This document shows positions 1-64,000 of a DNA stretch of 64,000 nt, piece by piece. This DNA is from Eledone cirrhosa (lineage: Eukaryota): the NCBI GenBank assembly GCA_964016885.1, contig OZ024740.1, positions 97,588,001 through 97,652,000 of the forward strand, read 5' to 3'. A program made the position numbers and the translations under genes. Positions within the stretch are counted from its first letter, which is position 1; each line of letters starts with the position of its first letter. The notes beneath the pieces are model-generated. The model was not told where the DNA came from. It made no database searches and was given only the letters and a program-made list of their open reading frames with translations.

Positions 1-1699
1 GACATCGAGCACTACTCTTCTTATGTTTCAATTCTTATATTCCATGACATACAAATACATCATGTACACCACATTTACATATGTATACTTGTAACTCACA
101 CATAAAACAAATGTATTTACCATTGATTACTAAAATACTCAATGAGTGATGTGAAATGGGGTTTATATTTCACATCTGTTCTGGGCTTTTTATTATTTTT
201 TATGGGCTTGTAAATGATCAAAGACATTCCAGCTCTGCCAGACGTTTTTTCTTCATTTTTATAGCTACATACAATTACTTTATCCAGTTTATCCCATTTA
301 TCAATGCGAGAGGGTATGATTTGAAGAAGATGCTGCTACTACATCTTGCATTTTAGAAAGTAGTATAGTGTTGATTAACAGTGAAATATTCAATACTATG
401 CTCACTTTCATGACAATATAGATAGAGCTTTTGGATAAACAATGAAGATACATGGCGCTGTGATTTGAGTGTTGGGCTCATGATCATACTGTCATGAGTT
501 TGATTTTTTCACTATATTACGTTATGTTCTGAAGTAAAACATTTCATTTCTCTTTTCACCAGTTAACACAGCTTACAATGAGCACCAGCTATAGCTATTA
601 ACCCTGTGAAGGACTGATTTATTGATCGAGGGGTAAGTCTTGTGCTTTCATTTGCTTCATGTCAATGAAACCAGGATGAGGTTTGGGCAATTGAGTGTCT
701 AGACTTGTGATAAGTTTTCAATTAACTTTGGATTTGCTAATGAGAGAATCTCTATGTGGTCACTAGAACTACTCACTAATAATAGTATACCTGTAAAACA
801 TATTAGACAATGCAGTCATAGATATAAAAAAAAGGCTCAGATATTATTTGAAGGTTATGTGGATGTCATCTGAGATAACAATGTTTGATTAAAAGACTAA
901 ACAGTAGTGATGGAAACATCTTTGCTAGTAAATTCTGCAAATCCTTAGAGCAGGGGATACAATTATTCACATTATATTCAGCAACTGCGTATTTGAAGTT
1001 CAAATCAAATTAACCTTTGTCAATAATCTTTTGGGCATTGATAAAATATAAATACCAGTCCAAAGTGGAATTGTTATCATATCAAATGCGATACCATGTA
1101 GTATTTGTTCCAGCTCTATACAGTCTGAGTTCTTTGACATTAGGCTTACATTATCACTTAGGCTCACATTAGGCTCACATTACCAACTGCTCCGGGAGAG
1201 GGGGGGGGGGCTTATAATAGGGTAAACGTTATAGCATGTACTTGGATTATGTCTCCAGTTTGTGGATAACTTCCTGTGTTTATCACAAATAGTATATACA
1301 TACACATACACCCATAGCCATATACTCATATATATATATACACCGATATACATTTGTGAGTTTTATATTGAATAATAATAATTGATTCTACTTTAGGCAC
1401 AAGGTCAGCAATTACCTAGTGCATTACTGGTACTTTATTTTATCGACCCCGTAAGGATGAAAGGTAAAGTAATAATATTATATTAACATTATTAATATTC
1501 GATTTGTTTGCAAGCAAACAGCCTCACAATGCCATGTGTTTTAGACAACTGTTGTCATCCTTTTATTCTAGCGTTATAAGAGAGAAGCATTCGACAACTG
1601 TTTCAGGGTTATTGAAAAATGCTTCTCTCATATATATACTCCCACAGATACACACATATATGCATCCCTAGATATATACACACACATCAATATATTTAT

Positions 1700-2190
1700 G
1701 AAAGAGATACCAGATGAACCACTAGGTAGGATCATATATCTTATTAAAGAACAAATAAGGTGATGTGAACAATTAATTACTAATTCATTTCTAATATTCA
1801 AAGGATTTGGGAGCAGCATTGTAATTAAAAATGTATCCGAGAGACATAATTGGTAAGATTTCTTATTAGCGTTATACGGGATAGACTTATCTAATATTTC
1901 ACATTGAAGATTGTTGTTAGTTTTAGACTCAATTAGACTAGTCAGACACCTTGCAAAGTTTCTCATTTTTAAATGCGTAAGTGCGAACTATATCTGGTCT
2001 TAAATGGAATCACTTTAACTCCATTATACAAAGTAGTAGAGTGTTGTGTTCTTATAGTGCATTTGTATATTATTTATTTGTCTGAATCTCTTGAAGGGAG
2101 AATCTTTGGGAACACTACAATTACACTCCTAGTTAGAGAAATAATAAAACATACTTGCAAAACTTTTAATTCTATCTCTATTTGGGAGTG
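1700..2190 (-). mobile_element. Penelope-like element remnant (GIY-YIG endonuclease C-terminal region), degenerate
   Basis: The minus-strand ORF 1628..1966 reads EILDKSIPYNANKKSYQLCLSDTFLI...NPLNIRNELVINCSH, resembling the PLE GIY-YIG C-terminus (W.Il.ka.pY......C.LCl.Ek..I....lN.r.El...C.H). An upstream frame gives CNCS..KD. Frameshifted. Confidence 0.7.
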
Positions 2191-2374
2191 TATATATATG
2201 CATGTGTCTATGAGTCTATATGAGTATATATATATGAGAATGTGTCTCTCTATATACATATGTATGTAGCTATATATATATATACACATATATGGCTATA
2301 TAGATTTGATAGTGTGTACCAGTATATACATATTCTATTTATGTAAATCTATGTATTTATATTTAGTGATATGA

Positions 2375-2439
<65 letters not shown>

Positions 2440-2723
2440 CACAGTTCAAGAGTAAAAAATCTTAAAGAGAGAGATGGAGATAGGAGAGGAGAGATTTGTG
2501 AATTAGTTAGAAGCCAAAGCGTAAAGGCATGTGCTCAATGTGCAATATGCATTAGAAAGCAGCTAGGTGGGTGGGTTCATGCAGAAGTTAGGTGTGCAGA
2601 GCTGGAAATATTCATTAGTTAAGCAAAACAAGACCACAAATTTCACAAGGAAGACACTATTAAAAGATTGTCAACATATTTTAGTTTGATGTAAGGAATG
2701 TAGAGAATAATACTAATAATATT

Positions 2724-3042
2724 AATAATAATTGTTTCTACTTTTGGCACAAGGCCAGCAATTACCCAGTGTATTACTGGTACGTTATTTTATCGACCCC
2801 ATAAGGATGAAAGGCAAAGTTAACCTCGGCAGGATTTGAACTCAGAATAATATTAATAATAATTGTTTCTACTTTAGGCACAAGGCCAGCAATTACCCAG
2901 TGCATTACTGGTACTTTATTTTATCGACCCCGTAAGGATGAAAGGCAAAGTCAACCTCGGCGGGATTTGAACTCAGATCGTAAAGGGACGTAACTATGCT
3001 GGAAAGCATGGCGTCCGACCCTCTACCGATACTGCCAATCCA
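2724..3042 (-). mobile_element. tRNA-derived SINE family A: one partial copy (2724-2847) and one near-full copy (2856-3042)
   Basis: Reverse complement has A-box TGGCAGTATCGGT, B-box GAGTTCAAATCC, body TTGCCTTTCATCCTTACGGGGTCGATAAAATAAAGTACCAG (Meta-domain-like) and an (ATT)n tail. A further fragment lies at ~1372-1470. Confidence 0.85.
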
Positions 3043-5045
3043 TAATAATAATGTCCGTTTACAATTGTTTCGCTACTCCATATAATATTTCTGGATCAGA
3101 TGACTATATATCATTATTGATCTGTTCAGTTGAAAATAATTAACATATTTAAAAACAGAGCGTCTCATCGGAACTTCAAAGGAATATAAATTAAAATGAG
3201 AGAATGTTACATAATGTAGTGTTCCAAATATTGGTGTTTCACTATGGTGTCCTGTTTGTATCAGTTGTCAGCCATAATCAAGCAGTATTCATCTGTCGAG
3301 GCTGCATTGTGTGAGATCTGCCTATGGGTAACAAGATGGCCGCCAAAGGAATATTTACCTTACTAATTAGAGGGTGGGTCCAGGGGAAGTAACTCCTCAA
3401 GAGATTACAAATTGTGGGTAGTTTATAGTTAAGTGCTAATTTTTAAATTTTTTAATTGACAAACAATGTAGGGGAGGTAACTTATAATTATCTAAGTTAG
3501 TTATAGCTATTTAACTTATTAGCTACAAGTGAAAATTGGGCTAGATGACTATGTTGGGTCAAATATTCTATTGGCGAAGGAATTAGCCCTTCTATATATA
3601 TATATATATATATAAATTTTATAGATTTACATATACATAAACTAGTCAGAGCCATAGATATATATATGTGTGTGTTTGGCAACCATTCACGGTGTGGCTC
3701 AATGATGAATTAATTAATTAAATAATCAACAATCAGAGCAATATATAATAAAGTAAGTCCATAGAATCATTTGATAAAATATATACAGTATTTCTTCTCC
3801 CAATCACCATAATTAACCACACAAAAAATCAATTAAATGAGGCTATAAGTTTAAAATGTACCTATGAAGAAACAATAGATAAATAAATGATAGCTATTTT
3901 ATCTGCGATCAATAGCCACAGAACATTTACCCAGTATTTCTAATAGCCCGTAGAAATTGATTAGACATATCAATCACCATACACAATTAGGTACAAAATC
4001 AAAATATATATATATTTAACACTCGGGAAAGTAGCGTCATCAAAGTAATATAGTAAATATCTATTATTTTTCATATTATATTTTAGACACTCGCTATTCC
4101 AATGGATAGATTCAAGCGGCTCCCCATCCTGTCTAAGGTGGGAATTAAATTTTGGATCTAATTTGCTTTAATTTAATGATTTTTAATCATCCAAAGATGG
4201 AGAAGTACGTACAATATCATTGTGTATATAATGATCTTGATTCTACAAATTTTCACCTAACATTATTCAAATATTGTTCTGTACAATTCTCTTGAAACTT
4301 ATTCAAATAATTAAAATGATTTAAAAGCTAATATTCCCATCTATACTTGCAGTCAGAACTAACATTGTTCCAACAATATCATATAAAAATCCACAAACAT
4401 AGGTTTCTTTATAGTTTGAGAAAACACACAACTATCATAAATTCCTTCTGTAAAACAATGGGGCATGTATTAATACAAAATTGAAGATAGAAGATAAGGG
4501 TCCATGATTTACATATATATATTTATTACAGTAATTCAGGAAAATGCAAGTCAGATTATTGCATTCCCGATTATTGTTGTTTCCAATTTTAATTACATTG
4601 CTTTTCTCTACTTTAACTAAACTTTCTTCTCCGTCTTCTTAATAGTCCTTCTTCAGATGCAACCACTTCATCCCAATTGGTTTTTGTTTAAAAACTTTTT
4701 CTTGAATTAAATAACTATGGTTGTACTCAGATTTCACATTATATAAGAGGATGAGATATATTACTGATATTTAAGTACAAATTGTGGTGTCATATTCATT
4801 TTGAGGTCACATTGTACTTAAGTAAAGACACAACTTTCAGTTAGTTTAACTGTTGCCATAGAAGCATATTAACTACAGACAGGAACATCCCTACAATGAA
4901 GGTTGCATGATGCATCAGTTATATGAACATTGTTGTTATCTAGCCTAAAGTCGACACTCATAGACCTGACACATATTCAAATAAACAGAAACCATGATCA
5001 TTTTATATTTTATTCAGAAATACCACATCTTAGCCATTATTATTT

Positions 5046-5450
5046 AGGTGGATTGGCAGTATTGGTAGAAGGTCGGACGCCATGCATTCCAGCATAGTTA
5101 CGTCCCTTTACGGTCTGAGTTCAAATCCCGCGGAGGTTTACTTTGCCTTTCATCCTTATGGGGTCAATAAAATAAAGTGCCAGTAATGCACTGGGTAATT
5201 GCTGGCCTTGTGCCTAAAGTAGAAACAATTATTTAGCCTGGGACAGGCAGTGGATTGGCAGTATCATTAGAGCATCAGATACTATGCTTTGCAGCTTCAT
5301 GATCTGAGTTCAAATCCCGCCAAGGTTAACTTTGCCTTTCATCCTTATGAGGTCGATAAAATAAAGCACCAGTAATGTACTGGGGTCGATTTAATCGACT
5401 TTCCCCTTCCCAAAATTATTGACCTTGTTCCTATACTAGAAATCATTATT
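5046..5450 (+). mobile_element. Two adjacent SINE family A copies (5046-5233, 5249-5450)
   Basis: GGATTGGCAGTAT...GAGTTCAAATCCCGC...CTTTCATCCTTATG occurs twice, each followed by an attatt tail. Confidence 0.85.
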
Positions 5451-7752
5451 TAGGCTTGGATTTGAGGGGGATTTAGCTTCTATTTCTAGATGGACAAGCA
5501 AGCATACAGATGTCCTATCTTTGGATTTACTATACTTTTGATTAAACAATAGATTCTACATTTTGATTAGTTTGCATGAGATTCCTCAACTACTATTCGA
5601 ATGATTAGCATAAATTAACTCATAGACATATTTCATTCTGTGGCCCACCTATTCACTGACTCTACTCTCTGCTTTTTCTACAAATACTAAAGAGGACTCT
5701 GCTCCACAAACTGGTTAGCCTTTCACCACCTTCAATTAGGCATTTTTGGCTAACTTTTCTCACATGATCTCCTCAACAATCTAGCCTTAAACATTCTACA
5801 CTCCCATTAATCACTATACTCAATACTTCTTCCACAGAAAAATTTCCCTCTGGAAGTGCCTCTATGACTGCCTATAAGTTCTGATATGCAAGGGTTTAAA
5901 CAGAATAACAACAGCATCTGTTTCCCTAGTTTTGAAGGGCCTGCAGATCTAACAAATGAATTTTAAAATGTTGTGGTATGATAAAAGTACAGGTGTTTTG
6001 AGCAATGTACTTGGCCACAGAGAGAACATTTTTCTCTCTTTGATATCTTGCTTAATAAAATAACCTCTGCCAACACAGGTCACTACTAGTTTCCTTGAAC
6101 TGCAATTCATTATTTAATGAGGCATACACTTTGCTATAAGACAATTTAGCTGTTGGATATGTTTACGTTTTCAATGCAATACTATTTTTAAAGCTCTACA
6201 TTTTACTATATTAGTGGTAAGATGAAGATAAATAAAATTGAAAATATGTATTTGTTTATTAGTTGTTATATATATTTCATAAATATTAGATTAATATTCT
6301 TATCAGTTTATATTCATAATGTATTTTTCTATGTGATTGCAATGATGATATAAGTAAACTTAAAAACGAAACCAACATTGAATACTATACTCACACACAT
6401 ATACACATGAAAAATTTTACTTATACATTTTTTTAAACAGATTATTAATATTATCGTAAACAGTCAAACTAAGGGCATATATTTAAAATAAAACACCATT
6501 GTTAGTCTCAGAAAAACCAATTTCTATAAATGTATAAACTGTGTTCAGTCATTGGAGTTTATATTAATTTGTGAGAGATTTGAATGACTACAAAGATCAA
6601 TATACCTGTGCTTTCATAGTTTACACTGGATAAGTCATATGCATGTTTGTAGGAAATTTCAGATTGCTGATTCTAAATAATGTAAAAATCATATTACTTT
6701 ACATTCTGAATATATAATTGCTGCTGTGGTCAAATTTGCCTACCATTCATATTTAGTTAGATCAGGTTTCCCCCATGCTATGCCTGCTGAGTCTCTCTTC
6801 CATACTTCTCCATTAATCATTCCTATATTCAGACCTTAGACATATTCTAGGCCAGTATTCTGCTTCAAGTTCTCAATATATGTGACATGATATTTGTCAT
6901 GACATCTGCACACTTCATCACTTTATGCCCCGGATATAACAAGACCAGCTTTGATCCTTTTCGTCAGGATGTCATGCACAATGTCCTGATAGATGGAATC
7001 AACACTCTCTTATCTTCATCCATACAGGCATTTGTCTGTCATGTGCAGTTGCTTCTTCACATCCTTGCATAGCATTCATAAAAGTCTATTTTGTTCATTG
7101 TTAGAGTGTTTATGTCTTATCTCATCTTTTTGTTTTAATTTTGACAGTTTTGACTTGCAACTTATTTGCAGTTATAGCATGCTATCCATGCCTGTGATTT
7201 CCTGATATTAATATCAGAATCACTGCTGTTCACACCAAACGCTTGTGTATGATATTTTCAAATGCCTTCAAGTTTGTGTAACTAGTTGTTCTTAGCTCAA
7301 ACTCAAAATTCTAGTTCAATGTCATGCAGTTAAGTTTCATAACATTTATGTAAATTGGGAGGAGGGTAACTTTGATTATTTAGTCCCCAGTAATGTTTGG
7401 GTACTTTATGAATCAACGTTGAAAGGTTAAAAAATAAAGTTGACCTCAACAGAATTTGAACTCAGAGTGTAAAGAAATAGAATATTGTATATGAAAATAA
7501 TGAATATTTCATAATAATTAATTGTTTCTTTAATGACATATATCTTAATGACATACAACCAATTCTATAGAATATATTCAACATTAGATTGACTTCCCAC
7601 ATGGTAAAACTTCCATTCTCTTCATTTTCTTCTTTGTTTCAACTCCATCCATTTTGTTTTTGTTTTTCCATTGTCAAATTTGTTTTCTTTATGTTTTTGT
7701 TTGATTGCCTTTTTTTGTATATAAACAGGTTTTTCAGGTTTATATAGTTATA

Positions 7753-7818
<66 letters not shown>

Positions 7819-8531
7819 CGTGTGTGTGTGTATATGTATTTGTCTCTTCTCATTGAATCAATGCTCATCGATATGATGCTGTATGTCCATGGTTCTCATC
7901 AGAAGAACAATGACATCAATAGTTCCCGAATCCTTGTCCAACAATTTCATGGAAGCTGGTTATCAAACCACAACCTTCAATATAAGGATAAAGCCAGTGA
8001 TCACAAAATTGGTTATCACAAAAGTAACTAAGATGTCCCATTTACACTGGTTTTAAAATCACAATGATCCTCATAGAGAGACAGCCAACCAAGGTAAAGA
8101 ACCTCTGTTTACTCATTTGGTTTTCTCACAATACTGGACTGTCATTCACACTTCTGAGATCTTCCACCCTTTGAGAGGTTTTGTTTTTTCTTTCTACAGG
8201 TTGGAAAAAGCATCACCATACTCAGAAAGCAAGGTTTGTGGGGTTGCTGGTTTAATCTCATCTAACATGACTATGTGACAGGTTGTACCGTGTAACATGT
8301 TGTTACCAGTAGCAATCATGAAGGGCCTAGCTATATATATATATATATTCATCAAGTTTAATATAGATATGGCTTCTAAGGACTAGAACTGTTTCATTCA
8401 AATAAAAATATCAGGAAAGCAGGATGTCATTGTAAAATAGTTGTATTTAAGTTTTCTAGTGGTTGGAGATGGTGATGGATTTTAATAGAGGCTACCCCTG
8501 ATTAAAACAGGGACTCATATATATATATATA

Positions 8532-8821
8532 TCATCATCATCATCACATCATGTGTCCGCTTTTCCCTGCTTGCAAGGGTGGGACGGGAACTGATTCTGG
8601 CTTGATTTCTACAGCTGGATGCCCTTCCTAACACCAACATCATTTACAACGACCACCTTGCATGCAATCCCTATCATCTCATTTCTACAGCTGAGTAAAC
8701 TGGAGCAATGTGAAATAAAGTGTCTTGCTCAAGGACACAACACATTACCTGGTCTGAGAATTGAACTCACAACCTTTCGATTGCAAGGCCTATGCTCTAA
8801 CCACTAAGCCATGTGCCTCTC
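8532..8821 (-). mobile_element. tRNA-derived SINE family B (CORE-like body, RTE-type tail), internally deleted
   Basis: Matches the copies at 24899 and 37721: head GGCACATGGCTTAGTGGTTAGAGC, GAGTTCAATTC, CCTTGAGCAAGACACTT and (ATG)n tail. Confidence 0.85.
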
Positions 8822-8898
8822 TATATATATATATGCAAGCAGGGAAAAGCACACGTAAAATGGTGATGATCATCATATATATATACAAATACATATAT

Positions 8899-10680
<1,782 letters not shown>

Positions 10681-12169
10681 CCGGAGTGTAACATCAAGTT
10701 GAACTTATTATTAATACTTATATATTTATATGTATATGTTAATATTTATATAAATATATATATTTCTGTAGGTGACACAAAAAAAAGCCTCCAGTCCACA
10801 CTGTAAAGTGGTCATGTACATGTCATGATAAAAAGCACCCAGCATGTAATGTAAATGTGGTTGATGTTAGGAAGAGCATCTAGCCCTAGAAACCGAACCA
10901 AAACGAGCCCTGTATGAGCAAGACATGATCATCGGACCCGGCTTGTCTCACAATGGTGCACCTCGTTGTCTAAACCATGCTAGCATGGAAAAATTAATGT
11001 TAAATGATGATAATGGTGATGATATATTATATTAACAATCTAATTTACAAAGGTGGTGTGTATATGAACTCTTTCAAAATAAGTTAGCTTAAAGGTAATC
11101 GCTTCAAAGCAGATTTTTTTTTTTGCCTAGGAAAAATACTTTAGAATGTTAAGCATATCAAGCCCTAGAGACAATAAACAGTAGACAGCATTGCTTATGG
11201 GAATGAAACACACACCCGCAAAAGTGGCTATGCATTCAGTTACACCAAAAATACTGACAAATTTTCAAGTTATTTTAGGTCTTATCTATATATATCGATA
11301 CATACATATTATTTGAATGACTACAATCACATATATCACTATATTTATGTTCAGTTAAATTCTGTCTTGAGTCTAGGGTTTCATCAAGCTGGGGCGTATT
11401 CCAGTTTCATATGCAGTAAGCAACTTTGAATACAAGACTTCTATCTGAACAGAATGCCAATCCATCACAAGGTCAACACCAAGAAGTTGCTGGTTGTATT
11501 CATTTTCAGCTGAGTTTACTGAAGCAATGTGAAATGAAATGAATTTCTAAAGTACACAACATGCTACTAAGCTCATCATTGTAATGTGTGAAAGAAAGCC
11601 ATGACATTACAATGATGAGCTTAGGCTGGACACTTCAGTTATATTTATGTTCTAACATTAAGAAGAAAACAAAAAAACTCAAGATGAAACTCTTAAGAAG
11701 TAACACTATATTATCAATTATTTGCATTAGTGACTTTTATCTGAACCAAATCAGTGAAAAGCTTACTAACCACATGGTCAATGTTTCATAAACAAATTCC
11801 TTCCATTGTTCACCAAATCATTTCTCTCCTGCTCACCTTGCTTCTATGTTTATGTTTACTACTTCAATCCATTACATGTTCCCTCTACTAAATTATAGAA
11901 GTACACAATTGGATTTATATATAACTTAATTACAAACATGAGTGGTAAAATGATGCAAATTAAAACATCCATTTCATGATACTACTATAAATAGGAATTT
12001 ATATAAGTCTCTTGATTACATATTTCCTTATGGCTGTTTGATGATATACATGTCTTCTGATGAAAGCCCAACAAGGCATGAAAATGGTTAAAGGTATTTA
12101 TCATATCTTCCAATTTACAGAGAAAAACATACATTTCATATGTTTACATGTCTACATATATATATATAA

Positions 12170-13110
12170 GAAGCATACGACCCCAGGAAACAAGTGCTAC
12201 CAAATTCAGAGAGGGCTCTGTAGAAACAGTAGACAGCTTCTGCTACCTCGGTGATCAAATTAGCAGTGGACGTGGGTGTTCTGAAAGTACAGTAGCAAGA
12301 GTAAGAATGGGATGAAAGAATTTCAGGTAGCTACTACCACTGCTAGCTACAAAAGTTTTTTTCTTCAAAATGAAAAGCAGATTGTATGATGCATGCATAT
12401 GCAAAGCAATGTTGCATAGTAATGAGACCTGGGTGCTGTGTCCAGAAGAGTTGTGTAGATTGGAAGGAAATGGAGCTTGCATGCTTCGGTTGATGAGTAA
12501 TAGTATTATATGTGAATGGCAAACAATAAGTGAACTGACAGTGAAACTAGGCATAACATGAAACAAATGCTGTGTGCAGGAGAGTAAATTACGTTGGTAT
12601 AGACATGTGATGCATATGGAGGATGACAGCTGCATAAAAAGGTACAGAGCACTACAAGTCGATGAGGTGATAAAAACTTGCACAATTGCACCGCAATTGC
12701 ACCACAATAGCATTGCAGTAATAAAGAAGACCTGACTTACCAGAGGCACAGGCCAAAGCTGAAGCATACACACAGAATGCCCCTCCATGGCCACCCTCCA
12801 GCTGTAAAGTGTTTGGGTAGGTGTCATGACAAAATGCACCCAACCTACACTGTAAAGTGAATGTGTAGGTGTCACAACAAAAAAAACCCAGTCCACACTG
12901 TAGAGTGGTCATGTAGGTGACAAGACAAGAAGCACCCAGTACTCACTGTAAATGAGTTTGGCATTAGGAAGGGCATCCAGCTGTAGAAACCAAGCCCAAA
13001 TCAGTTCTGTATGAGCAAGACATGTCCACCTGACCTAACATTGCCCACAACAGGAGAACTCATCTAACCCATGCTAGCTTGGGAAAATTGATGTAAAACT
13101 GTGATGATAA
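12170..13110 (+). mobile_element. RTE LINE 3' fragment (second subfamily) with 3' UTR, degenerate
   Basis: MKSRLYDACICKAMLHSNETWVLC, followed by a 3' UTR with AGGAAGGGCATCCAG and a tail. Confidence 0.8.
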
Positions 13111-13133
13111 TGATTATACACATACAGATATGG

Positions 13134-13203
<70 letters not shown>

Positions 13204-13479
13204 CAAAAACCCCAACACCCACTGTTATATTTTTCCCACTCATACAGAATGTTCTCTGTGGAGTTTTTTTCGGGGCATATGCTTGCCGACCATTGAACTG
13301 AATAGCTCGTCTGGTGCCTGCATATGAAATGATATCTACTTCTCCTGTGGATTTTATCCGAAGAGAACATATTTTGACTTATGTTATGCATAAGCTATAC
13401 ATCTTCAAAATATGTATAATATAGGGATGGACTAAAGTAAGTGCCTGTTTCGTTTATTATTATTATTATTATTACTCTA

Positions 13480-13680
13480 AGGCGGTGGATTGGCAGTATC
13501 GGTAGAGGGTCGGACGCCATTCTTTGAAGCATAGAGTTACCTCCCTTTACGATCTGAGTTCAAATCCTGCCGAGGTTAACTTTGCCTTTCATCCTTATGG
13601 GCTCGATAAAATAAAGTACCAGTAATGCACTGGGTAATTGCTGGCCTGCTGCCAAAAGTAGAAACAATTATTATTATTAC
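13480..13680 (+). mobile_element. SINE family A copy
   Basis: GGCGGTGGATTGGCAGTATCGGTAGAG...GAGTTCAAATCC...(ATT)n. Confidence 0.9.
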
Positions 13681-14240
13681 TATTATTTATATATATATAT
13701 ATATTTACGAATGTTCAACTGAGATGCTGTTATTATTGACCAGATATTCGATGGCTCTTTTTTTTTCCCATCATACACAATAAATTCAGAACAACATATT
13801 TCTCATATCAGTATAACTTTGCTAGGGAGGAATGTTCATATTTAATATTTAAAAGAACTTTAGAAAGAAAAAAATGCTTTTCCTTTTGAGAGAATCAACA
13901 AATGAATCATTGGATGATGGTAAAGCTATATATATTGTTATAAACCTGAAAATACTTCAAATATTTTTTGCATTTATAGAAAGTTTATATTTGAGTTTTG
14001 CAGTAGAAACCATACATAATAAAGTAAAGAGTAAATAGAGTGGTTTACTTAGGAGATTAAAACTTTGCTCTTATTTCCAATTCTTAGCAGGATAGATCCA
14101 TTTATATGAAGTTGAATTTTACACTAGAGAAATTTGGTTTTGTTTCATTTTTCTGCTTCTCACTAGTTAAAGTTTTTAAATGCCTGTTGATCAAGATTTG
14201 TATACAGCATTGACAATATGTTACAGTGGCAATATTACAC

Positions 14241-14435
14241 TGTGGATTGGCAGTATCAGTTGAGTGTCAGACACCATGCTTTGCAGCACAGAGTTCAAAT
14301 CCCGCCGAGGTTAACTTTGCCTTTCATCCTTACGGGGTCGATAAAATAAAGCACCAGTAACTTACTGGGGTCGATTTAATCGACTTTCCCTTCCCCCAAA
14401 TTACTGGCCTGGTGCCTATACTAGAACTCAATATT
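14241..14435 (+). mobile_element. SINE family A copy
   Basis: Same A/B boxes and CTTTCATCCTTACGGGGTCGATAAAATAAAG body. Confidence 0.85.
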
Positions 14436-16009
14436 ACACTATTCAGTGTAGGTGTTCAAACAGAGATGCTATACAGTAAATAGGATTCTTTAGTCTTGCC
14501 GAGTACATGAAATCTTCTCTAGAACTGATGTCATGATAAAATGCATCCAATACTCACTGTGAAGTAGTTGCAATTAAGGAAGGCATCCAATTATAGATGT
14601 TATACCAATATAAGGAATATACAAGCAATCCATCTTGTCTTGGATTGTGCAGGCATGGAAAGTAAACATATGATGATGATGATCATCATAATCATGGTCT
14701 GTAAGTCATAGGCAGGTGGATTGATTTTATCAGAAGAATGACAAAAGTTACCATGCAGTAGATGTACACTACTGAATCTAGTACACTTGGTTCCAGACCC
14801 ATGTGAAATTCTACATTTTGCTGAAATAACAGAGGTCAACAAATAATATTCTTAGAAAATTACCAACACATTTTCACTACCAACCTTTGTATATTCAATA
14901 TAAACATATTTTGAAGTCAGAAACACACTTCTTACACTTCGTTGATATCAAATAGAAGTGGCTATTGTGATGATGTTATCTACTAGTAAGGAGTTGTTAC
15001 TAGTAAGGTGTTATTACATAAAGGGGGGCGATTTTAGATAGCCTAGTTAGTGATTAGTGGTGAAATCAGATGACAGATTCATGCTAGGAGGCATATCTTT
15101 CCAAAAAACTCATATGGGCAATCATCATGCTCCTTTGGCATATCTGACAAGTTTCAGCTCTCTAAGGTCATATTTTCACTACTTCATTCTATATCTTTCT
15201 AAGTCTACTTCTTTCTCAAATCCCATCCACTGCGATTTCTCTGCACTTCTTTATAAAACTGTAATCTTCCATATGCCTTACATGTCCATAACATCATAGT
15301 CATGTCGCTTTCACACTACAACCAATTACTATTATGTAGAGTTTTTGTCTCAGATTGCTTATGCATGCTAATTTAATAGAGTAAAGCCATTTGTTATAGC
15401 AGAGGTACAATGTCCCTGACATTCTTCCTGTCCATTCTAATTCTGGCTACCACCCTTTCAGAACATCCTCCCTAAATTATAACAAGTATAGCTAGTAACA
15501 AAAGCTGTCAACAACTTACACAAATTTAGTTATTAGGGTTAGTTCACTAGCAGAGAGGAGTTCCCATGGTGTGCCTAAGGTGTGCGACTCTCAAATTCCA
15601 TCGTTATAATATAAAGAACAACAGTAAACAGAAATGGACTGAGTTTTAGTGGACTCTCACCTGCACTACAAACTCATCACTTTAATCATTGCCATACACT
15701 CAGATGGACAGAGATCTGGGCATTCATTCAGCATGTGTTCTGCAGTCTGCTCTGGTGAGCCACACTGTCAAGCTGCTGATGAATGCAGCCCCCTGTGGAG
15801 TATGGCTGCATTGACTTGGCTGCTATTTGTTTGTAATCAATTCAGGAACACCCACCCTCTCTGAGAGAGGTTAGCACCTGATAGGAGAATTTTATTAGGG
15901 ATAATATTTAATTGGGTTGGTCAAAATGTCTGTTACTAGCTAGCTAACCATATCTGAAAAATGTTGACTTCTAAGTTTCACAGCTTTATTGTGTGACATG
16001 AGAAAGGGC

Positions 16010-17270
16010 AATGTGACATCAATTGGTGTTGGTGTAGTAACTAAGAATCCTGGTTGTGACTCTTTACATGGATTGCAGAGACCCCATAAATTTGTACAGT
16101 TCTCATGAGACACTCTTAAGAGATAACTGAGGAGATTAAGACGTGGGAGAGATTCAAATGACATCTAAATGTAATCTTATTGGATTATACATACTTCATA
16201 TGCTTAAATGTAGATTCCCCAATAAAGCTATTGACCTATATCTCAAAACCAGTCTTTCATTAGCCCACGATTGCAATGGACACTCCCATAAGGATTTAAA
16301 ATACACCATTAGCAACCTTGGATTTAAGATCAGAGTAGAAACAAACTTCTCTAGGGCAAACTTTCTTGGTGTTAACTTAGACCTATTTACAGGAGCACAT
16401 AACCTGCCACCCACTTACAGTTTTAATAATCTAGCACCTAATATTAGCTGTAGAATCTTGAGCTTATCATCCATTAGTGAGATGTTTGAGAAGGCATTCA
16501 TACTACAATAAGGTCCTCTGAGATAGGGGGTTCATAGAAGAGATCAAGTGCATATCAATTAGATTTCAGTATAAAAACAGAAATAGAAAAGAGAAAATAA
16601 TCTGGTCCCCCTACTCCAATTCACATAACAAATATAGGTAAGGGATTCTTCCTCCTAATTGATTAACACTTTTCCCCTTCAAAATAGGTACAGTAAGATA
16701 TCCACTTTTCCCCTTCAAAATAGGTACAGTAAGATATACTGCTGCTCAGTAAGTGTATCTTATTCTTCCCAACCATCTATGAAATCCAAAATGATTGCAA
16801 AGAACAAACCAGATGTAACTTTAGGATGGTCTTGTGAGATAAAAGATGACGTGCATTACAACAAAATTGTAAAGTAAAGTCCATCTTTGAGACAATTGTT
16901 AAATATACCAACACTAATGAGCCAGAAACCAGTGAAAAACAAGTGGGCATTTTGCAGGACCAATTTAAACAAAGGTTCTACTCACACCTCTCCTTATTCA
17001 GTCATCCCAATCTGAAAACCAACACTTTGCTGGCAAAAAGAGCCTGGAAGTTAAAAGAAAATGTTGTACAGCATGAAATAACATGGCAGGAGTTTAACAG
17101 CCTATGCCATATATCAATGGATCTAAGAATTGCCCACTATGCCTAATTAATTACATAGAATTTTTCAAGGATATAAATTCACCAAACAGGTATCTAAATT
17201 GTAAGGATGAGCATTTTAGACACATTTTCCATATCAAAAGCCAAATCCTTTTCAGCCTGAAATACCCACA
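16010..17270 (+). mobile_element. Penelope-like element remnant (RT C-terminus + GIY-YIG), degenerate
   Basis: ORF fragments LGFKIRVETNFSRANFLGVNLDL (RT), FKQRFYSHLSLF...TLLAKRAWKLKE and PYINGSKNCPLCL (GIY-YIG). A ~35-bp internal tandem duplication lies at ~16668-16737. Confidence 0.85.
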
Positions 17271-17841
17271 CATCAGACCAGCTAAATTCTCAATGACCTT
17301 GCTTTCTGCCACCTATACTCGGTCAGAAATACACATATAACAAATCCCCAGTCACACATACACAGTATATACGCCACATGAAGAAAGCTCATGTATGTTT
17401 TTAGTATTCTGGTATTAAATTTTAGGAAATTATTTTTTTTAAAGAGGTTTAACACACAAGCTAGCACACAAACATTTCTATTCATAACAGTCTATACAAC
17501 CATCATACATGGACATGTGTAAAAACATCAATCCTTTTCTCCCAAATTTCTCAACTGGAATTATCTCCCTTTGCAATTTAAAGACGATACATTTATGATA
17601 CATGAGCTTTATACTTAATGTTGAGGATACCTTAAAGGTGTAAACAACTTAAATTACGTATATATTATACATACACATCGATTCAAATCTAGCTACATGG
17701 ATCTCTGTACATATACTGGTATAAAATTATAGTCACCTGATTTTGGTAAGTTGCCCCGCCCCCTCTGTCTTGTTTAATGGAAATCTTTACGAAATATGCG
17801 CATTAATCATAGAGCAAAGGTTTTTTCTTTAAATTTGTCCT

Positions 17842-17929
17842 TGCACCTGATGAGGGGGGCAAGTTTTAGAATGGATACTCCACTATACAGAGGTAGACAT
17901 AACTAGACTCTGAAACCTAAGGTCATGCA
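17842..17929 (+). ncRNA. Degenerate type I hammerhead ribozyme downstream of the PLE remnant
   Basis: TGCAC-CTGATGA-G...(long loop II)...CTCT-GAAAC-CTAAG-GTC-ATGCA. The mismatches fit CpG decay. Confidence 0.55.
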
Positions 17930-18421
17930 TACATATTAAGTGCATGAGGTTTAATATAATCTAAATATGCTCTCTCGTACTAGATTGAAAACTTTCTTAC
18001 ATGATCATTTACCTACGGACATCATGGATGTGAGTGTGTGTGTGTGTGTATGTGTGTGTAGACATCTATGACATACCATAAAATCATATGGAGCAGGCAA
18101 ACAAAACAACGTTATTTCCTGTAATATTTTAGTCATGGGATATGTTGTCTAGTATCTCCATTTAATCAAGTGATATAGTATATTCATCTATTCATCAATT
18201 ACCTGTTTATCTTCTTCCACCCCACTCTTTTTTCCCCTAGCCCCCTCTCTCCTTCTCTCTCTCTCTCTCTCTCTATCTATCTCTCTTTCTCTCTCTCTCT
18301 CTCTGTAACAACATCTGCTCTTTATTTTTCAATTCATAGCAGTATGACTTCCACCTCATCATCTAGCTGCCCTTTTTTTCTCTATTATTCTACATCTAGG
18401 TGCACACATGTTACATATCAG

Positions 18422-18502
<81 letters not shown>

Positions 18503-18976
18503 ATATGTATGTATATGTGTGTGTGTTTGTGTGTACATAGATATAGGTATACATATGTCTGTATCCATGCATCTGTGTGTGTATATAGTTATACAAACAT
18601 ATTAAATGAAAATTGTTGGCAGAATATTTTTTTTTCTCAATGCATGGGTATATATGTGTATGTTCATGTGTAAATCCGTATAAGTTAGAACATATATATA
18701 TATATATACACAGTCAACTATATATTAAAAAACACAAACAGGAAGCATTTCATTTCGTTCATTGGCAAATATGCTAGTAATGATGCCAGGCTATCCCCAA
18801 TTACTAATGACTAGTTCCAGTAAGGAATAAATCCATTTCTTTATTCAAACAATATTATATTGATTTATGTATAAGTAATCAATATATGTATTGATTACAC
18901 ATACATCAAATGCATCACTGATGATATATACACATATATGATTGTGTGTGAGAGTAAATATAAGTATGCATATATA

Positions 18977-19046
<70 letters not shown>

Positions 19047-19124
19047 GTGTGTCTTTATATATATTTATATATATATATATAAATATATCTAAGTGGACTG
19101 CCTATAACGAAAACCTGTTATCCC

Positions 19125-19183
<59 letters not shown>

Positions 19184-19399
19184 AATATATGTGTGTGCTT
19201 ATGTGTGTGAGTGTGTGTCAGTTTGTATATATATATAACACAAAGTTGTTTTGAGCCCCTCAATAAAATATTAGCTAGGGCCAATTTTGACATGCTGTCA
19301 AGAACAAAGCCACCATAAAAACAATTATTGAGAACTGTAAGCTGGTTATGTTATCAATCAACACCTATGGTCTTCATTACCATTCTCTGAAAAGTACAT

Positions 19400-20003
19400 C
19401 ACTAAGAGCAGCACAATCACCAACACTACAACCATCAACACCACTACCATCACAATGTGCATCACCATTTATCACCAATAGCAATAACTTCATTATGTTG
19501 ATGATCATGGTCATCACCACCATCATGATGACCACCGTCATCATCATCACCAGTACCATTATGGTGATGATCATTACTATGATCACTACAAACAACATCA
19601 TCATCACTACCATCACCAAAACTACTGCCATTAAAGTACCAGTAATACACTGGGGAATTTGCTGGCCTTGTGCCAAAAGTAGAAACAATTATTATTGACA
19701 TTACCACCAACTTCAACATTAACAAAACCCCTGTTTTGCTATCACCTTCTTGTCCTCCTCCACCAACATCCTTACTAATACAAATACCACCATGATTACC
19801 ATTATTATCACCATGTTTTACTGCACCTTTATCACTACTATTATCATATCCAAAAAGAAACCCCATGAATGTCACAATTCCAACCAATACCATCATTGCC
19901 ACCACCACTACCATTATTCTCACCTCTCTACTATGTTCACTATTGTAACCATCATCATTATCACAACCACTTCACTATAATCATCATCATCAATATTATC
20001 ATT
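19400..20003. repeat. Degenerate (CAT/CAC)n trinucleotide low-complexity tract
   Basis: Runs of catcaccatcat; produces spurious Thr/Ile/Met-rich ORFs. Confidence 0.85.
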
Positions 20004-21149
20004 AAATGTGTTGTGTTGATGGCAAACTTGCATTGATCTCCCAGATTGAGTTCTAAAGTAAATATAACCTTAATAGCTTTCTTGCTGTTATAATAAAGAA
20101 AATAACTCATTGGTGTGTCCTATAACTACTAAACATAAAGGAGAAATGTTTGCTGATGTAAAAGGGTACTTTACTGTGTTTATGGTTTAACAGGTTACTT
20201 GACAGTGTGTATCTATAGTATAACATATGGTATTACATTTGTGCATAGATGGTATAATATAGGGTATAACATGGCTTGGTTATTTCAGCACCTTAGCCTC
20301 ACCATCATAATGCTATGAGCATGTTGGCTTGACTTTAAAATGTCTTATGATTTTTATGATATATTGTTGACTGACACACTTAGTGATGAATTAATGCATT
20401 CTTTTCTTTCTTTGATTGTATATTTTGGGGTATTATATGAATAAAGTTCCTTGCGATAATTAATTGATTACATATATGTACTTCTATTTAATCTTACATA
20501 TTTGGGATATGATAATAGATAGTTACCATTAATATAAAAAAGAAACATAGCCTATTAGAAAGAGTGTATCTATGGTATAACAGAGTAGTTACACTATGTA
20601 TGGATGGTATACATATAATACTACACAGTCTATCTATGTTAAAACAGTTAAAGCAGCCATATAGAAGGTCTCTTACTGGCTCACTGAGATTCTCTGTCCA
20701 ATTAATATTTTAATTAATATGCAGTGCTGAATTAGATCCCATCTAGGTAGTAGATAACTAAAAGTCGACTAGTACACTCTCTAGGTAATCATTGCTTTCA
20801 CAATTACTGAAGATGAATATATGAACTACAGTAACTTGAGCTAATAAGAGGAAACTTTATATATTTGTTCTTGCTAGAAATAGCAGCAAATATTACTCAA
20901 ATCACACCTTACTGTCATAAGACATTAAGGACATATTGGAAAATATAGTTTGAGATTCAAGACGGTATAGTCATGGCTGGAATATCTTTGATGACAGGTC
21001 CACTCAATCAATGCCTTACTGAGGCTAAAGAAAACAAAGAAGAACAACTGCAGCAGCTACTGTAATTTGTGTTAAGAAATGATTGTTTAAATTTGCGTTA
21101 TTTGTTTGCAATAGATGATAGCCTTTTATTATAACATTCTTAAAAGACA

Positions 21150-21350
21150 ATAATAATAACGGTTTCTGATTTTGGTGAACAATTTTAGGGAAAGCGAAAG
21201 CTGAATAAATCGACCCCAGTGCAGTACTGGTTCATTATTGTATCATCCCCTTAAGGATGAAAGGCAAAGTTGAAGTCAGAACGTAAAGGGCTGTACCTTG
21301 ATGCTGCAAAGCATGTTGTCTGGCACTCTAATGATACTGCCAATTCACTG
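21150..21350 (-). mobile_element. SINE family A copy, diverged
   Basis: TAAGGATGAAAGGCAAAGT...GATACTGCCAATTCAC. Confidence 0.7.
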
Positions 21351-24300
21351 CTAATAGTAATGTTAATTCTATGAGTTTTAAATATTATTTCAGTGAAAAA
21401 ACGAAAACACTCCTTAAGTGAAGTCATTTATTTTGAGTATATTACTAACAGGTTGTTTTGTATCTCATAATCGCAATGTTGTGGGCTCAATTCCCAGACA
21501 ATGTGGCATATTGTATTCTTAAGCAAAACATTTCATTTCATGTGGCTCCAGTTAACCTAGCTGAAAACAAGCATCACCAGATTAAACTTAAGAAAATTTA
21601 AGAATATGTTTAACCCTATGATGAACTGGTCTCCTATTCAGAAGAAAAGTTGTGCCCTCTCGTTTGCTTAATGTCAATAACCAGAATATGTGCCAGCCTG
21701 AAGAGCCACTATGCTCAAGACAGACTTTAATTTTCATCTTTATTTATTATGGCAGCAGAGCAACCTTAAATTGAACCTTAAATTGAACCTAATTTTTCTG
21801 TTAATATTTTAAACCCATTTTCCTATTAAGACAAGAATAGCATGTTGATGTAAGGTGGCTGGCCCTGAGCATGCAAACTATTTATTAAAGACATCTCAGT
21901 GATGACTAGCCAATATATTCTAGTATAGTTTATCTCAGACTATATTATCAAAGATTGCAATTGCAAATTGGCAGAATCATTAGTGTCATATAGAATATCT
22001 CATGCTAAGTATTCTAACACTCTAATCTCTGAGTGCAAATACCATCATAGTCAACTTGGCCTTTCTTCCCTCCGGGGTAAAATCCATAAATACCAGCCCA
22101 TGACAGTGGACTGGCAGAATAGCTAGAGCATCAGAAGCTTTGTATCTCTTCTGACACTTTGTGTTGTAAGTTAAAATTCCACAGGGATTAAAATCCTTCA
22201 ATATCTAGGGTTAATAACCATTATTGTGCTGCAACAGATTATAAAGCTTACAATGATTGGAGGAGGATTGTGGCCATCTGCTACATTATTGTATAATGAT
22301 GTTGTGTAAAATAATTAAATTACTACTAACAGAATGACAGTGATTGGATTTTTTAAATACATTATCAGATGTGTCTTTTTTTTTCTTTTCAAAAGTTATT
22401 TGTAAGATGTTTAGCTGGAAATTTTAAAATCTTCAACAACTACATAGATGAATTCTCATTATATCAATTTTAGAATACTTTATTTTTTAGAAATAACTCA
22501 TGTTTTACATTATAAATTCTGTTAATGCTGACTGTCTATAAAGCAAAGATACACAGTTCTATATACTTCAAAAATATTCTCATTAATAGTGTGTGATGTG
22601 GCCTAGATGTTATGGTCACATACATGAGTATTTGTTCATGAAACATATATACATACCCTATTTTATACTGATAGATTTATTGCCATCTGTGGGGATAGAT
22701 GCTTCAATTAAAAGACAATTATTTTCTTTTGGTGGTCAACTATAATATTTGATTGGTTAACTTTGATCTTCGTGTCTGTGTGTTTTGGCATATCCGAAAG
22801 TATGGTTGATTTATCATATACTGACAACTTTTCTGATGTATGTCTGTACCAACTTTAATCTGTTGTAGAGCCTCCAGCATATGTAAATCCAAACTCTATC
22901 ATATCTTTGGATGTTTCATTTTTTAGGTAAGACTGTGCAGCCAGAGACCATGTGGTTAATTATTTCTTACCCACATCCATGTGCTCAGCAGTTATTTACA
23001 GTGGTCTGTGTTTTATGGTTTCTGAGGAGATGCTTTGATATTGTGTTGCCTGCCATTAGAATCCTTCAGTTTTGGCATTTAACCTAGTGCTTTGTAATCA
23101 GTTTTGTGACTTTAGCTTGTCCACTTCCTCCCTATTCATCTTTCCCAGGAACTGGCCATGTAGGAGGTTTCTTGATATCAATTTAACATGGCATCCTGGA
23201 AATCTGTTTTCCATTTAGTTTTTATCTTTTTCACAATTCTGTTCTTGTTTCTTCTTTGTTTTCATTTCCCTCATAATTATCTGTCAATTCAGCTTCTGCT
23301 TTGAATTTGTTTGGCTTCCTTGAAGACAGAAAACAATTTTGTTTCTTGTTCGTGTTTCGTAGCTATTTGTATTAAGTCTTTGTTATTCTTCATTAGTGAT
23401 TTAACTGTGTTTTGTTAACATGAATTGAGTCACAATGTCTATGAGGTTAAAATGTTGAACTACTGAAAGTTCAGATCTAATTATTTCCAGTGTTGTGCCC
23501 TTGAATATAATAACTAATTTAATTGCTCTGATTTCCATGACTGAACAAAAAGCAGGTTACACTTCTTTAAATGGAAGAGTGAAACCTGTATATCGGTTAG
23601 CTGCTCTTCTTAAACTAACCATTTAAACTTAAAGGATAAATGTATAGTTGTAAGAAGAATATATTTTGAGCAAACAGGAGGGAAGCAGTACATAGTCATT
23701 CAACATACAGTATATGGTAGCCAAATATCACTCAAATCAGTGGTAACAATCTCTCAGGAGAGCTGGCTAGCAAAAGGTCTTCAGAGAAGAAAATCCTCTC
23801 AAGCAAAAAGATGAAAGGACATATTATTATATAACAAATCCGTGGTATGTATTGACGGTGAGAATTTGGTTGTTCAATCAACTGAATGTTCAATCTGTGA
23901 ACTTACATGTAGTTATTCCAGTATTCCATAGACATATATACCCTGAAAATAATTCCCAAAACTGAATCAGCATGAAACAATATGTCAGAAGGCTGGACCT
24001 TTGAATCTCAGGTACAAATCATCTGATAGGCTTCCGAAAGTTTTCTATCTACTCAGTTTTATTCATAAGTCATGAATTAACCAAATGGCTATGGGAAAGA
24101 CGTTTGCCTAAGATGTCACATAACATAATCCAACCCAGGAGCACAGGATTGTGAAACAAACAACTTAACCACTCAACTATGCGTGTAATTGTCAATATGT
24201 ATTATATAATGTAATTCTAGATTCACAAAAATGGCTAGAAAAAACGACAAGGTTGCTCAAACCTGGGGTTAAAATTAGCAACATTAACAATCATTTACAT

Positions 24301-24898
24301 AGAACTATATGGAAAGAAAGAAATACAGGCAACCAAAACATATAACATGACTTGTTCAATTGTTGAATACTATTTAAGGAGAATAAATTCATCATTAAGG
24401 ACTTCAGTAGAGTTGAAATATGAGTGATATATTGTAGGTCATGACATGATTTGAACTTTACCATTGTAATAGCTTACCTGAATATTTTTTCCAATATAAG
24501 TGACTGTTTGCATGAGTGAAAACATCAACATATTCGGGGAAAGTGAAAGTTATAGTGATCGAAATTTTGCCAACGAAAGTTGTTATCAGCATCAAGTGTG
24601 CAGAATTAGACATGATAATAGTTCTGATTTTGACAAGTAAAGTTTGATAATGACATACATTGTTGCATCTTGAACATCATAACAAATAAATTAAAAAGTA
24701 GGTGAATTTGATCACAACTAAATGGATAGTGTATGGGTACACGTTTATATATATATACATATATATGTGTTTATATATGTGTTATACATACATGCACATA
24801 TATATATACACATACATGTATATATACATGTATATATACATGTATAATTATTTTAAAATTTGTGTATGTATGCATATGTGTTTGTGTGTATATATAAT

Positions 24899-25612
24899 GG
24901 AGGCACATGGCTTAGTGGTTAGAGCATTGGCCTTGCAATCGAAAGGTTGTGAGTTCAATTCTCAGACCGGGTGATGTGTGTTTCCTTGAGCAAGACACTT
25001 TATTTCACATTGCTCCAGTTTACTCAGCTGTAGAAATGAGATGATAGGGACTGAGGTCCTTATCATTCCACTGTAAAGTGGTCGTGCAGGTGCCGCGGCA
25101 AAAAAGCACCCAGCACTCACTGTAAATGAGGTTGGTGTTAGGAAGGGCATCCAGCTGTAGAAATCAAGCCAGCATCAGTTCCCGTCCCACCCTTGCAAGC
25201 AGGGAAAAAGCGGACGTAAAATGAAATGATGATGATGATGATGATTATATATATATATATATATGGAGGCACATGGCTTAGTGGTTAGAGCATTGGCCTT
25301 GCAATCAAAGGGTTGTGAGTTCAATTCTCAGACCGGGTGATGTGTGTTTCCTTGAGCAAGACACTTTATTTCACATTGCTCCAGTTTACTCAGCTGTAGA
25401 AATGAGATGATAGGGACTGGGGTCCATATCATTCCACTGCAAAGTGGTCGTGCAGGTGCCATGGCAAAAAAAGCACCCACCACTCACTGTAAATGAGGTT
25501 GGTGTTAGGAAGGGCATCCAGCTGTAGAAACCAAGCCAAAATCAGTTCCCGTCCCACCCTTGCAAGCAGGGAAAAAGCGGATGTAAAATGAAATGATGAT
25601 GAAAATGATGAT
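24899..25612 (+). mobile_element. Two head-to-tail full-length SINE family B copies (24899-25244, 25265-25612)
   Basis: Near-identical ~345-bp units with tRNA-like A/B boxes, CORE-like CCTTGAGCAAGACACTT and an RTE-type (ATG)n tail, separated by a short (TA)n. Confidence 0.92.
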
Positions 25613-26281
25613 AGGTACACCAAGGAGAAAAAAGTGAAATAAGTCTGAAATAAAAGTACCAGTGAAATGGTAGACAAATCAATGGAAATAAGTTTGTTTA
25701 CTACAGCATTTCTGAAATATTCAAATAAGTCTCATTATATAAAAAAACATACATAAAAAAGATAAAAAATAAAATAATAAAACGACATAAAGCATCAGAA
25801 TGATTAACACATAGTTTTTTGGTGGTGAAGTATTCAACTGTTTTCTCATCACCTCACCGGATCTTGACGTATATATCAACTTTAATGATTTATATCCTCC
25901 CCTACTGTCTGATACTCTTAATAATATCACTGCCAAATGATACTTTGGTATATATTTACTATCATTCATTATCACATTGTTTTGCTTTTTTTTTGTTTGT
26001 TTGTTTTTTTTGTTTTAGTTTTAGTTCTTTATTTTCCATCATTTTTCACTTTTTATTTATGCATTTTTGTATTCTTTATATTTTTATTCTTATCATATTT
26101 TATATTTTATTCTTTTCTTGCATTGTTACTTAAAGAGAAATAAATATTTACTGAATCTATCAACATCGATGCCGGATCTTGTAGGTTTATTTTATTTATT
26201 TATTTTTTATTTTATTTTATTATTGTTTTATTTTTAATTATTTATTTATTTTTTGCATAACTTATTTTAGTTTATTTTCAG

Positions 26282-26290
26282 GTTCAGCAG
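26282..26290 (+). other. Candidate 9-nt microexon GTTCAGCAG
   Basis: A long T-rich tract ending TTTTCAG precedes GTTCAGCAG, followed by GTAAAA. The length is frame-preserving. Confidence 0.3.
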
Positions 26291-27912
26291 GTAAAAGGTA
26301 TATTAATTAGTCTACCTTGCAAATTTTGCCATGCGGAAGTTGCATCATTGATTATTTATGAAGCTCTAGCCCACTGAGAGATGAACTATTTACTACAATA
26401 ATTATGGACCCTTAACTATCTATGTCTATTGCTCAATAGACAAAATGATGATAAACTACTGTCTGTAAGCCTATCTATCTTTCTATCTATCAATAATTTG
26501 CTATTTTTATTAAGATTACACACAGCTGACTACATGATATTTTGCACAAACATATTATTTGTGATAATTTTATTTTTATTTTTATACTCCCTCTCACTTA
26601 CATGACAGATTCATTTCCTCTATCAAATTCTATGGTAAGTTTTCAGTTGTTTAATTAACTAAATATCAAATCCATGAATTATAGATGGGTGGTTGAGTAT
26701 CTCACAGATAAGTGTACCCATAACATAATTCCTAAGTTGAATCTACATGACACCATAGATGATAAAGGACAGCCTTTGAATTATAGGTAAAATCCATCCA
26801 ATGGGCTTTTACAAAGTTTTCAGAGATTCCATTTCACACAACTCTTGGGTCAATCTGAGGCTATGGTAGGACACTTGCACAAGATGCAATACAATGAGAC
26901 CAAATCTGGGACCCAAACTGCTAAAACTAATACACAAACGTCCCTCAAATGACACTTAACCATCGAAAAAATGAAATATAGAATAAGTTATTTCTAGATG
27001 CATTATGCACGAAGACAAGTCTTATAGGAAACTCATATCTGGAATGTATTTCCCCTTTAGACAGCATAGTAGAATTTTACTCAGTTAAACCTTATCAAAT
27101 GATGGTATTCATTTCCTCCAACTGAATGTGCTTGACTAAGAAGGGTTGTATTTATTGCAAGGTTTATTCCCAGCTGCTGGTATGCATTTCCAGCCGAGCT
27201 GAATGGAGCAATGTGAAATGGAGTGCATTGCTCAAGAACACAATGTGTTGCTTGTTCGAGAAATCAAATCTAAGATTATAATTGTAAGGCTGCATGCCTT
27301 CATTTTATTACTATAAAGATTATTTATCATTTGAGGAGTTGATAACACAATAGAGTAGGAAAGTCAAGAATATGATGAATCACATAATATTACACCCATA
27401 GTGAGAAAAACTCGTGGGGGTTAATGGTAATTCTTATCCCGGAAGGCAAGTGAGACCAATTCAAAATTGTAGACACTTGCCCAAGGTACAATGCACTGGG
27501 ACTGAACCTGAAAGTGTGCAATTTTGAAGCAAACTTTTTAAACACACAAATTTCATTAGAAGCTGATAGTGTAACACATTTTTGTTTAGAGTTGTTAAAT
27601 GTATTTAATTTGAAACCTAAGTAAGATATGCAGTCTTATGAGATATTCATGCAATATCAATTTCTTATTTTAAGCATAATAATTAAGATGGAAATACCTA
27701 AATGCCTTGAAAGAAAAAGAAATAGATGCTGAAAGAGTATTGAGAGAATTTGGTGTGAATTCATGTAGAAGGTTGCTATTTTGTAATCACATCCAACCCA
27801 TTCCATAAAGAAAAATTGGCACAAAAACCAATGGTGAAGATAATAAAACACCACCATTGGAATATTGACCAAATTAGTCATTCATACATGCACACTCACT
27901 CCACATTTATAT

Positions 27913-28763
27913 ATCATCATCATCATCATCATCACCGTTTAACGTCCATCTTCCACACTAGCATGGGTTTGGACGGGAATTTTCCCACTTGAGGCAAGAT
28001 TGGTTGTCTTGCTCGTATAGGACTGTCTGGCGGGTTTTCTATGGCTGGATGCCCTTCCTAACACCAACCACGTTTACAGTCTGGACTGGGAGGTTTTTAA
28101 CGTGGTACCTACATGGCCACATTACAGAGTGGACTGTGTGTTTTTTTGTCGTGACACCTACATAACCTCATTTATTTAGGACTCGATGTTGTGGTACCAA
28201 CATAACTTTTCATCGAAAGGGGTGGTGTGGATGGGGTGGGGGTAGTGGGACGGGGGTGTATTTTGGTAAGAGGTGCCTACTGACAGTAGGTTTTGCTTTG
28301 CACTTAGGCAAGGTGGGTCTTCTGTATTACTGCGTAGCGCCAAAGATCTTGGTCCAGTGACATTGTCTTGGAGAGGTGTAAGTGTGTGAGGTCGGAATTT
28401 ATCAAGTCGTCCCAGGTTTCTCTGGGTCTGCCTACTCCATGGCTACCATCTATTTTGATTGCCCTGCACTTTTTTATACAGCTGTCGTCTTTCATGCGCA
28501 TCATGTGACCATACCAACGTAGTCTTCTCTCGAGTAAATAACATCTGATCCCTCTTATTCCTAATTTCTCACTTAGTTCATTTATGCTCTGCCGTTCACG
28601 TATATTACTATTACACATCCAACGGAGCATGCAAGCTTCGTTCCTCTCCAGTCTGCGTAGATCCTTTGCACACAATGCCCAAGTCTGACTGCCATGTAAC
28701 ATTGATGTTCGTATGCAGGCATCATACAGCCTGTCTTTCATTTTTAGAAAGAAACCTTTAGTG

Positions 28764-28768
<5 letters not shown>
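27913..28768 (-). mobile_element. RTE LINE 3' fragment (second subfamily) with 3' UTR and (ATG)n tail
   Basis: ORF 28304..28864 reads RLYDACIRTSMLHGSQTW...RRLRWYGHMMRM...GRPRETW. The tail appears as catcatcat at 27915. Confidence 0.9.
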
Positions 28769-28807
<39 letters not shown>

Positions 28808-30795
28808 GACACGCATAAATGAATACATGCATATGTGCATGTATGTCTTTTTCTTTGTATGCATAGTATTTGTTTGTTTTCATGACAAACTCCAAAGTGC
28901 TTAATATACAGCTGTGTTTGAGGTGTGTAGAATCTGGTATATTTTTTTGTTGGTAAATCATATCCTGCTTACTAGCTGAAGGGAACTAAACAATGCATTG
29001 GATGTGTGGAGGACATGTCAAAACATTAGGTGAGACCTGGTCATCCACAACATCTTAGTAAATATCCAGGCTTAATATTTTCTGCGTTTGAGAGAATGAC
29101 ATTTCTGTTCAACAGCTTCTGTTCACACTGCTTTTTTTATTTAGGTATTAATTCTCCTTAATGGAAATAACAACATGAGACTAATGTGATGGGGAAAGAG
29201 CAAAGTGACAGCTGGCCTTTACAATAGGAAGTTATATTTCTAAATTGAAATATGAGTCCTTGAATCAATAGTCGCTCTCCTTTAAACCTTTTGATACCAA
29301 ACCATTTTAAATCACCCTTGTTCCTATAACACAAAAGCTGTTTAAACCCTTCTATAAAAATTCTTTATAAAGTTATTTTTGTAAAGTTATTTTCAATCAC
29401 TGGCTTAATTATGATCAAGTTACTTTACAAAATCCTTCAAAATTATTTGATCATCATAGACACTGAGCTATATTATTAGATATATAAAAAATACTAATTA
29501 TGTGGTAGAAATGGAGTTGGACAGCATTCTTGGCAACTGTGCAGCCTTATCTAGGGATAATGCTGTTGTCCCTAAATAATGAGAGGACTATAAAATGTGT
29601 CAACCATATCTGCTCTAGACTAATGTGCCAACAAATTACAGCTGGCAATTAACCCTTTCAGTACTTTTTTGGAAAAATAAACACACTGTTTTGGATAAAA
29701 ATGAAACATCAATGAGCTCCCAAAGGAGACCAAACTTCATAAAAAGGAATTTGCCTACAAAAGAATTGACATTGCTGATTTTAGTGAGACATCATTATCT
29801 GATGAAGGCGAATGTGGGGGAAACCCAAACTATAGTTAGGATACATGGTGTTGTATTTGCCATTTATAACAGCCACCTTTAACTGTTGCTTCAACTTCTT
29901 ATTTGTTATATGCACTTGATGAAGATATGATTCTTCAATTTTGCCTCCCAGCACATCACCATTATCATTATTTATACACGAAACCCCAACAGAAAAACTT
30001 TGAAAATAAAGCTTCCTAGAGAGTCTTGATTATATTTTAAAGCCAACCTCTACATGTGATACTTGGTGGATTTCCATGCAAGAGTTGAATACCACCCCTA
30101 GAGCCGGAAATGCTTAATAATTATTCATAGGCTCTGAGAAGATTAATAAAAACATGCTACTTCTATTAACTACATGTGCCGAATTTCTCTTCATATGAAA
30201 ATGACTTGATCATCAGCAACACATATGAAATGTTGTAGTTAACAAATATAAGATAACATTGTCATTCCAGATATAAGTAGTAGCATCTCGTAGACTATGA
30301 TATTTGGATTACCTGGATCATATGAGTAGTGAATTGGTGAGCATATAACAGGTTGGTTCAATAATTCCTTGTACTTTAAAGTGTCCTATTGCTTTGCAAG
30401 TATTCAAAGCTTGATTGTTTCTTGTGTATTGCAATCCTCTGTGGGAACGCCTTCTCCATCCTGTCTGCCGGGGCTGTGGGGTGGGCATTGTGTAACATTC
30501 CATATTTAGGTATCCAGATTAATGGTTTTTGTCCAAAGTCTACAAGTGTTGAAAATGTATGTGTGTATTTTTGAGAAATCATGTTTTGAAAGTCTAAACT
30601 GAATGCAGTAGATATAAAGAAGATATATTATATTCACCTGGCAACATGATGACTGTGAACAGAAACACATACAAACAAATGGTAACTGAGTGTGGCCCGA
30701 ACAATTTTCAGGGCACCAGCACTAATCATAGCATTGATCACCAGCATTGATCAGCACTACTTGTGGAAACAGCTTTATTATACACACACACACAA

Positions 30796-30854
<59 letters not shown>

Positions 30855-33099
30855 ATTTCCTCAACTTACTGATGAATTCCATTATTTGCATACTGTGTTC
30901 TACAAATATATTTAGATTGCACATTACTATATGCAGTTTTATGTTAAGAATGTGCTTGACAATAAATAACAAAGCCAGGTATTATATAAATTGTATTCAA
31001 TGAGGATTCGGTTTTGCTTTGTCTTTTACTATGAAATCTGAATTTATTGCAATATAGAATACCCAGTAGTAAAAAAAAAAACTCTACAATATACATGGCA
31101 ATAAGTAAACAAAAATAAGTAAATAGAAAGTAAGAAAAAAAAGAGAATTAAGTAACAACAGAAAGGAAGTGGGGGAGGGTGACAGGCTCCGCACTTCAGT
31201 CTGATCAGTGTTGCAGATGCATCCACATATGAAATGGCAGAATAGATAGTGACACCTGCTACAACAGCTACCCACCGCACAGAGTTTCATCCTCAGGCCG
31301 GTTGCTGTCTCTCTGATTTTATAAAGGAAATCAACAGGGCAGCAATCAAAGATACCCGAGGTCTCAATGGCAACCAGTATGAAAAGTAAGCAGTCATAAC
31401 TACATAGGACACTGAGAGAAGGCAAATAATCAAACTGAAAATAGTTTCAATACTGGATTGAGTGTGTTTAGCAAGGAAAAATAGAAAATGATTCTGGAAA
31501 ATATATTGATTTAATGGTGAGAAAAATATCTGCAGTTTATTGATAATTGTTCACCTAAGATGCAAAAACATAGTAATGAATAGAAAAGTATATAAGTAGG
31601 CATTTTGTTCAGCATGTCCAATATTATGCAATATATATTTCCCTTTTCTTATATTATATAGTATTATTTGGGGAAGACTTGCTGTTATTAATAGCAAGCT
31701 GGGTTACTTTATAAAGTTTCCTTCATTAGCACATACACCAATATATACACTATGCTAGAAGTGGTATATTGTCACCAAATTACATTTAATTCTAGTTGTG
31801 TCAGTTTTCATAGGTGCATTGACTAGTTGTTAATGTTTAACTCCAGGTCAATCTTCATTAAATAGGACTATGATAAAATATATTCCAAACATCCCCATCC
31901 TGGCTCTTCACTAGGATGAAATACATTCAAAATATATTATCCAATATGACTTTCACTTTTAAGATGCAGTATGATTTTGAGTGCAAATAGGGAACAAATT
32001 CTGACAGATCAAGCTGAACTAACAATTGTCTTGAGATGTTACATTACAGGTTAATGTAGGTACATTTTGTTGTTTAAAATTCAGTCAGAGGCATGCCACA
32101 CATTTTGGAGGCATTTATTATTAAATGTGTATTTCCTGTTTTTCAGAACTAGGGTGTGATTTGAGAGAGCTTTGATTGCTATTTCTAGCTGATCAAGCAG
32201 CTATGTTGAAGTTCATTTGTTGACTTCTCAGGTAGACTAGTTATCACACTTTATGAAAGACACTAATTTTGAGGCAGTATCAAAGTTTTTGCCTTACAAA
32301 TCTTTATCACTAAAAATGGAGAAAGCCAACTGAAGAGCTACTAGAGGATGCATATTATGAATTTCCTTCAAACCACACACTACTGACTTTTCTACAGGAA
32401 AGACAAATTGGACAATATAATCCTATATATACAATATATAAACAAGAATACCAGAATGGTAAACTCTGGGATACATTTGATCTAAGATTTGCTCAACTGG
32501 AGCTAAACTGAGCTAAAAAACAACTAGAAATGAGATAGTGAGCACTAATTCCAGAGCTGTAATAGTCTAGCAAGAAGTTGATCTGAGATCTAGTATTGAA
32601 ACTAAAACAATTACTGCATGAAATAATCACTTTACCCTGTCCAAATAGGCAACACAATGTTTGAATTGAAGTTGAAATATGTCAATGACCAGGGCACAGA
32701 TACTGCAATGAAAATAAATTTTATATATAAAGTAAATCTAAGAGTTTTTTCATGATTTAAATGACTAAAATGACTGGTCAATGTAGCTGATGTGTTTAAT
32801 TCAAGTATTAACCTAGAATTAAAATCATCAGCACCATCATGTTGATGATGTTGTTGCTGTTGTTTAACAATAGGTCATCTCTGATCCACTCATGATTGGC
32901 AGTATCGGTAGAGGGTTGGATGCCATGCTTTGATACATAGAGTTGCTGGCCTTGTGCCAAACGTAGAAACAATTATTTGGAATGTATTTAGAACTACAAA
33001 CCAAATTCACCCATTCTTTTCCAAGACAATTGGGTGTAATTTGTGGATGATTTAGCCAGTATTTCCATACAGTCAAACAACTACTTAAAGGCTCATATG

Positions 33100-33420
33100 A
33101 TGCTGATATTGATGCTGTTGTTGCTTTTCTTGTTATTGATGCTAATGTTGTTGGTGTCATTGCTGTTATTCTTGATGGTGTAGTTGTTGAGGTTGTTATT
33201 GATATTGATGATATTGATACTAATATTTTTTTCATTTTTATTGATGCTGTTCATGGCATTGTTATTGAAGTTGGTATTGTTATTATGGATGTTGATTGTG
33301 GTTATTTATTTTGATATTATTCATGTTAATATTGTTGTTATTAATGATGTTATTGATGATGCTATTGATATTGATGTTGTTGTCATTATTGTTTTTTTGT
33401 TGCTATTCTTGCTGCTGTAT
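33100..33420. repeat. Degenerate (GTT/GAT)n low-complexity tract
   Basis: gttgttgatgat-type runs. Confidence 0.8.
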
Positions 33421-35991
33421 CCATCATCACCATTCTCAAATATTTTAGCCCCTTGGCAACTATACCAGATGGTCCACCAGCTTTTCCTACCTTTACATCC
33501 TTAATTGATTTGTCTATCATTAGTCAACTTTTATAGCTGGTCTCTCATGAAGTAAGACCTCACTGCCTTGTTTATTCCCTATATTCAGCAGCTTCTTGTA
33601 AGAATTATGTGGCCCCTTCTCTGCATCAGACAAGTTATGTGCTCCACTATAATTTCCGACTCATTATATTTTGATTTTCTCGATTTTCTCACAACCCAGA
33701 TCATTTCACACCTCTGATATTCATGATGTAGAATATGTGCAAACTTCTTTCTGCTTTTCCTCTTAATGATTATACTTGATGCCTAGCCTCTCTTCTCTAT
33801 TTTCTGTTTTCTTCCCGTTTTTCCATGCTTGTTATTTTCTTTTTTTATGGTTCTATATTCCCTTTCATTTCATCACACATACCATCCTCTGTCTAAGTGG
33901 CACTCTGTTCCAGCCACAGACATGGTGCGTGGCTTTCAGTAGGTTGTCTAATAGAAATTCCCAATTGTTTCTCTATGTTATTGGTTCCCAATACCTCTGC
34001 TTTATTACTGTAGTGAAATGTTAATATTAATATTAAGACAATACTGACTATATCATAACAAACTGTTAATTTACATTAAATAGGTTAATCTAATCAACTT
34101 AATGTAGTTTTTGTATTAGTTTGTTTCAAAACATGGTAAAAGAATAATTACCATGTAATGAAAATATTTGACTTTTGCAATGCTAAGTTAGAATGCTACT
34201 TTAATTTAGTAATGTAACAATTGAATAAAATATTCATCAAAATATGTGTGGTGTGTATATATGTGAGCATTGGGTTTGTATATCTATCCTTGTATGTATG
34301 TGCTTCATTACTGGGTATGCATATGCATTTATGCATATGTATGTGTGACTATGTTTGAACAGATGAGCAATTTTTTAGTTTGATATTAAAATATAATTTC
34401 ATTTGGTTTATTTTAAAAAAAAACTTGCATTTTATATTTATTCTTCATTGAAGAAATGGAACATGATAACAAGTAGAATCATATACATAGTTTATTTTTT
34501 TAAAATTATATTTTCAATTAGACACTCAGAGAATAAATAATGTCAAATATTTTTCATAAACACTGGCTTGACTGTGAGGTTATAAAGTTTGTAGCATTAA
34601 TTTTAGTCCCACTGCATAGCACCTTATGCAAGTATCTTTTTCCATAGCACCAGCATACCCCCCCCCCCCCACACACACACACACACAGACACTCAGATAA
34701 CTAAAATATTCAATATTCAACACTGGTGTATTTTGAAAAAGAAATATTTCTTATTAGTTTATTAGTACACTCAGTTGATTAAGAAAAATATAAAAGCTGG
34801 TTAAATTGTTTTAAATCAGTCAGATTATAACTTGAAAATCACTGAAATCTGATATATTAAACATTTCTCATTTTACTACATAGTTTTTGAGTTTAAGATA
34901 ATTTTTTTAAACAATCTTTCATCATCATCATCCTCATCATCATCGTTTAACGTCTATTTTTCCATGCTGGCATGAAAACACTAGGGGAAGATCAAAACAT
35001 TGTGCAAGGGGTCATAATGAATAGGAGATACTTGAAAAATAAGATTAACTGAGAGAATATTGTATGAGGATTCAGAGTAAAAGTTGGAGGGAGAAACAGC
35101 AAGAGAGAGAGAGATGAGATGCAGAGCAAGAAAAAGAGAGCACAAATATGAGAGAAGGGAGAGTGAGCAATAGCAATATAATACAAGACAAGAGTAAGAT
35201 TGAAAGAAAAAGTATAGTTAAGTCACAGAGAAATACATTTGGCATGTGTATGCCTATGCGCATGTGTGTGTGTGCATATATGCCTATCTGGAATGTTCTC
35301 AAGGGATGCTTAAATAACTTTCATGTCAATGTAGTACATGTAGAAAAACAATGTTTCATTTAAAATAATCATTCCATATATTTTAGCACCTTATTTAAGT
35401 AGAATTTGAAGTTGGTGAAAATCATCAAAATATTGACCTCAAATATATCGACCTCAACAGATTGACCTCAACACCCCATCTTACTATCAATTCATTTTGT
35501 CATATATTTTTCAGCATGTCTCCCTCACCATCCTCTGAAGAAATGCCTTCTCTGTTTTGTCTGCCAGGGCCACAGGGCGGCCATCATATGGGCCCCCATT
35601 TGCTCACAATAGTGAGAGATGGGGAGTATGTGAGAGACAGAGGCCGTGACAATGAGATTTTGGCTCTCTTGTGTTTGAACGTGGTGTATATATGTGTATA
35701 TAAGAGAGAATGAACCTTTTCGAAATATAAAGAAATGCTTATAGACTGAAGAGAAACTGATGTAATTTCATATTTCTGATGGTGTCCAAAAAAAAAAAAT
35801 AGTTATAATGATACGAATGTATATGGGTGTTTACAGAATTTTTGTGCAAAATACTGACAAAATGAATACACATTTTATATGAATATATGTACAGAGCCTT
35901 CTAATCTGATATTAATCTATTTCTATATCTACTTTGCTTGTCCTGAATTTCACCCTGAGCAGTTGACTTAATGGTCTTCAAACTATGGATT

Positions 35992-36034
<43 letters not shown>

Positions 36035-36107
36035 AGAATGAAACGAAATTTCATTTCTCACTCTTAGTACGGCACTTACTTAAATGCATATATATATATG
36101 TGTGCCT

Positions 36108-36573
36108 GTAAGACAATGTCACTGGACCGAGACCTTTGGCGGTACTCAGTAACAGAGAAGACCCGCCTTACCTAAATATATAGTAAAACCTACTCCAGCC
36201 AGTAGGCATCTCTAACAAAATACACCCCGTCCCACCACCACCACCCCCACCCCATCGACACCACCCCGTTCTATGTAAAGTTATGTTGGTGCCGCGCCAT
36301 CGAGGCCGAAACAAATGAGATCGTGTAGGTGTCACGACAAAAAAACACACAGTCCACGCTGTAATGTGGCCGTGTAGGCAACACGGTAAAAACCTCCCAG
36401 ACCCACACTGTAAATGTGGTTGGTGTTAGGAAGGGCATCCAACTGTAGAAAACCTGCCAGACAGTCCTATGCGAGCAAGACAATCACTCTTGCCTCAAGT
36501 GGGACTACCCCCGTCCAAACCCATGCAAGCGTGGAACACGGACGTTAAACGTTGATGATGATGATGATGATGA
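36108..36573 (+). mobile_element. RTE second-subfamily 3' end (3' UTR + tail)
   Basis: Homologous to 52268-52735 and to the reverse complement of 27913-28370; ends in (ATG)n. Confidence 0.85.
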
Positions 36574-37051
36574 TATATACATGCTACTGTACGTCTGTAT
36601 ACATATATGTATGTACGTATACATACATACTTACATATATATATATATAGATAGATATATATGGGGGAGGGGTGCATATGAGATGTTGATATTTGAAAAC
36701 TTTAAGACCATTATTCAATTTAATACTCTATAATTATGGAAAAGTGGAGTCTAGATTATTATTATAAGGATCCACTGCCATATATAACTAAATTTCTACG
36801 GTTTCAATAGCAATTGAGAATATGTATGTACAAATAGATATATCATTACCTTATCATCATGTAGGGCGTCTAATAATTAATTGATTCACGTTGTCAACAC
36901 TTCTGCTGTTATTCAATTTAGATAGACAGATTAGTGTGTGTGCACTATAGTTAGGTGCAAACTAATATTGCCAGAGCGGTCAGTAAATAATCAATCTCTA
37001 ATGTGTGTTTACTAAAATCACTTGTTACTAAGTTTCATATAAAGTGCTAAT

Positions 37052-37392
37052 ATCATCATCATCATCATTTAATTTTACGTCCGCTTCTCCCTGCTTGCAA
37101 GGGTGGGACGGGAACTGATGCTGGCTTGATTTCTACAGCTGGATGCACTTCCTAACACCAACCTCATTTACAATGAGTGCTGGGTGCTTTTTTGCCGTGG
37201 CACCTCCACGACCACTTTGCAGTGGAATGATATGGATCCCAGTCCCTATCATCGCATTTCTACAGCTGAGTAAACTGGAGCAATGTGAAATAAAGTATCT
37301 TGCTCAAAGAAACAACACATCACCCGGTCTGAGAATTGAACTCACAACCTTTCAATTGCAAGGCCAATGCTCTAACCACTAAGCCATGCTTC
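37052..37392 (-). mobile_element. SINE family B full-length copy
   Basis: Reverse complement of the 24899 unit. Confidence 0.9.
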
Positions 37393-37720
37393 ATATAACT
37401 GATCTGGACTCAGAATGTCACTAATTGTCTAACATATGCAAACATGCAAAATAGGCATTGAACGATGAAGATATACATACATATATTGGAAAATATGTGA
37501 GATCCTTAGTACAGTTAGGTATATTTGAAAAAAAGGAAAAGAATGACTTCACTTGTAGTTCTAAACAAATTGATTTAATTTTATAATATTATAATATTAT
37601 GAGTTGGTAGATTTAGTAAGTTCTTTGTTAACTTCAGTGGGAAGATGTTTAAAGATTCCTGGTTAGCTTTCCTGGAGAACTTTCTTGCATTCGTCAATGG
37701 CAATTGTCAAACTGATATAT

Positions 37721-38063
37721 GGAGGCACATAGCTTAGTGGTTAGAGCTTTGGCCTTGCAATCGAAAGGTTGTGAGTTCAATTCTCAGACTGGGTGATGTG
37801 TTGTTTCCTTGAGCAAGACACTTTATTTCACATTGCTCCAGTTTACTCATTTGTAGAAATGAGATGATAGGACTGGGATCCCTATCATTCCACTGCAAAG
37901 TGGTCGTGAGGTGCCACGGCAAAAAAGCACCCAGCACTCACTGTAAATGAGGTTGGTGTTAGGAAGGGCATCCAGCTGTAGAAATCAAGCCAGAATCAGT
38001 TCCCGTCCCACCCTTGCAGACAGGGAAAAGCGGACGTAAAATTATGATGATGATGATGATGAT
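37721..38063 (+). mobile_element. SINE family B full-length copy (inverted relative to the 37052-37392 copy)
   Basis: GGAGGCACATAGCTTAGTGG...GGAAAAGCGGACGTAAA...(ATG)n. Confidence 0.9.
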
Positions 38064-38329
38064 ATATATATATATGTATGTGTGTGTGAGTGTGTGTGTG
38101 TGTGTGTTTGGATCTAGCTGTCGAAATGGCCGGAGCTCAGCCGTCGGGGTCCTGACACTTTTCCTATATATATATTAACCCATATATATATATTAACCCA
38201 TGCTAGCGTGGAAGATGGATGTTAAACAAAAATGATGATGATGATATATATAAAACAAAATTGATGCAGTAAAAACATTTTATACCATTACTCACCAGTA
38301 CTCGATACTTGGGTTAGTAGAGTGTGGTA

Positions 38330-38441
38330 ATATGAAAGAGTCAGGACCCCGATTGTTGAGCTCTTGCTGTTTTAACAGCTAGTTCTGAACAAACTGTTGC
38401 AATGGCAAGCACTCATCAGTGGGGGTCCTGACTCTTTCATA
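38330..38441. repeat. Imperfect ~110-bp hairpin element (same family as 43224-43375 and 38110-38165)
   Basis: ATATGAAAGAGTCAGGACCCC ... GGGGTCCTGACTCTTTCATAT with a partly paired interior. Confidence 0.8.
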
Positions 38442-38619
38442 TATATATATATATATTAGAATTGGTGCTATGAAATAGCTATATATATATGAATGTATAT
38501 ATAGTGTATTTTGCAATACACTGTATGCTTAATTAAAAGCATTTCGAAGACCTTATGCTATTGTTTTAGAGTAGTGACAGACTCACTTACTTTAATTTTC
38601 AGCAAACAGGGGGAAATAA

Positions 38620-38663
38620 AGCTGACAAGGCTTTGTTTCGCATTATTGATGCTTATCAAAGCC
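38620..38663 (-). ncRNA. Type I hammerhead ribozyme, U3-A8 core variant
   Basis: Minus strand: GGCT-TTGATAA-GCAT(caata)ATGC-GAAAC-AAAGCCTT-GTC-AGCT. It has G10.1-C11.1 and a GUC triplet. Confidence 0.65.
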
Positions 38664-38839
38664 AACTACTCCTCCTGTTTGCTGAAATCATGGATGTTTG
38701 GTTCTTATAGAATTCTAGTATATATATATAGCTAATATATATATAGCTATTTCAGAGCACCAATTCTAATTTTCAATTTCTGCTTGACCGGCAGTTCCTG
38801 ATTATTTACTAGAATTCTATAAGAACCAAACATCCATGA

Positions 38840-38931
38840 TTTCAGCAAACAGGAGGTGTAGTTGGCTTTGATAAGCATCAATAAATGTGAAACAAGGCCT
38901 TGTCAGCTTTATCTCCCCCTGTTTGCTGAAA
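38840..38931 (+). ncRNA. Type I hammerhead ribozyme, U3-A8 core variant, with extended stem I
   Basis: Core 38864-38908: GGCT-TTGATAA-GCAT(caataa)ATGT-GAAAC-AAGGCCTT-GTC-AGCT, enclosed by the 14-bp helix TTTCAGCAAACAGG/CCTGTTTGCTGAAA. Confidence 0.65.
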
Positions 38932-39045
38932 ATTAAAGTAAGTGAGTCTGTCACTACTCTAAAACAATAGCATAAGGTCTTCAAAATGCTTCGAAATGCT
39001 TTTAATTAAGCATACAGTGTATTGCAAAATACAATATATATATAC

Positions 39046-39076
<31 letters not shown>

Positions 39077-39077
39077 C

Positions 39078-40520
39078 GTTATTGAAAAGTCTTTTAGCTT
39101 CCAGACCTTTCTTCTACCAACCTTCCTGTATGTCTCATTCCATCTCTTGCTTACTGAGATATCACTAACAACTAACCTATGCTGTGGCGTACATTCTTCC
39201 CCAGGGTATGCCTTGGTATTTGACAACATCTGCCTGTCCCGCTGTAAGAAGGTTTGCCAATGTTCTGCGATGGGAAGATCAGAGGCGTGCGGTGTTCCAC
39301 ATTGCAAAGCAGTGTGTCAATGCAAATCAGGATGTTGTTGGAGATAAATGTGTCCGGAATGATGCCAGTGTACTTAGTGTCATGAATGATCAGAAAAAGG
39401 AGGCCTGGAAATGTCATTGTGAGAGACTGATGAATGTGGAGAATGAATGGGAGAGAGAGAAATTACCCTCAGTAGATCCGACAGAGGGACCAGCTATTGA
39501 GATTGACGAATATAGGGTCCAAGAGGTGATTAAGGAGATGAAAAATGGTAAGGCTGCTTGTCCGTCGGGGATAGTTGGTGAGATGCTGAAGGCATCAAGG
39601 GACGTAGGCACTAAACTGGTTGCACGCATCATCAATCAGGCTATATATGGTGGTGTCATATGCAAAGACTGGTGCAACAGTATTCTCATAAATAGCTACA
39701 AAGGTAAAGGGGATGCTCTGGAGAGGAGCAATTATAGGAGTATAAAACTGATGAAAGTGGCAGAAAGGATATTAGCACAACTAATTAGAGAAAGGTTCAA
39801 ACTAGATGAGATGCAGTTTTGTTTTGTGCCTGGGAAAAGTACAACAGATGCCCTCTTCTCGGTGAGACAATTACAAGAGAGGTTCTTAGAGAAGAATAAG
39901 CCACTATATTTAGCTTTTGTTGACCGAGAGAAGGCCTTTGATAGGATACCCCGATCTGTCATCTGGTGGTCCCTAATGAAACTAGGTGTTGAGGAATGGC
40001 TTGTGAGGACAGTGCAAACTTTGTACAGCGGTGCTGTCAGTAAAGTCAGGGTAGGAATGGAGTTTTGCGAGGAATTCCAGATACAAGGTTCGGTTTGCAT
40101 CCTGCTCTTGTTCATTATAGTCCCCCAAGCCATAACAGAGGTGTTTAAGACTGGCTGTCCATGGGAACTTCTCTATGCTGATGATCTGCTTCTTATAGCA
40201 GAATAAGTAGAGGAGTTAGAGAATAAATTCTGGCTATGGAAACAGCAGTTGGAAGCAAGAGGACTAAGAGTGAACCTAGCTAAGACAAAAGTGTTGATGA
40301 GTAGAAAAAAGGACAAAACTCTGATTCCATCAGGGAAATGGCCATGTTCGATATGCAGAAAAGGAACTGGCATAAATTCTATAAAATGCACACAATGCAG
40401 ATCCTGGGTACACAATAGATGTAGTGGGTTAGTATGCAAACTAACAGGTAGGGAGAAATATGTATGCAGTAGATGTACAGGGAAAAGCGGACGTAAAATG
40501 ATGATGATGATGATGATGAT
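39078..40520 (+). mobile_element. RTE LINE copy with 5' inversion and internal deletion (pseudogenised RT)
   Basis: RT motifs KAACPSG, FVDREKAFD and LLYADDL; PHD-like WPCSICRK..CTQCRSWVH.RC; (ATG)n tail. 39078-~39246 is the AP-endonuclease end (PGEECTPQHRLVV...WKLKD) on the minus strand. Confidence 0.93.
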
Positions 40521-40596
40521 TCCGGGTTTAATCGAGGGTAACCACAGTAAGTAGGGTACTCAATACATAGCAGAGTATATATGTTTAATATAGAAA

Positions 40597-40647
40597 AGCT
40601 TCTACAGGACTAGAACTGTTTCATGTGTGAGAAATCATCAGGAAGCT
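40597..40647 (-). ncRNA. Hammerhead-like motif (type I, weak stem II)
   Basis: Minus strand: AGCTTC-CTGATGA-tttctcacacat-GAAAC-AG(ttctagtc)CT-GTA-GAAGCT. The mirror copy at 44154-44204(+) has CTGATTA, and a degenerate copy lies at 8372-8420. Confidence 0.5.
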
Positions 40648-41142
40648 GACTGTGCAAGTAAATATGATGGTTTTTCTATATTTTCTGGTGGTAGGAGAGG
40701 GTGAGGATTGGGATGGGTGGAGGCCAATGGTTGAGGGGTTTAAAGAAAAAGGAATTCTTTAAAGCTATAATTTATATTTAGAGTGAGAAAGGCAAAATAA
40801 TATTATAAATAAGTTCAGATTGGAGTACCAATCCTTATTTTTAAGTTTCTCTTAAGCTAACAATGCCTATATTTCAGGTGTCTACAGGATGGGTGGAGTT
40901 CATTGGTAGATATGTTTAAAGAAAGAGGAATTCTTTAAATGTTAAGTCTTTAAAACTTTCTTTAGAGTGACAAAGGCTGAAAGAATTCTATAAACAAGTT
41001 CAGATTTGGGGTGCCTCTCCTTATTGTTAAGTTTCTTTTAATCTATGTTTCAGGTGTCTACAAGCACATTTAAACACACACGCACGCACGCACACAGACA
41101 CAGACATATATATACATATATACACATATATATACATATATA

Positions 41143-41240
<98 letters not shown>

Positions 41241-41284
41241 TATATATATATACACATTACATATAGATATATATACACACATAC

Positions 41285-41315
<31 letters not shown>

Positions 41316-41655
41316 CTTTTACTCCCGCACTCTCGCAAAAAACCACACTCTTATACCCATATATGTACACACACTCACACACACATATATATGTACTTAT
41401 ATATATATGCTTTTGAGCAACAATTACCCTCGTTGGTTGATTAGCCAATAAGACGATGAAATTAGTCAATAAGACGATACATTACAAAACATGTTTGGCA
41501 GTGATCACCACGGCCAGCGACACCCCTTGAACTTTTTTATTCACAAGCTACGCATATATGTCAGAGACGCAGACTTAAAACATTCTGTTGTTAGTCACTG
41601 CATGTCTAACGGATACTTAAATATCTTGTATAATCTTCAATACATGTTCAGATTG

Positions 41656-41712
<57 letters not shown>

Positions 41713-41938
41713 TCTAATTTATTTAAAAAAACAAAACACTCGACAAAATATGTATATATGTATATATGTATATATGTATGTATATATGTATATATATGTA
41801 TGAATATATGTATGTGTGTATGTGTATATGTGTGTATGCGTGTATATATTTGTACATATATATATATATGTATATATATATATAAAATAAAGTAATTAAG
41901 TCAAATATTTAAAATTTGGCTTCGTTTATTAAAGATGT

Positions 41939-41993
41939 ACTGCTATATATATTTCAGTGACAGCCATCATTGGCTGTGACCTCTTCAGGCAGT
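41939..41993 (-). ncRNA. Type I hammerhead ribozyme motif
   Basis: Minus strand: ACTGC-CTGAAGA-GGTCACAGCCA(atga)TGGCTGTCACT-GAAAT-ATAT-ATA-GCAGT. Perfect 5-bp stem I, palindromic stem III, AUA triplet. Confidence 0.65.
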
Positions 41994-42228
41994 CCGAATT
42001 GGTGTGGTAGAGACAGGTACACATGTTGTTAAAGTGTTTTACTCCATCAATACTCCGATATGTCCAGCTCCTTGTTGGGTTGTTATTTCTCTGAGGAACT
42101 AGAATCATATCATATGATTCCAGTTCTTCAGAGAAATAACAGCCCATCCAGGAGCTGGACATATCGGAGTATTGATGGAGTAAAACACTTTAACAACATG
42201 TGTACCTGTCTCTACCACACCAATTCGG

Positions 42229-42285
42229 ACTTCCTGAAGAGGTTACAGCCAATGATGGCTGTCACTGAAATATATATATAGCAGT
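42229..42285 (+). ncRNA. Type I hammerhead ribozyme motif (mirror copy, one stem I mismatch)
   Basis: ACTTC-CTGAAGA-GGTTACAGCCA(atga)TGGCTGTCACT-GAAAT-ATATAT-ATA-GCAGT. Confidence 0.55.
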
Positions 42286-42436
42286 ACATCTTTAATAAAC
42301 GAAGCCAAATTTTAAACATTTGATTATTTATTTTATTTTATTTTACATTACTCCGGAGTAACCAAACCAACCTGCGCACTTCGTCGAATGCTCCATATCT
42401 GCATACTGAGGTGTTGATATACAACCAACATATACT

Positions 42437-42473
<37 letters not shown>

Positions 42474-42608
42474 AGGTGAGTTTTATTGTAGTACAATAAA
42501 GCAATGCAGATATCGGATAAGAAGCACTCTACAGTTTGTAGGACTGGAGTATACATAATATATAAGAACAAAAGATGGTTAAAAGAGTTCCATGTATTTT
42601 ATTATGTA

Positions 42609-42675
42609 TTTTATTATGCGCATTTCAAAAACAAATATCATCATGCAATAATATTTGTGTTTTCATCAGATAAAA
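42609..42675 (-). ncRNA. Type I hammerhead ribozyme motif
   Basis: Exact reverse complement of 42697-42763. Confidence 0.7.
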
Positions 42676-42696
42676 CCTTCATATCATGTCTTCCTG

Positions 42697-42763
42697 TTTT
42701 ATCTGATGAAAACACAAATATTATTGCATGATGATATTTGTTTTTGAAATGCGCATAATAAAA
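42697..42763 (+). ncRNA. Type I hammerhead ribozyme motif with intact core
   Basis: TTTTAT-CTGATGA-AAACACAAATATTATT(gcat)GATGATATTTGTTTTT-GAAAT-GCGC-ATA-ATAAAA. It has a 6-bp stem I, long stem II, palindromic stem III ATGCGCAT and an AUA triplet. Confidence 0.7.
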
Positions 42764-42795
42764 TATATGGAACTCTTTTAACCATCTATTGTTCT

Positions 42796-42862
<67 letters not shown>

Positions 42863-42863
<1 letters not shown>

Positions 42864-43225
42864 GTTCATTATAGTCCTCCAAGCCATAACAGACTAGTAT
42901 AAAACTGGCTCTTCATCGGAACTTCTCTATGTTGACGATATGGCTCTTAGACCAGAATCAGTAGAGGAGCTACAGAATAAATTCTGGCTATGGAAATAGC
43001 AAAAGTGTTGATGAGTAGAAAAACGTCGAAACACTGATTCCGTCACGTTCGATATGCAGAAAAGGAACTGGCATAAATTCTATAAAATGCACACAATGCA
43101 GATATTGGGTACACAATAGATGTAGTGGGATAGCAGACAAACTAACAGGTAGGGAGAAATACGTATGCAGTAGATATACAGGGAAATTAGACAGTAGAAG
43201 TCACATTGATAGACACATTTTTCAA
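42863..43225 (+). mobile_element. RTE internal fragment (YADD region to PHD-like finger), degenerate
   Basis: Aligns to 9610-10020 with deletions. Confidence 0.85.
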
Positions 43226-43314
43226 TCCCGACGGCAGAGCTCAAGCCGTTTCGATGGCTATTTCTAGACTCCAGAAATAGCCATCGAAACGGCTTGAGCT
43301 CTGCCGTCGGGATT
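43224..43314. repeat. Perfect 42-bp-arm palindrome with 7-nt loop
   Basis: AATCCCGACGGCAGAGCTCAAGCCGTTTCGATGGCTATTTCT agactcc AGAAATAGCCATCGAAACGGCTTGAGCTCTGCCGTCGGGATT. Confidence 0.97.
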
Positions 43315-43408
43315 AAACATTTTCCTATTACCCACTCTACTACCCAGAGTATTGAGTACTCTGGTGCGTTATGGTCCATCTGGTTCCTTACCACACCTCC
43401 TTCGTTTT

Positions 43409-43444
<36 letters not shown>

Positions 43445-43456
<12 letters not shown>

Positions 43457-43539
43457 AGTACATATATATGTGTGTGTGAGTGTGTGTACATATATGGGTT
43501 TAAGAGTGTGGTTTTTTGCGGGAGTGTGGGAGTAAAAGA

Positions 43540-43592
<53 letters not shown>

Positions 43593-45780
43593 TATGTGTG
43601 TATATATATCTATATGTATGTGTATATATATATGTGTGTGTGTGTATATATATATGCGTATATATGTATATATATGTGTATATATGTATATATATGTCTG
43701 TGTCTGTGTGCGTGCGTGCGTGTGTGTTTAAATGTGCTTGTAGACACCTGAAACATAGATTAAAAGAAACATAACAATAAGGAGAGGCACCCCAAATCTG
43801 AACTTGTTTATAGAATTCTTTCAGCCTTTGTCACTCTAAAGAAAGTTTTAAAGACTTAACATTTAAAGAATTCCTCTTTCTTTAAACACATCTACCAATG
43901 AACTCCACCCATCCTGTAGACACCTGAAATATAGGCATTGTTAGCTTAAGAGAAACTTAAAAATAAGGATTGGTACTCCAATCTGAACTTGTTTATAATA
44001 TTCTTTTGCCTTTCTCACTCTAAATATAAATTATAGCTTTAAAGAATTCCTTTTTCTTTAAACCCCTCAACCATTGGCCTCCACCCATCCCAATCCTCAC
44101 CCTCTCCTACCACCAGAAAATATAGAAAAACCATCATATTTAATTGCACAGTCAGCTTCCTGATTATTTCTCACACATGAAACAGTTCTAGTCCTGTAGA
44201 AGCTTTTCTATATTAAACATATATACTCTGCTATGTATTGAGTACCTTACTTACTGTCGTTACCCTCGATTAAACCCGGAATCATCATCATCATCATCAT
44301 CATTTTACGTCCGCTTTTCCCTGTACATCTACTGCATACATATTTCTCCCTAGCTGTTATTTGCGTGCTATCGCACTACATCTCTTGTGTACCCAGGATC
44401 TGCATTGTGTGCATTTTATAGAATTTATGCCAGTTCCTTTTCTGCATATCGAACATGGCCATTTCCCTGACGGAATCAGAGTTTTGTCCCCTTTTCTACT
44501 CATCAACACTTTTGTCATAGCTAGGTTCACTCTTAGTCCTCTTGCTTCCAACTGCTGTTTCCCTAGCCAGAATTTATTCTCTAGCTCCTCTACTTATTCT
44601 GCTATAAGAAGCAGATCATCAGCATAGAGAAGTTCCCATGGACAGCCAGTCTTAAACACCTTTGTTATGGCTTGGGGGACTATAATGAACAAGAGCAGGT
44701 TGCAAACCGAACCTTGTATCTGGAATTCCTCACAAAACTCCATTCCTACCCTGACTTTACTGACAGCACCTCTGTACAAAGTTTGCACTGTCCTCACAAG
44801 CCATTCCTCAACACCTAGTTTCATTAGGGACCACCAGATGACAGATCGGGGTATCCTATCAAAGGCCTTTTCTCGGTCAACAAAAGCTAAATATAGTGGC
44901 TTATTCTTCTCTAAGAACCTCTCTTGTAATTGTCTCACCAAGAAGAGGGCATCTGTTGTACTTTTCCCAGGCACAAAACCCAACTGCATCTCATCTAGTT
45001 TGAACCTTTCTCTAATTAGTTGTGCTAATATCCTTTCTGCCACTTTCATCAGTTTTATACTCCTATAATTGCTCCTCTCCAGAGCATCCCCTTTACCTTT
45101 GTAGCTATTTATGAGAATACTGTTGCACCAGTCTTTGCATATGACACCACCATATATAGCCTGATTGATGATGCGTGCAACCAGTTTAGTGCCTACGTCC
45201 CTTGATGCCTTCAGCATCTCACCAACTATCCCCGACGGACAAGCAGCCTTACCATTTTTCATTTCCTTAATCACCTCTTGGACCCTATATTCGTCAATCT
45301 CAATAGCTGGTCCCTCTGTCGGATCTACTGAGGGTAATTTCTCTCTCTCCCATTCATTCTCCACATTCATCAGTCTCTCACAATGACATTTCCAGGCCTC
45401 CTTTTTCTGATCATTCATGACACTAAGTACACTGGCATCATTCCGGACACATTTATCTCCAACAACATCCTGATTTGCATTGACACACTGCTTTGCAATG
45501 TGGAACACCGCACGCCTCTGAGCTTCGCATCGCAGAACATTGGCAAACCTTCTTACAGCGGGACAGGCAGATGTTGTCAAATACCAAGGCATACCCTGGG
45601 GAAGAATGTACGCCACAGCATAGGTTAGTTGTTAGTGATATCTCAGTAAGCAAGAGATGGAATGAGACATACAGGAAGGTTGGGAGAAGAAAGGTCTGGA
45701 AGCTAAAAGACTTTTCAATAACTTATATATATATATATATATATAAATATATATATATATTGTATTTTACGATACACTGT
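43445..45780. repeat. Right arm of the ~2.4-kb inverted duplication (contains the mirrored RTE at 44281-45720, minus strand)
   Basis: Reverse complement of 39014-41408. Confidence 0.95.
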
Positions 45781-46256
45781 TTGCACGTTTACTCATTGTT
45801 TCGCTTTCGAATCTTCCTCCTGTATTGCGTCGTTTTATCATCAAAATATTTTTCTCGTTTTGGTAAGTTATATTGTTTATTTATATATGATTTTTTAAAT
45901 TTATATTAACATTTTTTTTTCAGTTCGTTATAACATGCTTATAATATTGGTTGTATCATATTTACTTCTATATTTGTCCATATTATTTTTCGTTTTATGT
46001 TAGATTATTTTATTATTATTATGTTAGATTATTTGTATGTAATATTTAATTTTTATTAATTCAACTATAACAATTATTATGTAAAATATATTTATTTAAT
46101 ATTGATTGTTTTTTATAGTTGTTTACATTAAAAGTCTGAAAACATTTATAAAATAACGATTATATAATCTAATTACTTTACAACGATAATTTATTATTCA
46201 TATATATCATGTTTAACACTACAGTTATTACAAGCGTTGCCATAAAGAAATATTAA

Positions 46257-46703
46257 ACTAGACCTGAAAAATGCGCAGGCTCAAAAGAGCCACAGAATGT
46301 TATAATAAACCTTCAAAAGTGTGGGACTAGTATTGTTGTTCAACAATATTGTAATCATTATCTATCGTACACTCTGTGGCATCCTTTTATTAAAAAAAAG
46401 AGACTCATAACGAACTCAAGACGGCACGATAATTATTTAAGTGAATTTATAATATAGAATTCGGTTGAAGTGCATTTCGTATTAATCATTACTAAACATC
46501 TAATATGAGATATTGAACATTAACTTAAATAATTATCATGTCGTCTTGAGTTCGTTATGAGTCTCTTTTTTATAAGAGGATGCCACAGAGTGTACGATAG
46601 ATAATGATTACAATATTTTTTAGCAACAACTCTAGTCCCTCACTTTTGAAGGTATTATAACATTATGTGGCTCTTTTGAGCTTGCGCATTTTTCAGGTCT
46701 AGT
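46257..46703. repeat. Foldback P-D: ~185-bp arms (46257-46442 / 46523-46703), 80-nt spacer, no hammerhead seen
   Basis: ACTAGACCTGAAAAATGCGCA...ATTTAAGT / ACTTAAAT...TGCGCATTTTTCAGGTCTAGT. Confidence 0.93.
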
Positions 46704-48714
46704 ATATATATATTTGCTGAGGGTGGTTTAAATTGTTGTCATATCACATCTAAAGCCCTATTTTGAATTACACTGGTTAACTACTACCCTTTCAAAGACA
46801 TGCTCTGTGCAAATGAATATCCCCACATATACATTATTTGCAAATATCTATATAAACAACTAATTTATTTGGCTTCCATATTGCTGGATAAAACCCTGAA
46901 ATACTAATATTTGGTAACATCAAATAGTTACTGAGATTAATGTGACATCACTACAGCTTAAAATACCCATAATTAGACTTTTATATGTATATCACACATA
47001 CAAATATTGTATAAGCTTCCATAAGCATTCTTTTCTGTATCACACTATTTACTGAAACTTCATACAAGCCCATCAAGCATACACAAATATGCAAATTACA
47101 ATCCTTAAATATATTTTATTTTCAAAAATCCATATAATATATCAGTTGAGTTTGCCTCAGCACCAAATGATCTTGTAACTGAACATGGATAAAAATCTGG
47201 AAATTGCTAGTACTCAGCATTCTCATATGGTTACAACTAACCATGACATGATCACAGCTTAAAATATCCACAGCGAGATGCATATATATTTATAATGCAT
47301 AGACATATTGAATATTTTTCCATATATGTCCTTATTTTCATGCTGCAATAGTGCTAGTGCTAAATATATATATATGCATACATATATAATGTTATATGCA
47401 TACTACATACACATACACATATGTATGCACATTTAGTGTATATGTGATTTATATTCATTTATATTCCTTGTATGTATGTATACATGTATTTATGTGTATA
47501 TATATATATGTGTTTGTGTGTGTATATATATATATATATAAATTATTAATATTCTGTCAAAGAATATGTTTTCAATAAATTCCTCAACAAAAACAGTAAG
47601 CTTTTACAATGAAAGACATCTAGTGAATTTTGTGTGTCAGAAATAGACTAGCATCTCTTTGATTTAAAGACAGACTTTCATTAAATTGCCAAAGAAGCAG
47701 CTTCAAATTGAAGTCTTAAAATGATTAATTTATTTTAATTTCTTTAGTGTTGCATTACAAGAGACCATTATGTTGTTTTAACTAGTAGGTGAGAATCAAA
47801 TGAAAGACAGAAATGAAATTCCATATCATTTAAAGAATATTTAAAGAATATCTTCAAATCATCTTGAAATATTTTCAGCAGTGCTATCAAGAAACAATTT
47901 ATAATGATACAAATTATTTACAGGAACAAAAAAATGAATATTTAAGTTCACATGTATCTATAAATGAATGTTTAGCTGAGTGCATGTATACATTTATGTA
48001 TAAAGTTCGATTAAATTCAAATTATACTCCTGGAAGACCAGGTTTCTATTCCAAGTTTATTCATTGCTTTACTTGTCAGATTTGAACAAATGTTCTGCTA
48101 CTGATCATCAAGTACACTAGCACTACATATTTCATTGTTGGATCATCCGCAACTTAACCAACAACCACATTTTAGCGTGACTCAGTTGTGTATAGAGGGA
48201 GGATGAATATCTAAGCAGGGCAAAAGCAATACCTGCCGATAAGGTGGATGAACAGAACAAAGAGTCAATGAATATCAGTCAAACCAATACATGGAGTGGT
48301 GTCTTATTAAGACTTTTAAGCCTAATATTCCTGACACTCTTATCAACTACGGTACATCATTGTCTTCTTCAGGAAAAAAATGAAATTGCTTACCATTTAA
48401 TACACGTGTGATTTAGGCAGGTGAAGTTCTTGATAAGTAAGAGGAGCAGCCAAAGTGGTTTAAGTCAGTCTAGGCTAGGCGTATCACTATATTCTTTTTA
48501 CAGACATTTAGATCCCACAGTGAGGAAAGGTGCACCCACAGGTACTGACTGTTGATAAGTGATATTATTCTTTCATTGATGTTCCCAACAGACATGTGCC
48601 ATTCATTCCTTCTATTTGTGTATTGTATACTGGTTTGCACCTCTTAAATATGTGTAATATCAAGAAATTAATACGATTTATTATTGCTTTTTAGTTATTT
48701 TCATATTTGCATAT

Positions 48715-49030
48715 ATGTAAGTAAAAAAGGCAAAGTCACCCTTCGGTCATGAAAATTCCACCAAGAGACAAATGTTGGCAAAGTGCTTTTTTGGAGGCCC
48801 GGCAGTTGCCTATGCATGCCAGTCTCCCCCCCCCCCCCCCCCAGGGAAAGGCAAAGGTCACTACAACTTTGTACCAGTGATGTCACAACTCATTTCTACA
48901 GTTGAGTAAACTGGAGCAACATGAAATAAAGTCTTTGTTCAAGGAAACAACATACTGCCTGGGCCAGAAATCGACCTTACAACTTCATGAGGGTGAATTC
49001 AACTCTCACTCCACTAAACCACGTACCTTC
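48715..49030 (-). mobile_element. Diverged SINE related to family B (different tail)
   Basis: CTCATTTCTACAGTTGAGTAAACTGGAGCAACATGAAATAAAG...CCACTAAACCACG matches the family B head and core. Confidence 0.65.
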
Positions 49031-49372
49031 ACATGTATGTACCACATTTACATTATGTAACAACAATTCTGCTGGTAGAATTACCTACTCTACAGAGCCT
49101 CTGCATTACTCACCAAGAAAACATTTTGTATCATTTTCCTTTGACCACAAGGACTCTAGAAGATGCTACATTTTTCACACAACATAAATACATTTTTCTT
49201 CTCACACCACACAGTCTCACCTGATTTTGGCTACATTGATGGCAGAACCGACTTTGGTTTCGTTTCTACAACTGGATGCCTTTCAAAGCACCAACCTCAT
49301 TTACAGTTGGCGCGTTTTTGTCATGACGCCTACAGGACCACTTTACAGTGTGGACTGGTTGCTTTATATGTA

Positions 49373-49426
<54 letters not shown>

Positions 49427-49473
49427 TAAAATAACAGGAGGCTGGACTGGTGTAAATTATTGATAGGTTTATT

Positions 49474-49531
49474 ATACTATGATCATTTCAATGACTGGGT
49501 TCAGTATGAATCCGGTGACATCATCAGGTAT
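49474..49531 (-). ncRNA. Type I hammerhead ribozyme motif
   Basis: Minus strand: ATAC-CTGATGA-tgtcaccggattcatactgaacccagtcatt-GAAAT-GATC-ATA-GTAT, with palindromic stem III ATGATCAT. Confidence 0.6.
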
Positions 49532-51350
49532 TCAAAATATAACAAAGGAATATAATAGACAAAATCCATGGGGCTGAAAATCAGAGACATGAGGGCGACC
49601 GAATATTTAGCAGCTTCTACCTCGGTCATCCGCCCTCAAGTGTTGATTATTAAGTCTACTTATGATCATCTGGTGAAGGGGTGCAGGCTTATAGTGTACT
49701 ACTACCTCCCTGTAAAAGAAAGAGGCCAGCGTTGAGGTCATGCCACAATCAAGCTGATCATGCGTGCTAGAAAATGCCGCGAAAAAAATGATTTTTCAAA
49801 GAACATATATCTTCAACAAAGACATATATAGTGGGCGTATGTATGGTATAATGTATGGACAGAAATTTCGATTAACAATTAGAAACGTTAACCTTATGTT
49901 TAGAGTTAGAAGATGAAATTAGAAAAATAAGGTTTTAGGTTTAAGTTAAGCGCTAGTAAAAGGAGGCATAATAAAGCTAATAGTTATGATTAAGCTTAGA
50001 ATTTAAAGGTACTATTTGGCGGGCAAAACCGGTGGCGCGGCGGGTTCCCAGTCTGACAGAGCCCAGGGCTAAGCAGCCATTCCGAGTAATTTCATTTACC
50101 GAAAGAAGGAAAATTTTATTTTTCCAAGCACTCAAGGAAGGCTGATCAACCCGAGCACCTGGCCTGCAGTCGGGAAAGCCGCCACATCTGTCGGAATCAT
50201 CGCGTGTACCAAACGATTATTACTTATTCACACCCATGATGTGAGGTTGAAAGTGGTAAAATCCGATGAAATGTGCAAATAGACTATACTTAGTCCCCAG
50301 TTAGTCTGGGTTATATGTAGTGTGGTTCTTGGGTGGGTAGGGGGAGTGAATAAAGATAAACAGATAAGGGTACAGAGAGTAATATTCTAGGGTCGTGTGC
50401 TAATGAGTACAATGATAAGTATATAATGAGAGTAAAGCGAGTAAATAAATACATAAATAAAACTAAGTAAAATATATAAATAAAATGCAGTCATAACTAG
50501 GGTGGTGATGTAGGGAGTTAAAAGGAAGTATATAAAAACATATCGAATAAATCAAAATACAGGGGAAATACAATATAGATCAAGGTGCAGTTGCAGAATA
50601 CAAGGTTATACATATAGATATAGAGGATGGAAGAGTTGGAATGCTATCAGGTGATACCTAGTGTATGTTCGAGTCTTAATTTTCAATGTGAATCCCAAAG
50701 GCCCTGAAGTATAAGATAGAGAATTCAGTCCATACAATACATGTTATAGTAGAATACGTAGATTCTTTTAGGAATCTATGAGGTCTGTCGGAGTCTGAAT
50801 ATTCCCGACAGGGAAGCAGCAATGCATGGTCCAGGTGGGCGGCAGACAAAGCTCAAAGCAACCAAAATCTGAATGCTGTATAGTTAGTCTTATGTTGGCG
50901 ATAGCTGAACACTGGAGTCAGTGCCACTGTTCATTATTACATCTGAAAGTGCTCGATATTTCCTGGAGCATTATTTATTTAGGTTTGTTGGTTCACCACT
51001 GGACAGAACTGATCATTCCGTGTGGTCAACCTCGATGTAATATTATGGAGAGCACTCAACGTAATGCAACACACCCGGCTTCGTTTGTGTAGTTGGTGGT
51101 GCATGTATGGAGTTAATTATTATAAAATAACAGGAGGCTAGACTGGTGTAAATCCTTGAAAGGTTTATTATACTATGATCATTTCAATGACCGGGTTCAG
51201 TATGAATCCGGTGACATAATCAGGTATTCAAAATATAACGAAGGAATATAATAGACAAAACCCATGGGGCTGAAAATCAGAGACATAAGGGCGGCTGAAC
51301 ATTTACCTGATTCTACCTCGGTCGGCCGCCCTCAAGTTTTGATTATTAAG

Positions 51351-51545
51351 GGTGTGGATTGGCAGTATCTGTAGAGGGTTTGACGCCATGCTTTGCAGCA
51401 AAGAGTTACGGCCCTTTATGATCTGAGTTCAAATCCCGCCGAGGTTAACTTTGCCTTTCATCCTTATGGGTTCGATAGAATAAAGTACCAGTAATACACT
51501 GGAACAATTGCTGGTCTTGTGCCAAAAGTAGAAACAATTATTAAG
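51351..51545 (+). mobile_element. SINE family A inserted into the second direct repeat, with 9-bp target-site duplication ATTATTAAG
   Basis: The empty site GATTATTAAGTCTAC is visible in repeat 1 (~49646-49660). ATTATTAAG flanks both ends here. Confidence 0.92.
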
Positions 51546-51669
51546 TCTACTTATGTCCATCTGGTGAAGGGGCGCAGGCTTATAGTGTGCTACTACCTCA
51601 ACACGGAATGACGAGTTCTATCCAGTGGTGGACCAACAAACCTAAATATATATATATACGTATATTTTA

Positions 51670-52735
51670 TATGTGGTCGATGCTCAGGTGCAATAAGTAG
51701 CAAGTGCCCACAGGATACTAGCTCCTTCTATTTCCCAGATGGTTCTATAGAAAAAGTGGACACTGTCTGTTACCTGGGTGACAAAATCAGCAGCGGTGGC
51801 CGGATTCTCTGAAAGTACAGTATCCAGAGCCAGAATGGAATGGAAAAAGTTCAGAGCTAATACCACTATTGGCCACTAAAGGTTTCTCTCTAAAAATGAA
51901 AGGCAGATTGTATGATGGTTGTGTACAAACAGCAATGTTACATGGAAGTGAGACATGGCATTGTGTGCAGATGACCTGCGCAGACCGGAGAGGAATGAAG
52001 CATGCATGTTCTGTTGGATGTGTAATAGTAATATACGTGAACGGCAAAGCATAAATGAACTAAGTGAGAAATTAGGAATAAGAGGGATCAGATGCTGTTT
52101 ACTTGAGAGCTGACTATGTTGGTATGGTCACGTGATGCACATGAAAGATGACAGTTGTATAAAAAAGTGCAGTGTGATCAAATTTGATTGAAGTTACAGA
52201 GTAGGTAGACCCAGAAAAACCTGGGATGATTTGATAAATTCCAACCTTACACACTTACACCTCTACAAGACAATGTCACTGGACTGAGATCTTTGGTGCC
52301 ACGCAGTAATACAGAAGACCCGCCTTGCCTATGTACATAGCGAAACCTACAGTCAGTAGGCACCTCTTAACCAAATATACACCTCATCCTACCCGACCCT
52401 CCCACTCCCACCAACACCAACCTTTCTCTGTAAATGTATGTTGGTACCACAACATTCAGTCCAAAATAAATGAGGTTGTGTAGGTGTCACGACAAAAAAA
52501 CACACAGTCCACGCTGTAATGTTGCCATGTAGGTAACAGGGTAAAAACCTCCCAGTCCACACTGTAAACGTAGTTGGTGTTAGGAAGGGCATCCAGCCAT
52601 AGAATACCTGCCAGACAGTCCTATAGGAGCGAGACACAGTCACCCGACCAATCTTGCCTCAAGTGGGACAATTCCTGTCTAAACCCATGCTATCGTGGAA
52701 GATAGACTTTAAACGATGATGATGATGATGATGAT
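51670..52735 (+). mobile_element. RTE second-subfamily 3' fragment with 3' UTR and (ATG)n tail
   Basis: KGFSLKMKGRLYDGCVQTAMLHGSETW; homologous to 27913-28768. Confidence 0.9.
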
Positions 52736-53342
52736 ACACACACACATATATACACAAGTGTATGTGTCATCATTTAACTCCCATGTTCCTTGCTAGCAGT
52801 GGTGGTACAGGTCTTCACAAACTGAGTTACTACGCAGGTGACCTCACTGTTGAGATGGCTTGAGCTCTTAATTTTCCTTACATAGTGTCCCATGCTTTGT
52901 TGAGGGCATTTCGTTGTGACATCAGGACTAGGAGTATATTTAACACTACTGCAGGAGTGTCTTTAACACTACTGCAGAGTCCTCCAAGCCTTTTATTTTG
53001 CAAGCTTTCTACATATCAATGTTCTCCATATAACACTTTCTTTTGAGGAAATTACACTCCTAGCATATTGGTCTTTGAGGCTATAGCAGATTACATATGC
53101 CCATAGTGCCACGGACAGACATTAACAAAAAATCATGTGGCTGCAAGGCAAATTTCTTAAACACAGAAAGATGAGTTTAGCTAAAATATAATAATTAGAA
53201 TTATACCTCAAAATTTTATATTTCAAAATGAATTCAGTGTACATTCTCAAAACTGCTTCACAAAAATATAGCTTCATGTATTTTGTAAAATATTTATAAG
53301 CATATAAACATACAAACATATTTATTTATTTATATATATTAA

Positions 53343-53465
53343 AATTCATAAATTTTTATAAGTGTGTATGATATGGTAAGACAAGATTTCTAACAATATG
53401 AATTATCATAAAAATGTTCTGAAATGTTCTGAATTTATATATATATATATATATGTAGGTGTGTT

Positions 53466-53499
<34 letters not shown>

Positions 53500-53606
53500 C
53501 TTATTTATATTCATATATTCATGAATATTGAAAATTGTTTTCATAATTTATATTGTTAGAAATCCTGTCACCCCATATCATACATACTTATAAAAATTTA
53601 TGAATT
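53343..53606. repeat. MITE-like inverted repeat, ~64-bp arms
   Basis: AATTCATAAATTTTTATAAGTGTGTATGATATGG...CTAACAATATGAATTAT / ATAATTTATATTGTTAG...CCATATCATACATACTTATAAAAATTTATGAATT. Confidence 0.8.
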
Positions 53607-55119
53607 GAAATGTATAATTGTTGGTAGCACTAAGACATCATTTAAGCATAATAGGTGTGTATGAAAACATCTATAAATAAATATAATGTGGTTATATACA
53701 ATAAATATATGGGTAGCCTCGCAGCTGAAAAAAAAATGTTTTCATAATGAATAACATTTTTTTTATTTTTCTTAATTTTTCTTGGTGAAAATATTACCGA
53801 GTTGCCAGAATGTTCTGAGAATGCCAGACAACGCTGTTTTAAGATTTGTTAATCTTACATCAGTGACACTCACTCACAATGTACTGTCATGAAATGGACT
53901 ATAGTCTATATAGAATTTTATATGAGGAACACTTGCTGAAGCTGCTCATTTGCATATGATAAAAGCAGTAAACATCACCAGTAATGTTCATTTGCATATA
54001 GTTTGAGTCGGGTTGGTTATATTTAATTGATGGCAGTGTTAAGACAGCGTTTAAACATAAAAGAAGTGTATATGAAAACATATATATACATGTGTATATG
54101 TTTTCATATACATCTGTTGGCTGACAGCGGCCATGCAGATCATTAATGATTATGTACCCTACTGCAATGATGCCCTCTGATGTAGTGGATTCAACCAGGA
54201 TATAGAATCCCTCAGACCCCCTAAAGAAGTATGTAAATACTGCTGGAGCAGAAAACATAGTCATGTGCTGTAACCTTGACCACAATGCAGATGTGGTAAC
54301 ACAACTCACTCAGATATATTTCCGGATGATCTGAAGGTACATTCCGGGACAATGTAACTTCCAATAAATACTCAAGAGAAAACTGTAAAGCTACCATACT
54401 CTGCAATGTCTAACATAACATAGAGTATTGCCACCTACAATAGGGACAACCTCAACAGACACAGACCCCACGGTTCTTGCAATTTGTGCTTGGCTGAGAC
54501 ACTCTGCATTTTGTTCAATAAGGCCATATTAATAAATAAACGAGCCAAGCTGGTGATTATATATATATACCACAACAAAAATCATACCTATGTCTCAAAT
54601 TAACATATGATCTTGGATGCTATTCATCCATACTTACCAACTACTAGAATCCTGAACCACTTGGCATCTAAGCTCATGCAGTAACTTATATTTGGACAAA
54701 GCCCACCCTACACACTTGCTCCTCCACTTCCACTAGGACCCCACCTGTGGACTCCCATTTCTCCACTCCTCACTTCTTGTATCTACTTAATATTTATTAT
54801 GACACATCAACGAACCACTACTTGTAAGTTTTCTTTTTCCATACTATATTTCATATGTGTATGTGTGCAGACAATGTTACCACCTTCTCTCCTTTGGTGT
54901 TTGTATGGATTAATAAATGTAATGTGTACATATGTGTGTATTGGTATGATGTACACGGGCATGTATGTGTGTATACATAGTTATTATGCCTAAAATAGTG
55001 TACATGCGCAATACAAGTGTGTGCAGATGTACATATGTGTGTATTTGTATGATGTATACAGGCACGATGTGTGTATGCATATGTGTATGTGAGTGTGTTT
55101 GTATGCTTGGACGCACGTC

Positions 55120-55365
55120 AAGATAGAACTGGTCATTCTGTATAGTTATCCATGATGTAATATTAAGAAAGGCATTCAACGTTATGGAACGCATCCATCT
55201 TTGATGTTGAATCTTGTTGGTGGTGCAAGAATGGAGTTAATTATTATTGAGTAAAGTGAGAGGAGGCCAAACTGTAGAAATGCCTACAAATATTTATTTC
55301 AGCAAAATCTACGTACATTTCAGTGACCAGGTTACATAAGATCCTGGTGATATAATCAGATGTAT
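55120..55365 (-). mobile_element. Diverged fragment of the 49.4-51.6 kb family with a degenerate hammerhead (55307-55361)
   Basis: Aligns to 51000-51230. Minus strand reads CTGATTA...GAAAT-GTAC-GTA. Confidence 0.65.
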
Positions 55366-56558
55366 ATTGCATAATATGTATGTAATAACGTGATATAATA
55401 TATTTATATAATATAGAGAAAGCAGAGAATAAAAATATATATGTATATTTGATTTCCAGTTTTTATTTTTTTATTAACAGCGTTGACAACCATTTCATTC
55501 ATTATGCTATGATATGATAATTTTCTGCAGTGCACAGTCAGCATTGCATTCTTCCATTTGTGTAGTTGGTCACATGATTTGTGATATGCTAGTCAGTATC
55601 AGAATGGTTTACATACTTATCTTCCATATTTCATCCATATCAGAACAATCTTACTTGGTGGCCAAGTAAAAACCTACTGTATATACTAGCCGATTCAAAT
55701 ATGAGCTGAACCCCCTATTTTATGTCTGAGAAATGGGCAAATAATCTAACTCCATGTATAAGCTGAGGCAGTTAATCAACATTTATTCATATGGTAAATA
55801 TAAGCCAACCTCCTATTTTACCATCGAATTTTGGTCACATTTTCATCTGCTTATATTCAAATATATATGGAAATTAATCTATTGGGTGTAAACAAATATG
55901 AAATCCTTTAGAATCCAGTCACTTTACATATGCCCTCGTATGACAATTAATGTCAATAAAAAATTCCAATACTATTTGTTCAAGATTTTCTTTGTTGACA
56001 TGTCATCCAAGGATTAATGATTTGGTAAATAAAAATAATCACTAGCTACATGGACACATACATTAACTCTAACAAAAAAATATAAACTACTACACACTGG
56101 TTGCATTTTATTCGCTAAGTAAAACTGAGCTGAAGATAAATAATAACAACATAGCCACAGCTGGAATATTTCTGCTCACAGGTATGTTCAATCAGAGTTA
56201 ATTCAGAGATATACAACAAACAATAACATTATATCAGAGTAATTTAGATCAGTTTGACTCTTTACTCATATCTTTAATTTTTGAATGGATTGAATCGATT
56301 AATTTTAGCTTGCAATATTTGCCTGAATTGTTGGTTTCAGTACACTCTAGCAGTGTAATAAAGGGGTTTTAATCATTTATGGTAACTCCAGTATTCATGT
56401 CTCAGTCTTTATTTATTGAATTACTCACTCAGTTACATTTTTTATTGTGTACCCTCCTTGTATTAAGTAAATAAAACTAAGGTTTACCAGTTTGCAATGA
56501 TAAACATAAACACACACAAACACACTCATACATACATCTATCTAGTTATCTATCTATC

Positions 56559-56625
<67 letters not shown>

Positions 56626-56902
56626 TAAGTTGATCCAACTAATACACCTTGAGCAAATGAGGCTAATCTGCCCACATAAATAGGCGAAACTATATATTTT
56701 TGCTTTTTATCAAGGTACAGCAGAGTAGGAAAGCATTGTCCTGATGAGGGCCAGTAGCCTGTAATGGACATAAACAGTTGTTCCTCGCTACTTCTGCTGA
56801 AAGACGATACTGACCATCGACCTTTCAATATTCATAGCTGTTCTTTCTTATTTAATAAATATACCCTATATCTTTAGATATACGAAATTCACACACACAC
56901 AC

Positions 56903-56956
<54 letters not shown>

Positions 56957-56964
<8 letters not shown>

Positions 56965-57873
56965 GAAAAGCATGGGAAGAAGAATACTGCATGGTTGCAC
57001 ATGGATTACATATTATAAAATTAGTCCCTCATCAGTGATATGCCAACCATCATTGGTATTTCATCGCATTAAAAATCAGATAACTCAGGTTGTTGCGAGC
57101 AATAACTAAAATAAGCTATTGGGACAAGTGAAACGCGTAAAGCGAGTGAGACAAGTAAACAACAGAAGGAAAAGCAAACCGAAGGTTGGGAAAACAGCAA
57201 GCAATCATGAGAGTTATCCGATCAGCATAATCTGGGTGAATTTCATGAGCGGTCAGAGAAGCAGACCGTACGCCGTGAATGCGGTGTGAGAAAGAAGGAA
57301 ACCCACTAATAGCGAACGGGAGGAAGTGAGAAGGGGAGAAACAGAGAGTGAGTGAGTGGAAGTGCGAGGAAGAGGTCAGTCGAGAGAAAGTGTTAACTGA
57401 CAGAGGGGACGAAAGAAGGTAAGAGAAACAGAGAGAACGGGGGAGCAGTAAGAGAGAAACAGATAATCGCAGTTTAGGTAAATATATATGAAAAACATGG
57501 GGAGAAGAATACTGTATGGTTGCACATGGATTATATATTATAAAATTAGTCCCTCATCAATGATTTGCCAACCATCATTGGTATTTCATCGCATTAAAAA
57601 TCAGATACCTCAGGTTGGTGCGAGCAATAACTAAAATAAGCTATTGGGACAAGTGAAACGCGTAAAGCGAGTGAGACAAGTAAACAACAGAAGGAAAAGC
57701 AAACCGAAGGTTGGGAAAACAGCAAGCAATCATGATAGTTATCCGATCAGCATAAACTGGGTGAATTTCATGAGCGGGCAGAGAAGCAGACCGTACGCCG
57801 TGAATGTGGTGTGAGAAAGAAGGAACCCCACTACTAGCGAACGGGGGGAAGTGAGAAGGGGAGAAATAGAGAG

Positions 57874-57880
<7 letters not shown>
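56957..57880. repeat. Direct tandem duplication, ~395-bp units at 525-bp period
   Basis: ATGAAAAGCATGGGAAGAAGAATACTG... at 56963 recurs at 57488 with scattered substitutions. Confidence 0.92.
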
Positions 57881-57904
<24 letters not shown>

Positions 57905-57905
<1 letters not shown>

Positions 57906-58146
57906 AGTAATAACACAACAGTTAGTTCACCATACCAAGAACAATTATTTCACCTTATGTGGATCTTCAGTTCGGACAGGTAATGGTTATACGGAATAGG
58001 AAGAACAACCGTTTGAACGCGCATGCGCATAAACGGTCACTTAACCCAAGCGATAGAAAACCATGGGCAGAAGGTATAAGGGAGATAACTGCATAAGGTG
58101 AAACAATTCTTCCTGGTATGGTGAACTAACTGTTGTGTTACTACTT
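57905..58146. repeat. MITE-like element with ~55-bp terminal inverted repeats
   Basis: AAGTAATAACACAACAGTTAGTTCACCATACCA... / ...TGGTATGGTGAACTAACTGTTGTGTTACTACTT. Confidence 0.8.
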
Positions 58147-58243
58147 ATACCAAACTCGTCCCACGGACTGAGTGCTCTACCACTGCCACTACGGATATTA
58201 CCTTCCAGTGTTCTACCTTTCTCTCTCTCTCTCTCTCTCTCTC

Positions 58244-58275
<32 letters not shown>

Positions 58276-58744
58276 CTCTAGTATAAGTTTGGTATAAATA
58301 TCCGAAGGCTTAGAATGCTCAGTCCATAGGACAAGTTAAGTATGATTAGTTACAAAAGTGACATATTCAGGTACTTAAGTTTCATTGAGTTATATACCCA
58401 ATTGATTTATCCAGTAATAAAAGTAAAAACGGCTTCCCACCATGGAGATTTTAGAAGATATGTAAGCATTCTAATGGTTGGTAATCCTGAAACTATCTAT
58501 AAATAAACAAATACCTGAATTAATGAAAGTGACAGAATGTTCAAAATAAATATGGTATATATCTTCAGATATAGGAAATTCACATGCATGTATGTATACA
58601 GCTATGTTAAAGCTACTAAGTTAGACATGGCCTGGGCCAATACTGGCCGAAACCTATCAAGTTATGTTACCGAGCATCCATGTGAAGCTTTAATTTACAG
58701 ACAGAAAGCATACACACTTCCCCACGAGTGACGGCAAATACCCA

Positions 58745-59360
58745 AAACTCCGAGTTGCCACTATCAACATAAGCACAATGAAAGGAACAGTAGGAGAGAT
58801 CGTCGAGATGTTAGAGCGAAAGGAGGTTAATGTATGCTATGTGCAAGAGACTAGATGGAGAGGAGAGTCCACTAGAGTACGTATAGGCAAAGATCAGTTC
58901 TACAATTTTCTCTGGTTGGGAAATGACAACGGGTTGGGTGGTGTAGGTATACTATTAGCTGACAAATGGATAGATAAGGTAATCTCAGTGAAGAGGGTGA
59001 ATGCAAGAATCATTACACTCAGACTAGTCCTGAATAAAACAATTGCAACAATTATATCAGCTTACGCACCCCAATCTGGGTTGCCAGACAAACTTAGGGA
59101 TAGGTTTTACGAGTCTTTAATGCACACTACTGCCGTAACAAACGTCAATGACATTGGGAAACATCGTGACGGCTTCTAAAGAGTCCATGGAGGCCACGGG
59201 TTTGGCACATGAAATGAAGGTTTATAGTGTGTTGACCACTATAGATTACTGCTTACTAGAGGTTTCAGGCTTCTAGAATGCTGTGACGCCAATGCCATGT
59301 CGATATGTAACACAAACTTCAAAAGCATCGACAACTATCTACTCATCTATAGATCAGGGT
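58745..59360 (+). mobile_element. RTE LINE AP-endonuclease domain remnant
   Basis: LRVATINISTMKG...VCYVQETRWRG...GVGILL...IISAYAPQSG, followed by stops. No RT follows. Confidence 0.9.
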
Positions 59361-62329
59361 AGCATTCCATGTGGTGACTGCTAGTCAATTTTCCATCTAT
59401 AGGGTTATTTTCCCCAATTTTTCTAAAACTGTCTTTCCTGCTATTTTCCTGCATTCGAGATTTTCTACATACATACATATATATGTGTGTGTAATGAAGA
59501 TGTTCAAAATATCCATATAAGCCACATGATATAGGAAGACTAAGAACGCAAAAATCAATTAAAGATTTTTACATTATTTTCTACACAAAATACGTGATTT
59601 TCTACACTAAACATTTTTATATATTAAAACAAGTAATTTACGACAAAAATAGTAATATATCTTGTTTACTCTTAAATGTTTTTACATAATTTTACAGAAA
59701 TCCAGTTACATTATAAAAACAAAATAATATAATATAAAACATATTTACATCTATTTACACTCTGCTGAGTTCTTCAGTATACATAGATTTTTAAATTATA
59801 TAATGGTGACTATGTTGTTTCTACAACACGGGATATAAAATCTCACTTTATATGTAATTTTTGTAAGTTGAGACTCAATAATTCATATTATTTGCAATTT
59901 TTAACAAATCGCTGGTGACTATGGTGTTTCTATAACAGGAGATTATAATACGAAATGTTGTCCATAACAAGAGATGCAATAATCTACAACTAAAGCATTA
60001 TGCATTTTATTTTGGTTGATATTTGTTTATAAATTGCATTTCTTTATTTGTTTGGTTTTGAATCTTTATGTGGATAAAAATGGAAAAATATTAGTGCAAT
60101 TCTGCAACATTTGTCACACATATTTCTATATATGTTGATTCAGGAAATGTCTCCTTGAACACGGCTCCCAAGTTTGCTGGTCGTTAATTATCCTTCTTCT
60201 TTGGAGTGTCATGCCTATTTAGTCAGTGTAATGTTCTCAGCAACAGTCATATTTTACAATATATGTTAAATTTTAGAAAAACAAAAAGAAAAATCATTTT
60301 CAACCTTGAAAATATGTCCTTCCTTGAACTGAAATTCAAGCTTTCTCATAGATGACAACATAGATCACAGGCTAGCCATTCATATTTACTGACATTAAGA
60401 TCTATTGTTTATCAATTGTGAGCAACCTTTTCTAGTTTTCTTTTAAATAACCACATAATTCATTTACAAAATTTGTGAGGATTATGATTATTAATTTATT
60501 TTTAATTCCCTATATCCCATAAATAGGTTGGCATATGTTTGATGCAACTTTAGCTTCTACAGCGGCATATGACGTTTTGCCCATTGGCTGTTTCATCGAA
60601 CATGAATTAGTTGCTTTCTATACAAAATTTCATATCTGTACTCTCTGATTATCTAGCCAGTATTTAATAATTTTAATTCTGTAACTGTGTGGAATGTTAC
60701 TATATATGTTCACAACATCAAACGAATCAATATAGATATTTTAGTGCACTATATTCAGTAGCAAGTTGGGTATATCAAGATTTCTTATAAAGCTTCAGCA
60801 AGATGTCTAGAAAGTTACTTCAGCAATGTTCTCACATGTTTTCAAGTGAAGGTACATTCAAACAAATATTTCTTGATCTTTAGCATGCATCATTAATCAC
60901 TTGACCTTTGCGTATTTTTGACAATCCATAAAAGTTGCTTGTTTTACATTTAAAATTAGTAAGATAATTTAGTTAATTTTAGTTTATACACTTTAAACTA
61001 CATTAAAACAGTGAGGTGTTTCATAACTTTAGTATATTTGTAATTTCTAGCTTTATCGAAGTATATATTGTCCCATAGCATACTTAGCAAAATGTCTGTA
61101 TAGTATTTTGTATCTATAATAGCAACAGAACCTTCCTTATCTACCTCTGTTAAAACTATATTAAATCATAACTCCATTTGCCAAGAACAGCGACTATCAG
61201 ATAGTATCTCCAATCTGATGATTTGTTTCTTTTATATATATGTGTGTGCGTGTGGTAAATTGGCAAAATGGGTAGAGCATCGATAAAATAAAGTACAAGC
61301 CTGAGGTCGATTTAATCGACTTTCCCTCTCCCTCCAAAAATCGCCGGCCTTGTGCCTAAATCTGAAACGATTATTACATATATGTCTAGATTTAAACCAA
61401 ACAGGTGGTTTTATTTTTGTCTGGTTAAATTGCAGTTTGTTTGTCTTGTTTCTATTCTTTCAATAGCAACAAAAATGTCTGGCCTTGTGCCTAAATCAGA
61501 AACATTTATTTCAATTGGAGTTATTGAAATATATTCACAGGATTAATCAACAATTGCATTTCTATCATTTATGGGAGAATATTCATTATTGTTTAAATAT
61601 AGGGTCTGTTTCTTTTTAATGTTCTGGAATTCTAATTCTTCTGCAAAATTTCCAGTGTGTTTTATATTTGAAGAGCTGGTATAAATTTCAGTCATTTACT
61701 GTGTATGTGTTTTTGAAGTGACATAAATATTTCTGCAATAAATTGTTTATTTTGTGGTTCTTATGACTGAGATCTATCTCACATCCCTGTAATGTTTGGT
61801 TAGGTTTAAAGGATTAATATTAGTCTAGGGGAAAGGCATCTTCTACAGTATTCTTATTATTTACATTATTTGTAGTTATTTCTATAGTTACAGTGTATTT
61901 CATTCTGTTCTTTCGTTGTTGTTTTTGCTTTTTTTAATTATTCCTTTAAAACAATTTCATTTTTGTTTTAAATAACTTCTTTCAGCTGATTTTGGAATCT
62001 GTTTCTTTTGAAGTTGGGATTCCCACTTTTGTTGATCTGTCTTCAAGTCTAGAAGGGCAAACTTGTGTTTGATATATTTCATTTAACTTTAGGATATTTT
62101 GATTTGTCTTTGGAAATTGGGACCTTGGGATTGTTCCTGTTGAATAGCTACAGCATAGCCTTTTCTCTTTTTAGTAATAGGTTTTCAAAAGGGTAAACTT
62201 TTTTTAATTTCTCCTCATGATTTGAAAACCAATTTTACCTTTTTATTCTATTTCTGAAAATATATCACTTCATCATACTCACATTCTTGTAGACTTGATC
62301 TAGTAATTTATCCATCGAATTTTTTTCTT

Positions 62330-62520
62330 AGTTTCAAATTTCATTTGTTCATCAATGTCCTCGTATGTCTGGTAATTTGTATCTCCACACAGTTTAGCAT
62401 TTTATCAAGAGATACATTTATTGTAGAATTCTATGTTCTGATTTTTCAAGTATCGTTTTAAGTTGTACTTTGCACAATAAGTGGGGCTGGAGTTATGCAG
62501 CATTCATACATTTCCACTTT
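62330..62520 (-). mobile_element. Possible PLE ORF N-terminal remnant
   Basis: The minus strand reads KYNLKRYLKNQNIEFYNKCIS, resembling the PLE N-terminal 'i.Fl..C' motif. Short and degenerate. Confidence 0.3.
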
Positions 62521-62673
62521 GTTGTGAATCCTCTATATATTCAATAAAGTGAACATTCTTGCATAAAAATGTTTATTTCATATATAACATATTCAGTGTC
62601 TTTTAAGAAAAGCAGTTCTGGGAATATTTTCAGAAAATTTAAGGGAAATTGAATTCTGTTTGTCTTGGCTGAG

Positions 62674-62708
<35 letters not shown>

Positions 62709-64000
62709 TCTGCACTGATTACATCTATTTTTCATTTATGTAACAACATGTAGACATGTAGGTGCTATTGAAATAAGTATAACAGGTTTTGTATAAGAAA
62801 TTAATTATAGTGAAGTAAAACCTTATTTCCGTCTACTCCGTTATACCTGTATTTTTCAACCATTTTATGATTTGACTAATATGCTAAAGATGGAGTGACT
62901 TGCATGTTAGGCCGCTGAATTGTACATATACAGGAATATTTAACTAAGAATATAGGCAAAATAACTACATGATATGGTCAGATAACTTACTAGATATAAT
63001 CAATATAATTGGTGATTGAATGTTTTTGTAGTTGTCCATTGGATAGACTTTTGATCTTGTGATTGTTGCAAGCCTGTTTTGATTGAGTATGCCTATAGTC
63101 AAATGTGTTCCAAGCATGAACTTATTATTGTTTAGCACCAAATCAGTCCTGGTGAAGCAGAGCAATAATCAAAGACATTTCAAGCATGACCATGTTTTTA
63201 TTGAGGCCCAGGTTAACCTTAATTAACTATATCTATGACCAAAAGGGTTCCACTGATGCCGATGACATTTAGCTCCACATCAATCCTGAATGAGAAAACC
63301 TATGAAGACATGTTTAAATACTAATATGTTCTTCCATTTTTACTTATAGTAATGTGTGATTTGAAGCATATGTAGTAACTATGGCGACAGTGTGTTGACT
63401 ATAGCAACGCAGTGTCGCCACCTGTGGGTAACACAAAAAAATAGCGAATTACTTCCCTTATCTCGGCGTTCTCTACAAGAAGAGACGCCAATGTAAAACT
63501 CAAGAGATTTGGTTTTCAATTCCAATCGCCTTTGTCCTGCCACGTGGACGTACTTTGTAAAAAGGCCTGTTTTTGACCAAGAGATTTTCATATCTCTTCT
63601 TGAATGTAAGAATTAAGCCATTGCCGTTTAGCTTGCAGGGTATGTCCTATGAATGTAATTATTATGTTGTGTTTTATTAAATGAATCATTTAATAAAAGA
63701 TTAGCCTTGTTATCGTTAAAGCCCTTCTGTTTTAATTAATAATCTTAGAGAGATGAGATGTCGTTCACACACCTGGACGATATATCATTTTTGTAAATTG
63801 GTGACCCCGACTAAGAACAACTCTTAAAATTCTTCTGTGTTTAAAATTCTTCTGTATTGCTGAATTGTATCTCCTTCTGACCTGCCTTGCAAGCATAGTT
63901 TGATAAAAACAAAAAAATTATCACAACTCATCCAGCGTTTTATCAACAATGATATTTATTTTATGTACAAAGTGTGCGACGCTGCACATATATATATGGA

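Follow-up and report, generated by a model that had tools for sequence, protein, structure and literature searches.

Inverted pseudo-LTRs (pLTRs), a tail on one side only and close pairs of hammerhead ribozymes (HHRs) on opposite strands have already been published for Penelope-like elements (PLEs), in parts of PMC3846280, PMC8557442 and PMC4209133. In Schistosoma, dual min-HHRs lying 100-700 bp apart on opposite strands were ascribed in 2014 to truncated PLEs (in a section of PMC4209133). The Hydra clade was defined in PMC8557442, and its supplement lists Hydra-1_Obim, 2507 bp, (TA)n. For an Anolis Poseidon PLE studied in vitro, HHR cleavage was not needed (PMC11167929). Here, the window (the whole 64,000-nucleotide stretch of Eledone cirrhosa DNA that was analysed) was compared with these systems. 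The mirror-image ribozyme pairs in the window are real, and their arrangement, besides being already described, is common across the E. cirrhosa genome. Most likely, the mirrored pairs are scars left by insertion rather than an RNA switch. The features are collected in Table 1.

Table 1. Positions of foldback arms, predicted HHRs and neighbouring repeats in the window
Feature	Position	Strand	Remarks
Older family E foldback	38262..38442		Tail on left arm
Single family E end	38106-38161	+	
Family A arm	38455..38721	-	5'-truncated, putative 319-nt tandem retrozyme; carries ~50-nt tail
A(-) HHR	38620-38663	-	Cut after 38624; U3-A8 core; one stem III mismatch
Family A arm	38722..39033	+	Near-full monomer; short (untailed) end, then (TA)n
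A(+) HHR	38864-38908	+	Cut after 38904; U3-A8 core variant
Left arm X of 2.4-kb inverted duplication	39010..41408		End of A, (TA)n, RTE-like LINE fragment, D
Presumed RTE-like LINE fragment	39080-40490		Within left arm X
Family D 3' region	40519..41400	-	Tailed; inside left arm of large duplication
Decayed D(-) HHR	40597-40647	-	Stem II broken
Repeat G piece 1	41407..41655	+	Inverted relative to piece 2; one rearrangement breakpoint
Family B pLTR arm	41885..42110	-	Short end; start is the fixed 5' end of the family
B(-) HHR	41937-41995	-	Cut after 41944
Family B pLTR arm	42111..42439	+	~100-nt tail (about 42342-42439)
B(+) HHR	42229-42285	+	Cut after 42280; stem I mismatch
Family C (putative Hydra-clade PLE) pLTR arm	42470..42679	-	~100-nt tail (about 42470-42570)
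C(-) HHR	42608-42676	-	Cut after 42615
Family C pLTR arm	42680..42803	+	Short end
C(+) HHR	42695-42765	+	Cut after 42757
Family E foldback	43221..43410		Pair of HHR 3' halves, truncation within stem II; only the right arm is tailed
Duplicate of the same D copy	43446..44282	+	Also tailed
D(+) HHR	44154-44204	+	Stem II broken; G8 lost
Right arm (X inverted)	43446..45784		Ends in decayed copy of last ~22 nt of A
Repeat G piece 2	45778..46711		Own terminal foldback at 46250-46711

Three foldbacks unrelated in sequence to one another (A, B and C) are present in the window. As an initial annotation had proposed, each has type I HHRs in both arms, on the minus strand in the left and on the plus strand in the right, and all their cut sites face outward, away from the symmetry axis. 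Motifs were tested for a CUGANGA (or U3-A8), GAAA and UH core and for stems I-III in type I order. The A, B and C pairs show this layout, and the strict descriptor returned six matches in the window against none in each of 60 dinucleotide shuffles, with the plus-strand cut sites falling at the positions read beforehand (38904, 42280 and 42757). The initial annotation had listed eight HHRs from four families; these six intact type I motifs stand, while the D pair, with its broken stem II, does not. The foldback limits that it drew omitted the one-sided tails, and once these are included, A begins at 38455, B extends to about 42439 and C begins at about 42470. It also missed a fifth family, E, which is truncated inside stem II.

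The covariance models, named in the same annotation as a check for hammerheads, made no call. Rfam gave 111 matches over the whole window, none of them a hammerhead, and in focused scans the sole match was HH9 on A(+) (13.7 bits, E 0.54, against a gathering threshold of 52), with no match for B(+) or C(+). The lack of an Rfam call for the motifs was counted against reading the pairs as insertion scars. The predicted HHR identity is based on the descriptor, on the pairing of unrelated stems across five families, on the location within pLTRs and, for A and D, on stem I changes that compensate one another between subfamilies.

The foldbacks represent the ends of repeats from four abundant families (A-D), with 332 (A), 972 (B), 22,077 (C) and 12,149 (D) exact motif copies genome-wide and none for the reversed-pattern controls. 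The pLTR origin suggested earlier was borne out for C, B and D, whose ends are linked to RT/GIY-YIG ORFs. The C pLTR lies downstream of an ORF with RT and GIY-YIG (L121, L294, L297), the complete unit runs pLTR-tail-5'UTR-ORF (L211, L212/L213, L297), and the C tail is the beginning of the full element's 5' UTR. The B pLTR is also found downstream of an RT/GIY-YIG ORF (L124, L125), and D was linked to an endonuclease (EN) piece only (L108/L123). Pfam over seven proteins yielded a single GIY-YIG match, in B (E 6.7e-4, below cut-off), and a PDB sequence search nothing relevant; a homologue search among longer proteins gave two matches with 32% identity and Hydra-like motifs.

The clade was assigned from motifs and by comparison by eye with the published alignment. 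Family C is like the Hydra clade, as defined in PMC8557442, in its C-terminal GIY-YIG, CxCX5C linker, lack of CCHH (between GIY and YIG), CxxC and CxH close to the C-terminus, N-terminal DKT motif, insertion into (TA)n and canonical HHR core; it reads RWI where the clade motif is RWK. Family B likewise has the linker, no CCHH and a C-terminal EN, and the linker was seen in D (L123), while no DKT was seen in the recovered B and D sequence, which lacks the N-termini. A DKT read antisense to the C HHR was put down to chance, the true motif sitting in the ORF. Judged by these motifs, the C ends are pLTR ends of Hydra-clade PLEs (RT plus GIY-YIG); on weaker evidence, the B and D ends would also be Hydra-clade pLTRs. 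Family C is not Hydra-1_Obim: the two have different N-termini, and a search of the PMC8557442 supplement, where wrapped lines could hide a match, gave 0 matches for four short DNA motifs and for one protein motif. Family A has a 319-nt period (L021, L027, L003) and forms low-GC tandem arrays of 3-4 units, with no ORF alongside arrays L130 and L131. From its sequence, with a non-coding tandem unit that falls in the 170-400 nt range of non-LTR retrozymes and a type I HHR in each unit, A is taken to be a non-coding 319-nt tandem retrozyme.

Neighbours within 1 kb, counted over the first 100 listed places per family, were head-to-head in 48 cases, tandem in 10 and tail-to-tail in none, in agreement with the earlier suggestion of two 5'-truncated ends joined with constant polarity. 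Of 202 distinct loci, which were best matches or first in chromosome order and not a random sample, 83 were simple head-to-head pairs, and both ends were scorable in 72. One arm was untailed and the other tailed in 71 of the 72. Family E supplied 18 further foldbacks, with this short-plus-long pattern in 16/16 scorable cases, and over five families, the non-coding retrozyme included, exactly one tail was present in 87 of 88 scorable foldbacks. A long C pair (L296) has a tail at both ends and arms that are 86% alike, and was counted against the insertion-scar reading. The junctions vary between loci, the arms carry private changes, and (TA)n tracts of variable length flank the foldbacks. The same layout recurs with arms bearing RT and endonuclease ORFs (L121, L294, L295), which places the small foldbacks at the lower end of a continuum of sizes. 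An origin of the palindromes from a MITE or DNA transposon was rejected, because the ends are unequal, the junctions vary and the arms continue into RT/EN ORFs.

Short foldbacks occur about once per 10 kb (40 samples), and with head-to-head pairs found genome-wide the window is therefore ordinary. The local density, six foldbacks in 8.4 kb against a maximum of three per 10 kb in the 40 samples, is above the sampled maximum; this too was counted against the pairs being insertion scars.

The small foldbacks are very probably head-to-head, 5'-truncated PLE pLTR pieces in (TA)n, likely arising in one insertion event with priming on two strands. Arms of one locus resemble each other more than arms of different loci do, which was counted in favour of this reading. 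The element's protein would nick both DNA strands and reverse-transcribe from each nick, with priming on one strand from the start site distal to the tail and on the other from the proximal site. The two cDNAs would then run toward the RNA 5' end and be joined with a few nucleotides of overlap or filler. This priming scheme is modelled on the anole PLE in vitro, with both strands cut and extended and two internal RT starts bounding the tail. The HHRs would be passengers of the pLTR arms, and A would likely have been moved in trans by the same PLE machinery. Since HHRs sit 45-120 nt inside the short end, any arm longer than this carries one.

The occurrence of one tailed and one untailed arm in 71/72 foldbacks points to coupled priming on both DNA strands, and this one-tail rule seems sharper than the published accounts of PLE tails, as far as their relevant sections go. 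It could be, although we put this somewhat below an even chance, that PLE integration is itself a coupled double-priming in which a single protein dimer, acting on a single RNA, works from both internal starts simultaneously. Exactly one tail per inverted insertion would follow, the short start falling on one target strand and the tailed start on the opposite one. The short arm of family C would reach the transcript 5' end, and its tailed arm would trail, never passing it.

Another interpretation is that a single cDNA or antisense RNA folds back and primes itself, after which the endonuclease trims one arm at the pLTR/tail border. Both steps have been put forward, self-priming by Arkhipova 2013 (part of PMC3846280) and EN-mediated resolution by Craig 2021 (part of PMC8557442), and together they would explain the one-tail rule, the short re-copied 5' ends at some junctions and the closeness of the arm sequences, whose divergence within and between loci is 1.9 vs 3.9% (A), 4.3 vs 6.6% (B), 2.0 vs 4.6% (C) and 5.4 vs 10.2% (D). 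However, in a cDNA snap-back the tailed arm is the template and cannot stop short of the 5' limit of its partner, and the untailed arm reaches further in 13/19 C and 8/19 B foldbacks; several tailed arms consist of tail alone. In addition, the anole protein extends both strands in vitro and starts at both tail borders (PMC11167929). The cDNA route is disfavoured by this, the antisense-RNA route less so; overall, self-priming with trimming is considered unlikely.

The 5' ends pile up at a single site in C (39/89 pieces) and in B (35/85); relative to the cut site, it lies 123 nt upstream in C and 166 nt upstream in B, and no 5' ends fall at the cut site itself. In A, six pieces start 7-15 nt after the cut site, which was counted against two-strand insertion scars, and joints in short-read contigs lie 8-26 nt after it; some A ends may thus be fixed by RNA cleavage or by arrest of copying at the long stem.

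The D pair, counted by the initial annotation as a fourth HHR pair, has another history. It fails the type I core-and-stem test, stem II being unable to form in either copy, and both copies share the same lesion relative to the family. It was rejected as a primary foldback because both arms are tailed, the lesion is shared and the arms reach 1.5 kb beyond D. It arose through a 2.4-kb inverted duplication of one D copy, whose arms differ by 1.4-1.7% substitutions. This would be the outcome of a later inversion, which duplicated the 2.4 kb at the breakpoint and divided repeat G in two. In intact copies of repeat G (L116, L304, L305, L306) the piece 1 sequence is joined to 45778 onward, and both breakpoints of the duplication fall in the split repeat, with short microhomology. 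No HHR was found in repeat G piece 2, and no PLE ORF in one 8-kb stretch holding tandem G copies. The LINE fragment in the arms is presumably RTE-like, judging by its ORF, for which Pfam returned no family.

The question of assembly arises as well, as foldback chimeras could mimic the small palindromes and a join of two haplotypes the large duplication. The 1.4-1.7% between the large arms could be allelic, and short-read contigs do not span the locus. The small arms, however, differ by 2-4.5% plus indels and have unequal, family-specific ends, short-read contigs of another sample hold left-arm/right-arm joints with other breakpoints, and the mapping of both large breakpoints into repeat G also speaks against an artefact, which is very improbable.

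For whole foldback transcripts, the predicted structure is a long hairpin (-167 to -391 kcal/mol). In the complete plus-strand transcript, the predicted cost of forcing the HHR is 69 (A), 89 (B) and 77 (C) kcal/mol; for the sense arm by itself, it is 10, 13 and 5 kcal/mol, respectively. Whichever strand is read, the antisense arm is transcribed first, and each strand holds just one sense HHR. Both HHR cores are kept in 31/71 foldbacks; one or both are lost in 40. A switch between hairpin and self-cleavage, as had been envisaged, is thus unlikely, given the order of transcription, the predicted cost of ~70-90 kcal/mol and this core loss; in a read-through transcript the antisense arm would be predicted to pair with the sense HHR and silence it. 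The same evidence bears on the broader proposal of a new class of non-autonomous palindromic 'snap-back ribozyme' elements, whose transcripts would switch folds or release hairpin RNAs with defined ends. The mirrored pairs are real and always outward-facing, 31 foldbacks retain both cores, and the predicted hairpin could feed small-RNA pathways. Against this stand the predicted HHR penalty with the antisense arm made first, the single sense HHR per strand where tandem dimers are reportedly required (a passage of PMC4209133), the locus-specific junctions and privately diverging arms, and the size continuum up to ORF-bearing arms. Such a class is very unlikely, and the opposite-strand pairs had been reported in 2014.

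By itself, the locus matters little, being a pile of ordinary Penelope-type insertion scars. Genome scans will go on reporting mirrored hammerheads in such genomes, and these are best annotated as PLE stumps. The young, abundant families form a large natural record of PLE integration, in which the fixed 5' ends and a one-tail rule that is nearly absolute constrain any model of the second-strand step and lend themselves to testing in the established in vitro system. Coupled double-priming, if true, would supply that missing step of PLE retrotransposition, and retrozymes would integrate by it.

Among known systems, the Schistosoma PLEs are alike in their close opposite-strand HHR pairs, U3-A8 core and palindromic short helix III; they belong to another host and another PLE clade, and polarity and tail are absent from the relevant part of that account (PMC4209133). 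The Anolis Poseidon PLE in vitro shares an AT-rich target, the cutting and extension of both strands, and two RT starts bounding the tail, but it is of another clade, its start sites were seen not to differ between the strands, and short/long coupling was not shown (PMC11167929). The EN+ PLE insertions treated in parts of PMC3846280 and PMC8557442 (Fig. 2 legend of the latter) have the same head-to-head inversion, 5' truncation, tail at one end, (TA)n target and HHR in the pLTR, and the E. cirrhosa copies are likewise tandem or inverted, 5'-truncated and tailed at one end. Here the tails measure some 50 nt in A and 60-100 nt in B, C and D, against 30-40 in those published EN+ PLEs, and the one-sidedness that these sections give as optional or frequent is near-absolute here. 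Animal non-LTR retrozymes (PMC7229834; bioRxiv 10.64898/2026.07.22.740005) are like A in being non-coding, tandem and low in GC, with a type I HHR. A word search of the main text of both found no mention of inverted, palindromic or head-to-head retrozymes; family A additionally has inverted arms and a one-sided tail, as autonomous PLEs do.

Self-comparison of the window recovered three foldbacks, A, B and C, each of a different repeat family with its two arms head-to-head, together with five further short foldbacks and a 2.4-kb inverted repeat. In A, B and C alike, a hammerhead descriptor placed a type I hammerhead ribozyme (HHR) in each arm, minus-strand on the left and plus-strand on the right, which bore out the mirrored arrangement and the cut sites of the initial annotation. 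The strict descriptor gave six matches in the window and none in each of 60 shuffles. These six, in A, B and C, are what stands of the eight motifs in four families first claimed; the fourth pair, D, lacks stem II in both motifs and G8 also in the plus copy. Covariance models did not confirm the motifs, as the Rfam scan of the whole window returned 111 matches, none of them hammerhead, and three focused scans gave a single HH9 match of 13.7 bits and nothing else hammerhead. What supports the A, B and C motifs as predicted type I hammerheads is a core retained across five unrelated families whose paired stems differ, together with compensatory changes in stem I that distinguish subfamilies within A and within D. 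The family A core is a U3-A8 variant, known from Schistosoma Penelope-like elements (PLEs; PMC4209133).

Features of the window (window coordinates)
Feature	Position	Strand	Remark
Foldback A	38455-39033
Foldback B	41885-~42439
Foldback C	~42470-42803
D pair	40597-40647 / 44154-44204	- / +	inside 2.4-kb inverted repeat
2.4-kb inverted repeat	39010-41408 / 43446-45784
Third D copy	8356-8481	-	older
Family E (fifth HHR family)	43221-43410, 38262-38442, 38106-38161
Sixth HHR-like family	49474-49531, 51170-51227	both -	direct copies in 235-nt repeat; stem III palindromic; second copy without G8
Lone HHR-like motif, another family	12046-12101	+
Repeat G	41407-41655, 45778-46711		also at loci L304-L309 elsewhere in the genome
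Old foldbacks	57905-58146, 53333-53616		arm identity 70-76%; the first shares a repeat with 8 fetched loci and contains a weak HHR-like motif
tRNA-derived SINE-like copies	24889-25613, 37050-37397, 37716-38065		weak tRNA matches; two form a chance inverted pair immediately left of the cluster
Decayed ORF piece	16140-16508	+	resembles RT region of these families' PLE type

Exact motif copies in the 3.0-Gb genome numbered 332 (A), 972 (B), 22,077 (C) and 12,149 (D), with none for reversed controls. The pseudo-LTR of family C follows an ORF with RT and GIY-YIG endonuclease at L121, L294 and L297, and complete C units ordered pseudo-LTR, tail, 5' UTR and ORF occur at L211, L212/L213 and L297. Family B sits downstream of RT and endonuclease pieces bearing a CxCX5C linker as in C, and D downstream of an endonuclease piece; Pfam on seven proteins gave one GIY-YIG match, below threshold. 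Family E has a long stem II, is very often found as ~100-nt foldbacks cut within that stem, and in longer copies elsewhere mostly has a U3-A8-like core. Seven HHR-like motifs in tandem (L289, G000:C11:15000001-15010000, at 456-3366; period ~482-490 nt) are probably a further retrozyme family.

The expectation that palindromic copies keep one polarity genome-wide was upheld. For each family the first 100 listed places were compared: pairs lying no more than 1 kb apart comprised 48 head-to-head, 0 tail-to-tail and 10 tandem, and those up to 7 kb apart 65, 4 and 14, respectively. Mapping of 202 distinct loci (a non-random sample of best hits or first by chromosome order, excluding the window's own loci, signature duplicates and two loci without a match) sorted 83 as simple head-to-head and 109 as running in a single direction, leaving 9 complex arrangements and 1 tail-to-tail. 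In every family the 3' end takes one of two discrete forms, short or extended by an extra stretch, the tail, and one of each was present in 71/72 foldbacks with both ends scorable. The same one-tail rule held for the window's A, B and C and for all 16 scorable foldbacks of family E (18 found); L296, with tails at both ends and 86% arm identity, breaks it. Arms of a kilobase or more bearing ORFs share the foldback layout at L121, L294 and L295. Divergence between arms of one locus was about half that between loci, with private changes present.

The anole PLE protein, predicted to dimerize, cleaves AT-rich DNA on both strands and extends each of them, with reverse transcription starting at two internal sites that bound the tail, and does not require HHR cleavage (PMC11167929). 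Reverse transcription primed on both target strands would bring the 5' ends against each other and point the 3' ends away, the observed head-to-head polarity. From the one-tail rule we infer that the short and tailed starts would be coupled in one insertion. Snap-back copying of a single cDNA, a rival origin, fails for the 13/19 C and 8/19 B foldbacks in which the untailed arm extends further than the tailed one. The tailed arm reached beyond the short arm in 0/19 C and 8/19 B foldbacks, the latter weakening a strict leading/trailing model.

The 5' ends piled at one site in 39/89 family C and 35/85 family B pieces, the B query having started at its cluster site, which biases coverage there; none in either family fell at the HHR cut site. 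Local sequence at the two clusters is identical. The unrelated families B and C begin at one common short sequence (window 42110-42112 in B), which we take to resemble an initiator word, and short re-copies of this fixed end are frequent at foldback junctions. Judged from sequence, the fixed ends would point to a transcription start and an uncleaved template. Family A fits this less clearly, with six pieces starting 7-15 nt past the cut site and joints 8-26 nt past it in short-read contigs.

Both D copies are tailed and share the stem II lesion, and their arms extend 1.5 kb past D through a LINE fragment; the arms differ by 1.4-1.7%, another copy of that LINE by 6%. Repeat G is unbroken in four loci elsewhere. 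In the window it falls into two pieces, an inverted one at 41407 and a second at 45778. An inversion duplicating 2.4 kb at its breakpoint, later than the insertion of A, would give the observed order and is the suggested source of the D pair. A haplotype join is a less likely source of the duplication. Repeat G itself (846 genomic candidates; AT-rich, with an inverted terminal copy, (TA)n flanks and an unpaired extension of ~700 nt) yielded no HHR and, in one 8-kb stretch with tandem copies, no PLE ORF. Large inverted duplications of mixed repeats also occur at L300 (G000:C1:18485800-18494300), L270 and L276; at L300 an entire C foldback is duplicated, parallel to D.

Forty arbitrary 10-kb stretches held 40 short foldbacks and, by a relaxed descriptor, 35 hammerhead motifs (7 in one array), and the same scan found 8 and 9 in the 64 kb of the window, the 60-shuffle control covering the strict descriptor only. 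Six foldbacks lie within 8.4 kb here, more than in any sampled 10-kb stretch (at most 3), but the genome contains ~300,000 stretches of that size. Ends of other families often adjoin the fetched loci, which a common (TA)n target would explain.

The suggested RNA switch into a self-cleaving fold is disfavoured. Head-to-head polarity means that the antisense arm is transcribed ahead of the sense arm on either strand, and each foldback has one sense HHR per strand. Making the plus-strand transcript adopt the HHR fold is predicted to cost 69 (A), 89 (B) and 77 (C) kcal/mol, compared with 10, 13 and 5 kcal/mol for the sense arm alone. Cores were lost in 40/71 foldbacks, being retained on both strands in 31, on one in 32 and on neither in 8. 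In metazoan PLEs the motifs reportedly require a dimeric arrangement and have weak cleavage activity (PMC4209133). Read-through transcription may yield hairpin RNA.

The arrangement proposed as a new class of palindromic ribozyme element has precedents. Pseudo-LTRs are described as inverted, mostly head-to-head, with a tail optional on one (PMC3846280), inverted 5'-truncated copies as often tailed at a single end (PMC8557442), and opposite-strand HHR pairs 100-700 bp apart as derived from truncated PLEs (PMC4209133). A literature search, with subscription journals mostly outside its reach, found neither one-tail pairing counts nor these octopus families. The observation is real and mostly correct: the structure is known, the families are new and the clade is known. 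Family C matches the Hydra clade (DKT motif, CxCX5C linker, CCHH missing, (TA)n targets) by the criteria of PMC8557442, its supplement rows and alignment text compared by eye, and differs from Hydra-1_Obim as listed in that supplement. Family A, a non-coding tandem unit of 319 nt, fits the non-LTR retrozymes (PMC7229834), for which derivation from PLEs as non-autonomous elements has been argued (bioRxiv 10.64898/2026.07.22.740005).
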